Assembly (NCBI RefSeq): GCF_058153355.1 | Contig: NZ_CM177019.1 | Length of the DNA: 64,000 nucleotides | Strand: one strand, 5' to 3' | Part shown: one piece after another, positions 1-64,000 of the stretch | Layout: the number at the start of each line of letters is the position of its first letter | How positions within the stretch are numbered: position 1 is the first letter of the stretch | Translations under genes and position numbers: made by a program | Notes under the pieces: generated by a model | What the model was told of the DNA's origin: nothing | Database searches by the model: none | What the model saw: only the letters and a program-made list of their open reading frames with translations

Positions 1-467
1 GCACCATTACTTCGCTGATTAACGATATTGCGTTTCAGACCAATATTCTCGCCCTGAATGCGGCGGTGGAAGCGGCGCGTGCCGGAGAACAAGGCAAAGG
101 TTTTGCAGTGGTGGCAGGGGAAGTGCGTCATTTAGCCAGCCGCAGTGCTAATGCCGCCAACGATATTCGCAAGCTGATTGATGCCAGTGCTGATAAGGTG
201 CAATCCGGTTCGCAGCAGGTACACGCCGCCGGACGGACGATGGAAGATATTGTGGCGCAGGTAAAAAACGTCACCCAGTTGATAGCTCAGATTAGCCATT
301 CAACGCTGGAACAGTCCGATGGGCTTTCCAGCCTGACCCGTGCAGTGGATGAGCTTAACATGATCACCCAGAAAAATGCCGAGTTAGTGGAAGAGAGTGC
401 GCAGGTGTCGGCGATGGTGAAACACCGCGCCAGCCGACTGGAAGACGCGGTGACGGTGCTGCATTAA
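1..467 (+). CDS. aer: Aerotaxis receptor, C-terminal fragment (methyl-accepting signalling domain); 5' end lies outside the window
   Basis: Reading frame is open from the window edge to the stop at 465-467. Translation carries the conserved MCP signalling motif ([27 protein letters not shown]). Sits next to yqjI as in K-12. Confidence 0.8.
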
Positions 468-500
468 TCGGTATGCCGGATATAGCCGTTTGTACACAAT

Positions 501-566
501 GCCTGATGCGATGCTGGCGCATCTTATCAGGCCTACGGGGTGTGTAGGGTACGCCGCATCCGGCAA
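501..566. repeat. REP (repetitive extragenic palindromic) element pair
   Basis: GCCTGATGCGATGCTGGCGCATCTTATCAGGCCTAC followed by GTAGGGTACGCCGCATCCGGCA; matches the GCCGGATGCGGCG/CTTATCAGGCCTAC REP family by eye. Confidence 0.7.
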
Positions 567-573
567 TCGGTGA

Positions 574-1197
574 TTAATCCAGTTGGGTAATATCAAAAGC
601 GGCGCGGTCGATCACCGCAATGATCTTTTTTATTTGTGCATCAGTGATATCGCTCTGGTTGACGCGTAAATCCAGCACCGCTTTAAAATTATCCAATGCC
701 CGCTTCATTTGCGGGTTCTGGCGCAGCGCCGCGCCAACGCAACGCGCTTTGATGCGTTCTTCAATCATCTCCACTTGTTCGCGGTTTTCTTCCAGCCACT
801 GCGCGCCTTGTTCGGTCAGCGCAATCTGCTTCTTACCACCTTCCTCTTCGCGGATGGTAATCAGCGACTGCTCCTGCAGAAAATCCAGCGTCGGGTAGAT
901 GACGCCCGGGCTTGGGGTGTAATTTCCCTGGGTCAGATTTTCAATCGCTTTAATCAATTCGTAACCGTGGCTGTCATCGCGCGAGAGAATATCCAGAATC
1001 ACCAGACGCAATTCGCCGTGACCAAAGAAACGTTGCCGACGACCGCCGCCGCGACCGTGGCGACCACCGCAGCATTGACCGTGTTCATGCTGGTGACCGT
1101 GTCCACAGTGTTCATGTTCTGATTTCTCACCTTTGCAGCAGCCTTCATGGCGTGGCTGGCCTTCATGTTTACAACACCCTTCGTGATGATGGCTCAT
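574..1197 (-). CDS. yqjI: PadR-family transcriptional repressor with His/Cys-rich N-terminal metal-binding tail
   Basis: 207-aa ORF; N-terminus MSHHHEGCCKHEG...HEHCGHGHQHEHGQCCGG; divergent from yqjH as in K-12. Confidence 0.85.
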   Translation of the reverse strand: MSHHHEGCCKHEGQPRHEGCCKGEKSEHEHCGHGHQHEHGQCCGGRHGRGGGRRQRFFGHGELRLVILDILSRDDSHGYELIKAIENLTQGNYTPSPGVIYPTLDFLQEQSLITIREEEGGKKQIALTEQGAQWLEENREQVEMIEERIKARCVGAALRQNPQMKRALDNFKAVLDLRVNQSDITDAQIKKIIAVIDRAAFDITQLD

Positions 1198-1217
1198 ATC
1201 AGCCTCCTTTTGCTTAA

Positions 1218-1232
1218 TTAGATATATCTAAT
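1218..1232. promoter_or_regulatory. Palindromic candidate operator (TTAGATATATCTAA) just upstream of the yqjI start
   Basis: Near-perfect palindrome seen directly in the sequence, about 20 nt from the yqjI start codon; a near-identical copy sits at 1447-1459. Confidence 0.45.
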
Positions 1233-1297
1233 TTATATCTGATGTAAGCATTAGTGCAAGTGTAAAAATGATTTTTAAACGTGGACTCATCTCACAC

Positions 1298-1333
1298 GTA
1301 GGCCGGATAAGGCGTTCACGCCGCATCCGGCGT
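1298..1333. repeat. REP element in the yqjI-yqjH intergenic region
   Basis: GTAGGCCGGATAAGGCGTTCACGCCGCATCCGGCG; typical REP palindrome. Confidence 0.7.
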
Positions 1334-1413
1334 TGAGTAATGATGCCTGAGAAGAGGCGGTTCGTCTTATCAGACTATAGACATATCAGTTCTACAAATC
1401 GCTTGCATTTATC

Positions 1414-1434
1414 ATGATTAACAATCATTATCAT
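1414..1434. promoter_or_regulatory. Candidate Fur box upstream of yqjH
   Basis: ATGATTAACAATCATTATCAT resembles the Fur consensus GATAATGATAATCATTATC; yqjH encodes a siderophore-interacting reductase. Confidence 0.45.
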
Positions 1435-1446
1435 TTACGAAAATTA

Positions 1447-1459
1447 TTTAGATATATCT
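1447..1459. promoter_or_regulatory. Second copy of the TTTAGATATATCT palindrome, 25 nt upstream of the yqjH start
   Basis: Direct sequence repeat of the motif at 1218-1232. Confidence 0.45.
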
Positions 1460-1484
1460 GATTATCATCACGAAGGCGATAACA

Positions 1485-2249
1485 ATGAATAATTCCCCCA
1501 GCTACCCACAGCGCGTTCGCAATGATCTGCGCTTCCGTGAACTGACTGTGTTACGCGTTGAGCGTATCAGTGCCGGTTTTCAGCGCATTGTCCTCGGCGG
1601 CGAGGCGCTGGACGGTTTTACATCGCGCGGCTTTGACGATCACAGCAAACTCTTCTTTCCTCAATCTGACGTTCACTTTGTGCCGCCAACGGTAACGGAA
1701 GAGGGGATCGTCTGGCCGGAAGGACCACGCCCACCGTCGCGTGACTATACGCCACTGTATGACGAACAACGTCATGAACTGGCGATCGATTTCTTTATTC
1801 ACGACGGCGGAGTCGCCAGCAGCTGGGCGATGCAGGCGCAACCGGGCGATAAACTCACGGTGGCGGGGCCGCGCGGTTCGCTGGTGGTGCCGGAAGATTA
1901 CGCGTATCAGGTGTATGTTTGCGATGAGTCCGGAATGCCGGCACTGCGCCGCCGCCTGGAAACGTTGAGTAAACTTGCCGTTAAACCGCAAGTTACCGCG
2001 CTGGTCAGCGTACAGGATAACGCCTGTCAGGATTATCTCGCGCACCTTGATGGTTTTAATATCGAATGGTTGGCGCATGATGAGCAGGCGGTAGACGCAC
2101 GCCTGGCGCAGCTGCAAATCCCTGCCGATGATTACTTCATCTGGATAACCGGCGAAGGCAAAGTCGTTAAGAATTTAAGCAGCCGCTTTGAAGCGGAACA
2201 GTATGACCCACAGCGGGTACGCGCAGCGGCTTACTGGCACGAAAAGTAA
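1485..2249 (+). CDS. yqjH: NADPH-dependent ferric-siderophore reductase (siderophore-interacting protein family)
   Basis: 254-aa ORF with an FAD-binding fold signature; synteny with yqjI and ileX. Confidence 0.85.
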   Translation: MNNSPSYPQRVRNDLRFRELTVLRVERISAGFQRIVLGGEALDGFTSRGFDDHSKLFFPQSDVHFVPPTVTEEGIVWPEGPRPPSRDYTPLYDEQRHELAIDFFIHDGGVASSWAMQAQPGDKLTVAGPRGSLVVPEDYAYQVYVCDESGMPALRRRLETLSKLAVKPQVTALVSVQDNACQDYLAHLDGFNIEWLAHDEQAVDARLAQLQIPADDYFIWITGEGKVVKNLSSRFEAEQYDPQRVRAAAYWHEK

Positions 2250-2255
2250 CTGATA

Positions 2256-2292
2256 TATAAAAAGAAAAAGGCTGACGATTTCTCGTCAGCCT
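2256..2292 (-). terminator. Rho-independent terminator downstream of the tRNA; hairpin also follows yqjH on the + strand
   Basis: Stem AGGCTGACGA / TCGTCAGCCT with a 5-nt loop; the minus strand then reads TTTTTCTTTTT. Confidence 0.7.
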
Positions 2293-2302
2293 TTGCTATG
2301 TC

Positions 2303-2378
2303 TGGTGGCCCCTGCTGGACTTGAACCAGCGACCAAGCGATTATGAGTCGCCTGCTCTAACCACTGAGCTAAGGGGCC
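2303..2378 (-). tRNA. ileX: tRNA with CAU anticodon, likely tRNA-Ile2 (lysidine-modified); elongator tRNA-Met not excluded
   Basis: Reverse complement reads GGCCCCTTAGCTCAGTGGTTAGAGCAGGCGACTCATAATCGCTTGGTCGCTGGTTCAAGTCCAGCAGGGGCCACCA: cloverleaf, CAT anticodon, encoded CCA. Position between yqjH and mug matches K-12 ileX. Confidence 0.85.
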
Positions 2379-2502
2379 ATGGTAGCGGATTATAAAGTAA
2401 CTCCGTGTCGCAATCCAGCCATTACCGCTCGCCTGCTGTTTTTATAAACAATGTATTTTCAATCCGTTATACTTTTCCTGGTGATGTTAGAAAGGAGTAA
2501 AT

Positions 2503-3008
2503 ATGGTTGAGGATATTTTGGCTCCAGGGTTACGGGTTGTGTTTTGCGGTATCAATCCTGGTCTTTCATCCGCCGGAACTGGTTTTCCCTTTGCTCATCC
2601 GGCAAATCGCTTCTGGAAGGTGATATATCAGGCTGGGTTTACCGACCGTCAGTTGAAGCCGCAGGAGGCACAGCATCTGCTGGATTATCGTTGTGGTGTC
2701 ACCAAACTGGTAGACCGTCCAACGGTGCAAGCCAATGAAGTTTCAAAGCAGGAGCTGCACGCAGGCGGGCGTAAGCTGATTGAAAAATTGAGGATTATCA
2801 ACCACAAGCGTTGGCGATCCTCGGCAAACAGGCTTATGAGCAGGGCTTTAGCCAGCGCGGCACGCACTGGGGGAAACAAACGCTCACTATTGGTTCGACG
2901 CAGATTTGGGTACTGCCAAATCCCAGCGGTTTAAGTCGCGTTTCACTGGAGAAACTGGTTGAGGCGTATCGGGAACTGGACCAGGCGTTGGTAGTGCGTG
3001 GGCGATAA
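2503..3008 (+). pseudogene. mug: G/U mismatch-specific DNA glycosylase gene carrying a -1 frameshift in an A5 run (2783-2787)
   Basis: The frame from 2503 reads ...GRKLIEK then runs into unrelated sequence to 2934. The +2 frame from 2784 reads [22 protein letters not shown]...ALVVRGR to the stop at 3008. The two halves join only if one A is added to the homopolymer. Confidence 0.8.
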
Positions 3009-3015
3009 AAAACGC

Positions 3016-3028
3016 CACCGAAAAGGTG
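3016..3028. repeat. 13-bp target-site duplication, left copy (CACCGAAAAGGTG)
   Basis: Identical 13-mer directly flanks both ends of the IS element. Confidence 0.85.
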
Positions 3029-4454
3029 TAATGCCGATCAGTTAAGGATCAGTTGACCGATCCAGTGGCTGTGTAAGAATCCGGAAACGCTCACTTGTTT
3101 CCGGATTTTTTTATGCACATTGGACAGGCTCTTGATCTGGTATCCCGTTACGATTCTCTGCGTAACCCACTGACTTCTCTGGGGGATTACCTCGACCCCG
3201 AACTCATCTCTCGTTGCCTTGCCGAATCAGGTACTGTAACGCTACGCAAGCGCCGTCTTCCCCTCGAAATGATGGTCTGGTGTATTGTTGGCATGGCGCT
3301 TGAGCGTAAAGAACCTCTTCACCAGATTGTGAATCGCCTGGACATCATGCTGCCGGGCAATCGCCCCTTCGTTGCCCCCAGTGCCGTTATTCAGGCCCGC
3401 CAGCGCCTGGGAAGTGAGGCTGTCCGCCGCGTGTTCACGAAAACAGCGCAGCTCTGGCATAACGCCACGCCGCATCCGCACTGGTGCGGCCTGACCCTGC
3501 TGGCCATCGATGGTGTGTTCTGGCGCACACCGGATACACCAGAGAACGATGCAGCCTTCCCCCGCCAGACACATGCCGGGAACCCGGCGCTCTACCCGCA
3601 GGTCAAAATGGTCTGCCAGATGGAACTGACCAGCCATCTGCTGACGGCTGCAGCCTTCGGCACGATGAAGAACAGCGAAAATGAGCTTGCTGAGCAACTT
3701 ATAGAACAAACCGGCGATAACACTCTGACGTTAATGGATAAAGGTTATTACTCACTGGGACTGTTAAATGCCTGGAGCCTGGCGGGAGAACACCGCCACT
3801 GGATGATACCTCTCAGAAAGGGAGCGCAATATGAAGAGATCAGAAAACTGGGTAAAGGCGATCATCTGGTGAAGCTGAAAACCAGCCCGCAGGCACGAAA
3901 AAAGTGGCCGGGACTGGGAAATGAAGTGACAGCCCGCCTGCTGACCGTGACGCGCAAAGGAAAAGTCTGCCATCTGCTGACGTCGATGACGGACGCCATG
4001 CGCTTCCCCGGAGGAGAAATGGCGGATCTGTACAGTCATCGCTGGGAAATCGAACTGGGATACAGGGAGATAAAACAGACGATGCAACTGAGCAGGCTGA
4101 CGCTGAGAAGTAAAAAGCCGGAGCTTGTGGAGCAAGAGCTGTGGGGTGTCTTACTGGCTTATAATCTGGTGAGATATCAGATGATTAAAATGGCGGAACA
4201 TCTGAAAGGTTACTGGCCGAATCAACTGAGTTTCTCAGAATCATGCGGAATGGTGATGAGAATGCTGATGACATTGCAGGGCGCTTCACCGGGACGTATA
4301 CCGGAGCTGATGCGCGATCTTGCAAGTATGGGACAACTTGTGAAATTACCGACAAGAAGGGAAAGGGCCTTCCCGAGAGTGGTAAAGGAGAGGCCCTGGA
4401 AATACCCCACAGCCCCGAAAAAGAGCCAGTCAGTTGCTTAACTGACTGGCATTA
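3029..4454 (+). mobile_element. IS4 insertion sequence, 1426 bp, complete
   Basis: 18-bp imperfect terminal inverted repeats TAATGCCGATCAGTTAAG (3029-3046) and CTTAACTGACTGGCATTA (4437-4454); single transposase ORF; 13-bp direct repeats at both ends; length matches IS4. Confidence 0.9.
3113..4441 (+). CDS. insG: IS4 transposase (DDE family)
   Basis: ORF 3095-4441; start at [16 protein letters not shown] gives 442 aa. Recognised as the IS4 transposase. Confidence 0.85.
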
Positions 4455-4467
4455 CACCGAAAAGGTG
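4455..4467. repeat. 13-bp target-site duplication, right copy (CACCGAAAAGGTG)
   Basis: Identical to 3016-3028. Confidence 0.85.
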
Positions 4468-4525
4468 GCGTTTGTGCAAAGGGAAAAGTGCCGGATGTGG
4501 CGTAACGCCTGATCCGGCCTACCGA

Positions 4526-6367
4526 TTAATCGTCCAGGAAGCTACGCAGCACTTCAGAACGGCTCGGGTGACGCAGTTTACGCAGCGCCTTCGCTTCGAT
4601 CTGACGGATACGTTCGCGGGTAACGTCGAACTGTTTACCCACTTCTTCCAGCGTGTGGTCGGTGTTCATGTCGATACCGAAACGCATACGCAGAACTTTC
4701 GCTTCACGCGCGGTCAGGCCAGCCAGCACGTCGTGCGTTGCCGCACGCAGGCTTTCAGTGGTCGCAGAATCCAGCGGCAGCTCGAGGGTGGTATCCTCGA
4801 TGAAATCCCCCAGATGCGAATCTTCATCATCACCGATCGGCGTTTCCATGGAGATTGGCTCTTTGGCGATTTTCAGCACTTTGCGGATCTTGTCTTCCGG
4901 CATCAGCATACGTTCAGCCAGTTCTTCCGGCGTCGGCTCGCGGCCCATCTCTTGCAGCATCTGGCGAGAAATACGGTTGAGCTTGTTGATAGTCTCAATC
5001 ATATGCACCGGAATACGGATGGTGCGCGCCTGATCCGCGATAGAACGGGTGATAGCCTGACGAATCCACCAGGTTGCGTAGGTGGAGAATTTGTAACCAC
5101 GGCGATATTCGAACTTATCTACCGCTTTCATCAGGCCGATGTTACCTTCCTGAATCAGGTCAAGGAACTGCAAGCCACGGTTGGTGTATTTCTTGGCGAT
5201 AGAAATAACCAGACGTAAGTTCGCTTCAACCATCTCTTTCTTCGCACGGCGGGCTTTCGCTTCACCGATGGACATACGACGGTTGATATCTTTAACCTGC
5301 TCGATGGTCAGGCCGGTTTCTTCTTCAATCTGCTGCAGTTTCTGCAGGGCGCGATGCACTTCTTCAGAGACATCGTGCAGTTTTTCCGACCACGGCTTGT
5401 TCATCGCAATTGCCGCGTTGAACCAGGTATCGCTGGTTTCGTTGCCGGTAAACAGGGTAATGAAGTTTTTCTTCGGCATTTTGCACTGCTCAACGCAGAG
5501 CTTCATGATCAGACGTTCTTGCGTACGAACGCGGTCCATCATGACGCGCATGCTGTTGACCAGGTAGTCAAACTGCTTCGGCACCAGGCGGAACTGTTTG
5601 AATACTTCAGACAGTTTCAGGATCTCTTCCTGAGCGGCAGCGTGACTGCGACCTTTCGCTTTGATGGTGTCACGCGTTACAACGTACTGAGCGCGCAGTT
5701 CCGCAAATTTTTCGCGAGCCAGTTCCGGGTCGATGCTGTTGTCATCATCGGCGCTATCGTCATCGCCATCTTCTTCGTCTTCATCTTCGTCATCGTCCAG
5801 ATCTTCCTGGGAAAGCTCAGAACCGACGTGAGTGGCGGTAGGTGCCAGATCTTCTTCTGCGTTCGGGTCAACAAAGCCGGTGATCAGATCGGACAGACGC
5901 GCTTCTTCTGCTTCAACACGATCGTACTGTTCCAGCAGATAGGTGATCGCTTCCGGATATTCAGCAACGGAGCATTGAACCTGGTTGATCCCGTCTTCAA
6001 TACGCTTAGCGATGTCAATTTCGCCTTCGCGGGTCAACAGTTCAACGGTGCCCATTTCACGCATGTACATGCGTACCGGGTCAGTCGTGCGCCCGATTTC
6101 AGATTCCACGCTGGAAAGCACCTGCGCGGCGGCTTCGGCAGCATCTTCGTCCGCGGTGTTTTCAGCCAGCATCAGATCATCGGCATCCGGTGCTTCTTCC
6201 ATCACCTGAATGCCCATGTCGTTGATCATTTGGATGATGTCTTCGATCTGATCTGAATCGACGATATCTTCCGGCAGATGGTCATTGACCTCGGCATAGG
6301 TCAGATAGCCTTGCTCCTTACCACGGGTGACAAGAAGTTTCAGCTGTGACTGCGGGTTTTGCTCCAT
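4526..6367 (-). CDS. rpoD: RNA polymerase sigma-70 (primary sigma factor)
   Basis: 613 aa; acidic region 1.1; regions 2-4; C-terminal ...[14 protein letters not shown]. Confidence 0.97.
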
Positions 6368-6561
6368 AAGACGGTATCCACACTTATTTCATGAGGTTGG
6401 TGTTGGGCGATTGACCCGCTGTCCTTCAGCCGTTAACGCTGAAATCCAACGGTTATTTACCGCCAACGATAATTACGAGGGCGTACTTATATATTTGCCG
6501 CTGCCTCTCAGTGCGGCTGTCGGGGGCTTCCCGATCGCTCTTCGGCACTTAAGCCGTTAAA

Positions 6562-8307
6562 TTACTTTTTCGCCAGCTCCTGGTTTAATGTCCAGAGCTC
6601 CAGGCGTTCTTCGTTGCTTAAACCATGCGTGCGCTCACGAGCGATTAACTCTTCCTGGCGCAGTTCAAGCAGCGAATCAAACATATGGTTGAGTGAGTCG
6701 GTGAAGGTTTGCTCAGCAATATTCCTATCTGCTATATCGTCCCACATCGACAGTTTTTCAAGGGTGGCAGCATTATTTGTACCACGATAGTGCTCTAAAA
6801 GTTGCCCGGTGGTCAGACCTGGCTGAGAGAGACAAGTGTTGACCAGTTCTCTGAATAAGCCAAGTCCAGGGAGCTTATTTTCATCCAGATTCTCAAGCGG
6901 CGGGACCAATGTCGCTAATTCTGGATTTTGCACCAGCAACCCTATAAGTATACGCATGGTCGTGCGTTTTAGCTGTGGAACAGGGCGAGAAACGCTGCTC
7001 TCCGCCGCTTTTGGCATTAATCGTTCAAGCTGGCTGTCATCAAGTATGCCTAATTTGTTGCCTAATTCCTGACGAAGATATATTCGCAGCGTTTCGCCCG
7101 GCACCTGCGATATCAATGGCAGTGCCAGCGTACTCAAACGTGTGCGCCCGTCAGGGGTACTCAGATCAACTTGCGGCATCAGACTGTTAAACAGAAAAGC
7201 GGAGAGCGGCATCGCCTGCTCCATCCGCGCTTCAAACGCTTCTTTACCTTCTTTGCGCACCAGCGTGTCAGGGTCTTCGCCATCAGGCAAAAACATAAAA
7301 CGTAGCTGCCGTCCGTCTGTCATGTAAGGCAACGCCGTTTCCAACGCTCGCCAGGCAGCATCGCGACCTGCACGGTCGCCGTCATAACAGCAAATGACAT
7401 TGTTGGTCGCGCGGAACAACAACTGAATGTGATCGGCAGTGGTTGACGTGCCTAACGACGCGACAGCGTAATTAATGCCGTATTGCGCCAGCGCCACCAC
7501 GTCCATATAGCCTTCGACCACAAGCAGACGATTGGGTTCAGCGTTATCCTGCTGCGCCTCATAAAGACCGTATAGCTGGCGGCCTTTATGGAAAATATCG
7601 GTTTCCGGCGAGTTCAGGTATTTGGGGGTATCGTTGCCCAGCACGCGCCCGCCAAAACCAATTACCCGACCGCGTTTATCGCGAATGGGGAACATCACCC
7701 GCTCGCGGAAACGATCGTAACTACGCCCCTGATCGTTGGTGACCAACATGCCCGCATCAATCAATGACTGACGATTTTCTGGATTACCGCCAAACCGTTT
7801 CAGGACGTTGTCCCAGCCGGGGGGCGCAAAACCAATCGCAAAGCGGGCGATAACCTCGTGGCTTAGTCCGCGTTTTTCCAGATACTGGCGCGCAGACGTG
7901 GCAACAGGTTGCTGTAAAGATTGTTGGTAAAACGTATTCAGACCGTCCATCAACTGATAAAGCGTTTGCCGTTGATGGCGTTCGATCTGACTGGGGCCGC
8001 TGCCTGCTTCAAATGGCACTTCAAGATTGTGCATTGCCGCCAGCTCTTCGACCGTTTCGACGAACTCGAGCTTGTCATAGTTCATCAGGAAGTCGATCGC
8101 GTTGCCGTGCGCGCCACATCCAAAGCAGTGGTAAAACTGTTTTTCACCGTTAACGGTGAATGACGGGGTTTTCTCGTTGTGGAATGGACAACACGCGTGA
8201 AAATTCTTGCCCTGCTTTTTCAGCTTTACACGGGCATCGATCAGATCGACGATGTCAGTGCGTGCCAGCAGATCATTAATGAATACGCGTGGGATTCGTC
8301 CAGCCAT
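6562..8307 (-). CDS. dnaG: DNA primase
   Basis: 581 aa; zinc-binding CPFHNEKTPSF motif and TOPRIM domain; rpsU-dnaG-rpoD operon order. Confidence 0.95.
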   Translation of the reverse strand: MAGRIPRVFINDLLARTDIVDLIDARVKLKKQGKNFHACCPFHNEKTPSFTVNGEKQFYHCFGCGAHGNAIDFLMNYDKLEFVETVEELAAMHNLEVPFEAGSGPSQIERHQRQTLYQLMDGLNTFYQQSLQQPVATSARQYLEKRGLSHEVIARFAIGFAPPGWDNVLKRFGGNPENRQSLIDAGMLVTNDQGRSYDRFRERVMFPIRDKRGRVIGFGGRVLGNDTPKYLNSPETDIFHKGRQLYGLYEAQQDNAEPNRLLVVEGYMDVVALAQYGINYAVASLGTSTTADHIQLLFRATNNVICCYDGDRAGRDAAWRALETALPYMTDGRQLRFMFLPDGEDPDTLVRKEGKEAFEARMEQAMPLSAFLFNSLMPQVDLSTPDGRTRLSTLALPLISQVPGETLRIYLRQELGNKLGILDDSQLERLMPKAAESSVSRPVPQLKRTTMRILIGLLVQNPELATLVPPLENLDENKLPGLGLFRELVNTCLSQPGLTTGQLLEHYRGTNNAATLEKLSMWDDIADRNIAEQTFTDSLNHMFDSLLELRQEELIARERTHGLSNEERLELWTLNQELAKK

Positions 8308-8417
8308 AGGCCCCGATTTTTAGCAATTCATAAACGAAAATAAGCCGCGCATTCCTTTCGGAAGCACGGCCTTACAACTACAACTCGGTCTGATCGGAGA
8401 GCAACGCTCTCGGGGAA

Positions 8418-8672
<255 letters not shown>

Positions 8673-8870
8673 TCAACGCCAGCTTATTTCAAAATGGTGC
8701 GGAATTTTACTGCAATTGCTGCTGCTTTGTAAAGCACCGCGGCCTTTTTTGAAAGGGACTTTTATAAGGGTGAGGAGTATACACGAGGCTTTCTCCAGGG
8801 GCGAACAAAGTTTTACATCAACCCGCATTGGTCCTACACTGCGCGGTAATAAAGCGAGGTAAAACAAGTC

Positions 8871-9884
8871 ATGCGTGTACTGGGTATTGAAACTTCCTGC
8901 GATGAAACCGGCATCGCCATTTACGACGATGAAAAAGGTTTGTTAGCCAACCAATTGTATAGTCAGGTGAAATTGCACGCTGACTACGGCGGCGTCGTGC
9001 CTGAACTGGCCTCCCGCGATCACGTGCGTAAAACCGTACCGTTGATCCAGGAGGCGCTGAAAGAGTCCGGTTTAACGGCAAAAGACATTGACGCCGTGGC
9101 CTATACTGCAGGCCCTGGATTAGTCGGTGCGCTGTTGGTTGGCGCAACGGTCGGGCGTTCACTGGCGTTTGCCTGGGGCGTTCCGGCGATCCCTGTACAC
9201 CATATGGAAGGGCATCTGTTAGCGCCGATGCTGGAAGATAACCCACCGGAATTTCCGTTTGTCGCGTTGCTGGTTTCCGGCGGCCATACGCAGTTAATCA
9301 GCGTGACTGGCATTGGTCAGTACGAGCTGCTCGGAGAGTCTATCGATGATGCCGCCGGGGAAGCGTTTGATAAAACCGCGAAGCTGCTGGGGCTGGATTA
9401 TCCTGGCGGGCCATTACTGTCGAAAATGGCGGCTCAGGGTACTGCCGGGCGCTTTGTCTTCCCGCGCCCGATGACCGACCGTCCGGGGCTGGATTTCAGC
9501 TTTTCTGGTCTGAAAACCTTTGCGGCAAATACCATTCGTGATAACGGCACCGACGACCAGACGCGTGCTGATATCGCCCGCGCCTTTGAAGATGCGGTGG
9601 TCGATACGTTGATGATTAAGTGTAAGCGAGCGCTGGATCAGACGGGCTTTAAGCGACTGGTAATGGCAGGCGGCGTGAGTGCTAACCGCACGTTACGGGC
9701 GAAGCTGGCTGAAATGATGAAAAAACGCCGTGGCGAAGTGTTCTACGCGCGTCCGGAATTTTGTACTGATAACGGCGCGATGATCGCCTATGCCGGAATG
9801 GTGCGGTTTAAAGCAGGCGCGACGGCGGATCTCGGCGTTAGCGTGCGTCCGCGCTGGCCGCTGGCAGAGTTACCGGCCGCGTAA
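8871..9884 (+). CDS. tsaD: tRNA N6-threonylcarbamoyladenosine biosynthesis protein TsaD (Kae1/YgjD family)
   Basis: 337 aa, [20 protein letters not shown]...; divergent from rpsU. Confidence 0.93.
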
Positions 9885-9926
9885 AACTATTAGGTGCCGG
9901 AGAGTCACTTCCGGCACCGTCCTCAC

Positions 9927-11390
9927 TTAAAGCAACACCACGGGCATCCACAGTAAGCCGGTAATCACCAGCAACACGAGGAATATCAGCCCAAAAATTG
10001 CCCCCAGTCGCCAGTAATCCACCGTTGGCAGATAACCACTACCGTAGTAAATTGGACTGGGTCCGGTGGCGTATGGCGTAAGAATGCTCCCCAGACCAAT
10101 TGCCGCGCCAACCATCAGGCAGAACACGGGAAGCGGGATTTCCGGCATCGCCAGCGCGGCGGCAATCATCATCGGTGCGAGAGCGGAGGTATACGCCGTG
10201 GCGCTGGCAAAGAAGTAGCGTAGCAGATAAAACACCACAATCAACGCCACCATCACCATCGTTGGCGAATAACCGCTTAAGCTGCCTGCTAACAGTTTGC
10301 CAAACCAGCTAATAAAACCGGTGTTGTTGAGTCCGGTAGCGAGGGTGATAAGCGAGGCCAGCCAGAAGAAAACGTTCCACGCGGCTTTATTACTGACAAT
10401 GTCGTCCCAACTGATAATGCGCAGAAGCAGCATCAGCGCCACCACGCTGTAACCGACCATCGCGGCATCGATATAATCACCGCCGAAAATCCACAGCACC
10501 AGCGCGCCTACCATCAGCCCCAGCATCCGTTTTTCACGCGAACAGAGCGGGCCCATTGCCTGCAGTTCCGTCTCTGCCCAGCGTGGCACCTGATCACCAG
10601 ACTTCAGTACCGGCGGGTACAGCACGTAAGCCAGCCAGGGAACCAGCAGAACCAGTAAAATGCTGAGCGGCAACATGCCGAGAAACCAGTCGCCCCAACT
10701 CAGCGTGGCGTGAGATGCGCTTTTCATCAGGCCAATTAACAGCAAGTTAGGTGCCATCGCCGTCAGGAAAATGGCGCTGGTCACGCAGTCGGCAACAATC
10801 CCCATCCACATGATGTACGAGCCAATGCTGCGCGAACTGCTGTCGTTTGGTTGTGATTGATAGAGCGGTGGCAGGTTACGGATGATGGGATAGATAATCC
10901 CCGCACCGCGCGCCGAGTTGGACGGTGTTACAGGTGCCAGGATCAGCTCGGAGAACATCACCGCATAGCCGAGAAACAGCGTACGATGCCCCATCTTTTT
11001 CACCAGAATCAGCGCGATACGTCGCCCCAGCCCGGTTTTTTCATAGCCTGTGCCAAACATAAAGGCGGCGAAAATCAGCCAGATAACCGAATTAGAAAAA
11101 CCAGAAACCGCCCAGGAGAGGGATTTGGCGGTGAACTTAAAACCTGGCTGGGCGAGCTGCTCCGGGCTAAACAGCAGCCACGGCGAGAGAATGGCGATAA
11201 TGGAGATACCCACCATCGCCACCACGGCACCCGGCACGGGTTCGAGGATCAGTCCAACGATCACGCCAGTAAAAACGGCAAAGTAGAGCCAGGTATGACT
11301 CTCCAGCCCTGCGGGAACCGGAATTAGAGCAATAATGGCGATGACCGCCAGCGGCGCAAGGTATCGCCACCATTCAGTGGAAGGTTTCAT
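9927..11390 (-). CDS. ttdT: L-tartrate/succinate antiporter (DASS family)
   Basis: 487-aa polytopic membrane protein immediately downstream of ttdAB. Confidence 0.85.
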   Translation of the reverse strand: MKPSTEWWRYLAPLAVIAIIALIPVPAGLESHTWLYFAVFTGVIVGLILEPVPGAVVAMVGISIIAILSPWLLFSPEQLAQPGFKFTAKSLSWAVSGFSNSVIWLIFAAFMFGTGYEKTGLGRRIALILVKKMGHRTLFLGYAVMFSELILAPVTPSNSARGAGIIYPIIRNLPPLYQSQPNDSSSRSIGSYIMWMGIVADCVTSAIFLTAMAPNLLLIGLMKSASHATLSWGDWFLGMLPLSILLVLLVPWLAYVLYPPVLKSGDQVPRWAETELQAMGPLCSREKRMLGLMVGALVLWIFGGDYIDAAMVGYSVVALMLLLRIISWDDIVSNKAAWNVFFWLASLITLATGLNNTGFISWFGKLLAGSLSGYSPTMVMVALIVVFYLLRYFFASATAYTSALAPMMIAAALAMPEIPLPVFCLMVGAAIGLGSILTPYATGPSPIYYGSGYLPTVDYWRLGAIFGLIFLVLLVITGLLWMPVVLL

Positions 11391-11438
11391 CGTGTTATGC
11401 CTGCGAAAAAGGAGAGGGGGTGAGCCTCTCCGGGAGGG

Positions 11439-12044
11439 TTATTTGATGTAGTGGACGTGCTCGCAAATCTCTTCCACGATGGGATCGCGGCGTTCGGCGA
11501 ACAGCTTTTTGTTTTCGGCTATCAGGTTGTTGCCGTGGGTATCAATAGAGACAATCAGCGGACCGAACTCTTTGACCCGGCAGACCCACAGCGACTCCGG
11601 CATCCCGAGTTCTGTCCAGTGCACCTCTTCAATCTCTTCCACCTGGGTTGCCGCCAGTACTGCGCAGCCTGCCGGGAAAATCACATGCAGCGCCTTGAAT
11701 TTCTGGCAGCCTTCTTCGGTCAGCGGCCCCATTCCGCCTTTGCCGACCACCAGTTTCACGCCGGTCTGTTCGATAAATTCACGTTCAAAACTTTCCATAC
11801 GCATACTGGTTGTCGGGCCGACGGATACCATCTCCCATTTGTCGCCGTTTTTGCGCACGATGGGGCCAGCGTGGAAAATCGCTTTGCCGTTGAGATCGTA
11901 AGGGATCGGACGTTTGAGTTCGATCAAGCGACGGTGACAAACGTCACGGCAGGTTACCAGCGTACCGGTCAGGTAGATCACATCGCCGACGCGAATATCT
12001 TGCAGATCTTCAGCTTTGATCGGGGTTGTCAGGATCTTTTTCAT
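11439..12044 (-). CDS. ttdB: L(+)-tartrate dehydratase beta subunit
   Basis: 201 aa; fumarate hydratase class I C-terminal-like; start overlaps the ttdA stop. Confidence 0.88.
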
Positions 12045-12952
12045 AACGCGCTCCGGGTGTGAGACAGATTTTCAAAGGTGAGATCGGCATGAACCAGCAG
12101 TGTGCCGCGACGATGCGCCCAGCAGCCGGTAGAAACAGCAACGCCGATGGTTGACGGATGGCGGGCGGCAGATTCGATATGTACGCCCATCACTGAACTG
12201 TTGCCAGTCAGCCCCTGTGGACCAATCCCCAGACGGTTGAGTCCTTCTTCCAGGCGTAGTTCCAGCTCTGCCGCTTTTGGATTGGGATGGCGGCTGCCAA
12301 TTGGGCGCAAAATGGCTTTACGTGAGAGCACAGCGGCGGTTTCCACCGAGGTGGCGATGCCCACGCCTACCAGTACCGGTGGACAGGCGTTTACGGCGAG
12401 GGTGGAGATATTTTCGAAGACGAATTTCACTACCCCTTCGTAGCCTTCCGACGGCATTAACACTTTCGAACGACCAGGCAACGTGCAGCCGCCGCCTGCC
12501 ATGTAAACTTCGATTTCCGCATCGTCACCGTCGGGGACGATATCCCAGGTGACCCACGGTACGCCGCTGCCGGTATTTTTGCCGGTGTTCACTTCGTCAA
12601 AAATTTCTACCGCATTGTGACGCAGTGGCGCTTTGACGGTTGCCTCTTCCACGGCTTGCTTAAGAATGCTTTGCAGCTCGCCAAGCAGTGGGAAACGGGA
12701 ACCGACCTTAACAAAAAACATGATTTCGCCGGTGTCCTGACAGGCAGGACGATTCAGGTCGATTGCTTTTTGCATGTTGTCGAACATCGTGTGGTAGATG
12801 ATTTTCCCCATCGACGACGTTTCGGCATCCTTTAGCTGTTTTAGTTTGTCCACCACGTCATCGGGCATTCGGGTAGAAATCATGGCGGTAAAGTTAGCGA
12901 CAATCTCCGTCAACTTATTCACTGCCTGTTGCTTATTACTTTCGCTCATCAT
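12041..12952 (-). CDS. ttdA: L(+)-tartrate dehydratase alpha subunit (Fe-S hydro-lyase)
   Basis: 303 aa; fumarate hydratase class I N-terminal-like. Confidence 0.88.
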
Positions 12953-13158
12953 GGCAACTCCAGTTTATGTATTTGTCTGGAAAAATTCACCGCCACAAAC
13001 TACCACTAAAAATGTGGTTTTATATTTTTTGCCGCCGTGAATATGTAATTCACAGTTCGTGAATCAACGCGAAAATAAGAATGAATATTGCGCCAGAGCA
13101 GGGAATGGCAATGTTTTGCGAAATACACTGCGCTTATCACAACTGCGGATAATTAACG

Positions 13159-14091
13159 ATGCTGAATAGCTGGCCTTTAGCCAAAGATTTGCAGGTACTG
13201 GTAGAAATCGTCCACAGCGGGAGTTTTAGTGCTGCAGCGGCGACGCTTGGGCAAACGCCTGCATTTGTCACCAAGCGGATCCAAATCCTTGAAAATACGC
13301 TGGCAACAATGCTGCTGAACCGCTCCGCCCGCGGCGTGGCGCTGACTGAAAGTGGCCAACGTTGTTACGAGCATGCGCTGGAAATCCTCACCCAATATCA
13401 GCGACTGGTCGATGACGTCACGCAAATCAAAACGCGCCCGGAGGGGATGATTCGTATTGGCTGTAGTTTTGGTTTTGGGCGCAGCCATATTGCGCCAGCT
13501 ATTACCGAACTGATGCGCAATTATCCTGAGTTACAGGTGCATTTTGAATTGTTCGATCGGCAAATTGATTTAGTGCAGGATAATATTGATCTGGATATTC
13601 GTATTAATGACGAAATTCCTGATTATTATATTGCGCATCTTTTGACAAAAAATAAACGAATATTATGTGCAGCGCCTGAGTATCTGCAAAAATATCCGCA
13701 GCCACAATCCTTGCAGGAATTAAGTCGTCATGACTGTCTGGTGACCAAAGAGCGCGATATGACCCACGGAATATGGGAGTTGGGGAACGGTCAGGAGAAA
13801 AAATCGGTGAAGGTAAGCGGGCACCTTTCCTCCAATAGCGGCGAGATTGTGCTGCAATGGGCGCTGGAAGGAAAAGGAATTATGCTGCGTTCTGAGTGGG
13901 ATGTTTTACCGTTTCTGGAGAGTGGCAAACTGGTGCGAGTATTGCCGGAGTATGCACAAAGCGCCAATATCTGGGCTGTTTACCGGGAGCCGCTCTATCG
14001 CAGCATGAAATTACGTGTCTGCGTGGAATTTCTGGCGGCATGGTGCCAGCAGCGGCTAGGCAAGCCCGACGAAGGCTATCAGGTTATGTAG
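13159..14091 (+). CDS. ttdR: LysR-type transcriptional activator of the tartrate genes
   Basis: 310 aa; N-terminal LysR HTH; divergent from ttdA. Confidence 0.88.
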
Positions 14092-14103
14092 ACTCGCGAA
14101 AAA

Positions 14104-14721
14104 TCACTCAGGATCCTTTTCGCGCTTTCTTTTGAATTTCGTCCAGATTTTTGTCTCCTGACGACGCCACAGACGCTGGATGTTGTCATGATGGCGCAGC
14201 AGGATCAGGCATGAGAGCATCGAAACCGGGAAGGTGAATTGTGGCTTAAACCACCAGACGTAAAATGGAGCAATCAGTGCGCTGACAATCGCTCCCAGCG
14301 ACGAGTATCCGCTCAATAGCACGGTCAGTAACCAGGTTCCCGCCATTACTCCGGTGAGATCCCAGCCAATTGGTGCGATGGCACCAAAAGCGGTAGCAAC
14401 GCCTTTTCCTCCTTTAAAACCGAAGAAAACGGGCCAGATGTGTCCAAGGCAGGCGGCGATGGCAATTAAGCCTAGCCAGAAGGGGCTGACACCTAATTCA
14501 TACGCGCCCCAGACGGGCAACATTCCTTTCAGAACGTCGAAAATCAGTACTGCTACGGCTGCTCCCTTGCCACCGATACGTAACACATTGGTTGCGCCAG
14601 GATTACCGGAGCCGCTGGTTCGCGGATCGGGCAGCCCACACAAGCGGCAAACCAGAATGGCACTGGAAATGGAGCCGCAGAGGTACGCGATGAGGATCAT
14701 TCCAGGCGCGATTGCACTCAT
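14104..14721 (-). CDS. plsY: Glycerol-3-phosphate acyltransferase PlsY
   Basis: 205-aa membrane protein, [26 protein letters not shown]... Confidence 0.9.
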
Positions 14722-14825
14722 AAGCTGTTCCGTTTTGAAAATTCGTGTTCAACGATGAATCTGTGGATAATACGCACATTTCGCCGGAAGTGGTATCCGG
14801 TTAGCCAAAAAGCAGGCAGGACGTG

Positions 14826-15194
14826 ATGGATATTGTATTTATAGAGCAACTTTCGGTAATCACCACTATTGGTGTTTACGACTGGGAACAGACCATCGAA
14901 CAGAAGTTAGTGTTCGATATCGAAATGGCGTGGGATAACCGTAAAGCGGCGAAAAGTGATGATGTGGCGGATTGCCTCAGTTACGCTGACATTGCAGAAA
15001 CGGTAGTCAGCCACGTCGAGGGCGCGCGTTTTGCGCTGGTGGAACGTGTGGCGGAAGAGGTGGCGGAGCTGCTGTTAGCACGCTTCAACTCGCCGTGGGT
15101 GCGTATCAAACTCAGCAAGCCAGGCGCAGTGGCGCGGGCGGCGAATGTTGGCGTCATCATTGAGCGTGGCAATAATCTGAAAGAAAATAATTAA
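14826..15194 (+). CDS. folB: Dihydroneopterin aldolase
   Basis: 122 aa from MDIVFIEQLSVITTIGVYDWEQ... Confidence 0.92.
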   Translation: MDIVFIEQLSVITTIGVYDWEQTIEQKLVFDIEMAWDNRKAAKSDDVADCLSYADIAETVVSHVEGARFALVERVAEEVAELLLARFNSPWVRIKLSKPGAVARAANVGVIIERGNNLKENN

Positions 15195-15284
15195 TTTTAC
15201 AGCTGTTAAACCAAACGGTTATAACCTGGTCATACTGCAGTAGTTTGGACAAGCGTTACATTTTTATAATTTAGGGGTTTATTG

Positions 15285-16106
15285 ATGAGCGATATGCACT
15301 CGCTGCTGATAGCGGCAATATTGGGTGTGGTCGAAGGATTGACAGAATTTCTGCCGGTATCCAGCACGGGCCATATGATTATTGTCGGTCACTTGTTGGG
15401 ATTTGAGGGCGACACGGCGAAAACCTTTGAAGTCGTGATCCAGTTAGGATCAATTCTGGCGGTAGTAGTGATGTTCTGGCGGCGTCTGTTTGGCCTGATT
15501 GGCATTCACTTTGGTCGTCCGCTGCAACACGAAGGAGAAAGCAAAGGCCGTTTAACGCTGATCCACATTCTGCTTGGCATGATCCCAGCGGTAGTACTGG
15601 GGCTGTTGTTCCACGACACGATTAAGTCGTTGTTTAATCCAATAAATGTGATGTATGCGCTGGTCGTTGGCGGTCTGTTGCTGATTGCCGCCGAATGTCT
15701 GAAGCCGAAAGAACCGCGTGCGCCGGGTCTCGATGATATGACCTATCGTCAGGCGTTTATGATTGGCTGCTTCCAGTGTCTGGCGCTGTGGCCAGGTTTC
15801 TCCCGTTCCGGGGCGACCATTTCAGGTGGGATGCTGATGGGTGTGAGCCGTTATGCGGCTTCTGAGTTCTCGTTCCTGCTGGCGGTGCCGATGATGATGG
15901 GCGCAACGGCGCTCGATCTCTACAAAAGCTGGGGCTTCCTGACAACCGGCGATATCCCGATGTTTGCCGTTGGGTTTATCACCGCTTTTGTGGTGGCGCT
16001 GATAGCGATTAAAACCTTCCTGCAATTGATTAAGCGCATTTCGTTTATCCCTTTCGCCATTTATCGCTTTATTGTGGCTGCTGCGGTGTATGTCGTGTTC
16101 TTTTGA
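15285..16106 (+). CDS. uppP: Undecaprenyl-diphosphate phosphatase
   Basis: 273 aa from [30 protein letters not shown]. Confidence 0.92.
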
Positions 16107-16186
16107 TTGAGGAATAGTGTCGGATATGACGCTTGTGCGTCTTATCCGACCTGGCCGGTGTTTGCAATAAATTGAAATTCAAGTGC

Positions 16187-17425
16187 TTAATCAGGCTTTG
16201 GACAACGTTGTTCCTTCCAGCTGGCTACCGCCGCAATCCGCCGTCGGGTCAGCTCTTCGCGAATCTCCACACCTTTAAATCCCGCTTCAACGACGGCTTT
16301 TGTCGGCACTGACTGTGCCACTTCCCAGGCTTCGCGCAACCAGCGGCCTTGCGGGTAGTCCGCTGATTCAAAACCGGTTCTGCCGCGCACATCAGCCTCG
16401 CTGGTCAGCGCCAGTTGCTCGACACGCTGCGGTTTACGCCAGGCGTCGATGGAATCAAATAGTTTGACGATGGTTTTTGGGTTCAGCATTGGGAAGGTGT
16501 GGATGAGATCGTGAAACTCAGCCACCAGTCTGGCTAAATCGCGAATTTCATTTGGCACGCGCAGACGCTGGCATAGTTGTTCCACTAACTTCACACCCGC
16601 CGGGCCATGACCATGATGACGCGGCCAAAGTTCTGGCGGCGTCAGTCCTTTACCGAGATCGTGGCATAGCGTTGCGAAACGGACATCGACCTGCGGACTT
16701 AGCATCGCCGCCATTGAGAGCGTCATTAAGGTGTGAATACCGGTGTCGATTTCCGGATGCCACTTGGCTGGGGCCGGAACGCCAAACAGGGCGTCAATTT
16801 CCGGGAATAAAACGCGCAGTGCGCCGCAATCGCGCAGTACCTGGAAGAACACCTGGGGATTGCGGGTAGTGAGGGCGTTTTCCGTCTCTTTCCACACCCG
16901 TTCAGGCGTCAGGTGTTCCAGTTCACCCGCGTGGGTCATCTCGCGCATCAGCGCCAGAGTTTCATCGGCAATACGAAAACCGAGGTGGGCATAACGCGCA
17001 GCAAAACGCGCCACGCGCAGTACGCGTAACGGATCTTCGCCAAAAGCGGGGGAAACATGGCGCAACAGACGATTTTGCAGATCGCCCAGACCGTTGTACG
17101 GGTCGATAATCTCGCCGTTATCGTCCTGGGCCAGCGCATTAATGGTCAGATCGCGCCGCTTAAGATCATCTTCCAGCGTGACATCCGGTGCGGCATAGCA
17201 GGTAAAACCGGTGTAACCGGAACCGGATTTCCGTTCGGTACGTGCCAGCGCATACTCTTCATGCGTTTGCGGATGCAGAAAAACAGGAAAATCGCGGCCT
17301 ACCTGCTGGTAGCCCGCGTCGAGCATCTCCTGTGGCGTACTACCGACTACCACCCAATCTCTGTCTTTGACCGGTAGCCCTAACAATGCATCCCGAACAG
17401 CACCACCGACCAGATAAATCTTCAC
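16187..17425 (-). CDS. cca: tRNA nucleotidyltransferase (CCA-adding enzyme) with HD domain
   Basis: 412 aa, [28 protein letters not shown]... Confidence 0.93.
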
Positions 17426-17488
17426 GCCATCATCCCTTCGTCAAATACACAATTCCTAATAATAAGACAGTGCAACGAAGAAGGCGAT

Positions 17489-18109
17489 TTAGTTCATCCA
17501 GCGATCTTTACGTTTGCGCGTTGGGATCAGGTGCGGCAGTACCAGACCGAGCAGCAAGCCAAGCCCCAGCACGCCGCCACCATACATAAACCACTGCATG
17601 ATGATGGTGCGCTGTTTGTCATCCAGCTGCACGCTGGCGGCATCGACCTTTTTCTGCGCGACAATCAGCTCGTTTTTCAGTTTCTGATTTTCTTCTTTTA
17701 ACCCGTTGATCACGCTGTCGCTCTGCGCCACTTTTTGCTGCATTTCTGCGGTGCGCTGATTCCAGGTGTTATCGATATTGGTGAGCTTATCGGTCAGGGT
17801 TTTGACCTGATTTTCCTGATCTGGCACACGGGAGCGCAGGCTTGGCTCTGTGCTAAGTTGTTTCAACGGGATCCAGGCAGTTCGGCCAGAGCTGTCTTTC
17901 ACCTGGGCATAATTGGTGTTGGCGTCAGTTTGTAATAAGGTCACTTCCTCGCCGGCGTTAACCGTGCCCACGAGGCGATAATGGTCTCCCGGACCGCTAC
18001 GGACCCAGGTATTCAGTTCGTCGGAAACATAGCGCGTTTCTTCAGCGTGTGAGACGGCAGTGGCGCTAAGTGCAAGTATAGTTAATCCGATCAGGCGTAA
18101 TTTTGGCAT
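17489..18109 (-). CDS. ygiM: SH3-domain inner-membrane protein
   Basis: 206 aa from MPKLRLIGLTILALSATAVSHA (signal peptide), coiled-coil segment, C-terminal transmembrane helix. Confidence 0.8.
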   Translation of the reverse strand: MPKLRLIGLTILALSATAVSHAEETRYVSDELNTWVRSGPGDHYRLVGTVNAGEEVTLLQTDANTNYAQVKDSSGRTAWIPLKQLSTEPSLRSRVPDQENQVKTLTDKLTNIDNTWNQRTAEMQQKVAQSDSVINGLKEENQKLKNELIVAQKKVDAASVQLDDKQRTIIMQWFMYGGGVLGLGLLLGLVLPHLIPTRKRKDRWMN

Positions 18110-18348
18110 CAGGCTGTCGTTATTGTCTGGGAAAAGTGGAACGATAGTAGTGGCATCAGTGTCGCTACGCAAAGCATTCGCTATCAATCGGAATCCTCTG
18201 TGTCAGGTGCCACAGCTTCAATCTTTTACGCCCGTCAAATTGCCCGTTGCATGGCAATTTGGCGCAAAATACTATCTACTGACAAAAAAGATCGCATTAA
18301 GTTCGCCGTTCATCGTCACTTATGTGACATAACCGATAAGTAAAGGCC

Positions 18349-19650
18349 ATGGCTCAGGAAATCGAATTAAAGTTTATTGTTAATCACAGTGCCGTTGAGA
18401 CGCTGCGTGACCATCTCAATACGCTGGGCGGCGAGCACCATGACCCCGTGCAGTTGCTGAATATTTACTACGAAACGCCGGATAACTGGTTGCGTGAACA
18501 CGATATGGGCTTACGTATTCGTGGCGAAAACGGCCGCTATGAGATGACCATGAAAGTCGCAGGAAGAGTGACTGGCGGTTTACACCAGCGCCCGGAATAT
18601 AACGTGGCGTTGAGCGAACCGACGCTCGAGCTGGCGCAGTTACCGACGGAAGTCTGGCCGAACGGTGAGTTACCAGCCGATCTCGCGTCCCGCGTGAAGC
18701 CACTGTTCAGCACCGATTTTTATCGCGAAAAGTGGCTGGTAGAGGTCGATGGTAGCCAAATTGAAATCGCTCTCGACCAGGGGGAAGTGAAAGCGGGGGA
18801 ATTTGCTGAGCCTATCTGCGAGCTTGAACTGGAACTGCTTAGCGGCGACACGCGCGCGGTGCTGAAACTGGCGAACCAACTGGTATCGCAAACCGGATTA
18901 CGTCAGGGCAGCCTGAGCAAAGCCGCGCGCGGCTATCATCTGGCGCAAGGCAATCCCGCGCGTGAAATCAAACCCACCACCATTTTGCATGTTGCGGCAA
19001 AAGCCGATGTGGAACAGGGGCTGGAAGCGGCGCTCGAGCTGGCGTTAGCGCAATGGCAGTATCATGAAGAACTGTGGGTCCGCGGCAACGATGCGGCGAA
19101 AGAGCAAGTGCTGGCTGCCATTGGCCTGGTCCGTCATACGCTGATGCTGTTCGGTGGCATTGTGCCGCGTAAAGCGAGCACTCACTTACGTGACCTGCTG
19201 ACTCAATGCGAAGCGACCATCGCATCTGCGGTGTCTGCCGTAACGGCGGTCTACTCTACCGAAACGGCGATGGCGAAGCTGGCGTTGACCGAATGGCTGG
19301 TAAGCAAAGCCTGGCAGCCGTTTTTAGATGCCAAAGCGCAGGGCAAAATCAGCGATTCTTTCAAACGCTTTGCCGATATCCATCTTTCCCGCCATGCCGC
19401 TGAACTGAAAAGCGTTTTCTGCCAGCCATTAGGCGATCGCTACCGTGACCAATTGCCGCGCCTGACGCGTGACATTGACTCAATATTGTTGCTGGCGGGT
19501 TACTACGATCCTCTCGTCGCGCAAGCCTGGCTGGAGAACTGGCAGGGACTGCGTCATGCCATTGCGACCGGGCAACGCATTGAAATTGAACATTTCCGTA
19601 ATGAGGCAAACAATCAGGAACCGTTCTGGTTGCACAGCGGAAAACGTTAA
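18349..19650 (+). CDS. ygiF: Inorganic triphosphatase (CYTH domain + CHAD domain)
   Basis: 433 aa, [11 protein letters not shown]... CYTH signature. Confidence 0.88.
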
Positions 19651-19672
19651 TCAGGCAAGGATAAAATCGCTT

Positions 19673-22513
19673 ATGAAGCCGCTCTCTTCACCGTTACAGC
19701 AGTACTGGCAGACCGTTGTTGAGCGGCTGCCAGAGCCTTTAGCCGAGGAATCACTTAGCGCACAGGCGAAGTCAGTACTTACTTTCAGTGATTTTCTGCA
19801 GGACAGCATAATTGCGCATCCAGAGTGGCTGACGGAACTGGAAAGCCAACCGCCGCAGGCCGACGAATGGCAGCATTACGCTGCATGGTTGCAGGAGGCG
19901 CTCAGTAATGTGAGTGACGAAGCCGGGTTAATGCGCGAGCTGCGGCTATTCCGGCGGCGCATTATGGTGCGCATCGCCTGGGCGCAAACGCTGGCACTGG
20001 TTACTGAAGAGAGCATATTGCAGCAGCTCAGCCATCTGGCGGAGACATTGATTGTCGCCGCGCGTGACTGGCTGTATGAGGCCTGCTGCCGCGAGTGGGG
20101 TACGCCCTGCAATGCGCAGGGTGAAGCGCAACCGCTGCTGATTTTAGGCATGGGTAAACTGGGCGGCGGGGAGCTGAATTTTTCCTCAGATATCGATCTG
20201 ATTTTTGTCTGGCCGGAACATGGTTGCACGCAGGGCGGACGCAGGGAACTGGATAACGCTCAGTTCTTTACCCGCATGGGTCAGCGGCTGATTAAAGTGC
20301 TGGATCAACCAACGCAGGATGGTTTTGTTTATCGCGTGGATATGCGACTGCGTCCGTTTGGCGAAAGTGGCCCGCTGGTGCTGAGCTTTGCGGCACTGGA
20401 AGACTATTACCAGGAGCAGGGGCGCGACTGGGAGCGATACGCCATGGTCAAGGCGCGGATTATGGGCGATAGCGACGGCGTCTATGCTAACGAGTTGCGT
20501 GCGATGCTGCGCCCGTTTGTTTTCCGCCGTTACATCGATTTCAGCGTGATCCAGTCGCTGCGCAACATGAAAGGAATGATTGCCCGTGAAGTACGTCGTC
20601 GTGGTTTGACCGATAACATCAAACTTGGCGCGGGTGGCATTCGCGAAATTGAATTTATCGTCCAGGTATTCCAGCTCATTCGCGGCGGGCGCGAACCGTC
20701 GCTGCAATCGCGCTCTTTACTGCCAACGCTCAGCGCCATTGCCGCGCTGCATCTGCTTTCTGAAAACGATGCTGAACAATTGCGAGTGGCGTATCTGTTC
20801 CTGCGGCGTCTGGAAAACCTGCTGCAAAGCATTAACGACGAACAAACCCAGACACTTCCTTCTGATGAGCTTAACCGTGCGCGGCTGGCGTGGGCGATGG
20901 ACTTTGCTGACTGGCCGCAACTGACCGGGGCGCTGACCGTACATATGACCAATGTGCGCCGGGTGTTTAATGAATTGATTGGCGACGACGAAAGCGAAAC
21001 TCAGGAAGAGTCGCTGTCGGAACAGTGGCGTGAGCTGTGGCAGGATGCGTTGCAGGAAGATGACACCACGCCAGTGCTGGCGCATCTTAGCGAAGATGAT
21101 CGCAAACAGGTGCTGACGCTGATTGCTGATTTCCGCAAAGAGCTGGATAAGCGCACTATTGGGCCGCGAGGACGTCAGGTGCTCGACCATCTGATGCCGC
21201 ATCTGCTAAGTGATGTCTGTGCGCGTGAAGACGCTGCTGTCACGCTGTCGCGCATTACCGCCTTGCTGGTGGGGATTGTTACCCGCACTACCTATTTAGA
21301 ATTGCTTAGTGAATTCCCCGCGGCGCTTAAGCATTTGATTTCTCTGTGTGCCGCATCGCCGATGATTGCCAGCCAACTGGCGCGTTATCCATTATTGCTG
21401 GACGAACTGCTCGATCCAAACACTCTCTACCAGCCGACGGCGACGGATGCCTACCGTGATGAACTGCGCCAGTATTTGCTGCGCGTGCCGGAAGATGACG
21501 AAGAACAACAGCTTGAGGCGCTGCGTCAGTTCAAACAGGCGCAACTGTTACGTATTGCGGCAGCGGATATCGCCGGTACGCTACCGGTAATGAAAGTGAG
21601 CGATCACTTAACCTGGCTGGCGGAAGCTATGATAGATGCCGTCGTTCAGCAGGCGTGGGTTCAAATGGTTGCCCGCTACGGTAAACCGAATCACCTGAAC
21701 GAACGCGAAGGGCGTGGTTTTGCGGTGGTCGGCTACGGCAAGCTGGGCGGCTGGGAGTTAGGCTACAGTTCCGATCTTGACCTGATCTTCCTCCATGATT
21801 GCCCAATGGATGCGATGACTGACGGCGAGCGGGAAATCGACGGGCGACAGTTTTATCTGCGTCTGGCGCAACGCATTATGCATCTGTTCAGTACGCGCAC
21901 CTCTTCCGGCATTTTGTACGAAGTGGATGCGCGGCTGCGTCCGTCCGGGGCGGCGGGAATGCTGGTGACATCTGCAGAAGCGTTTTCCGATTATCAGAAA
22001 AACGAGGCCTGGACGTGGGAACATCAGGCGCTGGTGCGTGCGCGTGTAGTGTACGGCGATCCGCAGCTCACCGCGCACTTTGACGCGGTGCGTCGCGAGA
22101 TTATGACGCTGCCGCGTGAAGGTAAAACTCTGCAAACGGAAGTGCGGGAAATGCGCGAGAAAATGCGCGCTCATCTCGGCAATAAACATCGCGATCGCTT
22201 TGATATCAAAGCCGATGAAGGCGGAATTACCGATATCGAATTTATTACCCAATATCTGGTGTTGCGCTACGCTCATGAAAAACCGAAGTTAACGCGCTGG
22301 TCAGACAACGTGCGTATTCTGGAGCTGCTGGCGCAAAACGACATTATGGAAGAGCAGGAAGCGATGGCGCTGACCCGTGCTTACACGACGCTGCGCGATG
22401 AACTTCATCATCTGGCATTACAGGAATTGCCGGGTCATGTGCCGGAAGATTGCTTTACCGCAGAGCGTGAACTGGTGCGGGCAAGCTGGCAGAAGTGGCT
22501 GGTGGAAGAATGA
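19673..22513 (+). CDS. glnE: Glutamine synthetase adenylyltransferase / adenylyl-removing enzyme
   Basis: ATG at 19673 gives 946 aa from [22 protein letters not shown]; two nucleotidyltransferase domains. Confidence 0.93.
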
Positions 22514-22560
22514 AGTATGGTATTATCGCGCGCAAATTTTGAATCTCTCAGGAGACAGGA

Positions 22561-23994
22561 ATGAAAGTAACGCTGCCAGAGTTTGAACGTGCAGGAGTGA
22601 TGGTGGTTGGTGATGTGATGCTGGATCGTTACTGGTACGGTCCCACCAGCCGTATCTCGCCGGAAGCGCCGGTGCCCGTGGTTAAAGTGAATACCATCGA
22701 AGAACGTCCGGGCGGCGCGGCTAACGTGGCGATGAATATCGCTTCTCTCGGTGCTAATGCACGCCTGGTCGGGTTGACGGGCATTGACGATGCGGCGCGC
22801 GCGCTGAGTAAATCTCTGGCCGACGTCAACGTCAAATGCGACTTCGTTTCTGTACCGACGCATCCGACCATCACCAAATTACGGGTACTTTCCCGCAACC
22901 AACAGCTGATCCGTCTGGATTTTGAAGAAGGTTTCGAAGGGGTTGATCCGCAGCCGCTGCACGAGCGGATTAATCAGGCGCTGAGTTCGATTGGCGCGCT
23001 GGTGCTCTCTGACTACGCGAAAGGTGCGCTGGCAAGCGTGCAGCAGATGATCCAACTGGCGCGTAAAGCGGGCGTTCCGGTGCTGATTGATCCAAAAGGC
23101 ACCGATTTTGAGCGCTACCGCGGCGCTACGCTGTTAACGCCGAATCTCTCGGAGTTTGAAGCGGTTGTCGGTAAATGCAAGACCGAAGAAGAGATTGTTG
23201 AGCGCGGCATGAAACTGATTGCCGATTACGAACTTTCGGCTCTGTTAGTGACCCGTTCCGAACAAGGGATGACCCTGCTGCAACCGGGTAAAGCGCCGCT
23301 GCATATGCCAACCCAGGCGCAGGAAGTGTATGACGTTACCGGTGCGGGCGACACGGTGATTGGTGTGCTGGCGGCAACGCTGGCTGCGGGTAATTCGCTG
23401 GAAGAAGCCTGCTTCTTTGCCAATGCGGCGGCAGGCGTGGTGGTCGGCAAACTGGGGACATCCACGGTTTCGCCGATCGAGCTGGAAAATGCAGTACGTG
23501 GACGTGCAGATACCGGCTTTGGTGTGATGACCGAAGAGGAACTGAAGCTTGCTGTAGCGGCGGCGCGTAAACGCGGTGAAAAAGTGGTGATGACCAACGG
23601 CGTCTTTGACATTCTCCACGCCGGGCACGTCTCCTATCTGGCAAATGCCCGCAAACTGGGTGACCGCCTGATTGTCGCTGTGAACAGCGATGCCTCCACC
23701 AAACGGCTGAAAGGGGATTCCCGCCCCGTTAACCCTCTCGAACAGCGTATGATTGTGCTGGGGGCACTGGAAGCGGTCGACTGGGTGGTGTCGTTTGAAG
23801 AAGACACGCCGCAGCGCTTGATTGCCGGGATCTTGCCAGACCTGCTGGTGAAAGGCGGCGACTATAAACCAGAAGAGATTGCCGGGAGTAAAGAAGTCTG
23901 GGCCAATGGTGGCGAAGTGCTGGTGCTCAACTTTGAAGACGGTTGCTCAACGACCAACATCATCAAGAAGATCCAACAGGATAAAAAAGGCTAA
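22561..23994 (+). CDS. hldE: Bifunctional D-glycero-beta-D-manno-heptose-7-phosphate kinase / heptose-1-phosphate adenylyltransferase
   Basis: 477 aa; N-terminal PfkB-like kinase and C-terminal cytidylyltransferase-like domain. Confidence 0.93.
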
Positions 23995-24412
23995 CCGGAA
24001 AGCGGTTCACAGATCTCGCTTCGAACCAGGCAGGCCTATTGACGCTGTTGTTTTTTCAACCTAAAGTAAAGGAACAAGGGTAAGGGAGGATTTCTCCCCC
24101 CTCTGAATTGGTTGTTAGTAAGTCGGGAAACTTAACAGTAACAACACAATCAGTATGATGACGAACTTCATCATAACCCTTTCCTTATACAAGGCCCCTT
24201 CCTCGGGAGGGGCTTTCCCGTTTCAGCCCCTTGCTGACTCCCCGATTGTTGATGAGCGCCAGACCCCGCGCAATGCTTTCTCTTATGCAGTTTTCTCTTC
24301 CCCGAGTCGGCTCGCAAAACGCTGTAACAACCTGATCATTTGTACTTTTTAGCGGAACACAGATATAAAAAATCCCCGACTTTTTGGGCCAGGGATGTTC
24401 ATGGTTGAAAAT

Positions 24413-26074
24413 TTATTCTATGTTTTCTGCTACGGGAGTTGTTGAGGTTAAGGGTGAAGTCAATGCCGCTAGCGAGCCGCCTGAAACACCAATTTCATTG
24501 AGCAAGGAGTCAATCAGCGGTGCCTGTGTGCGGTAAGAAAGCGCGGCTGATAACGCTTGTTCCGCCAGATTTCCTCCACCAACGCTACCTGATATTGCAT
24601 CCCCTGCGGTACCACCACGGTTCAGACCATCGACCTGAATAATCTTAATACCGTCGATAGACTTCATTGGTTCCACAGATTTCTCAATTACTGCAGGGAG
24701 CGCCTGCAACAATGCCAGTTTGAATTTAAGGCTGGTTTGCTCGTCAGAAAGTACGTTGATAGCATCGTTCAGCGCACGTTGCGCTTCTGCTTCCGCCAGG
24801 CCTTTTTTACGCGTAGCTTCGGCTAACTCAACGATCGCCGCCGCCTGCATCTCTGCGGCTTCTTTTTCTGCTTTCGCCCGCACGGTCAGTTCAACCGCTT
24901 TGGTTTCTGCATCCTGCGCGGCAGCGATTAGGGCAACTTGTTTAGCACGATCGGCTTCTGCGGTCTGGCGAGTGGTTTCTACGTTTTGCTGGGCGCTTAC
25001 CGCTTCTGCAAGTGCAAGGTTGGCACGCGCTTCCGCTTGTGACTGCTGTTCCGATTTGGCGGCAATAGCGATCGATTTCGTCTGGTTGGCGATTTCGGTG
25101 ACCTGCTGCTGTTCGATCTCTTTAATGCGAACTTCACGTTCAGCTTCAACTTTTCTGGAACGGACGGCCTGTTCGCGGTCGATTTCCGTTTCCTGAATCT
25201 GTCGTTCAGCCAGAATTCGCGTCTGCTCTGCTTCCCGACGACGCTCGGCCTCAAAAGCCGCAATTTTCGCATTCTGCTCAGCGGTACGGGTTTTAACCTG
25301 CTGCTCCTGCTCAAGCGTCATAAACGCTTCTTGCTGTTCAATCTCCAGCTTCCGCGAAAGCTCATCACGGTTTTTCTCACGCACCGCAACTTCTACATCC
25401 TGTTCAACTTCGTTACGTTCGCGACGACGGCGCTCCGTCTCCTGCGTCAGCTTGGTTAAACCTTCGGCGTCAAAGGCGTTGTTAGGATTGAAATGTTCTT
25501 TCGACGTCTGGTTAAAGTTGGTAAGTGAAACGCTTTCCAGTTCCAGGCCGTTTTTCGACAGATCTTCAGCAACGGTATTTTGTACGCCCTGCACGAAGTT
25601 CTCGCGGGTATCCTGTAACTCATGCATGGTCATTTGTGCAGCTGTTGCACGGAGGGCATCGACAAATTTATCTTCAACCAACATACGTAAGTCTTCAGGC
25701 GACAGGGTGCGTTGCCCCAGCGTCTGGGCGGCGGTGGCAATACCTTCCACTGACGGTTTTACCCGCACAAAGAAAGCGACAACGACATCGACGCGCATAC
25801 GATCTTTCGTAATCAGGCTATCAATGGTTGAGCGGCTGACTTCCAGCTTCAGAGTATTCATATTGATGGGGATTATTTCATGAAAGATCGGCATCACGAT
25901 TGCGCCACCGCTCATTACCACTTTTTGCCCACCTAAACCAGTACGAACAAAAGCTTGCTCTGCCGAAGCGCGACGATAGAGCCTGGCGAAAATAATTCCA
26001 ATAATAAACAGAATGCATACGGCAATAATTGCGGTAAACATCCAGGAGGGCACAGAATTAACAATATCATCCAT
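24413..26074 (-). CDS. yqiK: Flotillin-like SPFH/band-7 membrane protein
   Basis: 553 aa; N-terminal transmembrane helix, SPFH core, long charged coiled-coil stretch. Confidence 0.85.
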   Translation of the reverse strand: MDDIVNSVPSWMFTAIIAVCILFIIGIIFARLYRRASAEQAFVRTGLGGQKVVMSGGAIVMPIFHEIIPINMNTLKLEVSRSTIDSLITKDRMRVDVVVAFFVRVKPSVEGIATAAQTLGQRTLSPEDLRMLVEDKFVDALRATAAQMTMHELQDTRENFVQGVQNTVAEDLSKNGLELESVSLTNFNQTSKEHFNPNNAFDAEGLTKLTQETERRRRERNEVEQDVEVAVREKNRDELSRKLEIEQQEAFMTLEQEQQVKTRTAEQNAKIAAFEAERRREAEQTRILAERQIQETEIDREQAVRSRKVEAEREVRIKEIEQQQVTEIANQTKSIAIAAKSEQQSQAEARANLALAEAVSAQQNVETTRQTAEADRAKQVALIAAAQDAETKAVELTVRAKAEKEAAEMQAAAIVELAEATRKKGLAEAEAQRALNDAINVLSDEQTSLKFKLALLQALPAVIEKSVEPMKSIDGIKIIQVDGLNRGGTAGDAISGSVGGGNLAEQALSAALSYRTQAPLIDSLLNEIGVSGGSLAALTSPLTSTTPVAENIE

Positions 26075-26100
26075 TATTAAATTTCCTTTTGATTAATAAA

Positions 26101-26730
26101 TTACAGTATTTGGGGCCAGGGGTTTTTTTCCGCCAAATATCGCGTTGCAGAAAGTCGGCAAATAATTAATACTTTGTCTCCTTTAGTGAAAGTTTTTTCT
26201 TCTTCAGGTTCCAGTAGTAAATAATGTATTTGGCCAAATTGATCGGTGAGTTTTCCTTCACAGGGGTTACCTGAAGTGGCCTGATGTCCGGTAATTAATG
26301 CCATGCAGCCAATATAATCGTCTTCTGTAATAGCAGTGCTATGATCTCGTGGTAACCAGGGCGCAATTACTTTACCGGTATAATGCACTGCAATAATCGT
26401 TAGCAGTAAACTGACAGGAACCACAAACAGATTTGTGAGTGGTGATTGCCAGACCATGATGCAGACCTGCTGTAGCAGGATGCCAATAAGGCCAAAAAAA
26501 CCAGCATGTAAGCAGAGAACGACGAGAGCTGGCAATCTTCCAAAATTGAGATAATGAAGTGCCTGGCTAATATGACCTGTGGTTATGGAATCATAATGGT
26601 CAAGATGTGCATCAAGAGCACCGGAGAGCATGTGACCGCAGATAAGTGCAAAAATTTCTAAAAGGCCGATCAAAAGTACAAAAGAAATAGCGAAAAGATA
26701 AGGGGTGTTATAGTCAGCGAATAAAATCAT
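26101..26730 (-). CDS. yqiJ: NfeD-like inner-membrane protein, partner of the flotillin
   Basis: 209-aa polytopic membrane protein with C-terminal OB-fold-like segment; immediately upstream of yqiK on the same strand. Confidence 0.8.
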
Positions 26731-26999
26731 ATGTCACTCCAATGTCCATTTAGTGACGCAATATTTATTTTGCGATAATTTCCTTGCTTACATTTATCTT
26801 TGTTAATAATAACACATGTTAGAGATGTTCTGAAAGAGAAAGTCTTTTAATGTTGTTTTTTTATTTTTCACTAAAAAGTGTGATCGGGAACAATATATTT
26901 ACGCACGTTATGTTTAAAGGCACTACACTGATTGGGGAATACTGAAATCAGAAAAAGCATATGGCCTTAAAAGGTATGCGATAACCGGAGGATGTGCTT

Positions 27000-27200
27000 A
27001 TGGATCATAGTCTTAATTCTTTAAATAACTTCGATTTCCTGGCGCGTAGTTTTGCCAGAATGCACGCAGAAGGTCGCCCGGTCGATATTCTGGCCGTTAC
27101 TGGTAACATGGATGAAGAACATAGAACCTGGTTTTGCGCACGTTATGCCTGGTATTGCCAACAGATGATGCAAACCAGAGAACTGGAATTAGAACATTGA
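27000..27200 (+). CDS. glgS: Sigma-S-dependent surface-composition / glycogen-associated regulator GlgS
   Basis: 66 aa from [57 protein letters not shown]... Confidence 0.9.
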
Positions 27201-27206
27201 TATTAC

Positions 27207-27227
27207 GGGCCGTCTGGCCCGTTTTTG
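27207..27227 (+). terminator. Rho-independent terminator after glgS, in a 34-bp convergent gap before ubiK
   Basis: GGGCCGTCTGGCCC hairpin followed by GTTTTTG. Confidence 0.7.
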
Positions 27228-27234
27228 TGGTGCT

Positions 27235-27534
27235 TTATTCTGCTTTATCAACCGGCGGGATAGCCGGAGGAGATTGAAGTTCTGCTACCGGATTATTGCG
27301 CGCTTCCAGTTCGCTGATGCGTTGTTCCAGTAACGCCAGTTTTTCACGAGTCCGTAACAGGACTTGCGTCTGAACGTCGAATTCTTCGCGGCTTACCAGA
27401 TCGAGACGCGTCAACTGCGCTTGTAGGGTTTGGCGGATTTTTTTCTCCACATCTTCCCCGAACTCCCTGATTCCTTTAGGCATTGATTCGTGAACCTGGC
27501 GAGCGATTTGCTCAATTTTTTTCGGGTCAATCAT
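27235..27534 (-). CDS. ubiK: Ubiquinone biosynthesis accessory factor UbiK (BMFP family)
   Basis: About 99 aa from [55 protein letters not shown]... Confidence 0.85.
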
Positions 27535-27655
27535 TGTAGTTTCCCTGTACTGATAGGTGTTGAGTGCCATTGTAGTGCGATAAGGGTAAGTCATAAACCA
27601 GAATTATGTGAAGCTATGCGTTGCTGCCGCTAATCATTAGCGTTATAGTGAATCC

Positions 27656-27810
27656 GCTTATTCTCAGGGCGGGGCGAAATTCCCCACCGGCGGTAAATCA
27701 ACTCAGTTGAAAGCCCGCGAGCGCTTTGGGTGCGAACTCAAAGGACAGCAGATCCGGTGTAATTCCGGGGCCGACGGTTAGAGTCCGGATGGGAGAGAGT
27801 AACGATTCTG
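27656..27810 (+). ncRNA. FMN riboswitch (RFN element) in the ribB leader; expression platform continues towards 27900
   Basis: Conserved RFN core segments TTCTCAGGGCGGGGCGAAATTCCCCACCGGCGGTAAA ... AGCCCGCGAGCGC ... GATCCGGTGTAATTCCGGGGCCGACGGTTAGAGTCCGGATGGGAGAGAGTAACG directly upstream of ribB. Confidence 0.85.
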
Positions 27811-27907
27811 TCGGGCATGGACCCGCTCACGTTATTTTGGCTATATGCCGCCACTCCTAAGACTGCCCTGATTCTGGTAACCATAATTTTAGTGAGGTTT
27901 TTTTACC

Positions 27908-28561
27908 ATGAATCAGACGCTACTTTCCTCTTTTGGTACGCCTTTCGAACGTGTTGAAAATGCACTGGCTGCGCTGCGTGAAGGACGCGGTGTAATGGTG
28001 CTTGATGATGAAGACCGTGAAAACGAAGGCGATATGATCTTCCCGGCAGAAACCATGACCGTTGAGCAGATGGCGCTGACCATTCGCCACGGTAGCGGTA
28101 TTGTTTGCCTGTGCATTACTGAAGATCGCCGTAAACAACTCGATCTGCCAATGATGGTAGAAAATAACACCAGCGCCTATGGCACCGGTTTTACCGTGAC
28201 CATTGAAGCGGCTGAAGGTGTGACTACCGGTGTTTCTGCCGCTGACCGTATTACGACCGTTCGCGCAGCGATTGCCGATGGCGCAAAACCTTCTGATCTG
28301 AATCGTCCTGGCCACGTTTTCCCACTGCGCGCGCAGGCGGGTGGTGTGCTGACGCGTGGCGGCCATACTGAAGCGACTATTGATCTGATGACGCTGGCAG
28401 GCTTTAAACCGGCTGGTGTGCTGTGTGAGCTGACTAATGACGATGGCACGATGGCGCGTGCACCAGAGTGCATTGAGTTTGCCAATAAACACAATATGGC
28501 GCTCGTGACTATTGAAGACCTGGTGGCATACCGTCAGGCACATGAGCGTAAAGCTAGCTGA
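27908..28561 (+). CDS. ribB: 3,4-dihydroxy-2-butanone 4-phosphate synthase
   Basis: 217 aa; [42 protein letters not shown]... Confidence 0.95.
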
Positions 28562-28593
28562 AAACCGCTGCTTAATTTACCGCGTTAATCAAG

Positions 28594-28627
28594 AAACCGA
28601 AGCTATTACTGGCTTCGGTTTTTATTT
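28594..28627 (+). terminator. Rho-independent terminator of ribB
   Basis: AACCGAAGC-TATTACT-GGCTTCGGTT hairpin followed by TTTATTTT. Confidence 0.75.
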
Positions 28628-28799
28628 TGCTCTTGTTATGCAAGATGTTAATTCCTCTTCTCTTTCTATGAGAAAATTTCATTAATATCAGGCATTCTTT
28701 TCCATTATGATCAAAATCATATAATTGTTCCGTTATTATGCGACCATATGAATATATCCGAAAAAGGATATGTGAATTTTATGCGCTAAATGTTTAGTA

Positions 28800-28994
28800 T
28801 TGTTAAATATTAAGGGTAAAAGGATGTTTATCGCCTGGTACTGGATTGTATTGATTGCTCTGGTTGTGGTGGGTTATTTACTGCATTTGAAACGTTATTG
28901 TCGGGCGTTTCGTCAGGACAGAGACGCACTGCTTGAAGCGCGGAATAAATACTTAAACAGTACGAGAGAAGAGACAGCCGAGAAGGTAGAATAG
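28800..28994 (+). CDS. Candidate small single-pass membrane protein (64 aa; 56 aa if started at the internal Met at 28824)
   Basis: ORF with one hydrophobic helix (FIAWYWIVLIALVVVGYLL) followed by a basic/charged tail; preceded by AT-rich sequence and AAGGGTAAAAGGATG. No homology check was possible. Confidence 0.4.
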   Translation: MLNIKGKRMFIAWYWIVLIALVVVGYLLHLKRYCRAFRQDRDALLEARNKYLNSTREETAEKVE

Positions 28995-29051
28995 GGCTTT
29001 AGTGAAGCTGGCAGAAGTTGTCCATGCGCTGGACAACTTCTGATGTTGCTT

Positions 29052-29825
29052 TTAACCAATTCCCGCCGTTTGTAGTAGCACTAAACTGAATCCCATCACT
29101 GACATTCCACATAGCACGCCATAGCTGGGGTTATTATTGGGGTCAATCTCTTTAGCTAGCGGCATTAATTCATCAACCGAGAGCGCCACCATAATTCCTG
29201 CAACCGCCGCCATGATTGCCGCCATGACCACCGGAGAAATCATGCTACCGAGGATTAACCACGCCAGCACACCACCAAGAATTTCTGCCAGCCCAGAAAT
29301 GCCCGCCCACAAAATTGCGGTGCGTTTTGACCCCGTTGCCGCGTAAACCGGCCCCGCAACTGCCAGACCTTCAGGAATATTATGCAATGCAACAGCCAGA
29401 GCGATGCCAAATCCCAGCTCCAGGTTGCTGCTCGCCGTGACAAAGGTGGCAATCCCTTCCGGGAAGTTATGCAGACTGATGCCGAGAGTGAGCAGAATGG
29501 CTGTGCGCTTGATCGATTTTGGCAACGGCTGCACCGATGTTTGCATTAAATCCTGCGGATGCGCATGTGGCAACATGCGGTCCAGACCAAAATAGCCAAG
29601 CAGACCGAAGATAAACATTCCATAACCCAGCACAGGCGACATTCCTTCGGCGGCTAGTGCGGCAGGAAGCATTTCCATTAATGAGATGAGCAACATGATC
29701 CCCGCCGCAAATCCTAGCGAAAACGCCAGTAAGCGGTTCGAGGGTTTTTGCCCGAGAACGCCGAGAAACGCGCCAATAAACGTGGCTGCCCCCGCCAGTA
29801 TGGTCAGAATGAGAGGTACTGACAT
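29052..29825 (-). CDS. zupT: Zinc transporter ZupT (ZIP family)
   Basis: 257 aa from [26 protein letters not shown]... Confidence 0.92.
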
Positions 29826-29940
29826 CGACAACTCCTTATAAATCTTCACCTTCAGGCAGATCGTCAAAATAACTGATGATCATCATCATTGTTATCCGGG
29901 TTCTTACTCCGCCGAACAAGCGTATTGTGAGGATATCAAA

Positions 29941-30756
29941 ATGACACCTTTAGTTAAGGATATCATCATGTCTTCAACACGTATGCCAGCATTGTTTTTA
30001 GGTCACGGTAGTCCGATGAACGTGCTGGAAGATAATTTGTATACCCGCAGCTGGCAGAAGTTGGGGATGACATTGCCACGCCCGCAAGCGATTGTGGTGG
30101 TTTCGGCTCACTGGTTTACCCGTGGAACAGGAGTGACCGCGATGGAGACGCCGCCCACGATTCATGACTTTGGTGGCTTCCCGCAGGCGCTGTACGACAC
30201 CCATTATCCGGCTCCTGGATCACCGGCTTTGGCTCAGCGATTGGTTGAGCTGTTAGCGCCAGTGCCTGTCACACTGGATAAAGAAGCCTGGGGCTTTGAC
30301 CACGGTTCCTGGGGTGTGCTGATTAAGATGTATCCTGACGCCGATATCCCGATGGTGCAGTTGAGTATCGACAGTACCAAACCTGCCGCCTGGCACTTTG
30401 AGATGGGGCGTAAACTGGCGGCTCTGCGAGACGAAGGAATAATGTTGGTCGCCAGCGGTAACGTGGTGCATAACCTGCGTACGGTGAAGTGGCACGGTGA
30501 TAGTTCACCGTATCCTTGGGCGATGTCGTTTAATGAGTATGTGAAAGCGAATCTGACGTGGCAAGGGCCGGTAGAGCAGCATCCTCTGGTGAATTATCTC
30601 GACCATGAAGGTGGCGCGTTATCGAACCCAACGCCGGAACACTTTTTACCACTGCTGTATGTGTTAGGTGCATGGGACGGGCAGGAGCCAATTACCATTC
30701 CGGTCGATGGTATAGAAATGGGCAGTTTAAGTATGTTGTCGGTGCAGATAGGCTAA
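29941..30756 (+). CDS. ygiD: Extradiol ring-cleavage dioxygenase family protein (DODA-type)
   Basis: 271-aa ORF with the LFLGHGSPMN motif; divergent from zupT as in K-12. Start may be the internal Met at 29970. Confidence 0.85.
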   Translation: MTPLVKDIIMSSTRMPALFLGHGSPMNVLEDNLYTRSWQKLGMTLPRPQAIVVVSAHWFTRGTGVTAMETPPTIHDFGGFPQALYDTHYPAPGSPALAQRLVELLAPVPVTLDKEAWGFDHGSWGVLIKMYPDADIPMVQLSIDSTKPAAWHFEMGRKLAALRDEGIMLVASGNVVHNLRTVKWHGDSSPYPWAMSFNEYVKANLTWQGPVEQHPLVNYLDHEGGALSNPTPEHFLPLLYVLGAWDGQEPITIPVDGIEMGSLSMLSVQIG

Positions 30757-30793
30757 TAATTACCGGATGGCGAATGCCATCCGGTTTCACGAT

Positions 30794-31954
30794 TTACTCA
30801 ACAAAAATATGTGGATAAAACCGAGACATATCCTGGGTGATCAATGCACGGTCTTCACGAATGCCAATTCCGGCAGGTTGATCGTTCACCAGCCAGCTAC
30901 CAATCAGCATATAGCTGTCGCCGAATTTCGGTAACGGGTGGAATTGCTGAACAATCATCCCTTCTTCGCCATACGGACCTTCCGCTGCTTCAATGGTTTT
31001 GCCGTTCTCAATGATCGACACGTTTGCGCCTTCACGGGAGAAGATCGGTTTAACCACATATTTTTCCATTTGCGGATGATCATCTTCCGCAAAATAAGCG
31101 GGCAGCAGGTTCGGGTGATTCGGGAACATTTCCCACAGTAGCGGCAGAAGCGCTTTGTTGGAGATAATGCTCTTCCACGCCGGTTCCAGCCAGCGTACGC
31201 CTGCATCCTCCAGCTTGGTGGAGAACATCTCACGCAGCATAAATTCCCACGGATACAGCTTGAACAGGTTAGAAATCACCTGATCCTGTAAATCCGTGAA
31301 CTGACCTTTTTCGCCTAAACCGATATCGTCGATGTAGAGGAATTCAGTAGCGATTTCAGCTTCTGTCGCGCAGTCCTGCAAATACTGAATGGTTCCGCGA
31401 TCTTCCACCGTGTCGCGACAGCAGGTGAGATGCAGCAACTGGAAGCCATACTGTTCACGCAGCTCAACGAAGCGATCGATCAGCTTTTCTTGCAGACTGT
31501 TAAACTGGTCGCTGCCCTCCGGCAAGTTACCGGCGTTAAGCTGATCTTCCAGCCAGATCCACTGAAAGAACGCTGCCTCGTATAGTGACGTTGGCGTATC
31601 GGCGTTATTTTCCAGAAGTTTAGGTTCGCCAGTGCCATCCCACGCCAGATCAAGACGCGAATAAAGCGATGGCTGGTGAGTCAGCCATGACTGGCGCACA
31701 AAACTCCAGGTGTGTTTTGGAATGCGGAATTTGGTCATCAGCTCATCGCTGGCGATCACTTTTTCAACCACTTTCAGGCACATCTGGTGCAGTTCGGCAG
31801 TGACTTCTTCCAGCTTTTCAACCTGGGCGAGGGTCAACTTGTAGTAAGCATCTTCACACCAGTATGGCTCTCCGTACATGGTGTGAAAATTGAAACCGTA
31901 TTCGTGGGCTTTTTCGCGCCAGTCCGGACGCTCGGTAATACTGACTCTTTCCAT
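30794..31954 (-). CDS. ygiC: Glutathionylspermidine synthase-like ATP-grasp protein
   Basis: 386 aa; downstream of tolC-ygiB as in K-12. Confidence 0.88.
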
Positions 31955-31959
31955 CGGTA

Positions 31960-32631
31960 TCAGCCACCCATTGAACGAGAAGAGGTGCCAGTTGCGCTAC
32001 GCTGCATGGTGCTTTGTTTGGCAACAGATTCACCAAAGCCACCGCGGGTAACGGTAGTGGTGGTCGCCGGTTTTGGTGCCATGGCTGTCTTCGGTACGGT
32101 CATGGTGCGGCCTGGCTGCGCTGCGCCATAGTTTTTACCCGTCGCGTCGGTATATTTACCGTAAGCCGGGCTGGCTGGGTTTTTCGAGGAGAACAGCGGC
32201 TGTTGTGCAAAGCCCGCGCCGCCGCCCATCAGACGCCCCATCATGTAACCGGCCATCAGCGGCATCCAGAAACTCCCGCTGGATTGCTGGGCCTGCGCCT
32301 GGTTTTCTGGTGCCATGCCAGCCTGGGCTGGTGCCTGCTGGCACTGACCTTCGCCAAATTCAGCAATACAGTCTTCACGAGTGGCGTATTTCGGCGCAGT
32401 ACGTTCGGCTTCTTTCAGCGCATTGTTGTACGCAGTGGTACATTCGGCGCTTTTGCCTGGGTTTGCAGCTGAACAGTCGTCAGCATTTTGATAGAGAGAC
32501 ACTGTTTCATCACTCTTTTCACAGCCTGCCAGCATAAAAACAGTGGCAACAGCAAGAGCGACAGGTGTCAGATGGCGTGCGCTCCAGTTTTTGCGGAACG
32601 ATGCGTGGCGTATGGATTTTGTCCGTTTCAT
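31960..32631 (-). CDS. ygiB: DUF1190 family lipoprotein
   Basis: 223 aa from [14 protein letters not shown]...; lipobox LAGC; Gly/Met-rich C-terminus. Confidence 0.85.
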
Positions 32632-32778
32632 TTTTGTCTTCCGGGACCAGTGGTAAATACCCATCAGAATAGAGGATGGCTGGTCGAAATTGAAGCGAGA
32701 AGGGGGAAGAATGCGGCAGATAACCCGTATCTTTACGTTGCCTTACGTTCAGACGGGGCCGAAGCCCCGTCGTCAGCA

Positions 32779-34260
32779 TCAGTTACGGAAAGGGTTATGA
32801 CCGTTACTGGTAGTCGTGCGTGCGGATGCTTGCTGAACGGCTGGGGCCGGGCTATCTGGTGCATAACCATCAGCAATAGCATTTTGTTCTGGCGTTTGCG
32901 GCGCAACGTTTTCTGGATTAGTGGAAACCGGTTTGCTCAGCGCATTGTTCAGTGCCAGCAGATCCTGCTCGTTCAACGTACCCAGAGCTGATTTAATATT
33001 CAACTGGTTAATCAGGTAGTTATAACGCGCATTCGCCAGCTCTTGCTTGGCGTTGTACAGCGTGGTGGTGGCATCCAGCACATCAACAATGGTACGCGTA
33101 CCGACCGAGTAGCCCGCTTCCATCGCGTCTAATGAGCTTTGAGCGGAAACTACGGCTTGTTTGTAGGCGTTAATGCTGCTGATAGAAGCATTAATGTTGT
33201 TGAATGAGGAACGTACGGTTTGCACGACGCTACGATGGGCGCTTTCCAGTTGCTCACTGGCACCAACAAAGTTGTACTGGGCCTGTTTCACCTGCGAGTT
33301 AACCATTCCGCCCTGATAAATCGGCAGCGAGAAGCTCAGGCCAACTTTGTTCTGTCCCATATTGCTATCGTCATACTGGGTACCAGCGGCACCACGAGTT
33401 TTCGAACCGCTATATGAGGTGTCAGATATCCCGGTAGAAGCCGTTAAATCCAGAGTCGGTAAGTGACCATCCTGCGCCTGGCGAATTTGCTCGCGCGCCA
33501 GGTCCTGACTCAAGCGAGCCTGTAACAGCGACAGGTTGCGTTTTTCGGCTTCTTTCAGCAGTGCGTTAACCGGCTGTGGTTTGTCGGTTTTAAAGTTTTC
33601 GACATTCAACGCCGCCAGTTCCGGATAATAGTTACCGGTGATCTGGCGCAGCTGCTCTACCGCGTTATCAAGGTTATTACGTGCGGTCACTTCGTTCGCC
33701 AGCACGGTATCGTACTGTGCGCGGGCGTTCTGCACGTCGGTGATCGCTACCAGGCCCACGTTAAAACGTTGAGTGGTTTGATCTAACTGACGGTAGATCG
33801 CTTCTTTTTGCGCCTGCGTATAGGAAAGAACATCAATGGCATTCAACACGTTGAAATAAGCAGTCGCGGTGTTGAGGATCAAGGTTTGTTGATCGGTCTG
33901 ATACGTGACGTCCTGAATACCCGCTGCTTTTTCCTGTAGCGTTAACGCACGCCATTTCGACATATCAAAAATGGATTGAGTTAACTGCAGGGACGCACTG
34001 GTCGCGTTAGAGTTGATGCCGTTCGCGTCGCGGTAGCCGTTGCTATAGGTGTAATCTGCACCTAAACCTAGCTGTGGCAGTAATGGACTGCGCGCTTCAT
34101 TAATTTTTTCAAAGGCAGCATCACGATCGGCGGCAGACTTACGCAATTCCGGGTTACTAAGGCGTGCTTGCTGATAAACTTGCATCAGGTTCTCGGCCTG
34201 GCTCAACGTACTGAACCCAGAAAGGCTCAGGCCGATAAGAATGGGGAGCAATTTCTTCAT
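32779..34260 (-). CDS. tolC: Outer-membrane efflux channel TolC
   Basis: 493 aa from MKKLLPILIGLSLSGFSTLSQAENLMQVYQQARLSNPELRKS... Confidence 0.96.
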   Translation of the reverse strand: MKKLLPILIGLSLSGFSTLSQAENLMQVYQQARLSNPELRKSAADRDAAFEKINEARSPLLPQLGLGADYTYSNGYRDANGINSNATSASLQLTQSIFDMSKWRALTLQEKAAGIQDVTYQTDQQTLILNTATAYFNVLNAIDVLSYTQAQKEAIYRQLDQTTQRFNVGLVAITDVQNARAQYDTVLANEVTARNNLDNAVEQLRQITGNYYPELAALNVENFKTDKPQPVNALLKEAEKRNLSLLQARLSQDLAREQIRQAQDGHLPTLDLTASTGISDTSYSGSKTRGAAGTQYDDSNMGQNKVGLSFSLPIYQGGMVNSQVKQAQYNFVGASEQLESAHRSVVQTVRSSFNNINASISSINAYKQAVVSAQSSLDAMEAGYSVGTRTIVDVLDATTTLYNAKQELANARYNYLINQLNIKSALGTLNEQDLLALNNALSKPVSTNPENVAPQTPEQNAIADGYAPDSPAPAVQQASARTTTSNGHNPFRN

Positions 34261-34343
34261 TTGCATTCCTTGTGGTGAAGCAGTATTTAGCGCGATCAAA
34301 CTGTAAAATTATTGCGGATTCTAGCAGAAGCCGCTACCGCAAA

Positions 34344-34363
34344 AGGTTGGCGTTACGTGCCAT
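34344..34363 (-). promoter_or_regulatory. Candidate mar/sox/rob box in the tolC promoter region
   Basis: Minus strand reads ATGGCACGTAACGCCAACCT, a close match to the marbox consensus AYnGCACnnWnnRYYAAAYn, about 85 nt upstream of the tolC start. Confidence 0.5.
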
Positions 34364-34464
34364 AGGGCGTTAATGTGCCTCAATTTAACACATGACTGCT
34401 CAAACGGCAGTCAAACGTCGCTGAAATTCACATTTAATTCACTATTAGTGCCAGGACATTAACA

Positions 34465-35094
34465 ATGCTTAAGCCAGACAACCTGCCCGTTACTTTTGGC
34501 AAAAACGATGTTGAAATTATTGCACGAGAAACACTTTATCGCGGCTTTTTTTCATTAGATCTTTATAGATTTCGTCATCGTCTATTCAACGGGCAAATGA
34601 GTCGTGAGGTACGGCGGGAAATTTTTGAGCGCGGTCACGCCGCAGTCTTGCTACCCTTTGACCCAGTGCGCGATGAAGTTGTGCTGATTGAGCAGATTCG
34701 GATTGCCGCGTATGACACCAGCGAAACCCCCTGGCTACTGGAGATGGTGGCCGGGATGATTGAAGAGGGTGAAAGTGTGGAAGATGTCGCCCGTCGCGAA
34801 GCGATTGAAGAGGCGGGACTGATAGTCAAACGGACCAAACCGGTGTTAAGTTTCCTGGCAAGCCCTGGGGGCACCAGTGAGCGTTCGTCAATTATGGTGG
34901 GCGAAGTGGACGCCACGACCGCAAGCGGTATTCACGGTCTGGCTGATGAAAACGAAGATATTCGCGTTCATGTGGTAAGCCGGGAACAGGCATACCAATG
35001 GGTAGAAGAGGGGAAAATCGACAACGCAGCGTCGGTCATCGCTTTGCAATGGCTGCAGCTGCATCATCAAGCGTTAAAAAATGAGTGGGCATAA
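34465..35094 (+). CDS. nudF: ADP-ribose pyrophosphatase (Nudix)
   Basis: 209 aa; Nudix box [22 protein letters not shown]. Confidence 0.93.
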
Positions 35095-35517
35095 ATGAAG
35101 CGTTACACACCTGACTTTCCTGAAATGATGCGCCTGTGCGAGATGAACTTTTCACAATTGCGGCGTTTGTTACCGCGCAATGACGCACCCGGCGAAACTG
35201 TAAGCTATCAGGTGGCAAACGCACAATATCGGCTAACGATTGTGGAATCGACCCGATACACTACCCTGGTGACAATCGAACAGACTGCGCCCGCGATCAG
35301 TTACTGGAGCCTTCCGTCAATGACGGTGCGTCTGTATCATGACGCGATGGTGGCTGAAGTGTGTTCAAGTCAGCAGATTTTTCGCTTCAAAGCGCGGTAT
35401 GATTATCCTAATAAAAAGTTGCATCAACGCGACGAAAAGCATCAAATTAACCAGTTTTTAGCGGACTGGTTGCGATACTGTTTAGCACATGGAGCGATGG
35501 CGATTCCGGTTTATTAG
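35095..35517 (+). CDS. yqiB: DUF1249 family protein
   Basis: 140 aa; start overlaps the nudF stop; conserved nudF-yqiB-cpdA-yqiA-parE order. Confidence 0.85.
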
Positions 35518-35541
35518 CGTCGTGAAACCTAAGGACACCAT

Positions 35542-36369
35542 TTGGAAAGCCTGTTAACCCTTCCTCTGGCTGGTGAGGCCAGAGTCAGGATTTTACAAAT
35601 TACCGACACTCACCTGTTTGCGCAAAAGCACGAAGCCCTGTTGGGGGTAAATACCTGGGAAAGCTACCAGGCGGTGCTGGAGGCGATTCGTCCACACCAG
35701 CACGAATTCGACCTGATTGTCGCGACCGGTGATTTAGCGCAGGATCAATCCTCTGCGGCCTATCAGCATTTCGCTGAAGGCATCGCAAGTTTTCGTGCGC
35801 CCTGCGTCTGGCTGCCGGGCAACCACGATTTTCAGCCTGCGATGTACAGCGCGCTACAGGATGCGGGGATCTCCCCGGCGAAGCGGGTGTTTATTGGTGA
35901 GCAATGGCAAATCCTGTTGCTGGATAGCCAGGTGTTTGGTGTGCCGCACGGTGAGCTGAGCGAGTTTCAGCTTGAGTGGCTGGAACGTAAACTGGCTGAT
36001 GCGCCAGAACGCCATACGTTGCTGCTGCTGCACCATCATCCGTTGCCTGCGGGCTGTAGCTGGCTTGACCAACACAGTCTGCGTAACGCGGGCGAACTGG
36101 ATAACGTGCTGGCGAAGTTTCCGAACGTTAAATACTTGCTGTGTGGACATATCCATCAGGAGCTGGATCTCGACTGGAATGGTCGCCGCCTGCTGGCAAC
36201 GCCATCGACCTGTGTACAGTTTAAGCCGCATTGTTCCAACTTTACGCTGGACACCATAGCGCCTGGTTGGCGTACGCTGGAACTCCATGCCGATGGCACG
36301 TTGACCACCGAGGTGCACCGCCTGGCAGACTCTCGTTTCCAACCAGATACCGCTTCAGAAGGTTACTGA
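35542..36369 (+). CDS. cpdA: 3',5'-cyclic-AMP phosphodiesterase (calcineurin-like metallophosphoesterase)
   Basis: 275 aa; metallophosphoesterase motifs (DTH, GDL, GNHD, GHIH). The first codon is TTG. Confidence 0.92.
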
Positions 36370-36950
36370 TGTCGACGCTTCTTTATTTACACGGTTTCAA
36401 TAGTTCGCCGCGTTCTGCGAAAGCGAGCTTGTTGAAAAACTGGCTGGCGGAACATCACCCTGACGTTGAGATGATCATTCCGCAGTTGCCGCCGTATCCT
36501 TCCGACGCGGCAGAACTGCTGGAATCCATTGTCCTGGAACATGGCGGCGATTCACTGGGGATCGTCGGTTCATCACTGGGGGGATATTACGCCACCTGGT
36601 TGTCGCAATGTTTTATGCTGCCCGCCGTGGTGGTAAACCCAGCGGTGCGCCCGTTTGAACTGCTGACGGACTATCTCGGTCAGAACGAGAACCCCTACAC
36701 CGGGCAGCAATATGTGCTAGAGTCACGCCATATTTACGATCTCAAAGTCATGCAGATTGACCCGCTGGAAGCGCCGGATTTGATTTGGCTGCTGCAACAG
36801 ACGGGAGATGAAGTGCTGGATTACCGCCAGGCGGTGGCGTACTACGCTTCCTGCCGCCAGACTGTTATAGAAGGCGGCAACCATGCATTCACAGGCTTCG
36901 AAGATTATTTCAACCCGATCGTCGATTTTCTTGGTCTGCACCATCTCTGA
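36369..36950 (+). CDS. yqiA: Alpha/beta-hydrolase esterase
   Basis: 193 aa from [19 protein letters not shown]; GSSLGG nucleophile elbow; its ATG shares one nucleotide with the cpdA TGA stop. Confidence 0.9.
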
Positions 36951-36975
36951 CGATCAACTCGAATTGCTAACTTAA

Positions 36976-38871
<1,896 letters not shown>

Positions 38872-38900
38872 TAATCCTCCCGCCAGAAGAATAAAACATA

Positions 38901-38932
38901 GCCCGGTATACAAGTGTATACCGGGCTTTTTT
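38901..38932 (+). terminator. Rho-independent terminator of parE, at the left boundary of the accessory island
   Basis: GCCCGGTATAC-AAG-TGTATACCGGGC hairpin followed by TTTTTT; the stop codon of the convergent receptor gene lies 3 nt beyond the T-tract. Confidence 0.8.
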
Positions 38933-38934
38933 GA

Positions 38935-41076
38935 TCAAAATTCCATTTTCACCGTGAATTGCACTTCACGAGGATCGCCAATCTGGTTGCCCAGATTATT
39001 TGTGGCGATGGAAGAGGTGTAATACGTTTTATCAAACAGGTTTTTGACGTTTAATTGCAGTGTGACCGGATACTGCAATTTCATTTTGTATGCGGCGAAG
39101 GCATCGGCAACAAAATAGCCTGGCAGATAATAGTCAGCCCCATTGGTTGCCGAACGACGGCTTACACCATGTCCACCACCGCCAAACGTCAGTGTGTTAT
39201 TGCCTGGCATGTTATGAATATCATAGGTCAGGAATAGCGAACCGGTATGACGAGGAACATTCGGCAATGGTTTCCCTGCATAATCAGGATCCTCCAGAAC
39301 CTTAGCATCGGTATAGCCGTAGCTGGCAATGATATTAATGTTTTCAGTTAATGCTCCCGCAAGGTCGACTTCTACCCCTCTTGAACGAACACGGCCTGCC
39401 GTTTTGGCAATGGTTTCATCACCAACACTTTCGGTATACAACACATTACGTTTATGGATATCAAACAGCGCAATATCTGCGGTGATACCATCGAATAGCT
39501 CGAATTTTGCCCCGACTTCGTAAGCATTAGATGATTCTGGTGGCAGATCGCCAATGTAGCTGGCAATTGACGATTGCGGCATAAATGTTTGCGAATAATT
39601 GGCAAATAAGGATACCGATGGCGTCAGTTTGTAGACCAATCCCAGTTTGGGAGTCCATTGTTCATCGCGGCTGTCAGTATTGACATTAAAAGGACGGCCT
39701 TTACCCGCATACTGCGTGTAATACTGATAGCGGAGCCCGGCGACGGCAATCCAGTTATCGGTCAGATAGAGTGCGTCCTGTGCATACGCTGAGTAGCTCT
39801 CCTGTTTGATCGTCTGATCACTGTCCGACGCCGAAACCGTTGTGCATTTGCTGGTAATACCATAAACGGGGTTGTAGATATTGAAATCTTTAGCTTTTTT
39901 ACAGCGAATCATATCTGTGCGCAGAAGATCATAATATTCATATGACACCCCACCCAGAATCTCATTATAGAATCCAGCAACATCAACATTCCCTTGCAGA
40001 TCCGCACGAGTAGCATGCATACGCTGGGTAGATCCTTGAGTTGCATCAACACGCCGTGTCAGCGTTCCTGTCGTTGCATCATACGCGGTAACGCGAGCTT
40101 GATTATCGCTGTATTTATCCTGGCTGTAGCTGTAATCAAAGCGCGCTGTCCACTGGCTATTGAGATGATATTCTGCGTTGAGTTGCGCCAGATCGGACTG
40201 ACCATCTGTAATATTAAACGGTTCGTCAAAACGTATTTTTCGATCAACGTTTACGGGCTGTTTCGTCGTAAGGTCGAAAATCGTTCCACGATCGAACGGC
40301 GTTTTATAATCCCGATGAGAATAGAGCATGGTTACTGTTGCATTATCACCAAACCAGGTGAGTGATGGAGCAATAAATGTACTGCGCTCTTTACCGAAGT
40401 TTCGCCAGTAATCTTCATCTTGCACTTCCCCAATAAGGCGATACGCCAGCTGAGTGCCTTCAATGGGACCTGTGATATCCAATTGCCCAGTGCCTCCGCC
40501 AAAACTGGAGGAAGTGGCTGAGACAGTACCATGGAATGTTTTTTCCGGGCGCTTTGTCACGACGTTAATCAGTCCGCCAGGATCGAGAATGCCATACAGC
40601 GTGGAGGCCGGACCTTTTAGCACTTCCACACGCTCTGTGGCGGCGTTGAAACTGCGAGGAAGTACAGTTCGCAGGCCGTTGGTCATGATGGAGCCATCCC
40701 GGTTAGCACCAAACCCACGACGTACAAAAGCATCCTGAGTCCCGCCTAATGTATTGGTCTGTACCACGTTACTGACGTTATAAAGTGCCTCATCCAGCGT
40801 CGTCGCATTCTGATTTTCCAGAACTTGATCGCTAACCGTATTGACCACCTGCGGGATATCCAGCATCGGCATATCGGTTAATGTCGCCGTGGAGGTGCTC
40901 AGAGGTTGATAACCATCGGTCGCCTCAGTTGCGGTATTTGCATCCGCTGTAACAGTGATTGTTTCGCCATCTTTGGTCGTTACAGTGTCGGTTGCATGAA
41001 TCATCGGTGCTGCAAAGAGCAGTGAAAAGAGCGCTCGACCTTTGAGTCCTGAGAATGAAGGTGTGAACATAGCCAT
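38935..41076 (-). CDS. TonB-dependent outer-membrane receptor, siderophore type
   Basis: 713 aa; N-terminal signal peptide, TonB-box-like ETITVTA, plug-domain motifs, beta-barrel with C-terminal aromatic residue (...VKMEF). Confidence 0.85.
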   Translation of the reverse strand: MAMFTPSFSGLKGRALFSLLFAAPMIHATDTVTTKDGETITVTADANTATEATDGYQPLSTSTATLTDMPMLDIPQVVNTVSDQVLENQNATTLDEALYNVSNVVQTNTLGGTQDAFVRRGFGANRDGSIMTNGLRTVLPRSFNAATERVEVLKGPASTLYGILDPGGLINVVTKRPEKTFHGTVSATSSSFGGGTGQLDITGPIEGTQLAYRLIGEVQDEDYWRNFGKERSTFIAPSLTWFGDNATVTMLYSHRDYKTPFDRGTIFDLTTKQPVNVDRKIRFDEPFNITDGQSDLAQLNAEYHLNSQWTARFDYSYSQDKYSDNQARVTAYDATTGTLTRRVDATQGSTQRMHATRADLQGNVDVAGFYNEILGGVSYEYYDLLRTDMIRCKKAKDFNIYNPVYGITSKCTTVSASDSDQTIKQESYSAYAQDALYLTDNWIAVAGLRYQYYTQYAGKGRPFNVNTDSRDEQWTPKLGLVYKLTPSVSLFANYSQTFMPQSSIASYIGDLPPESSNAYEVGAKFELFDGITADIALFDIHKRNVLYTESVGDETIAKTAGRVRSRGVEVDLAGALTENINIIASYGYTDAKVLEDPDYAGKPLPNVPRHTGSLFLTYDIHNMPGNNTLTFGGGGHGVSRRSATNGADYYLPGYFVADAFAAYKMKLQYPVTLQLNVKNLFDKTYYTSSIATNNLGNQIGDPREVQFTVKMEF

Positions 41077-41176
41077 TTAGTCTGTTATCCCAAAAACTCG
41101 CGGATTGTCGCGAGTGAAAATTGTTTCTTATTGCTCACTAAGCACTATCCGTTTGTTATTTCGCCATCGGATATGT

Positions 41177-41195
41177 AATTGAGAATCATTCAATC
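41177..41195. promoter_or_regulatory. Candidate Fur box in the divergent control region of the island
   Basis: AATTGAGAATCATTCAATC; the core TGAGAATCATTCA matches the Fur consensus TGATAATCATTAT at 11 of 13 positions. Lies in a 373-bp AT-rich region between the receptor gene and the ABC operon. Confidence 0.45.
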
Positions 41196-41449
41196 ACGCG
41201 GTAATGTAGTAGTAAATGAGAAATAACAAAAAATTGCTACATGTGTTTTTATGAAAGGTTTATACAATTTAATTGTTTTTAATTTATTGATATTTAATGT
41301 TTTTATTTGTATGTGCAAAAATATTTTACCTGTTATTTACCTTGTTTTTGTGTGGCTTTTAACTGCTTGACTACTACATTTTGTGGCGTCAAACTCTCAA
41401 AGGAGAATGAGTTTTATTTTTGTTTGTCTTTGATTAAGTTGGCGTACAC

Positions 41450-42259
41450 GTGGCACATAACGCAAAAGGGCAGGGGCTGATCCTCGACAATGTTTCTGCC
41501 GGGTATCACAAGAAAATCATTGTTGATGGTGTTTCTTTCTCCGTTCCCACAGAAAAAATGACCGTTCTGGTTGGGGCAAACGGCTGTGGAAAGTCGACGC
41601 TGCTCAGCACCATTGCTCGTATCTTGCAACCCATGGGCGGTTCGATATTGCTTGATGGCAACGCGATTCACGAGCAACCAACGAAAGCGTTATCCCGTAG
41701 ACTTGGGATCTTGCCGCAGTCGCCATTATTGCCGGAGGGCTTAACCGTTTATGAACTGGTGTCGCGTGGGCGTTTTCCCTGGCAGAATTTCATTCGTCAA
41801 TGGAGCGATGCCGATGAGCTGGCGGTAGAAGAGGCCCTGAAATTAACGGGTACGCAGGAGTTTGCACATTTACCTGTTGAAAAACTCTCTGGTGGGCAGC
41901 GCCAGCGTTGCTGGATTGCGATGGTGTTGGCGCAAAAGACGCCTTATATCCTGCTGGATGAACCCACAACATGGCTTGATTTACGTTATCAGGTTGAAAT
42001 TCTTGAGTTATTACATGATTTAACGCGTCATCACGGGCGTACAGTCGTCGTGGTGTTGCATGATCTGAATTTTGCCGTCAATTATGGCGATACGTTGATA
42101 TTTTTACGCCAGGGGAAAGTGGTGCGTGTGTTGAATGAGGGGGAGCATTGCACGCCTGAGCTGGTAAAAGCGGTCTTTGACGTTGATGTTCACGCATCAA
42201 TAAATCCTCTGACGGGAAAGCCGTTCTTCATGCCGTTTCGTGGTGTAGAAAAAGTATGA
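41450..42259 (+). CDS. ABC transporter ATP-binding protein, FepC/FhuC/FecE-like
   Basis: 269 aa; Walker A GANGCGKST, signature LSGGQRQR, Walker B ILLDEPT, H-loop; apparent GTG start. Confidence 0.85.
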   Translation: MAHNAKGQGLILDNVSAGYHKKIIVDGVSFSVPTEKMTVLVGANGCGKSTLLSTIARILQPMGGSILLDGNAIHEQPTKALSRRLGILPQSPLLPEGLTVYELVSRGRFPWQNFIRQWSDADELAVEEALKLTGTQEFAHLPVEKLSGGQRQRCWIAMVLAQKTPYILLDEPTTWLDLRYQVEILELLHDLTRHHGRTVVVVLHDLNFAVNYGDTLIFLRQGKVVRVLNEGEHCTPELVKAVFDVDVHASINPLTGKPFFMPFRGVEKV

Positions 42260-43239
42260 TGCGCACAGGGCTGGTTACTGTAATTTTCCTCGCCTTACTG
42301 CTGGTGGGATGCGTGGTATATCCAGGGATTGGTGCCCGATTTATTGCACCACAAACGGTGTTGCAGGCATTTCTTCATTTTGATCCGCAAAACTTCGATC
42401 ACAACGTAATTGTAAGACTCCGTTTGCCGCGTTTAGCGGCAGCATTGCTTACCGGTGCTTCTCTTGGTGTTGCTGGTGCTTTGTTGCAGGCTGTCATTCG
42501 TAACCCATTGGGGGAGCCACATATTTTAGGCTTAAATGCCGGAGCCGCTCTTGCTGTCGTTGCCGCCAGTGCGCTTGGACTGGCCTTTCCGATTGGACGC
42601 CCACTGCTGGCATCTACGGGGGGCGCGTTATTGTTCCTGTTGATATTGCTGCTTTCCTCCGCAGGGCGTTCAGGGTTAACGCCAATGAAAGTTACTTTAT
42701 GCGGCGTGGCGCTATCGGCGTTCGTGTCCTCAATAACGGCTGCAATCCTGATTCTTGACGAACAAACACTGCTGGCGATGCGGACATGGCTAGCAGGTGA
42801 TTTAGCGGGGCAGGATTGGGCGACGCTGGGTACGTCCGCCTGGTTTTCTCTGGGGGGATTTGTGTTAGCCCTTTACCTTGCACCCTCCCTTAACATGTTG
42901 GCACTGGGCGATCGCATGGCGCAGGGGCTGGGCGTCTCTGTATTCCGCACGCGAACATTCACCCTGCTTGCGATCGCGTTGCTCTGTGGCGCAGCCGTAT
43001 CGATTGCTGGCCCCATTGGTTTTGTCGGCCTGCTAGTACCGCAGATTGTCCGGCGTCTGGTATCAGCGGATCTGTGCGTTCTGCTCCCTCTTTCAGCTTG
43101 TGTCGGCGCACTTTTGTTATTACTGGCAGATATTATTGCCCGTACGCTTTTCACGCCCCATGAGTTAGCGACCGGTGTCATGACGGCGTTAGTTGGTGCG
43201 CCTGTTTTTGTCATTATGGCGACGAGGATGTTCAAATGA
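42256..43239 (+). CDS. ABC transporter permease, FecCD family (iron-siderophore/B12 type)
   Basis: 327-aa polytopic membrane protein; start overlaps the ATPase stop (ATGA). Confidence 0.85.
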   Translation: MMRTGLVTVIFLALLLVGCVVYPGIGARFIAPQTVLQAFLHFDPQNFDHNVIVRLRLPRLAAALLTGASLGVAGALLQAVIRNPLGEPHILGLNAGAALAVVAASALGLAFPIGRPLLASTGGALLFLLILLLSSAGRSGLTPMKVTLCGVALSAFVSSITAAILILDEQTLLAMRTWLAGDLAGQDWATLGTSAWFSLGGFVLALYLAPSLNMLALGDRMAQGLGVSVFRTRTFTLLAIALLCGAAVSIAGPIGFVGLLVPQIVRRLVSADLCVLLPLSACVGALLLLLADIIARTLFTPHELATGVMTALVGAPVFVIMATRMFK

Positions 43240-44285
43240 GTCGGATAATGAACGTCGGGCTACGCCCACTACGTGTTGGTAAGTTTTCGACACTGGTACG
43301 CCCTAAAAATCTGCTGTTGCTTGGTGGGCTGTTCCTGCTTGCGGTTGGAATACTGATATTCGGTCTGATGCAGGGTTCTTTCTCTGTTCCGGCATCGGAA
43401 GTAGGACGAGCGTTGTTTGCTCCAGAAAACGTAAGCACAGACGCACGTTATATTGTGCAGGATATTCGCTTGCCGAGAGTCATCATGGCATTGCTATGCG
43501 GGGCCATGTTAGGTATGGCAGGGGCCGCAATGCAATCCATTGCACGTAACGGCCTTGCCGATCCTGGTTTAATCGGCGTCAAAGAAGGATGTAGCGTGGC
43601 TGTGCTGTGGCTGATTTTCCAGTTTCCAATGCTGGGAATGTTCTGGCGTCCAGTGGCTGGTCTTGCTGGCGGCCTGTTGGTGGCTTTAATCGTGATTTTT
43701 TGTGCGCGCGATATTTCCCGCCCGCGATTTGTTCTGATTGGTATTGGTGTTTCCTGGTTTTTCGCCGCCGGTATCGGTGTATTTATGACCACTGCAGATG
43801 TTCGAGATGTACAAACTGCATTGATGTGGTTATCGGGAAGCCTGCATGCAGCTAACTGGATGTTAGTCGGTATTTCAGCCTGTTGGATGTTGCCAGCCGC
43901 TCTTTTATTGCTGTTCACCGCCAGGAAGGCGGATATCGCTCTGCTTGGTCATCAGGTGGCAACCGGGTTAGGCGTGAATAGTTCTCGCCTGGCGTTGTTA
44001 CGTGTCGCCGCACCCATAATCCTGACAGCCGTCTGCGTTTCGTGTGTTGGTAACATAGGTTTTGTCGGATTGATAGCACCCCATATATCACGTTTTATTC
44101 TACGTGGCGGGCAGACGACATTACTGCTGGGGAGCGCGGTATCGGGGGCGTTGTTAGTTATTCTGGCGGATAGCATTGGTCGTTTGGCTTTTTTGCCTTT
44201 GCAACTGCCTGCCGGAATCATTATCTCACTGATTGGTGGACCATTTTTTTTGCTACTGCTCTGGCAGCGCAGGAACAGTTTTTAA
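43236..44285 (+). CDS. ABC transporter permease, FecCD family, second subunit
   Basis: 349-aa polytopic membrane protein; start overlaps the upstream stop (ATGA). Confidence 0.85.
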   Translation: MSRIMNVGLRPLRVGKFSTLVRPKNLLLLGGLFLLAVGILIFGLMQGSFSVPASEVGRALFAPENVSTDARYIVQDIRLPRVIMALLCGAMLGMAGAAMQSIARNGLADPGLIGVKEGCSVAVLWLIFQFPMLGMFWRPVAGLAGGLLVALIVIFCARDISRPRFVLIGIGVSWFFAAGIGVFMTTADVRDVQTALMWLSGSLHAANWMLVGISACWMLPAALLLLFTARKADIALLGHQVATGLGVNSSRLALLRVAAPIILTAVCVSCVGNIGFVGLIAPHISRFILRGGQTTLLLGSAVSGALLVILADSIGRLAFLPLQLPAGIIISLIGGPFFLLLLWQRRNSF

Positions 44286-44295
44286 CGGGAGTTAT

Positions 44296-45243
44296 ATGCG
44301 TTTATTTTTTTCTCTGCTGATACTGTTGTCATTTTTTTCCCGTGCAACAGAACCTGTTCAGGTATTTACTGATGATTTAGGGCGCAAAGTCACTGTTCCT
44401 GCTCATCCAAAGAGAATTGTCTCTTTACACGATCTTGATATCACTATTCCTCTGATTGAGCTCGGTGTACCTCCTGTCGCCAGCCACGGGCGAACTCGGC
44501 CTGACGGTAGCCATTTCATTCGATCTGGCGCGTTATTGACAGGTGTCGACTTTGATAATTCATCGATCGCCTTTATTGGTACCGCTGATATTGATATTGA
44601 AGCGATTGTGGCGGCAAAGCCTGACCTGATCATCACAGAACCGACCCGTAATACGCCCATTGAACAACTTGAAAAAATTGCGCCCACGGTGAGCATTGAT
44701 CATCTCAAAGGGGGCGCGCCAGAAATCTATCGCAAGCTGGCAGAACTTACAGGAACGCAGTCGCAGCTGGCGATACTTGAACGCCGCTATCAGGCACAAA
44801 TCAATGCGCTGAAGGCGACGCTGGACAGCCAAAAAATAACGGTATCGGTGATTCAGGCAAACCAGGGAAAAATTAATGTGATGCATAGCTATCATTCGCT
44901 GGGGCGGGTATTACGCGATGCTGGTTTTCGTTTTCCGCCGCTGATTGAGAGCATTCCTGAAGGTGGGCGAATGGATGTGAGCGCGGAGCGTTTACCTGAA
45001 CTGGATGCCGATTTTGTTTTTGCAACCTGGCGCGGTGACACCGGTGGTAAACCTCAGGATGAGCTGGCAGCAATGGAAAAAGTCATGCCGGGATGGTGTC
45101 AGTTTCTGACTGCCTGTCGTTCCGGGCGTTATGTGCTGATTTCTCGTGAAGAGGCAATTTCTAACTCCTTTGCATCTCTGGGGCTGATGGCTGCGCAGAT
45201 ACAATCACAAATTGCAGGGCGACCTCTACCGGAGGCTAAATGA
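44296..45243 (+). CDS. Periplasmic substrate-binding protein, class III (siderophore/heme/B12-type)
   Basis: 315 aa from MRLFFSLLILLSFFSRATEP (signal peptide); typical size and architecture; GGGA ribosome-binding site upstream of the ATG at 44296. Confidence 0.8.
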   Translation: MRLFFSLLILLSFFSRATEPVQVFTDDLGRKVTVPAHPKRIVSLHDLDITIPLIELGVPPVASHGRTRPDGSHFIRSGALLTGVDFDNSSIAFIGTADIDIEAIVAAKPDLIITEPTRNTPIEQLEKIAPTVSIDHLKGGAPEIYRKLAELTGTQSQLAILERRYQAQINALKATLDSQKITVSVIQANQGKINVMHSYHSLGRVLRDAGFRFPPLIESIPEGGRMDVSAERLPELDADFVFATWRGDTGGKPQDELAAMEKVMPGWCQFLTACRSGRYVLISREEAISNSFASLGLMAAQIQSQIAGRPLPEAK

Positions 45244-46127
45244 TCCAGAAAGATAAAGCGCGGGTTGATATTTTTGGTGAGCGTTTTCGCACTCGCGCGA
45301 GTCAGTTAACGCCTGGGTTAAGAGCTGTCGCCAGCTACATTAATGAGCATCGTGAAGTGGTACTCGAGCAAACGGCGATGGAAATTGCGGCCACGTTGAA
45401 CACTTCCGATGCCACAGTTATCAGGGCTATACAGGCCCTGGGGTTTGCCGGGCTGCGTGATCTGAAACGCACTCTGGAACAGTGGCTTGGTCCAGCCCTT
45501 AGTTCCAGCGAAAAGATGTCTACGACGGTGAGTAACTTGACGAGCGATGTTAACACCGCAATCGACTTTGTTCTTGAAGGGCATTTGTATACCTGTAATG
45601 TCCTGTCAGAGCCTGAAAACCGCCACGCGCTTGCGCAAGCTGTAGCGTTGTTGGTGCAGGCACGGCAAGTCGCAATTTTTGGCATTGGCGCTTCGGGTAT
45701 TCTGGCGGACTATACCGCACGACTATTCAACCGCATAGGTTTGCCTGCCACGGCACTAAACCGTACGGGTATTGGCCTTGCCGAGCAACTGATCGCGCTT
45801 CAACGTGGCGATGTTCTGATCATGATGGCGCAAAAATCTGCGCACCGGGAAGGGGTGACGACGCTTCGTGAGGCGAGGCGGCTGGGGATCCCTGTTATTT
45901 TGCTGACAAACGCGCTGGATTCACGTTTTAGCAAAGACGCCAGTATCGTGATTCATGTTCCGCGCGGGGATGAAAAAGGGAAAACGCCGCTACATGGTAC
46001 GGTATTGTTGTGTCTGGAAATGATTGTCTGGTCGGTAGCTTCCGCAGTGCCGCAGCGTGCGGTTAAAACCATTAAGCGAATTAACGATTTCCATCGAGGA
46101 CTGAAAACGGGAAGAAAGAATGGCTAA
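45240..46127 (+). CDS. RpiR-family transcriptional regulator (N-terminal HTH_6 + C-terminal SIS sugar-phosphate-binding domain)
   Basis: 295 aa; HTH region (...QTAMEIAATLNTSDATVIRAIQALGFAGLRDLK) followed by a SIS-like fold (VAIFGIGASGILADYTARLFNRIG...); start overlaps the stop of the binding-protein gene. Confidence 0.75.
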   Translation: MIQKDKARVDIFGERFRTRASQLTPGLRAVASYINEHREVVLEQTAMEIAATLNTSDATVIRAIQALGFAGLRDLKRTLEQWLGPALSSSEKMSTTVSNLTSDVNTAIDFVLEGHLYTCNVLSEPENRHALAQAVALLVQARQVAIFGIGASGILADYTARLFNRIGLPATALNRTGIGLAEQLIALQRGDVLIMMAQKSAHREGVTTLREARRLGIPVILLTNALDSRFSKDASIVIHVPRGDEKGKTPLHGTVLLCLEMIVWSVASAVPQRAVKTIKRINDFHRGLKTGRKNG

Positions 46128-46171
46128 TCTGGGCTGAGACCGGTAGCAGCACCGGCCTCTTTTCAGGAATG

Positions 46172-46486
46172 TTAAATCCCCGGTTGCAGAATACGAATAT
46201 TCATCTCCAGCACGTCGCCTTTTACGGCTTCGCTGTACGCCTTCATGTGCGGGGTTTGCAGGTGCGCTTCAAGGTGCGCGATGCTTTCCCACTGCTCAAT
46301 CATCACGATAGAATCCGGTGCCATAGACTGGAAACTCACGCCAGCAGCGCAATCCACCATTGGCGCATAGCCGTGGCAACCTTCTTCTTTCAGTACGGTT
46401 GGAACGATTTTAGCAAACTGATCCAACACTGCCTGACGGTGATGTTGACCTGGACGAGTACGGATTTCTGCGATTACTGTAATCAT
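46172..46486 (-). CDS. ygiN: Quinol monooxygenase (ABM domain)
   Basis: 104 aa, MITVIAEIRTRPGQHHRQAVLDQFAKIVPTVLKEEGCHGYAPMVD... Confidence 0.92.
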   Translation of the reverse strand: MITVIAEIRTRPGQHHRQAVLDQFAKIVPTVLKEEGCHGYAPMVDCAAGVSFQSMAPDSIVMIEQWESIAHLEAHLQTPHMKAYSEAVKGDVLEMNIRILQPGI

Positions 46487-46516
46487 GGTTAACTCCTTCT
46501 AAAGCCAGAGCTCTAG

Positions 46517-47098
46517 TTAACCAAAAATTTCCACAAGATGCTTGCGATATTCTTCAGTATAGCGGGGAACATCAGGCATTTTTATCACGTCATTAGCGAT
46601 AAATGTCGGCAGCGGTTCCATACCAAGGAATTGGTTTGCTTTATGGAATGGTAGATACACACCGTCAACGCCAACCCCGTGGAAGAACTGATCTTTTTCG
46701 GTGAAAGCTTCCATTGGTGCGTTCCAGGTCAGGGAAAGCATATATTTTTTACCTTGTACCAGACCGCCAGAACCGTATTTTTTCGACGGATCTTTGCGGG
46801 TACGACCATCGCTGGCATACAGCGTACCGTGACCTTCGGTGAATACATCATCAATGTATTTTTTCACCGTCCACGGCGCGCCCATCCACCAGCCTGGCAT
46901 CTGCCAGATCACCACATCAGCCCAGAGAAAGTTTTGTACTTCCGCTTTGACATCGTAGTCGCTGTCGGCGCGAACGATGCGGACATCATGCCCGAGGTCG
47001 CGCAGCGTGCCATCCGCGACTTCGGTCAGGGTGTCGTTCAGTTGACCATTGGAGTGGGCGAATTTTTTCGCGCCGTTGATAATCAGGATGTTGCTCAT
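46517..47098 (-). CDS. mdaB: NADPH:quinone oxidoreductase MdaB
   Basis: 193 aa, MSNILIINGAKKFAHSNGQLNDTL... Confidence 0.92.
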   Translation of the reverse strand: MSNILIINGAKKFAHSNGQLNDTLTEVADGTLRDLGHDVRIVRADSDYDVKAEVQNFLWADVVIWQMPGWWMGAPWTVKKYIDDVFTEGHGTLYASDGRTRKDPSKKYGSGGLVQGKKYMLSLTWNAPMEAFTEKDQFFHGVGVDGVYLPFHKANQFLGMEPLPTFIANDVIKMPDVPRYTEEYRKHLVEIFG

Positions 47099-47159
47099 TT
47101 TTTAACCTCAAGGTGAGACGTTTGCCGACTATAGTACGTCACAGAGCGGTACGGTGAAA

Positions 47160-47180
47160 TTAGCAAAATGTGCAAAGTCT
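47160..47180. promoter_or_regulatory. Candidate mar/sox/rob-type box upstream of mdaB
   Basis: Reverse complement contains GCACATTTTGCTAATT (GCAC-N5-GCTAAT), resembling the marbox consensus; flanked by duplicated AATTAGCAAAA motifs at 47158-47170 and 47187-47199. Confidence 0.35.
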
Positions 47181-47360
47181 TTTGCGAATTTAGCAAAAGT
47201 CTGATCTTGCTCCGATTCACCGATGCAGGATAAATATTTTCTGAAAATGACAATACTGATAGCCATTCCTCATAATTCCTACTCGCACCGGATTAATTTA
47301 CAGGTTTGGTTCGGTTTTTTGGGGATTAAAAATATGGCGTTGGATAAGTAAAAATGAAAA

Positions 47361-47381
47361 TATCAACGCGTCACGTTGATA
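47361..47381. promoter_or_regulatory. Perfect 8-bp inverted repeat TATCAACG-N5-CGTTGATA upstream of ygiZ (candidate operator)
   Basis: Seen directly in sequence, 34 nt upstream of the ygiZ start. Confidence 0.4.
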
Positions 47382-47414
47382 ATTATAAATGGATTTTTAT
47401 GAGCGTGCTAACAT

Positions 47415-47744
47415 ATGTTAAAGCATAAAATTCAAACAATATTTGAAGCTCTGTTATATATAATGCTTACTTATTGGTTAATAGATGCTTTTTTTGCATT
47501 CAATAAGTATGACTGGATGCTTGAGTCGGGAGACAATATTTGCAGTATACCTTCCGTTTCAGGCGAAGATCGTATATTGCAAACAATGATTGCAGCATTT
47601 TTTCTTCTGACGCCACTTATTATTATCTTAAGAAAACTCTTTGTGCGAGAAATGTTTGAGTTTTGGTTATATGTAATCTCGCTCGTTATTTGTTTGGTTT
47701 GTGGTTGGTGGCTTTTTTGGGGACGGTTTATATTTTGCTATTAA
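47415..47744 (+). CDS. ygiZ: Small inner-membrane protein
   Basis: 109-110 aa with three hydrophobic helices; position between mdaB and qseC. Confidence 0.8.
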   Translation: MLKHKIQTIFEALLYIMLTYWLIDAFFAFNKYDWMLESGDNICSIPSVSGEDRILQTMIAAFFLLTPLIIILRKLFVREMFEFWLYVISLVICLVCGWWLFWGRFIFCY

Positions 47745-47789
47745 TAAAATCTATGAGAGTCGTTTTAACGGCTCTCATAGACAGAGAAG

Positions 47790-49139
47790 TTACCAGCTTA
47801 CTTTCGCCTCAAATCCACCTTGTTCCGCATTCCCAAACTCAACATTCATGCCATGCAGCTTGGCGATTCGCTGGACAATTGAAAGCCCAAGTCCACTGCC
47901 GGTAGCGGTTTGTCCGGGTGGGCGATAGAAGCGTTCGCCAATTCTCGCCAGTGCCTCTGGTGTCACACCGGGGCCGTTATCCCTCACGATGAAATTATCG
48001 GCATTCAGCGTGACGTCCACCACGCTACCTTGTGGACTGTAGCGCACGGCGTTATCCAGCAAATTTCGCACCAACAAACTTAGCAATAGCGGTTGTCCGG
48101 TGCGTTTGATGCCGTGGGCATTGAGTGTCAGTCGCACGTCAATTTTCGCTTGCTGCGCCGTGTGGTAAATATCCATCACCGACGATTGCAGGAGATCTTC
48201 AAGCGGGATCTCCGCGACGTCCTGAAGGTTATCCAGTGAGTCCAGCCGCGATAGCGTGAGCAGTTGATCAACCAGACGAGTAGCACGATCGATTCCGGAA
48301 TGTAATTGAAGCAGCGCTTTTTTCCGCGCCTGCGGATCATCGTCAGAGAGCTGCGCAACTTCGGTTTGCACTTTCAGCGCCGTTAACGGGCTACGAAGTT
48401 CGTGAGCTGCGTCGGAGGTAAAGCGTCGTTCACGAACCATCATCGCATGTGTGCGGGCGAACAGTTGATTCAACGACTCAACCAGTGGACGCACTTCGCT
48501 GGGTACGCCCGTCGCGTTTAGTGGTTTTTCCGAGTCAGGGTCACGCATACGTAGTGCCAGCGCCAGTTTGTTCAGCGGCGCGAGTTCTCGTCCCAATAGT
48601 ACCATCATAATGATTAACATAATCGGCAGTGCGACCAGCCACGGGATCAATTGCCCGGCAACAATCGCCAGCGCCATGTCTTCACGGTATTCCCATTCCT
48701 GACCAACAACGATGCGATATTTGCCATCAGGTGAGGTCATCCAGACAAAACGCCAGGGATCGTCTTCACCGACCAGTTGCCCGTCAGCAAAACCTTCCCG
48801 TTGATAGCTATAGGGAATATCTTCTCCGTTATCGCCATCGTTAAGGACCATTCTGCCGTCGTGGGTAAAGATGGCAAAGGTCAGCGCATCGTCATCAACA
48901 TGACCGTGTTTTAATTTATTTGGCGTCTGTGCCATGCGATCCGCCGCGTTGATTTCGTTGAGATCGAGCGTACTTAACCGTTTGGCAAACAGCATCAGTT
49001 GGGTGTCGAACAACTCATCGACGTTATCCGTTGTTTGTTTCCAGGCGACAAAGCTGGAAAGCAGCCAGGTCACCGAGGCCAGAATTAAAAAGATTAGCGT
49101 CAGCCTGACTCGCAGACTAAGACGTTGGGTAAATTTCAT
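47790..49139 (-). CDS. qseC: Sensor histidine kinase QseC
   Basis: 449 aa; two transmembrane helices, H-box [10 protein letters not shown], HATPase_c. Confidence 0.93.
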
Positions 49140-49795
49140 TTCTCACCTAATGTGTAGCCAATACCATGCACGGTACGAATAAAATCACTACCGAGTTTGC
49201 GTCGCAGATGATGCACATGCACTTCAACGGCATTACTGGTGACCTCTTCGTCCCAGGTATACAGTTTCTCTTCAATCAGTTTGCGCGGCAGTACTCGACC
49301 AGCGTTACGCATCAGTAATTCCAGCAGGGCAAATTCTTTTGGTTTCAGCGTTAAGGGTTCGCCAGCCAGCGTGGCGATACGTTTGCCGGGGTCGAGCATG
49401 ACGTTGCCGTGGCGCAGCTCGTTGCTGGCCTGGCCGTTGGTTCGGCGCATCAGAGCTTCCAGCCTGGCGGCGACTTCTATCAACGCAAAAGGTTTACACA
49501 GATAATCGTCAGCTCCCAGACGCAGCCCTTCTACACGTTCCGCCAGCGCATCGCGCGCAGTCAGGATTAATACCGGCTCACGCTGACCTTTTTCTCGCCA
49601 TTCGCGCAAAATATCGCGACCATCCATGCCCGGTAAGGTTAAATCCAGGATTACCGCATCATAAGGTGCGCTATATAGCGCCTCTTTTCCCTGACGACCT
49701 TGTGTAAACCAGTCGACGCTAAAACCCATTTTACTAAGGCCCGTTTTGATGCCGTCGCCAATCAGCATGTCATCTTCTATCAGTAAAATTCGCAT
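49136..49795 (-). CDS. qseB: Response regulator QseB (OmpR family)
   Basis: 219 aa; [15 protein letters not shown]...; stop overlaps the qseC start. Confidence 0.93.
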
Positions 49796-49946
49796 TTTTT
49801 CATCCCTGCGATAACCATATTTGCTGCCAGTAAACCGTGTTGTAACGCGCTCTGTACAGCACTAAATTTTATTTTTTTCCCTTAAGAAGTTGTTAAGGAC
49901 TATCTTGTTAAATGCTCGAAAACAGACATTAAAGGGAGTAATAAAC

Positions 49947-50339
49947 ATGAAAAAATTCGCAGCAGTAATCGCAGTAATGGCCCTGTGCAGTGCACCGGTG
50001 ATGGCAGCAGAGCAGGGCGGTTTTTCTGGTCCATCGGCAACACAAAGTCAGGCCGGAGGATTCCAGGGGCCGAATGGCAGCGTAACGACCGTAGAAAGCG
50101 CAAAATCCCTGCGTGATGACACCTGGGTCACCCTGCGCGGCAATATCGTTGAACGTATCTCTGACGATCTCTACGTGTTCAAAGATGCCAGCGGTACTAT
50201 CAATGTTGATATCGACCACAAACGCTGGAACGGCGTGACGGTGACCCCGAAAGATACCGTTGAGATTCAGGGTGAAGTCGATAAAGACTGGAACTCTGTT
50301 GAAATTGACGTCAAACAGATCCGCAAAGTAAATCCGTAA
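49947..50339 (+). CDS. ygiW: Periplasmic OB-fold (BOF/YgiW family) stress protein
   Basis: 130 aa from MKKFAAVIAVMALCSAPVMAAEQGGF... Confidence 0.88.
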   Translation: MKKFAAVIAVMALCSAPVMAAEQGGFSGPSATQSQAGGFQGPNGSVTTVESAKSLRDDTWVTLRGNIVERISDDLYVFKDASGTINVDIDHKRWNGVTVTPKDTVEIQGEVDKDWNSVEIDVKQIRKVNP

Positions 50340-50391
50340 TTGTTAGCGCTCCCGGGACACGTTCCCGGGAATAATTTCGCAGGGAGGCAAA

Positions 50392-50874
50392 ATGAAAAAC
50401 CTGACACTGGATGTAAATATTATCGATTTCCCATCAATCCCTGTGGCGATGTTGCCACATCGCTGTAGCCCTGAATTGCTCAACTACAGCGTGGCGAAAT
50501 TTATCATGTGGCGTAAAGAAACGGGGCTTTCTCCTGTTAACCAAAGCCAGACTTTTGGTGTCGCCTGGGATGACCCTGCCACCACCGTACCGGAAGCGTT
50601 TCGCTTTGATATCTGCGGCAGCGTTAACGAACCGATTCCCGATAATCGTTATGGCGTGAGTAATGGTGAACTTACCGGGGGACGTTATGCCGTGGCCCGC
50701 CACGTTGGCGAGCTGGACGATATTTCACATACGGTATGGGGCATCATTCGCCACTGGCTGCCTGCAAGCGGCGAGAAAATGCGTAAAGCACCGATTCTGT
50801 TTCACTACACCAATCTTGCCGAAGGGGTAACAGAGCAGCGACTGGAAACGGATGTTTATGTGCCGTTGGCGTGA
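50392..50874 (+). CDS. ygiV: GyrI-like domain transcriptional regulator
   Basis: 160 aa. Confidence 0.85.
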   Translation: MKNLTLDVNIIDFPSIPVAMLPHRCSPELLNYSVAKFIMWRKETGLSPVNQSQTFGVAWDDPATTVPEAFRFDICGSVNEPIPDNRYGVSNGELTGGRYAVARHVGELDDISHTVWGIIRHWLPASGEKMRKAPILFHYTNLAEGVTEQRLETDVYVPLA

Positions 50875-51211
50875 TGAAGAATCTTTACCGGAGTGTGAGC
50901 CAAATCACTCGCTATCAGTTTAAGTTAACGATGCCACAGGCGTATTGTTGTCCGCTCAGACTCTGACGGCACAGGATTTTGTCCTTCCACACAGAAACCG
51001 CCATTGGCGGTTTTCCGCTGCATAATCCGCAGGATTATGTCTACAGCAAAGAGTTGTATATCAAGGCACATTGATGCCTTTATCGCCGTCGGAGCACGTC
51101 CGGCGGCGCTATTCACGCTGATCTCCTGTGACTCGACGCGGCAGATAATGTAGTATCTCCGGCAATATTGCCCCTTTGAAGGCTGGCGAATAAGTTGAGG
51201 AATCAGAATTA

Positions 51212-53470
51212 ATGAGCGATATGGCAGAGCGCCTTGCGCTACATGAATTTACGGAAAACGCCTACTTAAATTACTCCATGTACGTAATCATGGACCGTGC
51301 GTTGCCGTTTATTGGTGATGGTCTGAAACCTGTTCAGCGCCGCATTGTGTATGCGATGTCTGAGCTGGGCCTGAATGCCAGCGCCAAATTTAAAAAATCG
51401 GCCCGTACCGTCGGTGACGTACTGGGTAAATACCATCCGCACGGCGATAGCGCTTGTTATGAAGCGATGGTCCTGATGGCGCAGCCGTTCTCTTACCGTT
51501 ATCCGCTGGTTGATGGTCAGGGGAACTGGGGCGCGCCGGACGATCCGAAATCGTTCGCAGCAATGCGTTACACCGAATCCCGGTTGTCGAAATATTCCGA
51601 GCTGCTATTGAGCGAGCTGGGGCAGGGGACGGCTGACTGGGTGCCAAACTTCGACGGCACTTTGCAGGAGCCGAAAATGCTACCTGCCCGTTTGCCGAAC
51701 ATTTTGCTTAACGGCACCACCGGTATTGCCGTCGGTATGGCGACCGATATTCCACCGCATAACCTGCGTGAAGTGGCTCAGGCAGCAATCGCGTTAATCG
51801 ACCAGCCGAAAACCACGCTCGACCAGCTGCTGGATATCGTGCAGGGGCCGGATTATCCGACCGAAGCGGAAATCATCACCTCGCGTGCCGAGATCCGTAA
51901 AATCTACGAAAATGGTCGCGGTTCTGTGCGTATGCGCGCGGTGTGGAAGAAAGAAGACGGTGCGGTGGTTATCAGCGCATTGCCGCATCAGGTTTCTGGT
52001 GCGCGCGTACTGGAGCAAATTGCTGCGCAAATGCGCAACAAAAAGCTGCCGATGGTTGACGATCTGCGCGATGAGTCTGACCACGAGAACCCGACCCGTC
52101 TGGTGATTGTGCCGCGTTCCAACCGCGTGGATATGGATCAGGTGATGAATCACCTTTTCGCCACCACCGATCTGGAAAAGAGCTATCGTATTAACCTCAA
52201 TATGATCGGTCTGGATGGGCGTCCGGCGGTGAAAAACCTGCTGGAAATTCTCTCCGAATGGCTGGTGTTCCGCCGCGATACCGTGCGCCGCCGACTGAAC
52301 TATCGTCTGGAGAAAGTCCTCAAGCGCCTGCATATCCTTGAAGGTTTGCTGGTGGCGTTTCTCAATATCGACGAAGTGATTGAGATCATTCGCAATGAAG
52401 ATGAACCGAAACCGGCGCTGATGTCGCGGTTTGGCCTTACGGAAACCCAGGCGGAAGCGATCCTCGAATTGAAACTGCGTCATCTTGCCAAACTGGAAGA
52501 GATGAAGATTCGCGGTGAGCAGAGTGAGCTGGAAAAAGAGCGCGACCAGTTGCAGGGCATTCTGGCGTCCGAGCGTAAAATGAATAACCTGCTGAAGAAA
52601 GAACTGCAGGCAGACGCGCAAGCCTACGGTGACGATCGTCGTTCGCCGTTGCAGGAACGCGAAGAAGCGAAAGCGATGAGTGAGCACGACATGCTGCCGT
52701 CGGAACCCGTCACCATTGTGCTGTCGCAGATGGGCTGGGTACGCAGCGCTAAAGGCCATGACATCGACGCGCCGGGCCTGAATTATAAAGCGGGTGATAG
52801 TTTCAAAGCAGCGGTGAAAGGTAAGAGCAACCAACCGGTAGTGTTTGTTGACTCCACCGGTCGTAGCTATGCTATCGACCCGATTACGCTGCCGTCGGCG
52901 CGTGGTCAGGGCGAACCGCTCACCGGCAAATTAACGTTGCCGCCTGGGGCGACCGTTGACCATATGCTGATGGAAAGCGACGATCAGAAACTGCTGATGG
53001 CTTCCGATGCGGGTTACGGTTTCGTCTGTACCTTTAACGATCTGGTGGCGCGTAACCGTGCAGGTAAGGCTTTGATCACCTTACCGGAAAATGCCCATGT
53101 TATGCCGCCGGTGGTGATTGAAGATGCTTCCGATATGCTGCTGGCAATCACTCAGGCAGGCCGTATGTTGATGTTCCCGGTAAGCGATCTGCCGCAGTTG
53201 TCGAAGGGTAAAGGCAACAAGATTATCAACATTCCGTCGGCAGAAGCCGCGCGTGGCGAGGATGGTCTGGCGCAACTGTACGTTCTGCCGCCGCAAAGCA
53301 CGCTGACCATTCATGTTGGGAAACGCAAAATTAAACTGCGTCCGGAAGAGCTACAGAAAGTCACTGGCGAACGTGGACGCCGCGGTACGTTGATGCGCGG
53401 TTTGCAGCGTATCGATCGTGTCGAGATCGACTCTCCTCGCCGCACCAGCAGCGGCGATAGCGAAGAGTAG
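51212..53470 (+). CDS. parC: DNA topoisomerase IV subunit A
   Basis: 752 aa; [49 protein letters not shown]... Confidence 0.96.
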
Positions 53471-53703
53471 TATGCCGGGGAGGGTATTGCTTCCTCCCGC
53501 TTGCAAGGAACGCCGGATGAAACGTTAAGTCGTCATCCGGCAGCATATTCAACCCCCGGAAACGATAAAAATTCCCTTGAAACCGTTGTTTATTCATGCG
53601 TTGCGATTAACAATACGCTTTTCCAGAGAGCGGCTTTTAACAATGCCCTAACCTGATTTCAGGTGACGTACAATGCCAGTCTCTCAGACCTTCAGAGGGT
53701 GTT

Positions 53704-54441
53704 ATGCTATATATCTTTCGTCTTATTATTACCGTGATTTACAGCATCTTAGTCTGTGTATTCGGCTCCATTTACTGCCTTTTCAGCCCGCGTAACCCGA
53801 AACATGTAGCCACCTTTGGGCATATGTTTGGTCGTCTTGCGCCGCTGTTCGGCCTGAAAGTTGAGTGTCGCAAACCTGCAGATGCTGAAAGCTACGGCAA
53901 TGCTATTTATATTGCTAACCACCAGAACAACTATGACATGGTGACAGCATCGAACATCGTGCAACCGCCGACGGTGACGGTAGGTAAAAAGAGTTTGCTG
54001 TGGATCCCCTTCTTTGGTCAGTTGTACTGGCTAACCGGCAACTTATTGATCGACAGAAATAACCGCACTAAAGCTCACGGCACCATTGCAGAAGTAGTGA
54101 ATCACTTCAAAAAACGCCGTATTTCCATCTGGATGTTCCCGGAAGGTACCCGCAGCCGTGGTCGCGGCCTGCTGCCGTTCAAGACCGGAGCATTTCACGC
54201 GGCAATTGCGGCAGGCGTCCCGATTATTCCCGTGTGCGTCTCTACAACTTCGAATAAGATTAATCTTAATCGACTGCACAATGGCTTGGTGATTGTCGAA
54301 ATGCTGCCGCCAATTGACGTGAGTCAGTATGGTAAAGACCAGGTTCGCGAGTTGGCTGCCCATTGTCGTTCGATAATGGAACAAAAAATCGCTGAGCTCG
54401 ATAAAGAAGTCGCAGAGCGCGAAGCCGCCGGAAAAGTTTAA
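53704..54441 (+). CDS. plsC: 1-acyl-sn-glycerol-3-phosphate acyltransferase
   Basis: 245 aa; NHQNNYD acyltransferase motif. Confidence 0.93.
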   Translation: MLYIFRLIITVIYSILVCVFGSIYCLFSPRNPKHVATFGHMFGRLAPLFGLKVECRKPADAESYGNAIYIANHQNNYDMVTASNIVQPPTVTVGKKSLLWIPFFGQLYWLTGNLLIDRNNRTKAHGTIAEVVNHFKKRRISIWMFPEGTRSRGRGLLPFKTGAFHAAIAAGVPIIPVCVSTTSNKINLNRLHNGLVIVEMLPPIDVSQYGKDQVRELAAHCRSIMEQKIAELDKEVAEREAAGKV

Positions 54442-54515
54442 GTCGGCAATCTGTATTTTTGCGGGGAACACTTTCCTGCACGGTATTACTTTAGCCAGTT
54501 TTACATGGAGCAAAT

Positions 54516-55928
54516 ATGTCACTCAGTCGGCGTCAGTTCATTCAGGCATCGGGGATTGCACTTTGTGCAGGCGCTGTTCCCCTGAAGGCCAGCGCAGCCG
54601 GGCAACAGCAACCGCTACCCGTTCCGCCGCTGCTTGAATCTCGCCGTGGGCAACCGCTGTTTATGACTGTACAACGTGCGCACTGGTCATTTACGCCAGG
54701 GACACGCGCGTCGGTCTGGGGAATCAATGGTCGTTACCTGGGGCCGACTATCCGCGTCTGGAAGGGCGATGATGTTAAGCTGATCTACAGTAACCGCCTG
54801 ACAGAAAATGTCTCAATGACGGTGTCTGGTTTACAGGTGCCTGGCCCGCTGATGGGCGGTCCGGCACGGATGATGTCGCCAAACGCTGACTGGGCACCCG
54901 TATTACCCATTCGCCAGAACGCAGCGACATTGTGGTATCACGCTAATACCCCCAATCGCACGGCTCAGCAGGTCTATAATGGCCTTGCCGGAATGTGGCT
55001 GGTGGAAGATGAAGTCAGCAAGTCGCTGCCTATCCCCAACCATTATGGTGTGGATGATTTTCCGGTCATTATCCAGGATAAACGGCTGGATAACTTTGGT
55101 ACGCCAGAATACAACGAACCGGGAAGCGGCGGCTTTGTTGGAGATACGCTGCTGGTCAACGGTGTACAAAGCCCGTACGTTGAAGTCTCGCGTGGCTGGG
55201 TGCGCTTGCGTCTGTTGAACGCGTCGAACTCTCGTCGCTATCAACTACAGATGAGCGATGGTCGCCCGTTACATGTGATTTCTGGCGATCAGGGATTCTT
55301 GCCTGCTCCTGTATCGGTGAAGCAACTTTCGCTGGCACCGGGCGAGCGCCGCGAGATTCTGGTGGATATGAGCAACGGTGATGAAGTGTCGATCACCTGT
55401 GGCGAAGCGGCGAGCATTGTTGCTCGTATTCGTGGCTTCTTTGAGCCATCCAGCATTCTGGTTTCTACGCTGGTGCTCACGTTGCGCCCGACCGGGCTAC
55501 TGCCGCTGGTTACTGACAGCCTGCCGATGCGCCTGCTGCCAACTGAAATTATGGCCGGTTCGCCGATTCGCAGTCGCGATATCAGTCTGGGTGATGACCC
55601 GGGTATCAATGGGCAGCTGTGGGACGTCAACCGTATTGATGTCACCGCGCAGCAAGGAACGTGGGAACGCTGGACGGTACGCGCGGACGAGCCGCAAGCG
55701 TTCCATATTGAAGGCGTGATGTTCCAGATCCGTAACGTGAATGGCGCGATGCCGTTCCCGGAAGACAGAGGCTGGAAAGATACCGTTTGGGTTGACGGAC
55801 AAGTGGAGCTGCTTGTTTATTTCGGTCAGCCTTCCTGGGCGCACTTCCCGTTCTACTTCAACAGTCAGACGCTGGAAATGGCGGACCGTGGCTCGATTGG
55901 GCAATTGTTGGTCAATCCGGTACCGTAA
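54516..55928 (+). CDS. ftsP: Cell division protein FtsP (SufI), multicopper-oxidase fold, Tat-exported
   Basis: 470 aa; twin-arginine signal MSLSRRQFIQASGIALCAGA. Confidence 0.93.
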   Translation: MSLSRRQFIQASGIALCAGAVPLKASAAGQQQPLPVPPLLESRRGQPLFMTVQRAHWSFTPGTRASVWGINGRYLGPTIRVWKGDDVKLIYSNRLTENVSMTVSGLQVPGPLMGGPARMMSPNADWAPVLPIRQNAATLWYHANTPNRTAQQVYNGLAGMWLVEDEVSKSLPIPNHYGVDDFPVIIQDKRLDNFGTPEYNEPGSGGFVGDTLLVNGVQSPYVEVSRGWVRLRLLNASNSRRYQLQMSDGRPLHVISGDQGFLPAPVSVKQLSLAPGERREILVDMSNGDEVSITCGEAASIVARIRGFFEPSSILVSTLVLTLRPTGLLPLVTDSLPMRLLPTEIMAGSPIRSRDISLGDDPGINGQLWDVNRIDVTAQQGTWERWTVRADEPQAFHIEGVMFQIRNVNGAMPFPEDRGWKDTVWVDGQVELLVYFGQPSWAHFPFYFNSQTLEMADRGSIGQLLVNPVP

Positions 55929-55931
55929 TCG

Positions 55932-55968
55932 CCATACTCGCCCGAGAGGGCGAGTATGGAATACTTTT
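55932..55968 (+). terminator. Candidate terminator hairpin after ftsP
   Basis: CATACTCGCCC-GAGA-GGGCGAGTATG stem-loop followed by a U-rich stretch. Confidence 0.55.
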
Positions 55969-56037
55969 CGATTTCTCTTTCGTTCCGGCTTATAATCCCC
56001 GGCCTTTGATTATTTTTTTATCATTTCTGGAAGCAAA

Positions 56038-58257
56038 ATGAGCTCTATCTCCCTGATCCAACCGGATCGCGACCTGTTCTCCTGGCCGCAGTATTGGGCC
56101 GCCTGTTTTGGACCGGCACCGTTTTTGCCGATGTCTCGTGAAGAGATGGATCAACTTGGCTGGGATAGCTGCGACATCATTTTGGTTACTGGCGACGCGT
56201 ATGTCGATCATCCCAGCTTTGGGATGGCGATTTGCGGTCGTATGTTGGAAGCGCAGGGCTTTCGCGTCGGGATCATCGCCCAACCGGACTGGAGCAGCAA
56301 AGACGATTTCATGCGTCTGGGTAAACCGAATCTGTTTTTCGGTGTTACTGCTGGCAACATGGACTCGATGATCAACCGCTATACCGCCGATCGCCGTTTA
56401 CGTCATGACGATGCCTACACGCCGAATAACGTCGCGGGTAAGCGACCGGATCGCGCCACACTGGTTTATACCCAGCGTTGTAAAGAGGCGTGGAAAGATG
56501 TACCGGTGATCCTCGGCGGTATTGAGGCAAGTCTGCGCCGTACCGCGCATTATGATTACTGGTCCGATACCGTGCGCCGTTCCGTGCTGGTGGATTCGAA
56601 AGCCGACATGCTGATGTTCGGTAACGGTGAGCGTCCGCTGGTGGAAGTGGCGCATCGTCTGGCGATGGGTGAGCCGATTAGTGAAATCCGCGATGTGCGT
56701 AATACCGCGATTATCGTAAAAGAGGCGTTGCCAGGCTGGAGCGGTGTGGATTCCACCCGTCTTGATACTCCTGGGAAAATCGACCCGATCCCGCATCCGT
56801 ATGGTGAAGATTTGCCGTGCGCGGATAACAAACCGGTGGCCCCGAAAAAGCAGGAAGCGAAAGCCGTAACCGTGCAGCCACCGCGCCCGAAACCGTGGGA
56901 AAAAACTTACGTATTGCTGCCTTCTTTCGAGAAAGTGAAGGGCGATAAAGTGCTGTACGCTCATGCTTCGCGTATTCTGCACCACGAAACCAACCCAGGC
57001 TGCGCGCGTGCGCTGATGCAAAAACATGGCGACCGCTATGTATGGATCAACCCGCCTGCCATCCCGCTTTCTACCGAAGAGATGGACAGCGTCTTTGCGC
57101 TGCCGTACAAGCGCGTGCCGCATCCGGCTTACGGTAATGCCCGAATTCCGGCTTACGAAATGATCCGTTTCTCTGTCAACATTATGCGCGGCTGCTTTGA
57201 CGGCTGCTCTTTCTGCTCTATTACCGAGCATGAAGGTCGCATTATTCAGAGCCGTTCGGAAGATTCGATCATCAACGAGATTGAAGCGATCCGCGACACC
57301 GTGCCAGGCTTTACGGGCGTGATTTCCGATCTCGGTGGGCCAACTGCCAACATGTATATGTTGCGCTGCAAATCGCCGCGCGCCGAGCAGACTTGCCGCC
57401 GTTTATCGTGCGTTTACCCGGATATTTGTCCTCATATGGACACTAACCACGAACCGACGATCAACCTCTATCGCCGCGCGCGTGATCTGAAAGGCATTAA
57501 AAAGATCCTCATCGCTTCCGGCGTGCGTTATGACATCGCCGTGGAAGATCCGCGCTATATCAAAGAGCTGGCGACCCATCACGTTGGCGGTTATCTGAAG
57601 ATTGCCCCGGAACATACCGAAGAAGGGCCGTTATCGAAGATGATGAAGCCGGGCATGGGCAGCTATGACCGCTTTAAAGAGCTGTTCGATACCTACTCGA
57701 AACAGGCAGGTAAAGAGCAATATCTGATCCCGTATTTCATCTCCGCACACCCGGGTACGCGTGATGAAGATATGGTGAATCTGGCGCTGTGGCTGAAAAA
57801 GCATCGCTTCCGTCTCGACCAGGTACAGAACTTCTACCCGTCGCCGTTGGCTAACTCTACCACCATGTATTACACCGGGAAAAACCCGCTGGCGAAGATT
57901 GGTTACAAGAGTGAAGACGTCTTCGTACCGAAGGGCGACAAACAGCGTCGTTTGCATAAAGCGTTGTTGCGTTACCACGATCCGGCAAACTGGCCGTTAA
58001 TCCGTCAGGCGCTGGAAGCGATGGGTAAAAAGCATCTGATTGGCAGCCGTCGTGATTGCTTAGTGCCTGCGCCAACCATCGAAGAGATGCGCGAAGCCCG
58101 CCGTCAGAACCGCAATACCCGTCCGGCGTTGACTAAACATACGCCGATGGCGACCCAGCGTCAGACACCTGCTACGGCAAAAAAAGCGTCGTCTACGCCA
58201 TCTCGCCCGGTGAATGCTGGTGCAAAGAAACGGCCTAAAGCGGCGGTTGGTCGTTAA
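56038..58257 (+). CDS. ygiQ: Radical SAM protein (UPF0313 family)
   Basis: 739 aa; CxxxCxxC-type radical SAM motif ([10 protein letters not shown]). Confidence 0.88.
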
Positions 58258-58295
58258 GTGAAATGTGCCCGGCAGCAATGATACTGCCGGGAAAT

Positions 58296-58526
58296 TTATA
58301 ACCTTGGTTTATAAGGACTGTTACGAACGTCTAAGCGGTAATGCGCTCTTGCTGTTTCGTCTTTAACTTGCTGAATTTCCGGACGCAGGGCGTCAATATC
58401 CTGTTGCAGTTGATTAATTTTGTTATTCAATGCCTGAATATCATGTTCCAGGTGTTCAATTTTGGCATTGCTGGTACAGCCAACAAGACACAGCGCCAGC
58501 GGAATGGATAAGATAAGTTTGTTCAT
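58296..58526 (-). CDS. Lpp-like small lipoprotein (paralog of the adjacent yqhH)
   Basis: 76 aa from MNKLILSIPLALCLVGC (lipobox LVGC), then Lpp-like coiled-coil heptads (...NNKINQLQQDIDALRPEIQQVKDE...). Confidence 0.65.
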   Translation of the reverse strand: MNKLILSIPLALCLVGCTSNAKIEHLEHDIQALNNKINQLQQDIDALRPEIQQVKDETARAHYRLDVRNSPYKPRL

Positions 58527-58543
58527 TATGAATTCCAGAACCG

Positions 58544-58801
58544 TCATTCCGCATACATACGCAAGCAGCGCAGGCAATCAAAATAGTCCTGAGCATCAAG
58601 ACGCGTATTGGCTCTGTTAGCTTCGGATTTTGCCGCATAGATTTGCGGGCGTAATGCTTTCATATCCTGCTCAAGCCGGGCGATTTTGGCATTTAATGTT
58701 TGCACATTGCTCGCCAGCTGATTGACCTTTTGCTCATTGACGCAGCCGCTGAGCAAGCAGGTTGCCAGAACAACAGCCCCCACGGTGAAAATCGTTTTCA
58801 T
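58544..58801 (-). CDS. yqhH: Lpp-paralog lipoprotein
   Basis: 85 aa; [20 protein letters not shown] lipobox; Lpp-like heptads ([27 protein letters not shown]). Confidence 0.85.
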
Positions 58802-58851
58802 ATAGTGTTCCCTTTTATTTATTGTTCCGGCTAATTGTTATTTAATTCAGC

Positions 58852-59778
58852 TCATTGCTTTAATCTGGCGGCGGTTTTCACCTCAATCTGTTTAAGTAGG
58901 CTGCCGCTGTTCGGGCGGATAAAATCAGCGATTTCCCACTTACCTTCGCGCCGCTGTAAAACCAGTTCTTGCTCTTCGTTGTTGCCATTGGTCAGCGTAA
59001 AACGAACATGAATGCGGGCGGAATCGGTGGTTTTCTCCAGGACACGGATTTCATCAACGCGTGAAAATAGCGACTCTTCGCCAAAACAGATCGGATTGTC
59101 GTAAATAAATTGCCGTTCTATTTGCATATCTTCATCGGGATTGTTGGCAGTCTTGAAGGTGGTTTTATAGAAGGCATTGACCGCCTGGCGGTAAGAGTCG
59201 GAAACCACCCACGTCCACGGCCAGCTATAATCAGCAATATGTTCAAAGAGTTCGGCAACAAAGGCTTCCGGCTGTTCTTTTTGCAACGAAGCTACAGCGG
59301 CCAGCGTTTTTTCATTCTCGCTATTAACTGCTTGTAAGACGCTGCCATGATTGCTGACAATATCGTCAATGACCCAACGACCATTTTCCGCCACCATTTT
59401 CAGTGTCTGCGTGGTCTTTTCTTTATCGTCTTTAAAGATACGAAAGCGCACAACGGCATCGGCATGATCGGCGTCAGGTTGGGTTATCGCTACGCTTTTT
59501 AACACCAGATCGCCAAAATCCTGACAATCACAAACCGGATCATAATCCAGCCAGCCAATATTGCCCGGCAGCGTAAGATTGTCGTTCAGGGTAAGCGCCT
59601 GTTGAATACGCGCAGAAGTTATCGCTCGCTCTCCGGTTTCACCAAAATAAGGCGTACTGGCATCTGATTTATAGTTCTGATAAATCTGCCGGACTGTTTG
59701 TTCTACGGTCTGTGAAGGAGGCTGCGCGTGTACGGTAAAACTTGCCAGGGCTGCTAAAAACAGAAGTATTATTTTCAT
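58852..59778 (-). CDS. yqhG: DUF3828 family periplasmic protein
   Basis: 308 aa with signal peptide. Confidence 0.82.
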   Translation of the reverse strand: MKIILLFLAALASFTVHAQPPSQTVEQTVRQIYQNYKSDASTPYFGETGERAITSARIQQALTLNDNLTLPGNIGWLDYDPVCDCQDFGDLVLKSVAITQPDADHADAVVRFRIFKDDKEKTTQTLKMVAENGRWVIDDIVSNHGSVLQAVNSENEKTLAAVASLQKEQPEAFVAELFEHIADYSWPWTWVVSDSYRQAVNAFYKTTFKTANNPDEDMQIERQFIYDNPICFGEESLFSRVDEIRVLEKTTDSARIHVRFTLTNGNNEEQELVLQRREGKWEIADFIRPNSGSLLKQIEVKTAARLKQ

Positions 59779-59977
59779 CTGTTTTTCACCTCTCCGTTGC
59801 GTTTATCCCGGGTGTAGATGAATTGTTCCTTTAAGAGCTTCCGGCTCTGCATGATGATGTCCTTATATTTGGCATTCCTGAACAAGGAAGAGTAACAATG
59901 GGCGTGACGCGAGGGGAATAAATGATTTCTGAAAAGTCCGGTAGCGGAACATTACCGCCACCGGGAGAATTTGCGCG

Positions 59978-60805
59978 TTAGCCGCCGAACTGGTCGGGAT
60001 CGGGGCCGAGGCGTTTGCCCTGGTCGAGTTTGGCAATTTCACCTAGCTCGTCTTTGTCGAGACGGAAATCCCAGACATCAAAGTTTTCGGCAATACGTGA
60101 AGGTGTGACCGATTTCGGGATCACCACCAGGCCGTTATCCAGATGCCAGCGGATAACAATCTGCGCCGGGGTTTTGCCGTATTTATCTGCCAGATCGCGA
60201 ATGACTTTCTGATCGAAAACGCCTTTCCCACCTTGCGCTAATGGGCTCCAGGATTCGGTCTGGATTTTGTGTGTCGCGTTCCAGGCGTGAAGCTGGCGTT
60301 GCTGCATCAGCGGGTGGAGTTCAATCTGGTTTATCACCGGCGTCACGCCAGTTTCATCAATCAGGCGTTGCAGGTGATGGATCTGGAAGTTGCACACGCC
60401 GATGCTTTTGATTAAGCCCTCTTTTTGCAATTCGATCATGCCCTTCCATGCTTCGACATAGTGGTCGATAGCAGGAACGGGCCAGTGCATTAAGTAAAGG
60501 TCGACATAATCAAGCTGGAGTTTTTTCAGGCTGTCGAGCAGGGCTTCGCGGGGGCGCTTGTGGTCGTCGTTCCACAGTTTAGTGGTGATGAACAGTTCTT
60601 CTCTGTTAACTGAGGCATTTTTCAGGGCTTTGCCGACACCTTCTTCGTTCTTATAGGCCGCGGCGGTATCAATCGAGCGATAACCCACGTCTAACGCTTT
60701 TTGAATGGCAGTGATTACTTCCTCATTACTTGCTTGCCAGACGCCCAGTCCCAGCTGGGGCATGACATTGCCATCCTGTAGCTTAATAACGGTTGGATTA
60801 GCCAT
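59978..60805 (-). CDS. dkgA: 2,5-diketo-D-gluconate reductase A / methylglyoxal reductase (aldo-keto reductase)
   Basis: 275 aa; MANPTVIKLQDGNVMPQLGLGVWQ... Confidence 0.93.
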   Translation of the reverse strand: MANPTVIKLQDGNVMPQLGLGVWQASNEEVITAIQKALDVGYRSIDTAAAYKNEEGVGKALKNASVNREELFITTKLWNDDHKRPREALLDSLKKLQLDYVDLYLMHWPVPAIDHYVEAWKGMIELQKEGLIKSIGVCNFQIHHLQRLIDETGVTPVINQIELHPLMQQRQLHAWNATHKIQTESWSPLAQGGKGVFDQKVIRDLADKYGKTPAQIVIRWHLDNGLVVIPKSVTPSRIAENFDVWDFRLDKDELGEIAKLDQGKRLGPDPDQFGG

Positions 60806-60909
60806 ACGTTCCTCCTTTATATGAACTCACCGGAGCTGGCTCCGGTGAGGTGTTGTGAACTTAAGTCTGGACGAAATGCCCGAAAACGAAAGTTTGAGGC
60901 GTAAAAAGC

Positions 60910-62073
60910 TTAGCGGGCGGCTTCGTATATGCGGCGGCTGACATCCAGCGTAATGTCATGATTTTCGCCCAGTTGGGTCATACCGTGCTCTTCCAGTTTT
61001 TTCAACAAAGCCGGGATGGAGCTGCCGTCCAGACCGTAGTCGGAGAGGTGGGTCGGCACGCCTAATTGCTCAAAGAAATTGCGGGTTGCGGCAATTGCGG
61101 CGTCAATACGCTCATCGTCAGAACCTTCTGTGATGTTCCAGACGCGTTCAGCATATTGCAGCAGTTTAGCGCGTTTAGTGTCGCGTTTCTCATTCCACAG
61201 TGCAGGCAGGACGATAGCCAGCGTTTGCGCGTGATCCAGACCGTGCATCGCAGTCAGTTCGTGGCCCAGCATATGCGTTGCCCAATCCTGGGGTACACCT
61301 GCGCCAATTAAACCGTTCAGCGCCTGAGTCGCCGCCCACATAACGTTGGCGCGTACATCGTAGTTTTCTGGCTCTTTCAGGGCTTTCGGACCATCTTCGA
61401 TCAGCGTCAGCAAAATGCCTTCTGCGAAACGGTCCTGAATTTTGGCATCAACCGGTTTGGTAACATACTGTTCCACGGTGTGCACAAAGGCATCCACTAC
61501 ACCGTTAGCCACCTGACGCGGCGGCAGAGTGTAGGTATAAACTGGATCGAGCACGGCAAATACGGGTTGAACATGGGCAGAATGGAATGCCTGCTTGTCG
61601 CCTGTGGTTTTACGGGAGATCACCGCGCCTGCGTTGGATTCTGAACCGGTTGCTGGCAGCGTCAGCACACAGCCCATCGGGATGGCGCTTTTAATCTCTT
61701 TACCGCCCGTTTGTAGAATGTGCCACGGATCGATATTTTCTGGATAGTTAGCCGCCGCAGCGATAAATTTGGTGCCGTCCAGTACAGAACCGCCGCCAAC
61801 CGCCAGCAGGAAGGTTACTTTCTGTTCGCGAACCAGTTTCACGGCATTCATCAGCGTTTCATAAGCCGGGTTTGGCTCAATACCGCCAAATTCCAGCACG
61901 TCCATGCCTTTCAGGGCATCCAGAACTTGATCGAGAACGCCGGTTTTTTTCACGCTGCCGCCGCCGTAGGTAATCAATACGCGTGCATCGTGAGGAATTT
62001 GTTCGCGTAAACCAGCGATTGCGCCTTTACCAAAAAGAATACGGGTTGGGGTGTGCAGATTAAAGTTGTTCAT
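60910..62073 (-). CDS. yqhD: NADPH-dependent aldehyde reductase (iron-containing alcohol dehydrogenase family)
   Basis: 387 aa from [27 protein letters not shown]. Confidence 0.93.
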
Positions 62074-62209
62074 TACTTGCTCCCTTTGCTGGGTCAATAT
62101 GAGGGCAGAGATCGGTCTGCCTGATGTATTTCATTGTGGTCGCCAGCGCCGTACCTCTCAATGCTCATTTCTGCCAATGTCTTGCCTATTTCTCCAGAGT
62201 GCTGGAGAA

Positions 62210-63166
62210 ATGCTACAAAATTGCGCACAATCAAATTGCCGCATTATTCCTAAGAAATTACGCGATATGAAACGTGAAGAGATTTGCCGCTTGCTGGCGG
62301 GTAAAGTTAATAAACTGAAAAATAAAAAAAATAGTTTGTCAGAGCTATTGCCCGATGTGCGTTTGTTGTATGGCGAGACGCCTTTCGCACGTACGCCGGT
62401 GATGTACGAGCCCGGCATCATAATTCTCTTTTCTGGGCATAAAATCGGTTATATCAATGAACGCGTGTTTCGTTATGATGCCAATGAATATCTGCTGCTG
62501 ACGGTGCCGTTGCCGTTTGAGTGCGAAACTTATGCCACGTCAGAGGTACCGCTGGCAGGGGTGCGTCTCAATGTCGATGTTTTGCAGTTACAAGAGCTGT
62601 TGATGGACATTGGCGAAGATGAGCATTTTCGGCCGTCGATGGCAGCCAGCGGGATTAACTCTGCCACGTTATCAGAAGAGATTTTATGTGCGGCGGAGCG
62701 GTTACTCGATGTGATGGAGCGACCGCTGGATGCGCGTATTCTCGGCAAACAGATCATCCGCGAAATTCTGTACTACGTGCTGACCGGACCTTGCGGTGGC
62801 GCGTTACTGGCGCTGGTCAGCCGTCAGACCCACTTCAGCCTGATTAGTCGCGTGCTGAAACGAATTGAGAATAAATACACCGAAAACCTGAGCGTCGAGC
62901 AACTGGCGGCAGAAGCCAACATGAGCGTATCGGCGTTCCACCATAATTTTAAGTCTGTCACTAGCACCTCGCCGTTGCAGTATTTGAAGAATTACCGTCT
63001 GCATAAGGCGCGGATGATGATTATCCACGACGGCATGAAGGCCAGTGCAGCAGCGATGCGCGTCGGCTACGAAAGCGCGTCGCAATTTAGCCGTGAGTTT
63101 AAACGTTACTTTGGTGTGACACCGGGGGAGGATGCGGCAAGAATGCGGGCGATGCAGGGGAGTTAA
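62210..63166 (+). CDS. yqhC: AraC-family transcriptional activator of yqhD-dkgA
   Basis: 318 aa from [10 protein letters not shown]...; C-terminal AraC HTH; divergent from yqhD. Confidence 0.88.
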
Positions 63167-63205
63167 ATGCGTTCCCGGTACCGCAACCGGGAACGGGGGA
63201 AATTG

Positions 63206-63865
63206 TCAGGCGTTACAGTATTTCTTTTTAATCACCACAAACAGCGTGCCTAACAAGCCTGCAGTTAACAAGGCAATCGGCAGGATCATCAGGAATGTCA
63301 TTACCTGATCTTCATGCCGTTTAACGAACGGAATCATGCTTAAGGCATAGCCGAAACTGGTTACTACGCTGACCCACAGCAATCCGCTTAGCCAGTTGAA
63401 AAACTGGAAGCGGCGGTTTGGCAGACCGGAAATTCCCGCCATGGTTGGCAGCAACGTACGGACAAATGCAAGAAAACGTCCAGCCAGCAGCGCCAGCAGA
63501 CCGTGGCGGTCAAACATGCAGGTGGCGCGCTGGTGATATTTAGCGGGAAGCTGTGCCAGCCAGCCTTTCACTGTTTTGGTATTCCCTAACCAGCGCCCCT
63601 GAATATAACTTAACCAGCAGCCCAGACTTGCTGCGGCGGTCAGAATCGCAATCGTAGGCAGAAAATCCATAACCCCCTGGGCAATCAATGCGCCAGCCAA
63701 TATCAACAAGCTGTCGCCTGGCAAAAATGAGGCGGGCAGCAGGCCGTTTTCTAAAAACAGCGTGGCAAACATGACAAAGTAAACAACGCTAACAATATGA
63801 GGATCCGCCAGCGCGGCAAAGTCGTGTTGCCAGAGCGCAGCGATGATATCTTGAATAACAGCCAT
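63206..63865 (-). CDS. yghB: DedA-family inner-membrane protein
   Basis: 219-aa polytopic membrane protein. Confidence 0.88.
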
Positions 63866-64000
63866 GGACTTTCCTGTGGAACAGCGTTTAAGCCTTTATC
63901 TGCCTATTGTACTCCTGAATCGTCCGGGACGCCTTGATCCCGGACGCAACAATTTAAGACTTTTCACAATAAAATGTCTGCAAAATTGTCCAAAAGTGGC

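Follow-up and report, generated by a model that had tools for sequence, protein, structure and literature searches.

The region studied here is the 5′ part of nfeR (yqjI), a gene on the minus strand of the window (i.e. the whole stretch of 64,000 nucleotides that was analysed) that is divergent from nfeF (yqjH) and separated from it by a spacer of 287 bp (1198..1484). The two genes and the ribosome-binding signal of the first one are as follows:

574..1197, minus strand: nfeR (yqjI) coding sequence, 207 codons plus stop (ORF list, translation and RefSeq annotation)
1203..1209, minus strand: Shine-Dalgarno sequence AAGGAGG of nfeR, 5 nt upstream of the ATG (direct reading)
1485..2249, plus strand: nfeF (yqjH), divergent, encoding an NADPH-dependent ferric-chelate reductase (Pfam FAD_binding_9 and SIP; RefSeq)

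Translated on the minus strand, 574..1197 yields a protein of 207 aa that starts with MSHHHEGCCKHEGQPRHEGCCKGEKSEHEHCGHGHQHEHGQCCGGRHGRGGGRRQRFF. In other strains, RefSeq has a CDS of equal length (624 nt) at the corresponding position, under the name ‘DNA-binding transcriptional regulator NfeR’. This identical RefSeq CDS and the AAGGAGG sequence lying 5 nt from the ATG indicate that the unusual N-terminal tail described below is translated and is part of the protein. The PadR profile of Pfam (PF03551) matches residues 67–136 with a score of 56.6 bits against a gathering cutoff of 27 (E = 2.5e-15), and the protein of the window is 100% and 99% identical to the clusters P0001 and P0002, respectively, the latter being named NfeR by NCBI. 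This Pfam score and these identities to RefSeq NfeR bear out the initial annotation of the locus as YqjI, a PadR regulator. The tail peptide quoted there is an exact match to the translated ORF, corresponding to the first 58 residues of NfeR, and the span proposed for it, 1003..1197, covers codons 1–65 on the minus strand, the strand having been left unstated.

With a 2-kb query around nfeR, of which at least 80% had to be matched, the locus was detected in 5422 of the 5426 complete genomes of E. coli; the annotation there comprises nfeR and the divergent nfeF, with aer, a tRNA, mug and rpoD as their neighbours. The NfeR protein of E. coli K-12 is the same protein, with 207 aa, an identical tail and one substitution (T185S, as compared with a K-12-like strain), and the K-12 locus exhibits the same divergent nfeF, two palindromic sites and a REP element. 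Nothing substantial distinguishes the strain of the window from this locus: there are 16 synonymous changes, an IS4-type insertion close by and a frameshift in mug, the last two being unrelated to the tail. Two other ORFs overlapping nfeR, 999..1166 (minus strand) and 709..1122 (plus strand), were rejected as genes, both being shadow frames of nfeR, and a scan with Rfam gave no match to an RNA family within the tail-coding DNA or close to it. The shadow frame at 999..1166, which is open across the tail-coding DNA on the same strand as nfeR, reads MKASHAMKAAAKV... The database proteins P0005, P0062 and P0063 start in this frame and then continue in that of NfeR, a pattern suggestive of gene calls with a frameshift, or of sequencing errors, within this repetitive stretch.

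Several features were observed elsewhere in the window. The mug gene, encoding a G/U mismatch DNA glycosylase (2503..3008, plus strand), carries a deletion of one nucleotide in an A-run near position 2783 by comparison with E. coli R32_14_1F; the deletion splits the gene into ORF pieces of 143 and 65 aa, and mug is probably a pseudogene in the window. Between mug and rpoD, an insertion of 1,426 bp (3029..4454), absent from the compared reference strain, contains an ORF for a transposase of 448 aa (3095..4441) and is flanked by a direct duplication of 13 bp (3016–3028 and 4455–4467); it looks like an IS4-type element. The tRNA with a CAU anticodon at 2303..2378 (minus strand) is called tRNA-Met by ARAGORN and tRNA-Ile by RefSeq, and is presumably of the lysidine-modified ileX type. 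Rfam matches above the gathering score correspond to a SIB RNA (antitoxin sRNA) at 24039..24189, an FMN riboswitch at 27656..27804 and an ES173 sRNA at 60844..60907.

The spacer between nfeR and nfeF contains the following elements:

1218..1243: operator-like palindrome TTAGATATATCTAAT with an extra half-site TATATCTGAT, on the nfeR side (pattern search; repeat families D1, D2 and I7)
1302..1331: REP-like GC-rich hairpin (inverted repeat I5, 14-nt arms, 86% complementary)
1421..1437, plus strand: Fur-box-like AT-rich site upstream of nfeF, weak, with 3 mismatches to three NATWAT hexamers
1448..1462: operator-like palindrome TTAGATATATCTGAT, on the nfeF side (pattern search and repeat listing)

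The two palindromes of the type TTAGATATATCT, one near each gene, are 230 bp apart from centre to centre, i.e. about 22 helical turns, and the extra half-site lies at 1234–1243. The pattern TTAGATATATCTRAT gives four strand-hits in the 64 kb against 0.06 expected, all of them in the spacer (1218–1232 and 1448–1462), and the palindrome motif is also found in the loci of E. coli R32_14_1F and Citrobacter. The median number of matching places per E. coli genome is 30, to which the spacer segment contributes, as expected of a dispersed repeat. NfeR reportedly binds the palindromic sites at both promoters, according to Wang, Wu and Outten in J Bacteriol 193:563 of 2011 (hereafter Wang 2011) and to Wang et al. 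in J Bacteriol 196:3199 of 2014 (hereafter Wang 2014), the second of which is said to describe communication between two binding sites and an involvement of the REP element. The features of the spacer fit these accounts and that of Blahut (see below), and the weak Fur-box-like site is consistent with the control by Fur to which the title of Wang 2011 refers. In a gSELEX study, the aminopeptidase and DNA-binding protein PepA was found to bind a single genomic target, which is the nfeR–nfeF spacer (PMC8249747).

The coding sequence of nfeR can be divided from the N-terminus onwards into a tail, a junction and two folded domains, all listed here on the minus strand:

1051..1197, minus strand: variable His/Cys/Gly/Glu-rich tail, codons 1–49, predicted to be disordered (composition, AlphaFold2, orthologue tails)
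1168..1185, minus strand: HEGCCK copy 1, codons 5–10, CAC GAA GGG TGT TGT AAA (codon listing)
1132..1149, minus strand: HEGCCK copy 2, codons 17–22, CAT GAA GGC TGC TGC AAA (codon listing)
1057..1080, minus strand: GQCCGGRH unit, codons 40–47, holding the third CC pair (perfectly duplicated in E. coli M21816)
1018..1050, minus strand: junction motif GGGRRQRFFGH, codons 50–60, between the tail and the PadR domain (orthologue conservation; pLDDT 75)
790..1017, minus strand: PadR winged helix-turn-helix, residues 61–136 (Pfam PF03551, AlphaFold2, Foldseek)
577..789, minus strand: C-terminal helical domain, residues 137–207 (AlphaFold2 helices)

The first 60 residues of NfeR are made up of just 11 residue types, mainly Gly (14), His (13), Glu (7), Cys (7) and Arg (6). 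His and Cys together account for 20 of these 60 residues, against a background of 3.3% in the 52 long ORFs of the same 64-kb window (binomial P = 2.7e-15), and the runner-up stretch of 60 aa among these ORFs contains nine. The entropy of the tail (3.02 bits) is lower than that of all background 60-mers sampled. The composition of the tail is far outside chance expectation, and these values agree with its earlier description as a His/Cys-rich low-complexity N-terminus. The paired cysteines and HxH repeats of that description could be counted as three CC pairs (C8C9, C20C21 and C42C43) and five HxH motifs.

An AlphaFold2 model of NfeR, computed from an alignment of 90 sequences, has a mean pLDDT of 81.6. 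Block-mean pLDDT values for residues 1–50 are 45–52, with no secondary structure assigned to residues 1 to about 55, and climb to 75 over the junction block (residues 51–60). The winged helix follows with pLDDT above 90 (helices 62–73, 78–88 and 97–109; strands 113–117 and 123–127), and then three C-terminal helices (139–160, 162–181 and 186–204) with pLDDT of 87–96. The tail is predicted from this model to be a disordered appendage joined to the fold via GGGRRQRFFGH, and the C-terminal helical domain may have a role in dimerisation, by analogy with two-domain PadR proteins. The top Foldseek matches in the PDB are the PadR, LmrR and Rv3488 structures (probability 1.00, core only), and the best sequence match in the PDB is a PadR protein whose alignment is confined to the winged-helix region (E = 6e-9); neither the sequence search of the PDB nor the Foldseek structure search retrieved a solved structure of NfeR or of its tail. 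NfeR has the winged-helix fold and the family profile in common with canonical PadR regulators (PadR of Bacillus subtilis, LmrR and Rv3488), which sense phenolic acids or drugs in their dimer core. However, the solved PadR structures align to the core of NfeR only (residues ~56–165, with one weak match reaching residue 32) and none of them has a His/Cys-rich tail in the alignment, whereas NfeR adds a predicted disordered tail of about 55 aa.

The initial annotation had also noted a near-repeat around HEGCCK and suggested an internal duplication. This near-repeat could be confirmed: when shifted by 12 residues, the sequence matches itself at 7 of 9 positions, and 36 of 2000 shuffles that preserved the composition did at least as well. 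Between the two HEGCCK copies, four of six codons differ, every change being a synonymous third position, so that the duplication, if there was one, must be old, with the peptide kept ever since. Tandem Repeats Finder detected no repeat in positions 950–1250 of the window, and a seed-based repeat search found just short near-repeats of 12–24 nt, so that the window itself provides no DNA-level proof of duplication; the 24-nt unit encoding GQCCGGRH, for instance, is 75% identical in DNA to the adjacent 24 nt (1034–1057). In E. coli M21816, the nfeR gene (L013, 501..1148) carries a perfect 24-nt tandem duplication with two copies of GQCCGGRH, and encodes a protein of 215 aa with four CC pairs. 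The suggestion of an internal duplication is supported mainly by this case and by the tandem-unit expansions in orthologues, and less by the window.

In a sample spread across the 5422 matches in E. coli, M21816 is the only strain in which the tail segment of 195 nt differs in length. Between the window and a K-12-like strain, 16 synonymous differences and one non-synonymous difference were counted in the whole of nfeR, five and none of which, respectively, fall in the tail. This pattern of substitution argues that the tail peptide is under purifying selection.

The tails of orthologues were extracted from the 120 best database matches, all of Enterobacteriaceae type, three of which lack the anchor motif and gave no tail. 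The tail-length variation that was to be looked for among YqjI orthologues was indeed found, since the length up to GELRL ranges from 17 aa (in some Enterobacteriaceae, without Cys) to 98 aa (in a Citrobacter, with 10 Cys). The junction GGGRRQRFFGH is unchanged in nearly all extracted tails, with a few exceptions carrying single substitutions, e.g. RRPRFF; the invariance of the residues that follow GH in alignment A2 is by construction and provides no evidence, these residues having been pasted from E. coli as an anchor. Enrichment in His is likewise seen in nearly all the extracted Enterobacteriaceae tails, whatever their length, the few exceptions being frame-shifted gene calls. The number of Cys residues ranges from 0 to 10, and CC pairs were seen, among the extracted tails, in sequences of Escherichia, Citrobacter and Salmonella only; the Phytobacter tail has two isolated Cys, that of Kluyvera intermedia a single one, and those of Leclercia, Lelliottia and Huaxiibacter none. 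Close relatives differ by small or repeated units: the tail of E. marmotae has one extra HE, those of Citrobacter differ by insertions of 19–20-aa units of the type HEGCCKGEGHxHEGxHxEHH, and the tail DNA of Citrobacter sp. R56 consists of a 60-nt unit in 3.1 copies with 91% identity.

A SIP-type reductase is divergent from the regulator in all five orthologous loci inspected (Citrobacter, Leclercia, Kluyvera-type and others). The short-tailed and the Cys-poor or Cys-free forms are therefore true positional orthologues, and the presence of tails of 17–35 aa without Cys beside a SIP-type reductase indicates that a long Cys-rich tail is not needed for the repressor as such. Since CC pairs are restricted to some clades, the mechanism of E. 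coli may not extend to most orthologues.

The distribution of cysteines bears on one alternative function of the tail. The three CC pairs and the lone Cys of the tail, in a protein that regulates iron assimilation, could make it a thiol/redox or Fe–S sensor with a disulfide or a cluster, and not nickel, as the switch, and a meta-analysis lists yqjI among multi-stressor genes, including oxidative stress (PMC9501238). We nevertheless consider such a sensor very unlikely, given that the cysteines are missing in many positional orthologues (Leclercia, Lelliottia and Huaxiibacter) in which His is retained, and that nickel and Fe2+ are the effectors named for NfeR (PMC6649764).

The wider family was explored by a full HMMER scan with the NfeR core, which retrieved 4753 representatives at E ≤ 0.001. 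The 108 full-length relatives at about 35–46% identity have low-complexity tails of 35–157 aa (median 61.5). This wider PadR subfamily has the core and an R-x-R-x-F-[DE] junction in common with NfeR, at which its tails end, but these tails are mostly Gly/Arg-rich, unlike the His/Cys tail of NfeR: only 15% of the 108 contain at least 15% His and only 4% a CC pair. No SIP reductase was found beside relatives of this level of identity at the three loci inspected, one of which is just a 1-kb contig. At one of these three loci, in Morganella psychrotolerans, a PadR relative with 40% identity (L007, 3001..3792) and no adjoining SIP reductase has a tail with the 18-aa unit CHGDHHEHGEHHGRGEHG in two, three or four copies depending on the isolate (proteins of 245, 263 and 281 aa); at the DNA level, the period is 54 nt, with 3.0 copies and 87% identity. 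This His/Cys tail is independent of that of NfeR.

The tail of NfeR could in principle be a tolerated low-complexity product of replication slippage without specific function, as might be suggested by its highly variable length (17–98 aa), the recent tandem duplications in Citrobacter sp. R56 and E. coli M21816 and the very different composition of the G/R-rich tails in relatives at 35–46% identity. This is extremely unlikely in view of the five synonymous and zero non-synonymous differences in the E. coli tail, of its uniform length in all sampled strains but M21816, of the His enrichment kept in nearly all Enterobacteriaceae tails extracted and of the HEGCCK peptides, which have been kept though four of six codons differ synonymously. 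The tail is real and almost certainly functional.

A tail of similar composition is known in E. coli at the C-terminus of SlyD, where it is nickel-binding and disordered. It comprises 51 aa, including 16 Gly, 15 His and 6 Cys, with two GCCGG motifs (the SlyD sequence that we used is identical in 196 of 196 residues to the full-length PDB entry 2KFW). The NfeR tail follows the same pattern, with predicted disorder, dominance of His, Cys, Gly and acidic residues, and GCC/CCGG motifs, and both tails contain a block GH-x-H-x-HEHG..CCGG-[RK]-G-x-GG. The two tails are located at opposite termini, that of SlyD being attached to an FKBP prolyl isomerase whereas that of NfeR is attached to a DNA-binding domain. 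An unadjusted Smith–Waterman comparison of the two tails gave a score of 102 against 67 ± 10.5 for shuffled sequences (z = 3.3; 3 of 1000 reach the score), which was driven by the block that they share, and composition-adjusted BLASTP of the NfeR tail against SlyD did not align the tails (E = 67). At the DNA level, the similarity of the slyD and nfeR tail regions was reached by 60 of 500 synonymous-codon shuffles and thus shows no excess, and a recent exchange of DNA between slyD and nfeR was rejected on these grounds. The NfeR tail therefore appears SlyD-like in its composition and in one short block, a recent transfer being unlikely, and as far as these sequences tell, the likeness might reflect either convergence or an ancient common origin.

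This resemblance raises the question of whether the tail serves mainly as a metal buffer or store, in a chaperone-like fashion, as in SlyD or Hpn, taking up nickel without passing on an allosteric signal, with the PadR core responding to something else. Besides the composition and the short motif resembling those of the SlyD tail, the many repeated H/C units, which reach up to ~98 aa in Citrobacter, would suggest capacity rather than one defined site. However, nickel and Fe2+ are listed as effectors of NfeR and its repression is relieved by nickel (PMC7981267 and PMC6649764). A low-copy repressor would moreover be a poor buffer and no alternative ligand pocket was identified, so that a role mainly in buffering or storage is very improbable in our opinion.

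The preferred reading, a tail that makes the repressor responsive to nickel, agrees with what has been written about NfeR. Wang 2011 reportedly likened the N-terminal extension to the C-terminal tail with which SlyD binds Ni2+, and in the same study nickel or iron is said to have lowered DNA binding by NfeR in vitro. The study of Blahut et al. (2018, in J Inorg Biochem), to judge by its title, is reported to have found that nickel-induced allosteric regulation requires conserved cysteines. From Wang 2011 and Blahut 2018 together, NfeR is said to bind Ni(II) directly, the tail being its SlyD-like metal-binding part. One half of the initial annotation, which had spoken of a ‘metal-sensing tail fused to the DNA-binding domain’, namely the tail as the metal site, agrees with what these two studies are reported to show. 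The other half, a regulator that responds to metal, stands on published descriptions of a nickel- and Fe2+-responsive repressor (PMC7981267 and PMC6649764). NfeR/YqjI is described as repressing nfeF in a nickel-dependent manner, with an excess of nickel lifting the repression, and deletion of nfeR in Klebsiella pneumoniae increased nfeF expression 85-fold (PMC7981267). Nickel stress induces nfeR (PMC9508795), the effectors of NfeR are given as nickel and Fe2+ (PMC6649764), and nfeR has been described as a gene that ‘encodes a Ni-responsive Fe3+ uptake regulator’ (PMC8249747). One review of nickel regulators does not mention NfeR, and a phrase and keyword search of the literature, with Wang 2011, Wang 2014 and Blahut 2018 outside its scope, retrieved no description of the tail.

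Considering gene identity, composition, predicted disorder, operator-like repeats, synteny and the pattern of selection, which were observed here, and the repressor role and the nickel and Fe2+ response, which come from the literature, we think it very probable that the region encodes the disordered His/Cys/Gly/Glu-rich tail of NfeR and that this tail provides nickel-responsive gating of an enterobacterial PadR repressor. The tail as the metal site and the route of the signal from there to the DNA-binding domain are the inferred parts of this reading. Metal-free NfeR would bind the two TTAGATATATCT palindromes, so that both nfeR and nfeF would be repressed. Upon a rise of cytoplasmic nickel, the imidazoles of its His and the thiolates of its Cys residues would allow the tail to bind the metal, Fe2+ reportedly having the same effect as nickel in vitro, and the metal-bound tail would weaken DNA binding by the adjoining winged helix via the GGGRRQRFFGH junction. 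The weakened operator binding would then derepress both promoters. In its evolution, the tail behaves as a tandem-repeat module, with gain and loss of H/C-rich units.

A further idea, which we put forward tentatively and regard as possible though rather doubtful, is that the tail is an evolvable tandem-repeat ‘metal rheostat’, in which the gain and loss of His/Cys units of 8–20 aa would set the metal threshold or selectivity of NfeR in each lineage. Besides the span from 17 to 98 aa among orthologues, rare variants in copy number occur within E. coli and within Morganella. If this were true, most orthologues would sense metal by histidines only, or respond to another metal, since the Cys pairs reported to be necessary in E. 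coli are seen only in Escherichia, Citrobacter and Salmonella.

The tail is an already described feature of a named E. coli regulator, and our analysis brings nothing new about E. coli itself. What it adds is modest and testable, namely the near-invariant junction, the repeat-driven variation in length and the clade-restricted Cys pairs. In E. coli, the tail connects iron assimilation with nickel stress and exemplifies the control of a winged-helix repressor by a disordered metal-ligand tail, and its natural variants could help to work out how DNA binding is gated by a disordered tail.

Follow-up and report, generated by a model that had tools for sequence, protein, structure and literature searches.

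The question raised by this locus is whether an Escherichia coli isolate has lost its DNA-repair glycosylase Mug, or whether the mug gene has been broken only in the assembly that represents it. In the stretch of DNA analysed here (64,000 nucleotides of contig NZ_CM177019.1, referred to as the window), mug is divided between two reading frames at a short run of A residues. A preceding sequence-only reading had framed this as either a genuine inactivating mutation or a homopolymer sequencing error, and had taken a nearby IS4 element to make a real loss plausible. The dichotomy proved to be right, and the argument from IS4 found no support.

The A run of mug and the encoded protein

The mug gene begins with an ATG at 2503, preceded by AGGAG, and meets a run of five A residues at 2783-2787 in the context GCTGATTG-AAAAA-TTGAGG. 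In the comparators the run consists of six A and is read as the codons GAA AAA ATT, i.e. E94, K95 and I96. The frame opened at 2503 departs from Mug after Lys95, continues as LRIINHKRW... and terminates at the stop codon 2932-2934, and the rest of the protein, ending in ...ALVVRGR*, is found in the -1 frame. The elements of the broken gene are as follows.

2503..2934, plus strand: ORF as encoded, 143 aa, made up of Mug residues 1-95 and 48 out-of-frame residues
2783..2787, plus strand: run of five A, the frameshift site; six A in all comparators
2784..3008, plus strand: -1 frame with Mug residues 95-168; no decay, sequence identical to that of the intact allele

All that had been stated about the sequence itself holds. 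The ORF listing returned 2503..2934 with 143 aa for the frame said to leave Mug and to stop at 2934, translation of the second frame yielded the C-terminal portion located at 2784-3008, and five A do stand at the proposed junction 2783-2787. One extra A, predicted to restore a glycosylase ORF of about 168 aa, gives a single protein of exactly 168 aa (2503..3008, plus strand) that matches the NCBIfam model NF007570 over its full length (336 bits over 1-168, cutoff 144), as compared with 191 bits over model positions 1-97 only for the ORF as encoded. The IS4 element, placed about 240 bp from the run, starts at 3029, 242 bp after it. The alignment with mug from other E. coli that had been proposed as a check was made with two genomes; both have six A, and the window differs by a single-column gap exactly in the A run. 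The five-A run is thus no chance pattern: at this point the window is truly one base shorter than every comparator.

The restored protein is identical to the crystallised E. coli MUG (PDB 1MUG/1MTL) in 166 of 168 residues. The 143-aa ORF retains in frame the motif GINPGL (16-21) as well as F30 and K68, whereas PNPSGLS (139-145) is not in frame with the N-terminal domain and is encoded only in the -1 frame at 2784-3008. GINPGL is catalytic, roles have been described for F30 and K68, and the PNPSGLS loop contacts the orphan guanine (PMC12001322). A product without residues 139-145 should be inactive (PMC12001322), and the frameshift, if real, should be a null allele; as written, the gene would receive a pseudogene annotation. 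The enzyme is expressed in stationary phase, and its mutants are only minor mutators: the number of Rif-resistant mutants rises about 6-fold once stationary phase has lasted more than 2 days (PMC3074160; PMC3553953). A null allele would be tolerated because the mutator phenotype is only minor and the gene dispensable (PMC3074160; PMC3553953).

Occurrence of the shortened run and accuracy of the window

The mug sequence of the window had no 100% match among about 5425-5426 complete RefSeq E. coli genomes. Its best matches, in strains 2013C-4282, WL297 and 2020CK-00188, were 99.8-99.6% identical, the value of 99.8% being due to the single gap. Throughout positions 2301 to 3028, covering promoter, coding sequence and spacer, only the missing A separates the window from 2013C-4282 and WL297, and the part downstream of the run has 0 substitutions relative to both; since nothing else has changed in comparison with an otherwise identical intact allele, the event is either extremely recent or not real. 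A synthetic five-A version of the common mug allele likewise gave only one-gap matches in 4845 genomes and none that was exact. Pattern scans for the five-A run in the GTDB species representatives and JGI metagenome contigs were empty, a result of low power as judged from the six-A control, which matched one record only (Escherichia sp. E1V33). The exact restored Mug was on record in 890 blocks of a public assembly index and the exact NfeF in 611 blocks. The 24 longest contigs with exact Mug or NfeF, belonging to other sublineages, all carried a 168-aa Mug directly abutting rpoD, and six such contigs checked at the DNA level had six A in every case (6/6). The proteins encoded on this left side of the window are common variants, none of them rare enough to single out the contigs of its own clone.

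The window mug differs from the common E. coli allele by 25 synonymous and 2 nonsynonymous codon differences. Purifying selection in the Mug frame has shaped the allele, also downstream of the frameshift. The allele (2503-3008) was also found to be mosaic relative to the common one: its first 285 nt differ at 7 nucleotides and its last 222 nt at 21, almost all of these changes being synonymous. Such a distribution suggests an old recombination breakpoint inside the gene, which would lie near the A run by coincidence.

About 60 genes of the window were compared with the closest complete genome, that of 2020CK-00188 (98.6-99.2% identical). All were full length except the frameshifted mug and the deleted ygiS, so that mug is the only frameshifted gene among them. 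An origin of the window from Shigella or another decaying genome was rejected, since its 64 kb contain a single IS and some 58 of 60 genes are intact. Searches with exact protein variants of the window returned five contigs each for DnaG, the TonB-dependent receptor and YgiQ, three for GlnE and nine for YgiF. Two short-read assemblies at NCBI and three read-set assemblies from Logan account for most of these; the contigs of the same clone were 99.98-100% identical to the window, and the other YgiF contigs belonged to a more distant sublineage at about 99.1%. Three isolates of the clone of the window were recognised in this way.

Isolate A: GCA_015332025.1 / SRR8656992
Isolate B: GCA_043012465.1 / SRR28786219
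Isolate C: SRR31441161

The same-clone contigs were tiled over positions 4460-64000. Relative to isolate B the window showed 5 SNPs and 0 indels in 59.5 kb, relative to isolate A 4 SNPs and 0 indels in 21.3 kb, and relative to isolate C no difference in 18 kb; protein look-ups revealed the YgiF and GlnE variants of the window in isolate C as well. The complete set of SNPs versus isolates A and B comprises positions 52096, 52304 (parC), 61096, 19568 (ygiF), 25362, 12988, 20033 and 29143, and SRR31441161 matches the state of the window at every one that could be checked. On the strength of these positions, isolate C is either the same isolate as the window or its nearest relative. One contig of isolate B is 100% identical to window positions 4460-15307 and ends at 4460, inside the target duplication of IS4, which is the usual behaviour of short-read assemblies at a repeated IS.

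All homopolymers of at least 5 nt in these 59.5 kb, 238 of 238, have the same length as in the independent assemblies; 63 of them measure at least 6 nt, and no other homopolymer error of the window assembly was detected over the same distance against the same-clone short-read contigs. This concordance argues against an error-prone assembly, with the limitation that 0 wrong among 63 runs bounds the per-run error rate only below about 5%.

The exact 143-aa product had no record in the public index, in which three Logan assemblies of the clone of the window are included. As a control, the truncated ORF of a PGAP-annotated frameshifted pseudogene of 2020CK-00188 was recorded from the Logan assembly SRR12519139 and not from the NCBI record, demonstrating that Logan entries use their own gene calls and hold frameshift products. 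The absence of the 143-aa product from the record suggests, indirectly, that isolates A, B and C carry an intact mug and that the five-A run is private to the assembly of the window.

In a homology search with the 143-aa product, many frameshifted Mug products were found in public collections, and dozens of distinct frameshifted Mug 'proteins' are present in the protein collections. The same junction (…LIEK followed directly by LKIIS…) occurs in seven independent contigs, as the A6-to-A5 contraction either alone or together with a G5-to-G4 contraction located 85 nt downstream of the A run. Six of the seven also have essential or neighbouring genes (rpoD, dnaG, nfeF, nfeR, aer) in fragments or cut, and the seventh does not extend far enough for this to be judged. 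The identical pair of A6-to-A5 and G5-to-G4 contractions in mug was seen in five independent, unrelated samples with broken rpoD and dnaG. Because rpoD, dnaG and nfeF are broken in the same contigs, the contraction is marked there as a systematic base-calling error. Taken together, the A5 plus G4 pattern reads as the signature of systematic homopolymer under-calling and the mug A6 run as a recurrent miscall site; errors of this kind thus propagate into protein databases. The window has the contraction of the A run only, and the G5 run of its mug is correct.

The IS4 insertion and the neighbouring genes

Downstream of mug an IS4 element separates the gene from the convergent rpoD. The features flanking the frameshifted gene are the following.

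2303..2378, minus strand: tRNA with anticodon CAT upstream of mug; tRNA-Ile in RefSeq relatives, Met according to ARAGORN
3010..3028, no strand: bidirectional terminator of mug and rpoD, left half after the split, with the 13-bp duplication CACCGAAAAGGTG at 3016-3028
3029..4454, plus strand: IS4, 1426 bp, with an intact transposase ORF at 3095..4441; IS4 family transposase in RefSeq relatives
3078..3112, plus strand: hairpin at the left end of IS4, followed by T7 (-23.3 kcal/mol, z -7.0; inverted repeat I3)
4425..4450, minus strand: hairpin at the right end of IS4, followed by TCTTTTTC (-18.7 kcal/mol; transcript tail UCUUUUUC)
4455..4467, no strand: the 13-bp target-site duplication, second copy; the terminator's right half comes after it
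4526..6367, minus strand: rpoD, convergent with mug, intact, protein 100% identical

IS4 is an element of about 1.4 kb with terminal inverted repeats, a target duplication of 11-13 bp and a DDE transposase ORF, and the element found here, with its 1426 bp, 13-bp duplication and intact ORF, agrees with this description. It lies 21 bp beyond the stop codon of mug and interrupts the hairpin AAACGCCACC-GAAAA-GGTGGCGTTT, which forms the bidirectional terminator shared by mug and rpoD. IS4 prefers symmetric AAA-N20-TTT targets, as known from the literature of the 1980s. On insertion the calculated energies of the hairpin change from -17.9 and -16.5 to -6.1 and -7.7 kcal/mol, the mug side falling from -17.9 to -6.1. 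The hairpin with T7 at the left end of IS4 lies about 70-105 nt after the mug stop codon and, according to the folding predictions, is a likely substitute terminator for transcripts leaving mug; the hairpin at the right end is likely to serve rpoD in the same manner.

An identical mug-IS4 junction was found in 53 of 5426 complete E. coli genomes, all with a different mug allele, and IS4 is absent from the strains carrying the mug allele of the window itself. This distribution suggests a recurrent insertion hotspot or the transfer of a segment. In both of the junction loci inspected (2/2) mug is annotated as intact, and among the best 30 matches listed, mug is named without a pseudogene note in 30 of 30 and an IS4 transposase in 23 of 30.

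Several further features of the window were recorded. The tRNA-Ile call made in RefSeq for 2303-2378 is that of the lysidine-modified ileX type. The gene ygiS, coding for a 535-aa ABC-transporter substrate-binding protein, is deleted at 50949-51004 with its last 23 codons remaining, and its deletion junction is common to 13 complete E. coli genomes and therefore represents a genuine lineage polymorphism. Strain 2013C-4282 lacks an island that lies between parE and ygiN at 38867-46172 and encodes a MurR-like regulator, an ABC transporter and a TonB-dependent siderophore receptor; the binding-protein gene of this island is frameshifted in 2020CK-00188, with G4 in place of G5 at window position 44710, as confirmed by the Logan assembly of SRR12519139. 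The spacer between ygiM and ygiF (18080-18260) is only 94.6% identical to all 5425 E. coli genomes, with the flanking genes at about 99%, and relatives, but not the window itself, have ISEc41 (IS200/IS605 with TnpB) in it. In strain 2013C-4282, ribB and the yqiD/zupT region are separated by an operon for fimbriae (usher, chaperone and fimbrial subunits, about 5.5 kb), which is missing from the window (28557-28706) and from 2020CK-00188.

Origin of the missing base and its meaning

That the contraction is present in the sequence, is the sole difference from the intact allele and is absent from all comparators is a matter of observation. As its cause, a homopolymer-length miscall that survived assembly and polishing is favoured with modest confidence. 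One base would have been dropped from the A6 run across Mug codons 94-96 in this assembly, the sister short-read data sets would carry six A, and the organism would possess a normal 168-aa Mug, leaving no biology to explain. If the read sets of the same clone do have A6, as presumed, the call in the window is wrong. This explanation is favoured because only one assembly shows the contraction, there is no further difference, the sisters probably lack it and the error mode is known. Against it count the otherwise very high accuracy of the window, mug being its only frameshifted gene, the indirect nature of the evidence for six A in the sister read sets, and the dispensability of mug (PMC3074160; PMC3553953). 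A genuine and very recent loss of function, in which replication slippage would have deleted one A of the A6 run and exchanged residues 96-168 for 48 unrelated ones, yielding a glycosylase predicted to be inactive, is accordingly a serious possibility, if somewhat short of an even chance. The faultless homopolymer calls over 59.5 kb, with no other gene frameshifted, speak for it, and so does the lineage, in which frameshifted pseudogenes are normal: 2020CK-00188 has two in the homologous 74 kb, one of them borne out by an independent read-set assembly. It also counts in its favour that spontaneous indels arise mainly in homopolymer runs. Selection against the loss is expected to be weak in view of the minor stationary-phase mutator phenotype (PMC3074160; PMC3553953), and the missing residues 139-145 should suffice to end activity (PMC12001322). 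However, the gene bears no second mutation and no sign of relaxed selection, the codon differences from the common allele being 25 synonymous versus 2 nonsynonymous, with 0 from the intact identical allele; the contraction is seen in no other genome and apparently not in the three read sets of the same clone, so that a loss, if real, is at most isolate-deep; and A6-to-A5 is a known mode of error. Overall, the evidence tilts slightly towards an artefact over a real loss.

Two further readings of low probability were considered. Decay of mug at the level of the lineage, triggered by or linked to the IS4 in the terminator, could appeal to the splitting of the terminator 21 bp past the stop codon and the weakening of the hairpin on the mug side (-17.9 to -6.1 kcal/mol), and the sequence-only reading had invoked the neighbouring element in this sense. 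It is nevertheless very unlikely: 53 genomes share the junction, with mug intact in the inspected loci and listed matches, the left end of IS4 provides its own hairpin of -23.3 kcal/mol with T7, mug has not decayed beyond the single base, and the sister assemblies that break at the same IS4 boundary apparently lack the frameshifted ORF. IS4 as the cause of a loss of mug was thus rejected, the insertion lying beyond the stop codon, the same junction coexisting with intact mug and replacement hairpins being present. Still less credible is a functional slippery or phase-variable site, by which A5 would yield some wild-type Mug, through a -1 slip of tRNA-Lys on A-AAA-A or through transcriptional slippage, or by which A5 and A6 would form a reversible switch of a stationary-phase anti-mutator. 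Movement of the P-site tRNA-Lys from AAA at 2785-2787 to AAA at 2784-2786 would indeed restore exactly ...IEKIEDY..., but all orthologues examined are single-frame with A6, so that the frameshift is not conserved. Nor is there any run-length polymorphism among more than 4800 genomes, the exact A5 being found in none of 4845 for the common allele and none of 5425 for the allele of the window. A run of five A also falls far short of the lengths at which transcriptional slippage or phase variation becomes efficient. Both programmed frameshifting and a phase-variable tract were rejected, as neither a frameshift nor a length variation is conserved.

The five-A run is thus real in the sequence and ordinary in its cause, whether this is an error of base calling or a harmless knockout that has only just arisen, and nothing in it is new. 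An artefact would have no effect beyond a pseudogene annotated in error. If it is real, one isolate lacks a dispensable base-excision enzyme of stationary phase; the excision of ethenocytosine, of U:G and of 8-oxoA would be lost, with an expected weak and mild mutator effect, the mutation rate probably being raised slightly when stationary phase is prolonged. In terms of method, the tiling of exact protein matches against short-read assemblies of the same clone allows single frameshifts to be judged, and the A6 run of mug is shown as a recurrent miscall site in public assemblies.

In relation to known systems, the locus corresponds to that of E. coli Mug, a family-2 uracil-DNA glycosylase (1MUG; NF007570; Pfam PF03167), with the N-terminal 95 residues in frame and the order nfeF, tRNA, mug, rpoD kept. 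Unlike E. coli Mug, the ORF of the window as written lacks residues 96-168, the other genomes examined having A6. The contraction is the same as that of mug in noisy or long-read assemblies; unlike these, the window has only this one discrepancy, with its G5 run and 238 other homopolymers correct. The change also resembles ordinary slippage pseudogenes of E. coli, in which a dispensable gene has likewise gained or lost one base in a short mononucleotide run. The siderophore-binding protein gene of 2020CK-00188 in the same region, with G4 instead of G5, is a comparable case of slippage and is confirmed by an independent read-set assembly, whereas the mug case is confirmed nowhere. Finally, the 1426-bp IS4 with its 13-bp duplication inside a hairpin conforms to IS4 insertions at palindromic, terminator-like targets, and it is a neighbour of the frameshift and no part of it.

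Follow-up and report, generated by a model that had tools for sequence, protein, structure and literature searches.

In the window (the whole stretch of DNA that was analysed, 64,000 nucleotides), a complete copy of the insertion sequence IS4 lies between mug, which encodes the G/U mismatch DNA glycosylase, and rpoD (Table 1). The reading frame of mug is interrupted by a 1-bp deletion at approximately position 2782, where the window has A5 and both K-12 and the two closest complete genomes (99.0–99.1% identical) have A6; mug is intact in these two genomes. The frameshift is absent from an earlier annotation made from the sequence alone (hereafter, the first-pass annotation). Alignment of 34 kb with one of the closest genomes showed no other indel in coding sequence, and the deletion reflects either true pseudogenisation of mug or an error in sequencing the homopolymer. 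With mug frameshifted, the termination of its transcripts is therefore of little functional weight in the window genome.

Table 1. Positions of the features described in the text, in window coordinates.
Feature	Position	Strand	Basis or remark
mug (G/U mismatch DNA glycosylase), frameshifted	2503–3008	+	translation split over two frames
Split terminator, left arm	3007–3015	.	A6 (3007–3012) and lower stem CGC
Target site duplication, left 13-bp copy	3016–3028	.	CACCGAAAAGGTG; terminator upper stem and loop
IS4, complete	3029–4454	+	1426 bp; 3 nt off K-12 IS4
IRL, left 18-bp inverted repeat	3029–3046	.	end comparison
Promoter-like site, candidate transposase promoter	3053–3080	+	TTGACC, 16-nt spacer, TG-AAGAAT
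Inward-facing left hairpin and T-run	3078–3112	+	AATCCGGAAAC/GTTTCCGGATT; folding, hairpin/tail score
IS4 transposase ORF, DDE domain	3113–4441	+	442 aa; translation, Pfam, NCBIfam
Inward-facing right hairpin (part of IRR) and tail	4415–4450	-	GCCAGTCAGTT/AACTGACTGGC + UCUUUUUC; scanner, folding
IRR, right 18-bp inverted repeat	4437–4454	.	end comparison
Target site duplication, right 13-bp copy	4455–4467	.	CACCGAAAAGGTG
Split terminator, right arm	4468–4476	.	lower stem GCG and TTTGTG
REP-like palindrome, rpoD 3′ untranslated region	4490–4518	.	upstream of terminator in RNA sense
rpoD	4526–6367	-	convergent with mug
TonB-dependent siderophore receptor	38935–41076	-	in 7.3-kb block
FecE/FecC/FecD-like ABC transporter and binding protein	41450–45243	+	in 7.3-kb block
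RpiR-family regulator	45240–46127		in 7.3-kb block

The first-pass annotation had described the element as a 1426-bp IS4 with 18-bp imperfect inverted repeats and a DDE transposase, and had named alignment to an IS4 reference as a check. This description was borne out in full: aligned with the annotated IS4 of K-12 MG1655 (insG, NC_000913.3, 4502090–4503515), the window copy is identical at 1423 of 1426 nucleotides over its full length, and its 18-bp ends (TAATGCCGATCAGTTAAG and, in reverse complement, TAATGCCAGTCAGTTAAG) are identical at 16 of 18 positions. The transposase contains the Pfam domains Nterm_IS4 (E = 7.6e-33) and DDE_Tnp_1 (E = 1.1e-31), scores 304.5 bits against the NCBIfam model transpos_IS4_1 (IS4 family transposase; cut-off 115), and carries, in a 15-residue stretch of its translation, the Y(2)R(3)E(6)K motif that is the hallmark of the IS4 family (PMC2266710). 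The features of IS4 membership were thus found together, namely near-identity over 1426 bp, a single DDE open reading frame, the motif, short inverted repeats and a 13-bp duplication. At the protein level, the three nucleotide differences from the K-12 copy amount to two substitutions, G304A and R326L. In a comparison of 12 IS4 copies, the window copy forms the hub from which the other variants each differ by private changes; A304 and L326 are the majority state, and the K-12 type carries three private changes. The window element is an intact, near-consensus IS4. The K-12 copy resembles it in length, ends and its 442-aa transposase but occupies another site, an AAA-N20-TTT sequence that forms no hairpin and has been duplicated over 12 bp, whereas the window copy sits in a hairpin with a 13-bp duplication. 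Three GATC (Dam) sites are clustered at the left end of the window copy, at positions 3036, 3047 and 3059, in and beside IRL and the −35 element of the promoter-like site; by analogy, this clustering suggests methylation-dependent control, which is known for IS10 and IS50.

Target duplications of IS4 are 11–13 bp long, about one helical turn. The 13-mer CACCGAAAAGGTG that abuts both ends of the window copy occurs once in K-12, where mug and rpoD are convergent and a 78-bp spacer that includes the 13-mer separates their stop codons (spacer sequence AAAAAACGCCACCGAAAAGGTGGCGTTTGTG; ...GATAAAAAACGCCACCGAAAAGGTGGCGTTTGTGCA...). The first-pass annotation had joined the two flanks to reconstruct the uninterrupted junction and had pointed to that of other E. 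coli for comparison; the K-12 spacer equals the reconstruction exactly. When the junction sequence without IS4 and without one of the two repeat copies served as the query, 5286 of 5426 complete E. coli genomes gave a match covering 80% or more of it, and approximately 64 of the 5426 genomes had neither the empty site at this coverage nor IS4 at the junction. Since the probability of a perfect 13-mer at fixed positions is approximately 4^-13, its chance occurrence at both exact ends of the element is excluded. The perfect 13-bp repeat is, as had been claimed, a true target duplication.

The restored site reads AAAAAA-CGCCACC-GAAAA-GGTGGCG-TTTGTG, a G+C-rich stem-loop of 8–10 pairs with a 5-nt loop between an A-tract and a T-tract. 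A search of the literature for the rpoD/mug terminator found nothing usable, and a consensus terminator scanner called neither the native terminator in K-12 nor the hairpin at the left end of IS4, because it extends stems greedily and draws the T-run of the tail into pairing with the A-run. Terminators were therefore assessed by folding and by a hairpin/tail score of the d'Aubenton-Carafa type, whose values serve relative comparison only. The restored hairpin has a folding energy of −16.5 kcal/mol on the rpoD strand, where U6 comes after it, and of about −16.6 kcal/mol (centroid structure) on the mug strand, where its tail is only UUUGUG. The hairpin/tail score is approximately 21–28 in the rpoD direction versus approximately 2 in the mug direction, and the native site is accordingly predicted to terminate rpoD transcripts strongly and mug transcripts only marginally. 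The A6 tract that overlaps the mug stop codon formerly served as the template for the U-tract of rpoD transcripts. The convergent hairpin that the first-pass annotation had rebuilt from the flanks is therefore that of K-12, and its account of what the insertion leaves behind also holds: a 4-bp stem on each side (CACC/GGTG, −3.3 and −4.2 kcal/mol) without a U-tract, that of rpoD being displaced by 1.4 kb. From their folding energies, these CACC-loop-GGTG remnants are not expected to act as terminators.

Mayaux and colleagues reportedly described, in 1984, an IS4 insertion in the pheST attenuator, which like the mug/rpoD site is a terminator hairpin, and are said to have proposed AAA-N20-TTT as the target consensus. 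The window site fits this consensus as AAA-ACGCCACCGAAAAGGTGGCG-TTT. One remark in a 2008 review concerns the conserved arms of the IS4 target. Four further IS4 sites were fetched by extending the flanks of BLAST matches, a biased sample chosen by flank similarity to the query: ldcC/accA (left arm AAAAAAGGG, duplication CCACCGAAGTG, right arm ACCCTTTTT), rraA/zapB (AAAAAAGG, CACCGCAAGGTG, CCTTTTTT), yebQ/htpX (AAAAAAAGCG, CGTCGATCAGGAC, GCGCTTTTT) and tdk/adhE (AAAAAAACGG, CCCCAGAAGGGG, CCGTTT). All four have the order A-run, GC stem, loop, stem and T-run, with the 11–13-bp duplication at the apex; the neighbouring genes are convergent at rraA/zapB, yebQ/htpX and tdk/adhE and annotated on the same strand at ldcC/accA.

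Because these four sites had been selected by similarity, an unselected sample was assembled by searching for the exact 30-nt right end of IS4 in one genome per species, which yielded 67 hits, spread over more than 25 species of Enterobacterales; 60 unique right flanks of at least 40 nt were retained, and random positions in the same loci served as the control. A run of four or more T residues at positions 10–30 was present in 47 of the 60 flanks, compared with 9.2% of the control, and a T-run combined with a self-complementary (palindromic) top in 38, compared with 2.5%. T occupied positions 17–20 in 42–52 of the flanks, and C occurred at position 1 of the duplication in 47 and at position 4 in 42. 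The T-run was missing from 13 flanks, and both the native IS4 site of K-12 and one plasmid site are weak or non-palindromic. The K-12 site, where AAA and TTT lie approximately 20 bp apart, fits AAA-N20-TTT without a hairpin, and for this reason the A and T arms may matter more for targeting than the stem, as far as these sequences indicate.

The recurrence of a palindrome, where no fixed sequence recurs, raises the alternative that recognition by IS4 depends on a DNA structure (a single-strand hairpin or an extruded cruciform) and not on the sequence of duplex arms. Positions 2 and 3 of the duplication vary yet stay complementary (CACC..GGTG, CCCC..GGGG, CCGC..GCGG, CAGC..GCTG), as this alternative would have it; terminators are palindromic anyway, however, and recognition of A/T tracts with a GC-rich core would also yield palindromy. 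The alternative is further weakened by the non-hairpin K-12 site with its spaced AAA and TTT, by the preference for C at positions 1 and 4 of the duplication, which points to sequence preferences, and by the IS4-family relatives Tn5 and Tn10, which act on duplex DNA, so that structural recognition appears rather improbable.

A weight matrix derived from the 60 foreign flanks was applied symmetrically, with duplication lengths of 11–13, to the window from which IS4 had been removed. Over all positions of this 62.6-kb sequence, the mug/rpoD hairpin ranked first, scoring 20.2 in its best register and 19.8 in the true register (n = 13), followed by the next best site at 18.2.

Several hits in the one-genome-per-species search stand apart from the pattern. 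In three Pectobacterium species (L057, L060, L081), the right end of IS4 abuts one common non-terminator flank, TTCAGAAAATGATTTTCTTGCTAGAAAA, which has the look of an orthologous copy or remnant of some age and not of a recent transposition event. An identical right-end flank was found in assemblies labelled Citrobacter sp. 18056 (L076) and Chryseobacterium sp. 18061 (L078), which come from the same study, and a further hit lies on a 1403-nt contig of an Oscillospiraceae metagenome-assembled genome (L072) that, judging by its length, apparently contains little beyond IS4; these occurrences are likely due to cross-contamination or mis-binning.

IS4 was found at the mug/rpoD junction in 76 of the 5426 complete E. 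coli genomes, 37 with the element in the orientation of the window (counted with left- and right-junction queries) and 39 with it inverted (counted with a query in which IS4 was inverted), so that half of the carriers differ from the window in orientation. The inverted carriers include IAI39, CE10 and UMNF18, and ST95-32 is also among the 76. Eleven carrier loci were fetched, six in the window orientation and five inverted; each contains a 1426-bp IS4 at the same insertion point with the same 13-bp duplication as the window, and in each the annotation shows an IS4 family transposase flanked by the two genes. A scan for the exact left junction in one genome per species gave no match.

Comparison of these loci separates the history of the flanks from that of the element. 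The strains cq9 (+) and UMNF18 (−) have identical 1390-bp flanks and IS4 copies of opposite orientation that are 6 nt apart. Identical flanks are likewise shared by FDAARGOS_1249 (+), BR1220 (+) and PEC389 (−); PEC389 carries the IS4 variant of FDAARGOS_1249 in opposite orientation, and the variant of BR1220 differs from both copies by 11 nt. Conversely, BR1220 (+) and CUVET18-1475 (−) carry a common IS4 variant and differ in flanks and orientation, and the window flanks represent a different haplotype, with no fewer than 51 differences in 1390 positions from those of any carrier sampled. Since identical flanks are combined with different variants and orientations, the insertions have recurred, and the sequences point to many independent IS4 insertions at the same phosphodiester bonds. 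The mug/rpoD junction is a recurrent, orientation-independent hotspot for IS4, because terminator-like palindromes are its preferred target; this point is absent from the first-pass annotation.

A common site could instead reflect common descent, or the recombinational spread of one or two old insertions, with no hotspot at all. Clonal inheritance surely lies behind part of the 76 genomes, and some carriers agree fully in both their flanks and their IS4 copy, as with FDAARGOS_1249 and the K-12-type copies. As an account of the whole set, however, common descent is very improbable, given the near-equal counts of the two orientations, identical flanks with different variants and orientations, one variant in different flanks and opposite orientations (BR1220 and CUVET18-1475), the distance of the window flanks from all sampled carriers, and a matrix trained on other species that predicts this site as the best target. 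Unlike the window with its frameshifted gene, 10 of the 11 carriers sampled have an intact mug; in ST95-32, the annotated mug is 24 nt shorter. The IS4 copy of UMNF18 has an in-frame stop; some IS4 copies and their neighbours are decaying among the carriers (ST95-32 mug, UMNF18 IS4).

Both ends of IS4 contain an inward-facing hairpin. At the left end, 50–84 nt inside the element and between its terminus and the transposase start, AATCCGGAAAC-GCUCACUU-GUUUCCGGAUU (3078–3107) is followed by T7, which extends to 3112 and directly precedes the transposase ATG at 3113; this hairpin folds at about −15.5 to −18.8 kcal/mol and has a hairpin/tail score of 6.5–23.6. The predicted start of the transposase transcript would lie inside the left arm or the loop of the hairpin, so that the mRNA of IS4 itself would lack the hairpin and transcripts arriving from outside would contain it. 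In IS200, a left-end terminator is similarly missing from the element's own mRNA and present in outside transcripts (PMC4513863). By analogy with this bidirectional terminator, the same role is proposed for the IS4 hairpin at 3078–3112, although IS200 is an unrelated element with a HUH transposase, unlike IS4.

At the right end, within the first 40 nt of IS4 and approximately 30 nt past the former termination point of rpoD, GCCAGUCAGUU-AAGC-AACUGACUGGC (4450–4425) is followed by the interrupted U-rich tail UCUUUUUC. Its 11-bp stem with six G–C pairs folds at −17.5 to −18.7 kcal/mol and was called by the scanner, and its hairpin/tail score of approximately 1 is borderline, compared with 21–28 for the native terminator in the rpoD direction. 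A second, weaker terminator-like site on the rpoD strand is located at 4374–4359 (scanner and folding). In the window orientation, rpoD RNA meets the weaker of the two end hairpins and mug RNA the stronger; in the 39 inverted cases these roles are swapped.

The first-pass annotation had concluded that transcripts of rpoD probably read through into IS4 antisense to the transposase and those of mug in the sense direction. Its premise stands, as the native terminator is split. The conclusion for mug does not follow, however, with a strong hairpin and T7 placed ahead of the transposase ATG, and sense read-through from mug into the transposase is, on the folding results, unlikely. For rpoD, the claim is reduced: the IRR hairpin follows after approximately 30 nt with its borderline score, and some antisense read-through is possible but would not be the default expectation. 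In its full form, the reading that the split terminator is simply unreplaced, with rpoD transcripts running antisense through IS4 and mug transcripts entering the transposase gene, is unlikely. It is true that only stems of 4 bp, at −3 to −4 kcal/mol, are left of the native hairpin, that the rpoD U-tract is 1.4 kb away, and that the U-tract of the IRR hairpin is interrupted (UCUUUUUC) and its score borderline; against these points stand the T7-tailed hairpin on the side of mug, which is frameshifted in any case, the 11-bp hairpin of −18.7 kcal/mol with its U-rich tail and the additional site at 4374–4359 on the side of rpoD, and the 76 natural isolates with IS4 in both orientations, which argue against a serious defect in the expression of the essential rpoD gene. 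Given the counts of 37 and 39 and the spread of carriers across unrelated isolates, we argue that neither orientation is seriously harmful.

A palindrome that we take, from the general type of its sequence, to be a REP element is located between rpoD and the insertion. REP elements have an established role in protecting mRNA 3′ ends, and this one could still protect the 3′ end of rpoD mRNA, provided that transcripts running past the site undergo trimming. No outward-facing promoter-like site was found at either end of IS4, and the idea of IS4-driven antisense transcription of mug or rpoD was dropped on this ground. A search of the first 10 kb against Rfam detected only tRNA-Ile (ileX) and no described RNA family in or around IS4.

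The reading that best accounts for the observed element, duplication, empty site, recurrence and target pattern is, with a high degree of confidence, that the bidirectional mug/rpoD terminator, a target of the type that IS4 prefers, received an intact, near-consensus copy of the element, whose end hairpins may partly replace what it split. IS4 makes cuts staggered by 11–13 bp around the apex of a palindrome composed of an A-tract, G+C-rich stem, loop, stem and T-tract, so that the top of the hairpin, here 13 bp, is duplicated and its two arms are separated; the repeated landing of IS4 at this exact position in both orientations is explained by how well the mug/rpoD hairpin fits the target pattern. 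The insertion destroys the native terminator and brings in, at both ends, an inward-facing hairpin with a U-tract. The left hairpin probably stops incoming transcripts in the sense direction; those in the antisense direction are probably stopped, at least in some proportion, by the IRR-derived hairpin on the right. In the window, rpoD RNA would then end approximately 30 nt later than before, at the IRR hairpin, with some fraction reading on. We infer the terminator activity of the end hairpins and a near-neutral effect on rpoD.

A broader and more tentative proposal, which we regard as having slightly less than an even chance, is that IS4 is a dedicated terminator-seeking element with a safe-harbour strategy, which would recognise the architecture of A-tract, GC hairpin and T-tract across Enterobacterales, split the apex and supply inward-facing replacement terminators from both of its ends, and could thus be near-neutral in either orientation even beside essential genes. 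Intrinsic terminators also serve as homing sites for bacterial class C group II introns (PMC3522654). These are, however, unrelated retroelements whose insertion point lies beyond the terminator; IS4, by contrast, enters the apex of the hairpin and splits it.

The element itself is already known, 76 RefSeq genomes have the same insertion in their annotation, and the target specificity of IS4 has been noted before. The target consensus is long known as well; what may not yet have been spelled out is how this consensus relates to terminators, how often single sites are hit at the scale of populations, and that IS4 would supply terminators of its own. Because IS4 targets such terminators, the present case is an ordinary one: for annotation, an IS4 inside a terminator is a normal choice of target and no remarkable accident, and strains that have IS4 at the same junction should not be taken, on that account, to share a common descent. 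A transposon 70 nt from the essential rpoD gene can be found in many natural isolates; its target is non-coding, and its ends look able to restore termination. If confirmed, the end hairpins and the target rule could help to predict hotspots and to interpret variation in E. coli 3′ untranslated regions.

The window is 96–97% identical to K-12, and its best matches among the 5426 complete E. coli genomes reach 98.8–99.1% over 7–25 kb; judged by these identities, its lineage appears to have no close complete genome in this set. IS4 is the only insertion element seen on comparison of the 64 kb with K-12, and for this reason the possibility that the window comes from Shigella was rejected. A 7.3-kb block between parE and ygiN (38868–46171), which is absent from K-12, looks like an accessory iron-uptake island. 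The fimbrial operon ygiL-yqiGHI, which in K-12 contains IS2, is missing from the window, with approximately 75 bp at the junction (about 27229–27304), and the ygiS-mqsRA segment of K-12 is missing as well, with approximately 130 bp at its junction (about 50876–51004). At 24039–24396, the sib/ibs toxin-antitoxin repeats give overlapping alignments to sibD and sibE of K-12, and their copy number or arrangement differs.

What the first reader, a model, noticed from the sequence alone, without database searches (positions are those of the whole stretch)
23995..24412. Long 418-bp convergent gap between hldE and yqiK with pyrimidine-rich stem-loops
Most convergent gene pairs in this window are separated by 30-100 bp. 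This interval is 418 bp, with no convincing ORF, and contains several C/T-rich stem-loop candidates (for example CCCCTTCCTCGGGAGGGG at 24196-24213 followed by CTTTCCCGTTT). It could hold a long 3' UTR, an sRNA or decayed repeat-element remnants.
Basis: seen in the sequence. Interest (0 to 1): 0.3.

Follow-up and report, generated by a model that had tools for sequence, protein, structure and literature searches.

The report
Known Sib/Ibs toxin-antitoxin locus
The long gap between hldE and yqiK holds one copy of the well-known Sib/Ibs module: a 19-residue membrane toxin gene and, on the opposite strand, the small RNA that silences it, so the finding is real but ordinary.

Summary
The 418-bp convergent gap (23995-24412) is real and is an outlier: the other convergent gaps in this window are 12-80 bp. 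It is already explained. It holds one complete Sib/Ibs type I toxin-antitoxin unit, the locus that carries sibE/ibsE and sibD/ibsD in E. coli K-12.

- **Sib RNA:** Rfam SIB_RNA (RF00113) matches 24039-24189 (+) at 144.7 bits against a gathering score of 56. Homology to the MG1655 annotation places the Sib antitoxin RNA at 24074-24218.
CCCCTTCCTCGGGAGGGG lies at 24195-24212 (one base off) and is the core of the Sib terminator hairpin, 24191-24216.
- **Missed ORF:** a 19-codon ORF on the minus strand (24174->24115, MMKFVIILIVLLLLSFPTY) matches Pfam Ibs_toxin at 42.2 bits (cutoff 27).
- **Rest of the gap:** it carries the inferred ibs promoter, one unexplained conserved motif and the yqiK terminator (24372-24396).
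- **Copy number:** K-12 and about 72% of complete E. coli genomes carry two tandem 375-bp units here. This window, like about 28%, carries one.
- **Conservation:** in 76 copies from about ten enterobacterial genera, 88% of predicted pairs form, with compensatory changes.

Toxicity, repression and transcript ends are inferred by homology and were not measured. Novelty: already known. Interest: low.

The parts
22561..23994 (+). hldE (left flank, converging gene)
   Evidence: 477-aa ORF. Annotated as hldE at the same coordinates in the collinear EC42405 record.
24039..24067 (+). Sib promoter: -35 TTGACG (24039-24044), 17-bp spacer, -10 TAAAGT (24062-24067)
   Evidence: Promoter scan, 9 of 12 matches. 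Covered by positions 1-30 of the Rfam model. Nearly invariant across genera. It corresponds to the 35-bp minimal sibD promoter with +1A described in PMC12956327.
24074..24218 (+). Sib antitoxin RNA, 145 nt, SibE-type
   Evidence: RF00113 at 144.7 bits, E = 5e-30. The ends are transferred from the MG1655 sibE annotation (144 nt); the window RNA starts ACAAGGG and ends GGGGCTTTCC as SibE does. MFE -55.9 kcal/mol, z = -5.0. 88.3% of pair cells are paired in 76 homologues, against 36-59% for slid controls.
24121..24143 (+). Counterpart of target-recognition domain 1 (TRD1, SibC nt 46-68)
   Evidence: Mapped by pairwise alignment to SibC, using the definition in PMC2943612. The sequence is identical to K-12 SibE over this stretch.
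24174..24192 (+). Counterpart of target-recognition domain 2 (TRD2, SibC nt 99-115), complementary to the ibs Shine-Dalgarno region and start codon
   Evidence: Mapping, definition. Identical to K-12 SibE here.
24191..24216 (+).
   Evidence: Fold at -19.4 kcal/mol, z = -3.7. 7 of 11 pairs show compensatory changes. U-G/G-U wobbles at column pair 152/159 in 69 of 76 copies pair only on the + strand RNA. The MG1655 SibE 3' end maps to 24218.
24115..24174 (-). ibs toxin ORF, 19 codons plus stop: MMKFVIILIVLLLLSFPTY
   Evidence: ORF list and translation. Pfam PF13956 Ibs_toxin at 42.2 bits (cutoff 27), full-length match. Annotated as an Ibs family toxin, WP_071821827.1, at the same place in EC42405. 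Differs from K-12 IbsE at two residues (L4F, V9I). Identical to the hldE-proximal copy of E. albertii.
24074..24239 (-). ibs mRNA (inferred extent, about 165 nt; 5' end about 24236-24239)
   Evidence: Inferred from PMC2943612: ibsC/ibsD mRNAs are 159/163 nt, with an 18-nt 5' overhang beyond the Sib 3' end. Fold z = -4.6. Not measured here.
24082..24103 (-). Hairpin that would end the ibs mRNA (the complement of Sib helix P2)
   Evidence: Fold at -15.4 kcal/mol, though z is only -1.0. The helix covaries: 5 of 7 pairs have changes on both sides. Its role as the ibs terminator is inferred.
24245..24273 (-). Inferred ibs promoter: -35 TTGCGC (24273->24268), 17-bp spacer, -10 AACAAT (24250->24245)
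   Evidence: Read from the sequence. Each hexamer matches 4 of 6, below the scan's threshold. GATTGTT and the TTG of the -35 are conserved across Escherichia, Citrobacter, Kluyvera and Phytobacter. The position fits the mapped ibsC/ibsD start sites.
24313..24319 (.). Conserved CGCAAAA motif of unknown role, about 75-81 nt upstream of the inferred ibs start
   Evidence: Invariant in the nine-genome alignment, where its surroundings diverge. It lies 69-71 nt (70 in nearly all) from the GATTGTT element in hldE-linked copies and is absent at that position in sibA/B/C-type loci.
24362..24396 (-). yqiK intrinsic terminator (stem-loop 24396->24372, then TTTTTTATAT)
   Evidence: Terminator scan: 9 pairs, 5 of them G-C. 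Fold. Highly conserved across genera. It is fully paired only on the minus strand, where a T-G wobble would be a C-A mismatch on the + strand. It is part of the 375-bp unit duplicated in K-12.
24413..26074 (-). yqiK (right flank, converging gene)
   Evidence: 553-aa ORF. Annotated as the flotillin family protein YqiK in EC42405.

Best explanation
The gap holds one complete Sib/Ibs type I toxin-antitoxin module.

On the minus strand, a weak promoter (about 24245-24273) would drive an ibs mRNA of about 165 nt. Its only ORF (24174->24115) encodes a 19-residue, very hydrophobic peptide. In E. coli K-12 this peptide depolarises the inner membrane and stops growth when overproduced.

On the plus strand, a strong sigma-70 promoter (24039-24067) drives the 145-nt Sib RNA (24074-24218). 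Sib is thought to be made constitutively. It first contacts ibs mRNA through two recognition domains, here 24121-24143 (within the ORF) and 24174-24192 (ribosome-binding site and start codon). The duplex then spreads, blocking translation and making the mRNA a substrate for RNase III.

The rest of the gap is the region upstream of ibs plus the yqiK terminator.

Shown here: the sequence, structure, ORF, family membership, synteny and conservation. Inferred from K-12 work: transcript ends, expression, toxicity and repression.
For: - **Rfam:** RF00113 SIB_RNA matches full length at 144.7 bits against a gathering score of 56, E = 5e-30.
- **Pfam:** Ibs_toxin matches the antisense ORF at 42.2 bits against a cutoff of 27, covering the full 19-position profile.
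- **Annotation:** the same ORF is annotated as an Ibs family toxin in EC42405, and ibsE/ibsD are annotated at the hldE-yqiK locus of K-12. MG1655 carries the ncRNAs sibE and sibD there.
- **Similarity to SibE:** the window RNA differs from K-12 SibE by 5 substitutions and 1 inserted base. It is identical to SibE in both recognition domains.
- **Promoter:** TTGACG, 17 bp, TAAAGT, with A at +1 (PMC12956327).
- **Fold:** z = -5.0 for Sib.
- **Conservation of structure:** in 76 copies from about ten genera, 88.3% of pair cells are paired, against 36-59% for slid controls. There are 139 cells with compensatory changes, against 17-56 for the controls.
- **Conservation of the ORF:** an 18-19-codon ORF is intact in 71 of 75 distinct homologous copies.
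- **Synteny:** hldE-sib/ibs-yqiK is found in Citrobacter, Kluyvera and Phytobacter.
- **Mechanism:** taken from PMC2943612 and PMC9426594.
Against: Nothing in the sequence contradicts this reading. The limits are as follows.

- No expression data exist for this strain.
- The ibs promoter hexamers are weak (4 of 6 each) and were not picked up by the consensus scan.
- The U-tract after the Sib terminator is poor (CUUUCC), and the terminator scan did not call it.
- NCBIfam returned no family for the 25-aa query.
- Toxicity of this particular peptide variant (F4, I9) is untested.
Confidence: 0.95

Rival explanations
1. The gap is mainly a long 3' untranslated region of hldE. Transcription from glnE-hldE runs on through the Sib sequence and ends at the 24191-24216 hairpin, and the structures serve hldE mRNA stability.
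For: No intrinsic terminator is predicted on the + strand between the hldE stop (23994) and the Sib promoter. The 23985-24040 stretch has no significant structure (z = -1.5). The Sib terminator would therefore be the first strong hairpin that hldE read-through meets.
Against: The region has its own strong, conserved promoter and matches an independently transcribed sRNA family end to end. The same Sib unit occurs at loci unrelated to hldE: sibA/B next to yegL/mdtA and sibC between fau and serA. The structure therefore belongs to Sib, not to hldE. Read-through could coexist with the sRNA but would not replace it.
Confidence: 0.2
2. The gap is a decayed remnant of repeat elements: a dead Sib repeat, or what was left when a two-copy array collapsed, with no current function.
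For: The locus is copy-number polymorphic. The K-12 two-copy junction is present in 3930 of 5426 complete genomes. Against the K-12 copies, the window unit looks mosaic: SibE-like up to 24231 and SibD-like from 24237.
Against: The unit is intact. It has a full-length Rfam match, an uninterrupted 19-codon ORF, both promoters and both terminators. It aligns end to end with other single-copy loci, with no extra fragment. Single-copy hldE-sib-yqiK loci also occur in other genera. Against the two E. albertii copies the window is not mosaic: 30 of 34 informative sites are of the hldE-proximal type.
Confidence: 0.03
3. A different, undescribed element sits in the right-hand 170 bp (24237-24396), which the sibA/B/C loci do not share. 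It could be a second small RNA or a small protein.
For: Similarity to the sibA/B/C units stops at about 24236, while the sibD/E-type unit continues to 24396. A CGCAAAA motif at 24313-24319 is invariant across genera.
Against: There is no Rfam match, even at E <= 1. No promoter or terminator is predicted inside this stretch other than the yqiK terminator. The 65-codon + strand ORF 24155-24352 is broken by single-base indels in both K-12 units. Apart from the ibs promoter elements, the motif and the terminator, the stretch diverges freely between genera and is partly deleted in Citrobacter.
Confidence: 0.05

Closest known systems
SibE/IbsE of E. coli K-12 (b4611/b4666), the hldE-proximal copy at the same locus
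   Same: Same position next to hldE. Same architecture: the toxin ORF lies wholly inside the antisense RNA. The promoter is the same apart from one base in the -10 hexamer (TAAAGT here, as in K-12 sibD; TAGAGT in K-12 sibE), and +1 is A. Both recognition domains are identical.
   Different: 5 substitutions and 1 extra base in the RNA. Two peptide changes (L4F, V9I). A CUCG terminator loop instead of UUCG. No second (sibD/ibsD) unit follows. The sequence downstream of 24237 resembles the K-12 sibD unit more than the sibE unit.
SibD/IbsD of E. coli K-12 (b4447/b4664), the yqiK-proximal copy
   Same: Same family and the same 375-bp unit type, including the ibs upstream region and the terminator next to yqiK. 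91.6% identity over 359 bp.
   Different: The recognition-domain sequences differ (24118-24136 and 24187-24190 are SibE-type in the window). The peptide C-terminus is SFAAY rather than SFPTY.
SibA, SibB, SibC / IbsA, IbsB, IbsC of E. coli K-12
   Same: Same RNA family and peptide family. The core of about 200 bp (24038-24236) is 75-82% identical.
   Different: They sit at other chromosomal sites. They lack the right-hand 170 bp, the CGCAAAA motif and the yqiK-type terminator. SibA and SibB start with G rather than A (PMC12956327).
Other chromosomal type I toxin-antitoxin systems (Ldr/Rdl, Hok/Sok, TisB/IstR-1, ShoB/OhsC)
   Same: A small hydrophobic membrane toxin whose mRNA is silenced by a small antisense RNA (PMC2943612).
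   Different: In Sib/Ibs the antitoxin covers the entire functional mRNA. There is no sequence relationship to the other systems, and none of them matched here in Rfam.

Membership tests
Sib/Ibs type I toxin-antitoxin (Rfam RF00113, Pfam PF13956) | RNA matches the SIB_RNA covariance model above the gathering score | tested here: met
   144.7 bits against 56, model positions 1-147 of 147, E = 5e-30.
Sib/Ibs type I toxin-antitoxin (Rfam RF00113, Pfam PF13956) | An 18-19-codon hydrophobic ORF on the opposite strand, wholly inside the Sib transcript | tested here: met
   ORF 24174->24115 lies inside Sib 24074-24218. The peptide is MMKFVIILIVLLLLSFPTY. Pfam Ibs_toxin scores 42.2 bits against a cutoff of 27.
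Sib/Ibs type I toxin-antitoxin (Rfam RF00113, Pfam PF13956) | Own sigma-70 promoter and intrinsic terminator giving an RNA of about 140 nt | tested here: met
   Sequence level only. Promoter matches 9 of 12. Terminator hairpin z = -3.7. Ends transferred from the MG1655 annotation give 145 nt.
Sib/Ibs type I toxin-antitoxin (Rfam RF00113, Pfam PF13956) | Conserved secondary structure supported by covariation | tested here: met
   88.3% of cells are paired, against 36-59% for slid controls. 17 pairs have changes on both sides. 0 of 500 shuffles reach the observed covariation score. Caveat: the structure tested was derived from the window sequence itself.
Sib/Ibs type I toxin-antitoxin (Rfam RF00113, Pfam PF13956) | ibs promoter with a start site about 18 nt beyond the Sib 3' end | tested here: inconclusive
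   TTGCGC, 17 bp, AACAAT sits at the expected place and its key bases are conserved across genera. The hexamers are weak and the consensus scan missed them. No start site has been mapped in this strain.
Sib/Ibs type I toxin-antitoxin (Rfam RF00113, Pfam PF13956) | Orthologous position (hldE-yqiK gap, the sibD/sibE locus) | tested here: met
Sib/Ibs type I toxin-antitoxin (Rfam RF00113, Pfam PF13956) | The peptide is toxic (membrane depolarisation) and the cognate Sib represses it | not testable with these tools
   Known for the K-12 pairs (PMC2943612; PMC9426594). Inferred here from identity of the recognition domains with SibE.
Decayed second Sib unit / repeat remnant | Partial or disrupted copy of the 375-bp unit in addition to the intact one | tested here: not met
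   Only one Rfam match on the sense strand. No direct or inverted repeats in 23900-24500. The gap aligns end to end with single-copy loci and is 376 bp, one repeat unit (spacing 375-377 bp), shorter than the K-12 gap.
hldE 3' UTR | hldE transcripts extend into the gap | not testable with these tools
   Only indirect evidence: no + strand terminator is predicted between 23995 and 24038.

The most novel reading that the evidence does not exclude
The hldE-linked Sib/Ibs lineage carries extra regulatory wiring that has not been described. The invariant CGCAAAA motif, about 75-81 nt upstream of the ibs start, is kept at a fixed 70-nt spacing from the -10 element across Escherichia, Citrobacter, Kluyvera, Phytobacter and Salmonella arizonae. 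It could be a binding site for a regulator that switches the toxin on. Separately, hldE read-through transcripts that carry the whole Sib sequence could act as extra antitoxin, which would tie control of the toxin to synthesis of the LPS heptose.
Probability: 0.12. Interest if true: 0.35.

Novelty: already known. Interest (0 to 1): 0.07.

Why it matters
It matters little beyond correct annotation. The module was characterised in E. coli K-12 from 2008 onwards, and the exact peptide is already a RefSeq protein. Three practical lessons follow.

- A long 'empty' convergent gap in an enterobacterial genome can hide a 19-codon toxin gene and its antisense RNA.
- ORF length filters will miss such a gene.
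- This strain has a single copy at a locus where most E. coli have two. That matters when sib/ibs deletion phenotypes or cross-talk between copies are compared across strains.

Tried and rejected
- **NCBIfam scan of the 25-aa extended ORF:** no family found. Pfam did recognise it.
- **Primary Sib/Ibs paper (Fozo et al. 2008, PMC2597788):** not held, so the mechanism is cited through PMC2943612.
- **A paper that appeared to link sibE and hldE:** a false text match to an author named 'Sibert'.
- **RNAalifold on the MAFFT alignment:** it recovered only the outer stem, P2, the ATGATG/CATCAT hairpin and the terminator. It missed the long central helix because of gaps in the alignment. I therefore tested the window's own MFE structure by pair counting.
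- **Single copy arose by crossover between a SibE and a SibD unit:** supported against K-12 (switch between 24231 and 24237, Fisher p = 1.3e-4). Not supported against the two E. albertii units (30 of 34 sites hldE-proximal type) or against Escherichia sp. E1V33. The history is left unresolved.
- **The 65-codon + strand ORF 24155-24352:** rejected. It overlaps the Sib terminator and the ibs promoter, and its frame is broken by indels in both K-12 units.
- **A second promoter upstream of ibs around TTGCGA (24316->24311):** considered from the sequence, but the -10 candidates are poor. Not claimed.

Full report
**Observation**

The hldE ORF ends at 23994, and the yqiK ORF on the opposite strand ends at 24413. 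The gap is therefore 23995-24412, 418 bp, as stated.

The window is collinear with E. coli strain EC42405 from 18349 onwards, at 98.4% identity. In that record's annotation the nine other convergent gene pairs in this stretch are 12-80 bp apart. The gap is a true outlier.

The quoted string CCCCTTCCTCGGGAGGGG lies at 24195-24212, one base to the left of the stated position, and is followed by CTTTCCCGTTT. It is the core of an 11-bp hairpin with a CUCG loop (24191-24216; -19.4 kcal/mol, z = -3.7, 0 of 200 shuffles fold as well).

**What it is**

A scan of the whole window against Rfam gives a full-length match to SIB_RNA (RF00113) at 24039-24189 on the + strand. The score is 144.7 bits against a gathering score of 56, with E = 5e-30. 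A permissive scan of the gap adds only a weak mirror match on the other strand.

On the minus strand the ORF list contains MYKERVMMKFVIILIVLLLLSFPTY (24192->24115). Its last 19 residues, starting at the ATG at 24174, match Pfam Ibs_toxin over the full profile at 42.2 bits against a cutoff of 27.

The same 60-bp CDS is annotated as 'type I toxin-antitoxin system Ibs family toxin' (WP_071821827.1) in EC42405. In K-12 the hldE-yqiK gap carries ibsE and ibsD, together with the ncRNAs sibE and sibD.

**Anatomy, by transfer from the MG1655 annotation**

- **Ends of Sib.** In MG1655, SibE (144 nt) starts 40 nt beyond the ibsE stop and ends 44 nt upstream of the ibsE ATG. Allowing for one inserted base, this places the window's Sib RNA at 24074-24218, 145 nt. 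It begins ACAAGGG and ends GGGGCTTTCC, exactly as SibE does.
- **Sib promoter.** TTGACG (24039-24044), 17 bp, TAAAGT (24062-24067), found by the scan. This puts +1 at the A of 24074, 35 bp after the start of the -35 hexamer. That matches the 35-bp minimal sibD promoter with +1A in PMC12956327.
It is the Sib terminator.
- **ibs mRNA.** K-12 ibs mRNAs are about 160 nt and overhang the Sib 3' end by 18 nt (PMC2943612). The ibs start would then be at about 24236-24239.
- **ibs promoter.** Just upstream on the minus strand sit AACAAT (24250->24245) and TTGCGC (24273->24268), 17 bp apart. This is a weak promoter that the scan did not call, but its key bases are conserved across genera.
- **Recognition domains.** TRD1 and TRD2, defined for SibC, map to 24121-24143 and 24174-24192. 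Both are identical to K-12 SibE, so by its specificity determinants the window's RNA is SibE-type.
- **Peptide.** It differs from IbsE at two positions (L4F, V9I). It is identical to the hldE-proximal copy of E. albertii.
- **yqiK terminator.** It lies at 24396->24372 and is followed by TTTTTTATAT. It is fully paired only as minus-strand RNA.

**Structure and conservation**

The Sib RNA folds at -55.9 kcal/mol, z = -5.0. The complementary ibs mRNA folds with z = -4.6.

A pattern scan of one genome per species found 68 stretches with the Sib core. They come from Escherichia, Citrobacter, Salmonella, Kluyvera, Pseudocitrobacter, Phytobacter, Hafnia, Chimaeribacter, Enterobacter and a Raoultella MAG. 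Of the 75 distinct copies, 71 keep an intact 18-19-codon ibs ORF.

On a MAFFT alignment of 76 copies I counted pairs for the window's own MFE structure.

| Measure | Observed | Control |
|---|---|---|
| Pair cells that are paired | 88.3% | 36-59% (partner slid by 1-3 columns) |
| Cells with compensatory changes | 139 | 17-56 (slid controls) |
| Shuffles reaching the observed covariation score | 0 of 500 | - |

In the terminator helix, 7 of 11 pairs show compensatory changes. One pair is U-G or G-U in 69 of 76 copies. That pair forms only in the + strand RNA, which assigns the helix to Sib rather than to the ibs leader. One caveat applies: the structure tested came from one of the aligned sequences.

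**The rest of the gap**

Similarity to the K-12 sibA, sibB and sibC units covers only 24038-24236. The sibD/sibE-type unit continues to about 24396.

I aligned nine single-copy hldE-sib-yqiK gaps from Escherichia, Citrobacter, Kluyvera, Phytobacter and an unnamed enterobacterium. The conserved blocks are:

- the Sib promoter and body;
- the terminator;
- AGCCCCTTGCTGAC around the ibs start;
- GATTGTT (the -10 element);
- the TTG of the -35 element;
- a CGCAAAA motif (24313-24319);
- the yqiK terminator.

The CGCAAAA motif lies 69-71 nt (70 in nearly all) from GATTGTT in hldE-linked copies, and no sibA/B/C-type locus has it at that position. I cannot explain it.

Everything else between 24280 and 24370 diverges, and part of it is deleted in Citrobacter. 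No + strand terminator is predicted between the hldE stop and the Sib promoter. hldE read-through into Sib is therefore possible but untested.

**Copy number**

K-12 has two tandem units spaced 375-377 bp apart, giving a 794-bp gap. E. albertii and Escherichia sp. E1V33 also have two.

The 76-bp junction between the K-12 units is present in 3930 of 5426 complete E. coli genomes. About 28% therefore lack it, as the window, EC42405 and E2348/69 do. Outside Escherichia, the syntenic loci that were recovered are single-copy.

Against the K-12 units the window looks mosaic: SibE-like to 24231 and SibD-like from 24237, p = 1.3e-4. Against the E. albertii units it is of the hldE-proximal type throughout. 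Whether the single copy is ancestral or a collapsed array stays open.

**How it most likely works**

This is inferred from K-12 work. Sib is made constitutively and pairs with the scarce ibs mRNA through TRD1 or TRD2. The duplex spreads over the ribosome-binding site and the ORF, translation is blocked, and the mRNA becomes an RNase III substrate.

If the peptide is made, it depolarises the inner membrane. With +1A and the sibD-type -10 hexamer (TAAAGT), part of the RNA may carry a 5' NAD cap in stationary phase, as reported for SibC, SibD and SibE.

None of this was measured for this strain.

**Verdict**

Of the three interpretations offered, 'sRNA' is right, 'decayed remnants' is wrong and 'long 3' UTR' is open. 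The statement that there is no ORF is wrong. The element is an ordinary member of a family known since 2008. It is already annotated in the closest complete genome and is recognised by both Rfam and Pfam. Interest is low.

**Source of the window**

It is closest to E. coli EC42405: 98.2% over 2.5 kb around the locus, against 91-94% to K-12, E2348/69 and other Escherichia species representatives. The lineage is evidently divergent at this locus. I did not establish its taxonomic position.

Noticed in passing
window 3029-4454: An insertion of about 1.4 kb relative to EC42405, between mug and rpoD. It carries a 448-aa ORF (3095-4441, +) that matches Nterm_IS4 and DDE_Tnp_1. It looks like an IS4-family insertion sequence.
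   Followed up: partly
window 18348/18349 (L075 16507-18348): EC42405 carries an ISEc41 (IS200/IS605, tnpA plus tnpB) between ygiM and ygiF. The window lacks it.
   Followed up: partly
window 24313-24319: The motif CGCAAAA is invariant across genera. It lies 69-71 nt (70 in nearly all) from the ibs -10 element in hldE-linked Sib/Ibs loci and is absent at that position in sibA/B/C-type loci. It may be a regulatory site; it is unexplained.
   Followed up: partly
window 23993-24007 (- strand): A weak terminator-like hairpin (AACCGCTTTCCGGTT followed by AGCCTTTTTT) overlaps the hldE stop codon on the opposite strand. It could stop ibs or yqiK read-through from running antisense into hldE.
   Followed up: no
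window 27656-27804 (+): FMN riboswitch (RF00050, 120.9 bits) upstream of ribB.
   Followed up: no
window 60844-60907 (-): Match to the Rfam family ES173 sRNA (99 bits against a gathering score of 90), essentially identical to the consensus.
   Followed up: no
window 2303-2378 (-): A tRNA gene with anticodon CAT. ARAGORN calls it tRNA-Met, but EC42405 annotates it as tRNA-Ile, which suggests the lysidine-modified ileX type.
   Followed up: no
window 38934-45242: A TonB-dependent siderophore receptor and a FecCD-type ABC transporter cluster next to parE. The 40000-44000 segment is found in only 1870 of 5426 complete E. coli genomes, so this is accessory DNA.
   Followed up: no
L009 583-1108; L044 4150-4675: E. 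albertii and Escherichia sp. E1V33 also carry two tandem Sib/Ibs units between hldE and yqiK. The two-copy state is therefore not specific to E. coli. The copies show different mosaic relationships to the window unit, which suggests gene conversion between them.
   Followed up: partly
L027, L034, L038, L060: Four Sib copies in Citrobacter and unnamed Enterobacteriaceae have an ibs ORF that has lost its stop codon or is otherwise altered. These may be decaying toxin genes with the RNA core retained.
   Followed up: no

Follow-up and report, generated by a model that had tools for sequence, protein, structure and literature searches.

What does the yqiJ-yqiK pair make at the bacterial membrane, and is the very long charged segment of its flotillin a peculiarity of the allele studied here or a property of the family? 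The question was raised by a sequence-only reading of a stretch of 64,000 nucleotides (hereafter the window), which described a flotillin with an unusually long coiled coil of charged heptads, next to an NfeD-like gene, and considered the function of the system to be poorly defined. This last point agrees with the literature, where the physiological role is described in the same terms (PMC10434171, PMC2636767). The yqiJ-yqiK operon and its co-evolution have been described previously (PMC2636767, PMC11237479). In laboratory K-12, YqiK is barely expressed and was detected neither as a chromosomal GFP fusion nor in detergent-resistant membranes. Growth, biofilm formation and stress responses of deletion strains, a quadruple SPFH mutant among them, revealed no effect that could be traced to yqiK (PMC2636767 among the sources).

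The elements of the locus, in the direction of transcription, are the following.

26806..26834, minus strand: candidate sigma-70 promoter some 75 nt before yqiJ (TTCAGA-17-TATTAT; extended -10 TG)
26101..26730, minus strand: yqiJ coding sequence, an ORF of 209 aa for an NfeD-like inner-membrane protein (Pfam; RefSeq name of the orthologue)
26075..26100, minus strand: yqiJ-yqiK spacer of 26 nt, with the yqiK Shine-Dalgarno AAGGA at 26084-26088
24413..26074, minus strand: yqiK coding sequence, an ORF of 553 aa for a bacterial flotillin of the SPFH2 family (Pfam Band_7 and Flot)
24362..24396, minus strand: intrinsic-terminator-like hairpin and T-run, 17 nt past the yqiK stop, with a 9-bp stem followed by TTTTTTATATC

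Both ORFs are on the minus strand and the spacer measures exactly 26 nt, as initially read. Their naming as a yqiJ-yqiK, NfeD-like/flotillin pair is likewise upheld by concordant Pfam, RefSeq, fold and profile matches, and of 5426 complete E. coli genomes, 5424 carry the orthologues under the RefSeq names yqiJ and yqiK, the latter as a "flotillin family protein". Each gene is preceded by a separate good Shine-Dalgarno sequence. With a 26-nt gap, no terminator-like site found by the terminator scan of the spacer and a terminator after yqiK, the arrangement permits co-transcription. The intergenic region that holds the candidate yqiJ promoter is AT-rich (32.7% GC); since the scan upstream of yqiJ returned no more promoter-like sites than expected from shuffled sequence, with a single extended -10 candidate, this promoter is weak and is not taken as evidence. 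The gene order glgS-yqiJ-yqiK-ibs/sib-hldE-glnE matches that of K-12, with one sib/ibs module downstream of yqiK in the window versus two in K-12. The locus is thus the chromosomal Escherichia yqiJ-yqiK operon, a two-gene NfeD2/SPFH2 module. A reading as a defence system was dropped, as neither YqiJ nor YqiK matched the PADLOC-DB protein models at E<=0.01.

Comparison with the K-12 pair (b3050-b3051; Hinderhofer et al., 2009, PMC2636767) revealed the same genes, position, lengths and 26-nt spacer, and the difference amounts to allelic divergence only. YqiK is 98.4% identical over an equal length of 553 aa, with nine substitutions and no indels; no amino-acid change falls in the 199 N-terminal residues that include the transmembrane and SPFH regions and only two fall in the helical region, the substitutions clustering in the Gly-rich loop and the C-terminal tail. 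YqiJ has the same length and 92.4% identity, with 16 substitutions including L75H in TM2. No DNA repeats were found in yqiK by Tandem Repeats Finder or by a direct-repeat search. Close identity to K-12 YqiK with neither length nor repeat variation, which had been named beforehand as refuting any special status, is therefore what was observed. Nor is the protein unusually long, being below the family median (573 aa among 121 representatives, 77% of which exceed 553 aa). As lengths equal those of K-12 and the locus is near-universal in E. coli, where 5391 of the 5426 complete genomes carry it intact and at full length, it is ordinary for a member of this family to have such a long charged helix. 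Length variants do exist: a rare 406-aa YqiK of E. coli, found on 8 contigs, lacks 146 residues of the predicted wall through an in-frame deletion, and some E. coli strains have shortened yqiJ products (about 117-120 aa).

Purifying selection acts on both genes (yqiK dN/dS of 0.035 at a dS of 0.27; yqiJ dN/dS of 0.15). At the DNA level, yqiJK is 93-94% identical to K-12, compared to 96-97% for most of the window, and identity to most E. coli genomes is also low (90-95%). The whole window is, however, diverged from K-12 (dS about 0.15), and yqiJK is found near the top of the range, where ygiD, cpdA, glgS and ygiQ are similar; in one genome (H1), identity is 99.0% between ribB and yqiK but 97.5% in hldE-glnE. 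A special allele was consequently rejected, the low yqiJK identity being taken as lineage divergence plus local recombination and not as functional novelty. Composition is skewed as well, with a GC content of 41.6% in yqiJ and 32.7% upstream versus 51.6% for the window, and a GC3 of 35% in yqiJ versus about 61% in hldE and glnE. Overall, this is an ordinary core E. coli operon, already known as an NfeD2/SPFH2 pair.

YqiK divides into four parts.

25979..26047, minus strand: YqiK N-terminal transmembrane anchor, aa 10-32 (Kyte-Doolittle 19-residue score of 2.98; AlphaFold2 helix)
25508..25978, minus strand: YqiK SPFH/Band-7 domain, aa 33-189 (AlphaFold2 pLDDT 96-98)
24752..25477, minus strand: YqiK charged helical region, aa 200-441, a predicted cage-wall helix with A/E alternation
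24485..24859, minus strand: YqiK Flot domain, aa 406-530, containing a Gly-rich low-confidence loop at aa 474-499

The SPFH core announced by the first reading corresponds to a Pfam Band_7 match (PF01145, 1.9e-18, aa 39-191), and the Flot domain was recognized over the full model 1-124 (PF15975, 1.3e-40, 138.8 bits for a cut-off of 27). The basic residues RLYRR after the transmembrane helix would agree with a C-terminus in the cytoplasm, an orientation taken from the literature. Single-sequence phmmer searches of YqiK and YqiJ against PDB sequences gave no match at E<=1e-3 or 1e-2, and we thus used family-profile and fold searches. When the AlphaFold2 monomer model (mean pLDDT 79.8) was compared to the PDB with Foldseek, the best matches were the human flotillin cages 9BQ2 and 9L3G (E about 3e-15, about 500 aligned columns), followed by the cages of prohibitin, HflK/C, stomatin, erlin and QmcA-YbbJ; each of the best structural neighbours is an SPFH protein that forms cages. 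Similarly, a profile of 109 YqiK homologues matched flotillin-1 at 2.5e-15 through the SPFH and C-terminal regions, the Flot region aligning with the C-terminal part of flotillin-1. YqiK is a protein with flotillin architecture over its entire length.

The charged region has the composition that the first reading gave it, about 250 residues rich in E/R/K/Q/A: residues 200-450 consist for 63% of these five amino acids, with no proline and two glycines, and both peptide strings quoted as examples were located in the 553-aa ORF. The heptads, on the contrary, were not confirmed. Fourier analysis showed no 3.5-residue periodicity, with hydrophobic, small and charged residues all at or below the shuffle mean at this period, and no signal emerged in the heptad band when 109 family members were analysed (median z -0.5). 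A heptad coiled coil was rejected on these grounds and on the occupancy of the a/d positions by hydrophobic residues (0.30-0.42 versus 0.38 overall). The acidic residues are periodic at 2.22 residues, in antiphase (179 degrees) to Ala/Gly, and this period is the alias of about 1.8 residues, i.e., of two opposite helix faces. The alternation of acidic residues and Ala/Gly on opposite faces reaches a z of 7.1 in YqiK and exceeds 2 in 98% of the 109 homologues. Fu and MacKinnon (PMC11260169) described the flotillin wall in just these terms, without heptads, with an A/G-E-A/G-E pattern and with charges inside and outside. The YqiK helix carries the pattern that marks the wall of the solved human flotillin structure, a single-layer helical barrel. 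Handedness was not deduced from the peak position, which differs between acidic residues (2.22, about 3.64 residues per turn) and Ala/Gly (2.29). AlphaFold2 places helices at 200-329 and 352-441, separated by a low-confidence stretch (330-351), and because of this break the wall may be either one 242-residue helix or a helical hairpin.

The human flotillin-1/flotillin-2 cage (9BQ2, 9L3G; PMC11260169), the best PDB match by both fold and profile, is thus the closest structural reference. At a sequence identity of about 20%, both combine an SPFH domain with a long charged helix, in which A and E alternate and heptads are absent, and with a Flot domain at the C-terminus. YqiK differs by a true N-terminal transmembrane helix; flotillins attach to membranes by acylation or by a hairpin. 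Moreover, YqiK would presumably form a homo-oligomer, compared to a hetero-44-mer in humans, and its modelled helical span of about 242 residues exceeds the 186 residues of the flotillin wall (PMC11260169). YqiK also has an NfeD-like partner, whereas eukaryotes lack one (PMC11222466).

This partner, YqiJ, comprises two regions.

26356..26715, minus strand: YqiJ membrane region, aa 6-125, with three predicted transmembrane helices at 6-30, 68-94 and 100-125
26125..26316, minus strand: YqiJ C-terminal OB-fold beta-barrel, about aa 139-202 (Pfam YqiJ_OB; six strands in AlphaFold2)

The helices correspond to Kyte-Doolittle peaks, with an AlphaFold2 pLDDT of about 90 in TM2 and TM3, and Pfam identified YqiJ_N (7.8e-16) and YqiJ_OB (7.7e-15). 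In the AlphaFold2 model the barrel occupies aa 143-202. The three top Foldseek matches of the OB domain in the PDB were all NfeD C-terminal domains, 3WWV, 2K14 (YuaF) and 2K5H (E-values of 1e-3 to 3e-3; TM score of 0.78 and rmsd of 2.3 for 3WWV). The C-terminal domain of YqiJ, as modelled, carries an NfeD-type OB fold, and Pfam assigns it to the sister family YqiJ_OB (PF07290) and not to the canonical NfeD PF01957. Flotillin homologues that share only 48% and 38% identity with YqiK are still immediately preceded by a YqiJ_N/YqiJ_OB gene; no yqiJ-like gene was found beside one giant 897-aa homologue. The 209-aa length of YqiJ is kept across Enterobacteriaceae down to about 50% identity.

Two bacterial pairs provide further points of comparison. 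B. subtilis FloT-NfeD2 (YuaG-YuaF) exhibits the same architecture and the same operon logic, YqiK has been grouped with YuaG in SPFH2 (PMC2636767), and the soluble domain of YuaF (2K14) is the second-best structural match to the YqiJ OB domain. YqiK scored only 88.2 bits against the FloT equivalog NCBIfam NF058507 (cut-off 700), with about 35 more YqiK residues aligned across the same model span, and by this model it is a homologue but not an orthologue of FloT. The second pair, E. coli QmcA-YbbJ (8Z5G; Tan et al., 2024), is a paralogous SPFH and NfeD pair that faces the cytoplasm and was solved as a cage of 26 heterodimers (cited in PMC13086221); it is the direct precedent for the placement of an NfeD protein with its SPFH partner. 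Unlike YqiK, QmcA is stomatin-type (SPFH1), has a far shorter helix and lacks a Flot domain, and the gene order is reversed, qmcA being upstream of ybbJ and yqiJ upstream of yqiK.

By analogy with these systems, we consider it likely that YqiK forms a membrane-anchored cytoplasmic cage, with YqiJ inside or beneath it, that fences a patch of membrane. The N-terminal helix of YqiK would anchor it in the inner membrane, leaving the remainder in the cytoplasm, and many copies would line up next to one another and close into a cage shaped like a dome or a cone, in which the SPFH domains would rest on the membrane and the Flot domain would shut the roof. The charged helices of about 240 residues would assemble into a single-layer parallel helical barrel. 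In this barrel, salt bridges would probably join neighbouring subunits on the faces that look inwards and outwards, while Ala/Gly contacts would hold the lateral faces together. Within or at the membrane patch that the cage would fence off, YqiJ would sit through its three transmembrane helices and contact YqiK with its OB domain, and it may stabilise the oligomer or recruit clients, as does NfeD for QmcA and S. aureus FloA. Physiologically, the pair would probably sequester or stabilise certain membrane proteins or lipids during a specific stress. A narrower claim, that YqiK-type flotillins build a single-layer, probably right-handed barrel cage with a wall about 30% longer than in humans (about 242 versus 186 residues), we regard as evenly balanced.

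Some observations run counter to the cage model. The S. aureus FloA-NfeD complex was reported as an open "clamp" oligomer (PMC11222466), in opposition to a closed cage. The Foldseek E-values of the YqiJ OB domain are only about 1e-3 and its Pfam family is YqiJ_OB, not NfeD. To these are added the AlphaFold2 break at 330-351, the low expression of YqiK and the lack of a yqiK deletion phenotype.

The FloA complex also inspires another reading, which we hold to be unlikely, in which YqiK and YqiJ would form an open clamp-like holdase, an ATP-independent oligomer stabilising unfolded or insoluble membrane proteins under stress. Ukleja et al. (2024, PMC11222466) reported a clamp-shaped flotillin oligomer whose "tentacles" are bound by NfeD, favouring the capture of unfolded clients, and the gene arrangement is the same, with an NfeD-like gene beside the flotillin gene. 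However, FloA is a member of another SPFH subfamily, made up of shorter proteins, and is not of the YqiK/FloT type, whereas the full-length YqiK fold best matches the closed 44-mer flotillin cage and its helical region bears the barrel-wall periodicity. Furthermore, the oxidative and aminoglycoside sensitivity of the SPFH quadruple mutant was traced only to hflKC, not to yqiK. Clamp and closed cage could be two states of one machine.

It seems quite improbable that the pair acts instead on membrane fluidity or envelope stress, altering lipid order or aiding PspA-type repair without enclosing specific protein clients, although one distant YqiK homologue adjoins a TelA gene. B. subtilis flotillins are linked to membrane fluidity. 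Overexpression of YqiK led to enlarged cells with inclusions thought to be lipid (unpublished data in PMC2636767), but osmotic shock, alkaline shock and other general stresses do not induce the protein (PMC2636767), and the neighbours of yqiJK in the window are glgS, sib/ibs and hldE, with no psp, telA or lipid-metabolism gene beside it. Finally, the very low native expression, the absence of a known deletion phenotype, the AT-richness of yqiJ and its upstream region, the low GC3 of yqiJ, and the truncated yqiJ products and 406-aa YqiK of some strains might suggest a remnant of horizontal acquisition that is silent and no longer functions in E. coli. This is highly improbable in view of the strong purifying selection on yqiK, the 5391 of 5426 genomes with intact, full-length genes and the conservation of the 209-aa YqiJ across Enterobacteriaceae.

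We therefore retain the membrane-anchored cage of YqiK with its YqiJ partner as the preferred reading. In bacterial flotillins, the "coiled coil" is not to be read as heptads, since its residues repeat as they do in the helical-barrel wall of flotillin. The reading of a longer wall would apply to YqiK generally and not to the window alone; if it is true, helix length would set the height of the cage, the 406-aa alleles would build a much shorter one, and these natural alleles would offer a ready-made test of wall length versus compartment size.

The pair consists of two adjacent genes on the same strand:

26101-26730, minus strand: yqiJ, open reading frame of 209 aa
24413-26074, minus strand: yqiK, open reading frame of 553 aa

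Exactly 26 nt separate the yqiJ stop from the yqiK start, as the sequence-only reading had stated, and both peptide strings that it quoted were found in these frames. The arrangement is operon-like: a Shine-Dalgarno motif (AAGGA) and no detectable terminator are present within the spacer, a GGAG motif precedes the yqiJ frame, and a 9-bp hairpin followed by a T-run is located 17 nt past the end of yqiK. According to Pfam, YqiK carries a Band_7/SPFH domain (residues 39-191) and a C-terminal flotillin domain, Flot (residues 406-530, 1.3e-40), whereas YqiJ comprises YqiJ_N and YqiJ_OB. Residues 200-450 of YqiK are 63% E, R, K, Q or A and contain no proline, so that the earlier description of an SPFH core with an E/R/K/Q/A-rich region stands. 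Pfam domains, RefSeq gene names and the neighbourhood in K-12, the reference E. coli strain, make the identity of the pair as yqiJ-yqiK close to certain.

This is a known, ordinary core operon. The dyad has been described before (PMC2636767; PMC10434171), also as a widespread abbreviated operon (PMC11237479), and megablast retrieved the 2.5-kb locus from 5424 of 5426 complete E. coli genomes, in which RefSeq names yqiJ an "OB-fold-containing protein" and yqiK a "flotillin family protein". The gene order glgS-yqiJ-yqiK-ibs/sib-hldE-glnE is common to the window and K-12. YqiK and its K-12 counterpart are equally long and align without indels; nine substitutions separate them (98.4% identity), of which the helical region has two and the Gly-rich loop and C-terminal tail the remainder, the transmembrane (TM) and SPFH parts being unchanged. 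No tandem or direct DNA repeats were found in yqiK. Close identity to K-12 YqiK, with neither length nor repeat variation, was the outcome by which the sequence-only reading proposed to dismiss the helix as a peculiarity, and it is the outcome obtained. YqiJ is also of equal length in K-12, with 16 substitutions (92.4% identity). It has a His at position 75 (codon 26506-26508), inside predicted TM helix 2, a residue present in 0 of 37 aligned homologues; the exact YqiJ sequence, His75 included, occurs on 519 contigs carrying an E. coli or Escherichia label, and the exact YqiK sequence was absent from the protein collection searched.

YqiJ retains its 209 aa across Enterobacteriaceae, down to about 50% identity, and a YqiJ_N/YqiJ_OB gene lies directly upstream, on the same strand, of flotillin homologues 48% and 38% identical to YqiK; a giant homologue of 897 aa has no such adjoining gene. 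Outside the window, an E. coli YqiK allele of 406 aa (several NCBI accessions, 8 contigs) shows an in-frame deletion of residues 289-434, that is 146 aa of the helical wall, with its junction at a short EAE(Q/A) microhomology. Truncated YqiJ products of about 117-120 aa are numerous in E. coli, one being found on 573 contigs and named E. coli O145:H28.

The window differs from K-12 in other respects. Between yqiK and hldE, it encodes a single sib/ibs type I toxin-antitoxin module:

24039-24189, plus strand: SIB RNA (Rfam SIB_RNA, 144.7 bits)
24115-24174, minus strand: Ibs frame of 19 aa, MMKFVIILIVLLLLSFPTY, antisense to the SIB RNA

K-12 and the other inspected E. coli loci with ibs called harbor two copies in tandem units of about 375 bp (ibsD/sibD and ibsE/sibE), and the window therefore differs from them in the copy number of a repeated module. 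At 27200-27240, glgS directly abuts ubiK, and the ygiL-yqiGHI fimbrial operon and IS2 insertion that separate them in K-12 are missing; the same arrangement is seen in MFDS1022581, the closest E. coli relative at this locus. A 7.3-kb island absent from K-12 (38935-46127, between parE and ygiN) encodes a TonB-dependent siderophore receptor of 713 aa, a regulator of the RpiR/MurR family and an ABC transporter for Fe-siderophores composed of an ATPase, two permeases and a binding protein; it may be similar to "fit", an iron-uptake locus of extraintestinal E. coli. An IS4-family transposase frame (3095-4441, plus strand, 448 aa; NF033592, 9e-91) sits within a 1.4-kb insertion relative to K-12, beside mug and the tRNA-Ile region. 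Compared with K-12, the window lacks the toxin-antitoxin genes mqsR-mqsA around 50876-51004, together with most of ygiS, of which the final ~70 nt alone align.

The alleles themselves are divergent. With 5047 E. coli genome records the locus shares 90-95% identity, and with three at least 99%. In the adjacent glnE-hldE region, identity to all these records is 95-99% (best 97.9%, complete RefSeq E. coli genomes). The whole window is 96-97% identical to K-12 (dS about 0.15), which indicates a source lineage scarce among complete E. coli genomes, apparently a divergent one within Escherichia or E. coli. Against K-12, dS reaches 0.27 in yqiK and 0.51 in its last 112 codons, which places yqiJK near the top of the range in the window, with ygiD, cpdA, glgS and ygiQ comparable. 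Identity to MFDS1022581 is 99.0% from ribB to yqiK versus 97.5% in hldE-glnE, a step that suggests a recombination tract shared with the window. The functional reading is unchanged by this allelic divergence. Within 26101-26996, yqiJ has 41.6% GC and the intergenic region upstream of it 32.7%, compared with 51.6% for the window, and GC3 is 35% versus about 61% in hldE and glnE. Such AT-richness could be linked to an old horizontal acquisition or to H-NS silencing, and in this way to the reported low expression.

The helical region had been read as an unusually long coiled-coil of heptads, and neither term holds. Fourier analysis of YqiK residues 195-452 and 200-441 revealed no periodicity of 3.5 residues for hydrophobic, small or charged classes, and no heptad register with hydrophobic enrichment at a/d positions was found in this region, on which grounds a heptad coiled-coil is rejected; across 109 homologues, the heptad band has a median z of -0.5. 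Acidic residues of YqiK are periodic at 2.22 residues, a power attained at any frequency by 0.1% of shuffles, and Ala/Gly at 2.2-2.3 residues, with a phase difference of 179 degrees between the two. As a period of about 2.2 is an alias of about 1.8 residues, the same residue type occupies two opposite faces of an alpha-helix. This periodicity recurs in the 109 homologues (median z 6.8; z>2 in 98%), which are interrelated and not independent. In the human flotillin cage, parallel helices devoid of heptads build the wall as a right-handed barrel one layer thick, in which an A/G-E-A/G-E pattern prevails and inner and outer charged residues glue adjacent subunits (Fu and MacKinnon, PMC11260169); the YqiK helix is alike in its lack of heptads and its acidic/Ala-Gly alternation. 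As for length, HMMER, run exhaustively against 1.84 billion cluster representatives, yielded 3354 relatives. Among the 121 matches listed with 480 aa or more, the median length is 573 aa, 77% exceed the 553 aa of YqiK, and its 258-residue charged segment ranks at about the 72nd percentile. The longest homologue among the matches listed has 897 aa, and SPFH2 proteins of 800-1000 aa, termed "giant" and enlarged in their coiled-coil regions, had been noted before (Hinderhofer et al., PMC2636767).

AlphaFold2, run with a 109-sequence alignment (mean pLDDT 79.8), predicts for YqiK:

residues 10-32: TM helix
residues 33-189: SPFH domain (pLDDT 96-98)
residues 200-329: helix
residues 330-351: low-confidence stretch without Pro or Gly
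residues 352-441 and 444-466: helices
residues 474-499: disordered Gly-rich loop
after this loop: short C-terminal helices

The fold is of the flotillin type: the best PDB matches by Foldseek are the human flotillin cages 9BQ2 and 9L3G (E ~3e-15, ~500 aligned columns), followed by prohibitin, HflK/C, stomatin, erlin and the E. coli QmcA-YbbJ cage, and the family profile matches flotillin-1 (2.5e-15) through the SPFH and C-terminal regions. Orthology to FloT was rejected (88 bits for a cut-off of 700). The YqiJ model (pLDDT 79) shows three TM helices and a six-stranded barrel of the NfeD type, whose top three Foldseek matches in the PDB are NfeD C-terminal domains:

PH1510-C (3WWV), first match, TM 0.78
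YuaF (2K14), second match
MTH693 (2K5H), third match

One rival reading makes the pair an open clamp-type holdase, as proposed for S. aureus FloA-NfeD (PMC11222466), and another gives it a role in membrane fluidity or linked to PSP. Expression of YqiK in laboratory K-12 is very low and deleting it causes no clear phenotype (PMC10434171; PMC2636767), but both genes are under purifying selection (dN/dS 0.035 for yqiK and 0.15 for yqiJ), which speaks against a silent remnant. We somewhat favor a YqiK-YqiJ cage, by analogy with solved homologues. YqiK would oligomerise on the cytoplasmic side of the inner membrane into a cage that is anchored there, with residues 200-441 forming the wall as a parallel helical barrel and Flot the roof, and would thereby enclose a membrane patch. 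YqiJ would reside in or at this patch and touch YqiK through its OB domain, a contact that may stabilise cage assembly or recruit clients. The eukaryotic flotillin wall counts 186 residues (PMC11260169), compared to about 242 helical residues in YqiK, and this greater length is a trait of the whole bacterial subfamily, K-12 YqiK included.

Follow-up and report, generated by a model that had tools for sequence, protein, structure and literature searches.

Two related fimbrial operons of Escherichia coli are the closest described systems to the locus reported here. The Yqi/ExPEC adhesin I (EA/I) cluster spans 4,975 bp and was reported to be missing from both K-12 and O157:H7 (Antao et al. 2009, PMC2771359). 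The distribution of Yqi and Yqi-like fimbriae was subsequently found to be clade-specific, with 'Yqi' (phylogroup B2) and 'Yqi-like' (phylogroups A, B1, D and E) described as related, mutually exclusive types encoded at different loci (Wurpel et al. 2013, PMC3559732). A full-text literature search on yqiC in combination with glgS and fimbriae returned promoter-catalogue papers only. We examined a 64-kb stretch of contig NZ_CM177019.1 (assembly GCF_058153355.1; hereafter the window, 64,000 nucleotides in full), in which the site of the K-12-type operon is unoccupied.

In the window, glgS and ubiK (yqiC) are convergent, lying tail to tail. The glgS gene (27000–27200, + strand) encodes the surface composition regulator, a protein of 66 aa that matched Pfam PF08971 over its full length (residues 1–66, E 1e-45, 153.9 bits, cut-off 32.2). 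The ubiK gene (27235–27534, − strand) encodes a protein of 99 aa, of which residues 1–78 matched the BMFP domain (PF04380, E 1.6e-27, 96.2 bits, cut-off 37.2). The stop codons of the two genes are separated by 34 bp (27201–27234), as a sequence-only reading of this DNA had proposed, and this spacer is the unoccupied site of the K-12-type ygiL-yqiGHI operon. The same reading had placed a fimbrial cluster with a yqiG split by IS2 between these genes in K-12, and NC_000913 bears this out: its order is ubiK, ygiL, yqiG::IS2I, yqiH, yqiI, glgS, and glgS does not adjoin ubiK, their stop codons being 6,608 bp apart. Using tblastn (E ≤ 1e-5) with eight fimbrial proteins representing both Yqi types, we found no homologue of a subunit, usher, chaperone or adhesin in the 64-kb window, and in particular no match to YgiL, the usher, YqiH or YqiI of K-12 or O121. 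The suspected absence of the fimbrial operon thus holds for the glgS-ubiK interval and for the window as a whole. Neither remnants of ygiL or yqiI nor K-12-type diagnostic bases (defined below) were present at 27158–27406. An Rfam search over 24000–30000 gave no match in the spacer, the only hits being a Sib RNA (24039–24189) and an FMN riboswitch (27656–27804). Chance is of no concern here, because the statement is one of gene order and was checked directly.

The spacer contains a single hairpin, ACGGGCC-gtct-GGCCCGT (27205–27222), with a 7-bp stem including six G-C pairs and a 4-nt loop, followed directly on the + strand by TTTTT (27223–27227). Folding gave −13.8 kcal/mol (z −2.7) for the + strand and −14.3 kcal/mol (z −4.4) for the − strand, a stability exceeding that of almost all shuffled sequences. 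The terminator scan predicted an intrinsic (Rho-independent) terminator at 27205–27227 in the glgS direction only. On the − strand, what follows the stem (UAAUAUCAAU) is a poor U-tract, and the scan made no call, so that the U-tract on both strands that would mark a bidirectional intrinsic terminator is lacking; the hairpin is the sole structure on offer downstream of ubiK. Judged from sequence, the hairpin is a canonical predicted terminator for glgS only, and the notion of a shared terminator is only half demonstrated. The sequence-only reading was right that the convergent genes meet at one hairpin, which it had placed at 27207–27227, a range that starts about 2 bp late and includes the T-run.

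To place the window among sequenced strains, we counted the two arrangements in 5,426 complete E. coli genomes. A contiguous glgS-ubiK junction (at least 80% of window positions 26700–27900 covered in one piece) was present in 2,066, including O157:H7, O55:H7 and B2 strains such as APEC O1:K1:H7, with 97.6–99.8% identity among the matches listed. DNA of the K-12-type yqiG-yqiH-yqiI genes was present in 3,362. With a sum of 5,428, the two counts show the states to be essentially complementary; from this near-perfect complementarity, a genome with the contiguous junction is predicted to lack the operon altogether, and the strain studied here probably carries no copy elsewhere in its own genome. 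Absence of the operon at this site is therefore a common and already described strain difference, known in substance (Wurpel et al. 2013, PMC3559732).

The K-12-type operon itself occurs as two deep alleles, one at least 99% identical to K-12 (1,574 records) and the other about 94.5% identical (1,711 records), which we compared at positions 5415–11697 of locus L001 and 7319–12263 of locus L084. The ubiK-ygiL intergenic region is only 90.8% identical between the two alleles; the glgS and ubiK ends of the block are near-identical. Damage to the operon is frequent; examples are the IS2 within yqiG of K-12, the frameshifted yqiH of O121, and IS1, IS3, IS4 or IS5 in the usher gene of other strains.

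A second fimbrial site, likewise unoccupied in the window, lies 1.3 kb from the glgS-ubiK gap, between the ribB stop codon and yqiD (28562–28823). In the B2 strain APEC E16002 this position holds a chaperone-usher operon of four genes (L082, 13916–18890), whose length of 4,975 bp is exactly the published one (PMC2771359), and operons of this B2 type between ribB and yqiD were found in 994 genomes. In the window, ribB (27908–28561) is followed directly by yqiD and zupT, and the four B2 Yqi/EA-I proteins gave no tblastn match (E ≤ 1e-5) anywhere in the 64 kb. Proteins of the B2 and K-12 types are only 37–59% identical to each other. Related operons occupy the ribB-side position in Klebsiella spallanzanii, Leclercia, several Enterobacter, Lelliottia, Pseudocitrobacter and Citrobacter FP75, and the ushers from these other genera are up to 71–72% identical to the B2 type. 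Both sites are empty, as in the window, in 1,114 genomes (about 20% of complete E. coli; at least 80% of window positions 26100–29900 covered in one piece), O157:H7 among them. The three classes (3,362, 994 and 1,114) sum to 5,470 against 5,426 genomes, a small overcount that may come from partial or plasmid-borne matches, and the counts are compatible with the published mutual exclusivity of Yqi and Yqi-like fimbriae (PMC3559732). We also noted a 31-bp stretch, 87% identical, shared by the region upstream of K-12 ygiL (L001, 5267–5297) and that upstream of the first gene of the B2 operon (L082, 18998–19028), which, going by the similarity, could be a regulatory element common to both fimbrial types.

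The ancestral arrangement was sought by scanning the window UbiK against one genome per species, which yielded at least 80 outgroup loci. Among the loci listed, glgS converges on ubiK in all 17 that bear glgS, with a spacer of 28–73 bp. These belong to a cryptic Escherichia clade, E. albertii, Salmonella enterica subsp. diarizonae and arizonae, seven Citrobacter, Superficieibacter, two Pseudocitrobacter, two Raoultella and K. spallanzanii. The window spacer is collinear with the spacers of E. albertii and the cryptic clade, and the CGGGCC/GGCCCG stem is conserved in nearly all of the glgS-bearing outgroup loci listed, including those of E. albertii, Salmonella, Citrobacter, Raoultella and Klebsiella. 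None of the outgroup loci listed (at least 80) has a K-12-type operon between glgS and ubiK. Since outgroups with glgS share both the junction and the hairpin, the compact junction is old and the K-12 arrangement is derived; contiguity of glgS and ubiK is the ancestral state, and it was K-12 that gained the operon, so that the absence in the window is not to be taken for a loss. The cryptic-clade locus (L002, NZ_JAATUR010000001.1) is labelled 'Escherichia coli strain SCPM-O-B-8794'; despite this label, its identity to all E. coli compared (84–88% in yqiJ/yqiK, 92% in zupT) is that of a separate species of Escherichia or a cryptic clade, and it was used as an outgroup. E. fergusonii, E. marmotae and E. 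ruysiae lie outside the DNA-level comparison.

Alignment with K-12 revealed that more than the spacer differs. Homology detected by blastn ends at 27229, just past the terminator, and resumes at 27304, 69 bp into ubiK. The 74 bp between these points (27230–27303), comprising the distal part of the spacer and the last 22 codons and stop codon of ubiK, have no blastn-alignable K-12 counterpart, and K-12 has 6,639 bp, the fimbrial operon included, in their place. We then compared the flanks among the window, strain H1, O157:H7, a B2 strain, K-12, an O121:H19 strain of phylogroup B1, the cryptic clade and E. albertii, taking as diagnostic any site that separates the four empty-site strains, without exception, from the two that carry yqi. 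There were 24 such sites, 12 at 27158–27226 and 12 at 27319–27406, and none in the next ~700 bp on the glgS side (to 26437) or 1.3 kb on the ubiK side (to 28700). The window has the empty-type base at all 24 and so bears no flank signature of the yqi haplotype; of the 24, both outgroups agree with the empty type at 15 and with the yqi type at two. The segment replaced by the diverged block in yqi-carrying strains therefore extends over 27158–27406, starting inside glgS and stopping inside ubiK, and is ancestral throughout in the window.

Sequence identities agree with these boundaries. Across glgS with the terminator and ubiK codons 1–77 (the first 231 bp), K-12 and O121 are 98.3–99.6% identical to each other but only 91–94% identical to every empty-site strain, and the empty-site strains are 97.4–100% identical among themselves; the ends of the diverged block are short (~70 and ~90 bp), which makes such distance estimates noisy. 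In yqiJ, ribB and zupT the usual phylogeny is restored, with O157 97.9–98.8% identical to K-12 and O121. The window glgS is 100% identical to that of H1/H71 and 98% to that of O157, but only 95.5% to that of K-12, with the differences from K-12 concentrated in codons 53–66, and represents the ancestral-type allele. Most of the differences are synonymous (11 of 11 differing codons in ubiK, seven of eight in glgS), and the island has 40.1% GC against 46–51% in its flanks. Such dense synonymous divergence in short stretches beside a low-GC insert suggests that an orthologous segment was recombined in.

The replacement reaches the protein sequence of UbiK. Residues 1–77 are identical in the window and K-12, after which the tails differ. 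The window UbiK carries an ancestral-type tail of 22 residues with the motif PAIPPVD, common to Salmonella, Citrobacter, Enterobacter, Kosakonia and E. fergusonii; the K-12 protein, of 96 aa, ends in NRSTEIKKQPDPETLPPTL, without this motif. A protein search with K-12 UbiK returned the K-12-type tail almost solely from E. coli and Shigella entries. A related tail, ENRSTVTVVKDDQETLPPTL, is native to a more distant enterobacterial lineage represented by two short metagenome contigs (L088, 1–2233, and L089; Logan contigs SRR33454298 and ERR3179213). The K-12 tail is thus diverged orthologous sequence, since its relative is native in a distant lineage, and for the same reason random read-through into foreign DNA was rejected as its source. 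Modelling places the coiled coil of UbiK at residues 53–80 (PMC9499169). The swapped part is mostly flexible tail, lying just outside the BMFP domain and, for the most part, past the predicted coiled coil, and on these grounds a functional effect of the swap is unlikely, as far as domain and coiled-coil models can tell.

We also searched for the donor of the block. Against the same outgroup loci (at least 80), the closest sequences to the K-12 ubiK 3′ half and glgS 3′ end, among the matches listed, were the empty-type alleles of E. coli itself (87–89%), and the K-12 ubiK-ygiL intergenic region had no match outside yqi-carrying E. coli, save for the 31 bp upstream of the B2 operon. The metagenomic lineage with the related tail (UbiK relative P0022) was considered as a donor and rejected: its DNA is 77–83% identical to Escherichia, and its ubiK and glgS neighbour each other across a 191-bp spacer, without an operon. 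This lineage further differs in having a GlgS of 70 aa and, within the 191-bp spacer, a hairpin of its own and an inverted repeat.

The best explanation of these observations, and one we hold to be highly probable, is that the window has kept the original version of a junction that was never interrupted, and that ygiL-yqiGHI was acquired later by part of the E. coli population. Homologous recombination would most likely have brought the operon in as a single low-GC block, framed by the 3′ end of glgS and the 3′ half of ubiK, from a diverged, unsampled relative in which it already lay between these two genes. With the crossovers falling inside glgS and inside ubiK, recipients would also have received a foreign UbiK C-terminal tail. 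In the window, the hairpin between the two genes would efficiently terminate glgS transcription and is the sole hairpin downstream of ubiK. At ribB-yqiD, too, the window lineage is without an operon, here the related B2-type Yqi/EA-I one. An assembly artefact, in which a repeat-mediated collapse removed the operon, hardly deserves consideration: no repeats flank the site, and 2,066 complete genomes share the junction, as do many other species. Nearly as implausible is in-situ deletion of the operon in an ancestor resembling K-12, whether by excision or through illegitimate recombination between the operon ends. Fimbrial operons do decay often, as seen from the IS2 in K-12 yqiG, the O121 yqiH frameshift and the IS elements in many ushers, but a deletion would leave K-12-type block ends, where the window is ancestral at 24 of 24 diagnostic sites; nor could it regenerate the ancestral ubiK 3′ end and UbiK tail, and the window spacer, as noted, is collinear with its counterparts in E. 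albertii and the cryptic clade.

A stronger competitor, though still an improbable one, is allelic replacement, by which a lineage that once had the K-12-type operon would have recombined with an empty-site strain and so restored the ancestral haplotype without a scar. Recombination is frequent in E. coli, the neighbourhood of glgS-ubiK is mosaic in the window, with the best-matching genome changing from segment to segment, and the outcome would be indistinguishable from never having had the operon. Against this, the window shows no trace of a former occupant, and such a history is unparsimonious when the empty state is common to all outgroups, B2, phylogroup E and the nearest relatives H1/H71. 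Within the preferred account, of an ancestral junction and a later imported operon, we lean towards a more specific proposition: that the unusual haplotype is that of K-12 and not that of the window, and that roughly 62% of the E. coli sequenced so far, among them the K-12 strains used to characterise UbiK, have a chimeric ubiK, whose last ~19 codons would have been imported together with the glgS 3′ end and the operon in one homologous-recombination event from an unsampled Escherichia-related donor, giving two C-terminal forms of UbiK perfectly linked to presence or absence of the operon.

Several further observations concern the window beyond this locus. No complete E. coli genome is close to it along its whole length; the best identities are 97.0% for 1–25000 and 99.0%, with another strain, for 39001–64000, and values of 99.3–99.8% are reached only around glgS-ubiK. 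As yqiJ/yqiK reach just 92–94% identity to strains of A, B1, B2 and E, these comparisons suggest a divergent or mosaic lineage with few representatives among the complete genomes. The close relative H1 is missing a 7.3-kb segment that lies between parE and ygiN in the window (38868–46171) and that the sequence-only reading had counted as a gained iron island; the counterpart of this segment in strain 2020CK-00188 includes a TonB-dependent siderophore receptor, a FecCD-type ABC transporter and a MurR/RpiR regulator, and window positions 39001–64000 are covered to at least 80% in 1,865 genomes. Between ygiV and parC (50950–51003), about 1.57 kb with ygiS is missing relative to 2020CK-00188, which fits the missing mqsRA-ygiS noted in that reading; the ygiV-parC interval of H1/H71 has only a 69-bp pseudogene fragment. 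At 18348/18349, between ygiM and ygiF, H1/H71 have an ISEc41 (IS200/IS605 tnpA and an InsQ/TnpB gene) that the window lacks. The Sib antitoxin RNA (Rfam RF00113, 144.7 bits) at 24039–24189 lies in a region (24039–24396) where the alignments to K-12 and to H1 overlap, indicating a tandem sibD/sibE-ibs repeat between yqiK and hldE.

For biology at large these findings carry little weight, as variable carriage of Yqi-type operons is documented and the empty site is ancestral and common. They do imply that, at glgS-ubiK, comparisons with K-12 should take K-12 as the derived genome, and that absence of yqi needs to be checked at both of the two alternative fimbrial sites in the neighbourhood. Residues 78–96 of K-12 UbiK are non-ancestral enterobacterial sequence, which is relevant to annotation pipelines and to structure-function work on UbiK. 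What is modestly new is the non-ancestral C-terminus of K-12 UbiK and the emptiness of the window at both fimbrial sites, together with the probable nature of the K-12 haplotype as a recombined-in block with its ends inside glgS and ubiK.

Compared with known systems, the spacer resembles enterobacterial intrinsic terminators between convergent genes in having one GC-rich hairpin between the convergent stop codons, with a stem kept across genera; it is asymmetric, with a proper T-run on the glgS side only, and on the ubiK side an A-run before the stem and a weak U-tract after it. The Yqi/EA-I operon of B2 strains (PMC2771359) is a related four-gene chaperone-usher operon of the same neighbourhood, which is absent from the window and whose insertion site differs from that of the K-12 type. 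The nearest described counterpart is the cryptic 'Yqi-like' chaperone-usher operon ygiL-yqiG-yqiH-yqiI of K-12 (PMC3559732), which occupies the same position between the same flanking genes, glgS and ubiK. Unlike that locus, the window contains no part of the operon and is ancestral in the 3′ ends of glgS and ubiK as well as in the spacer between them.
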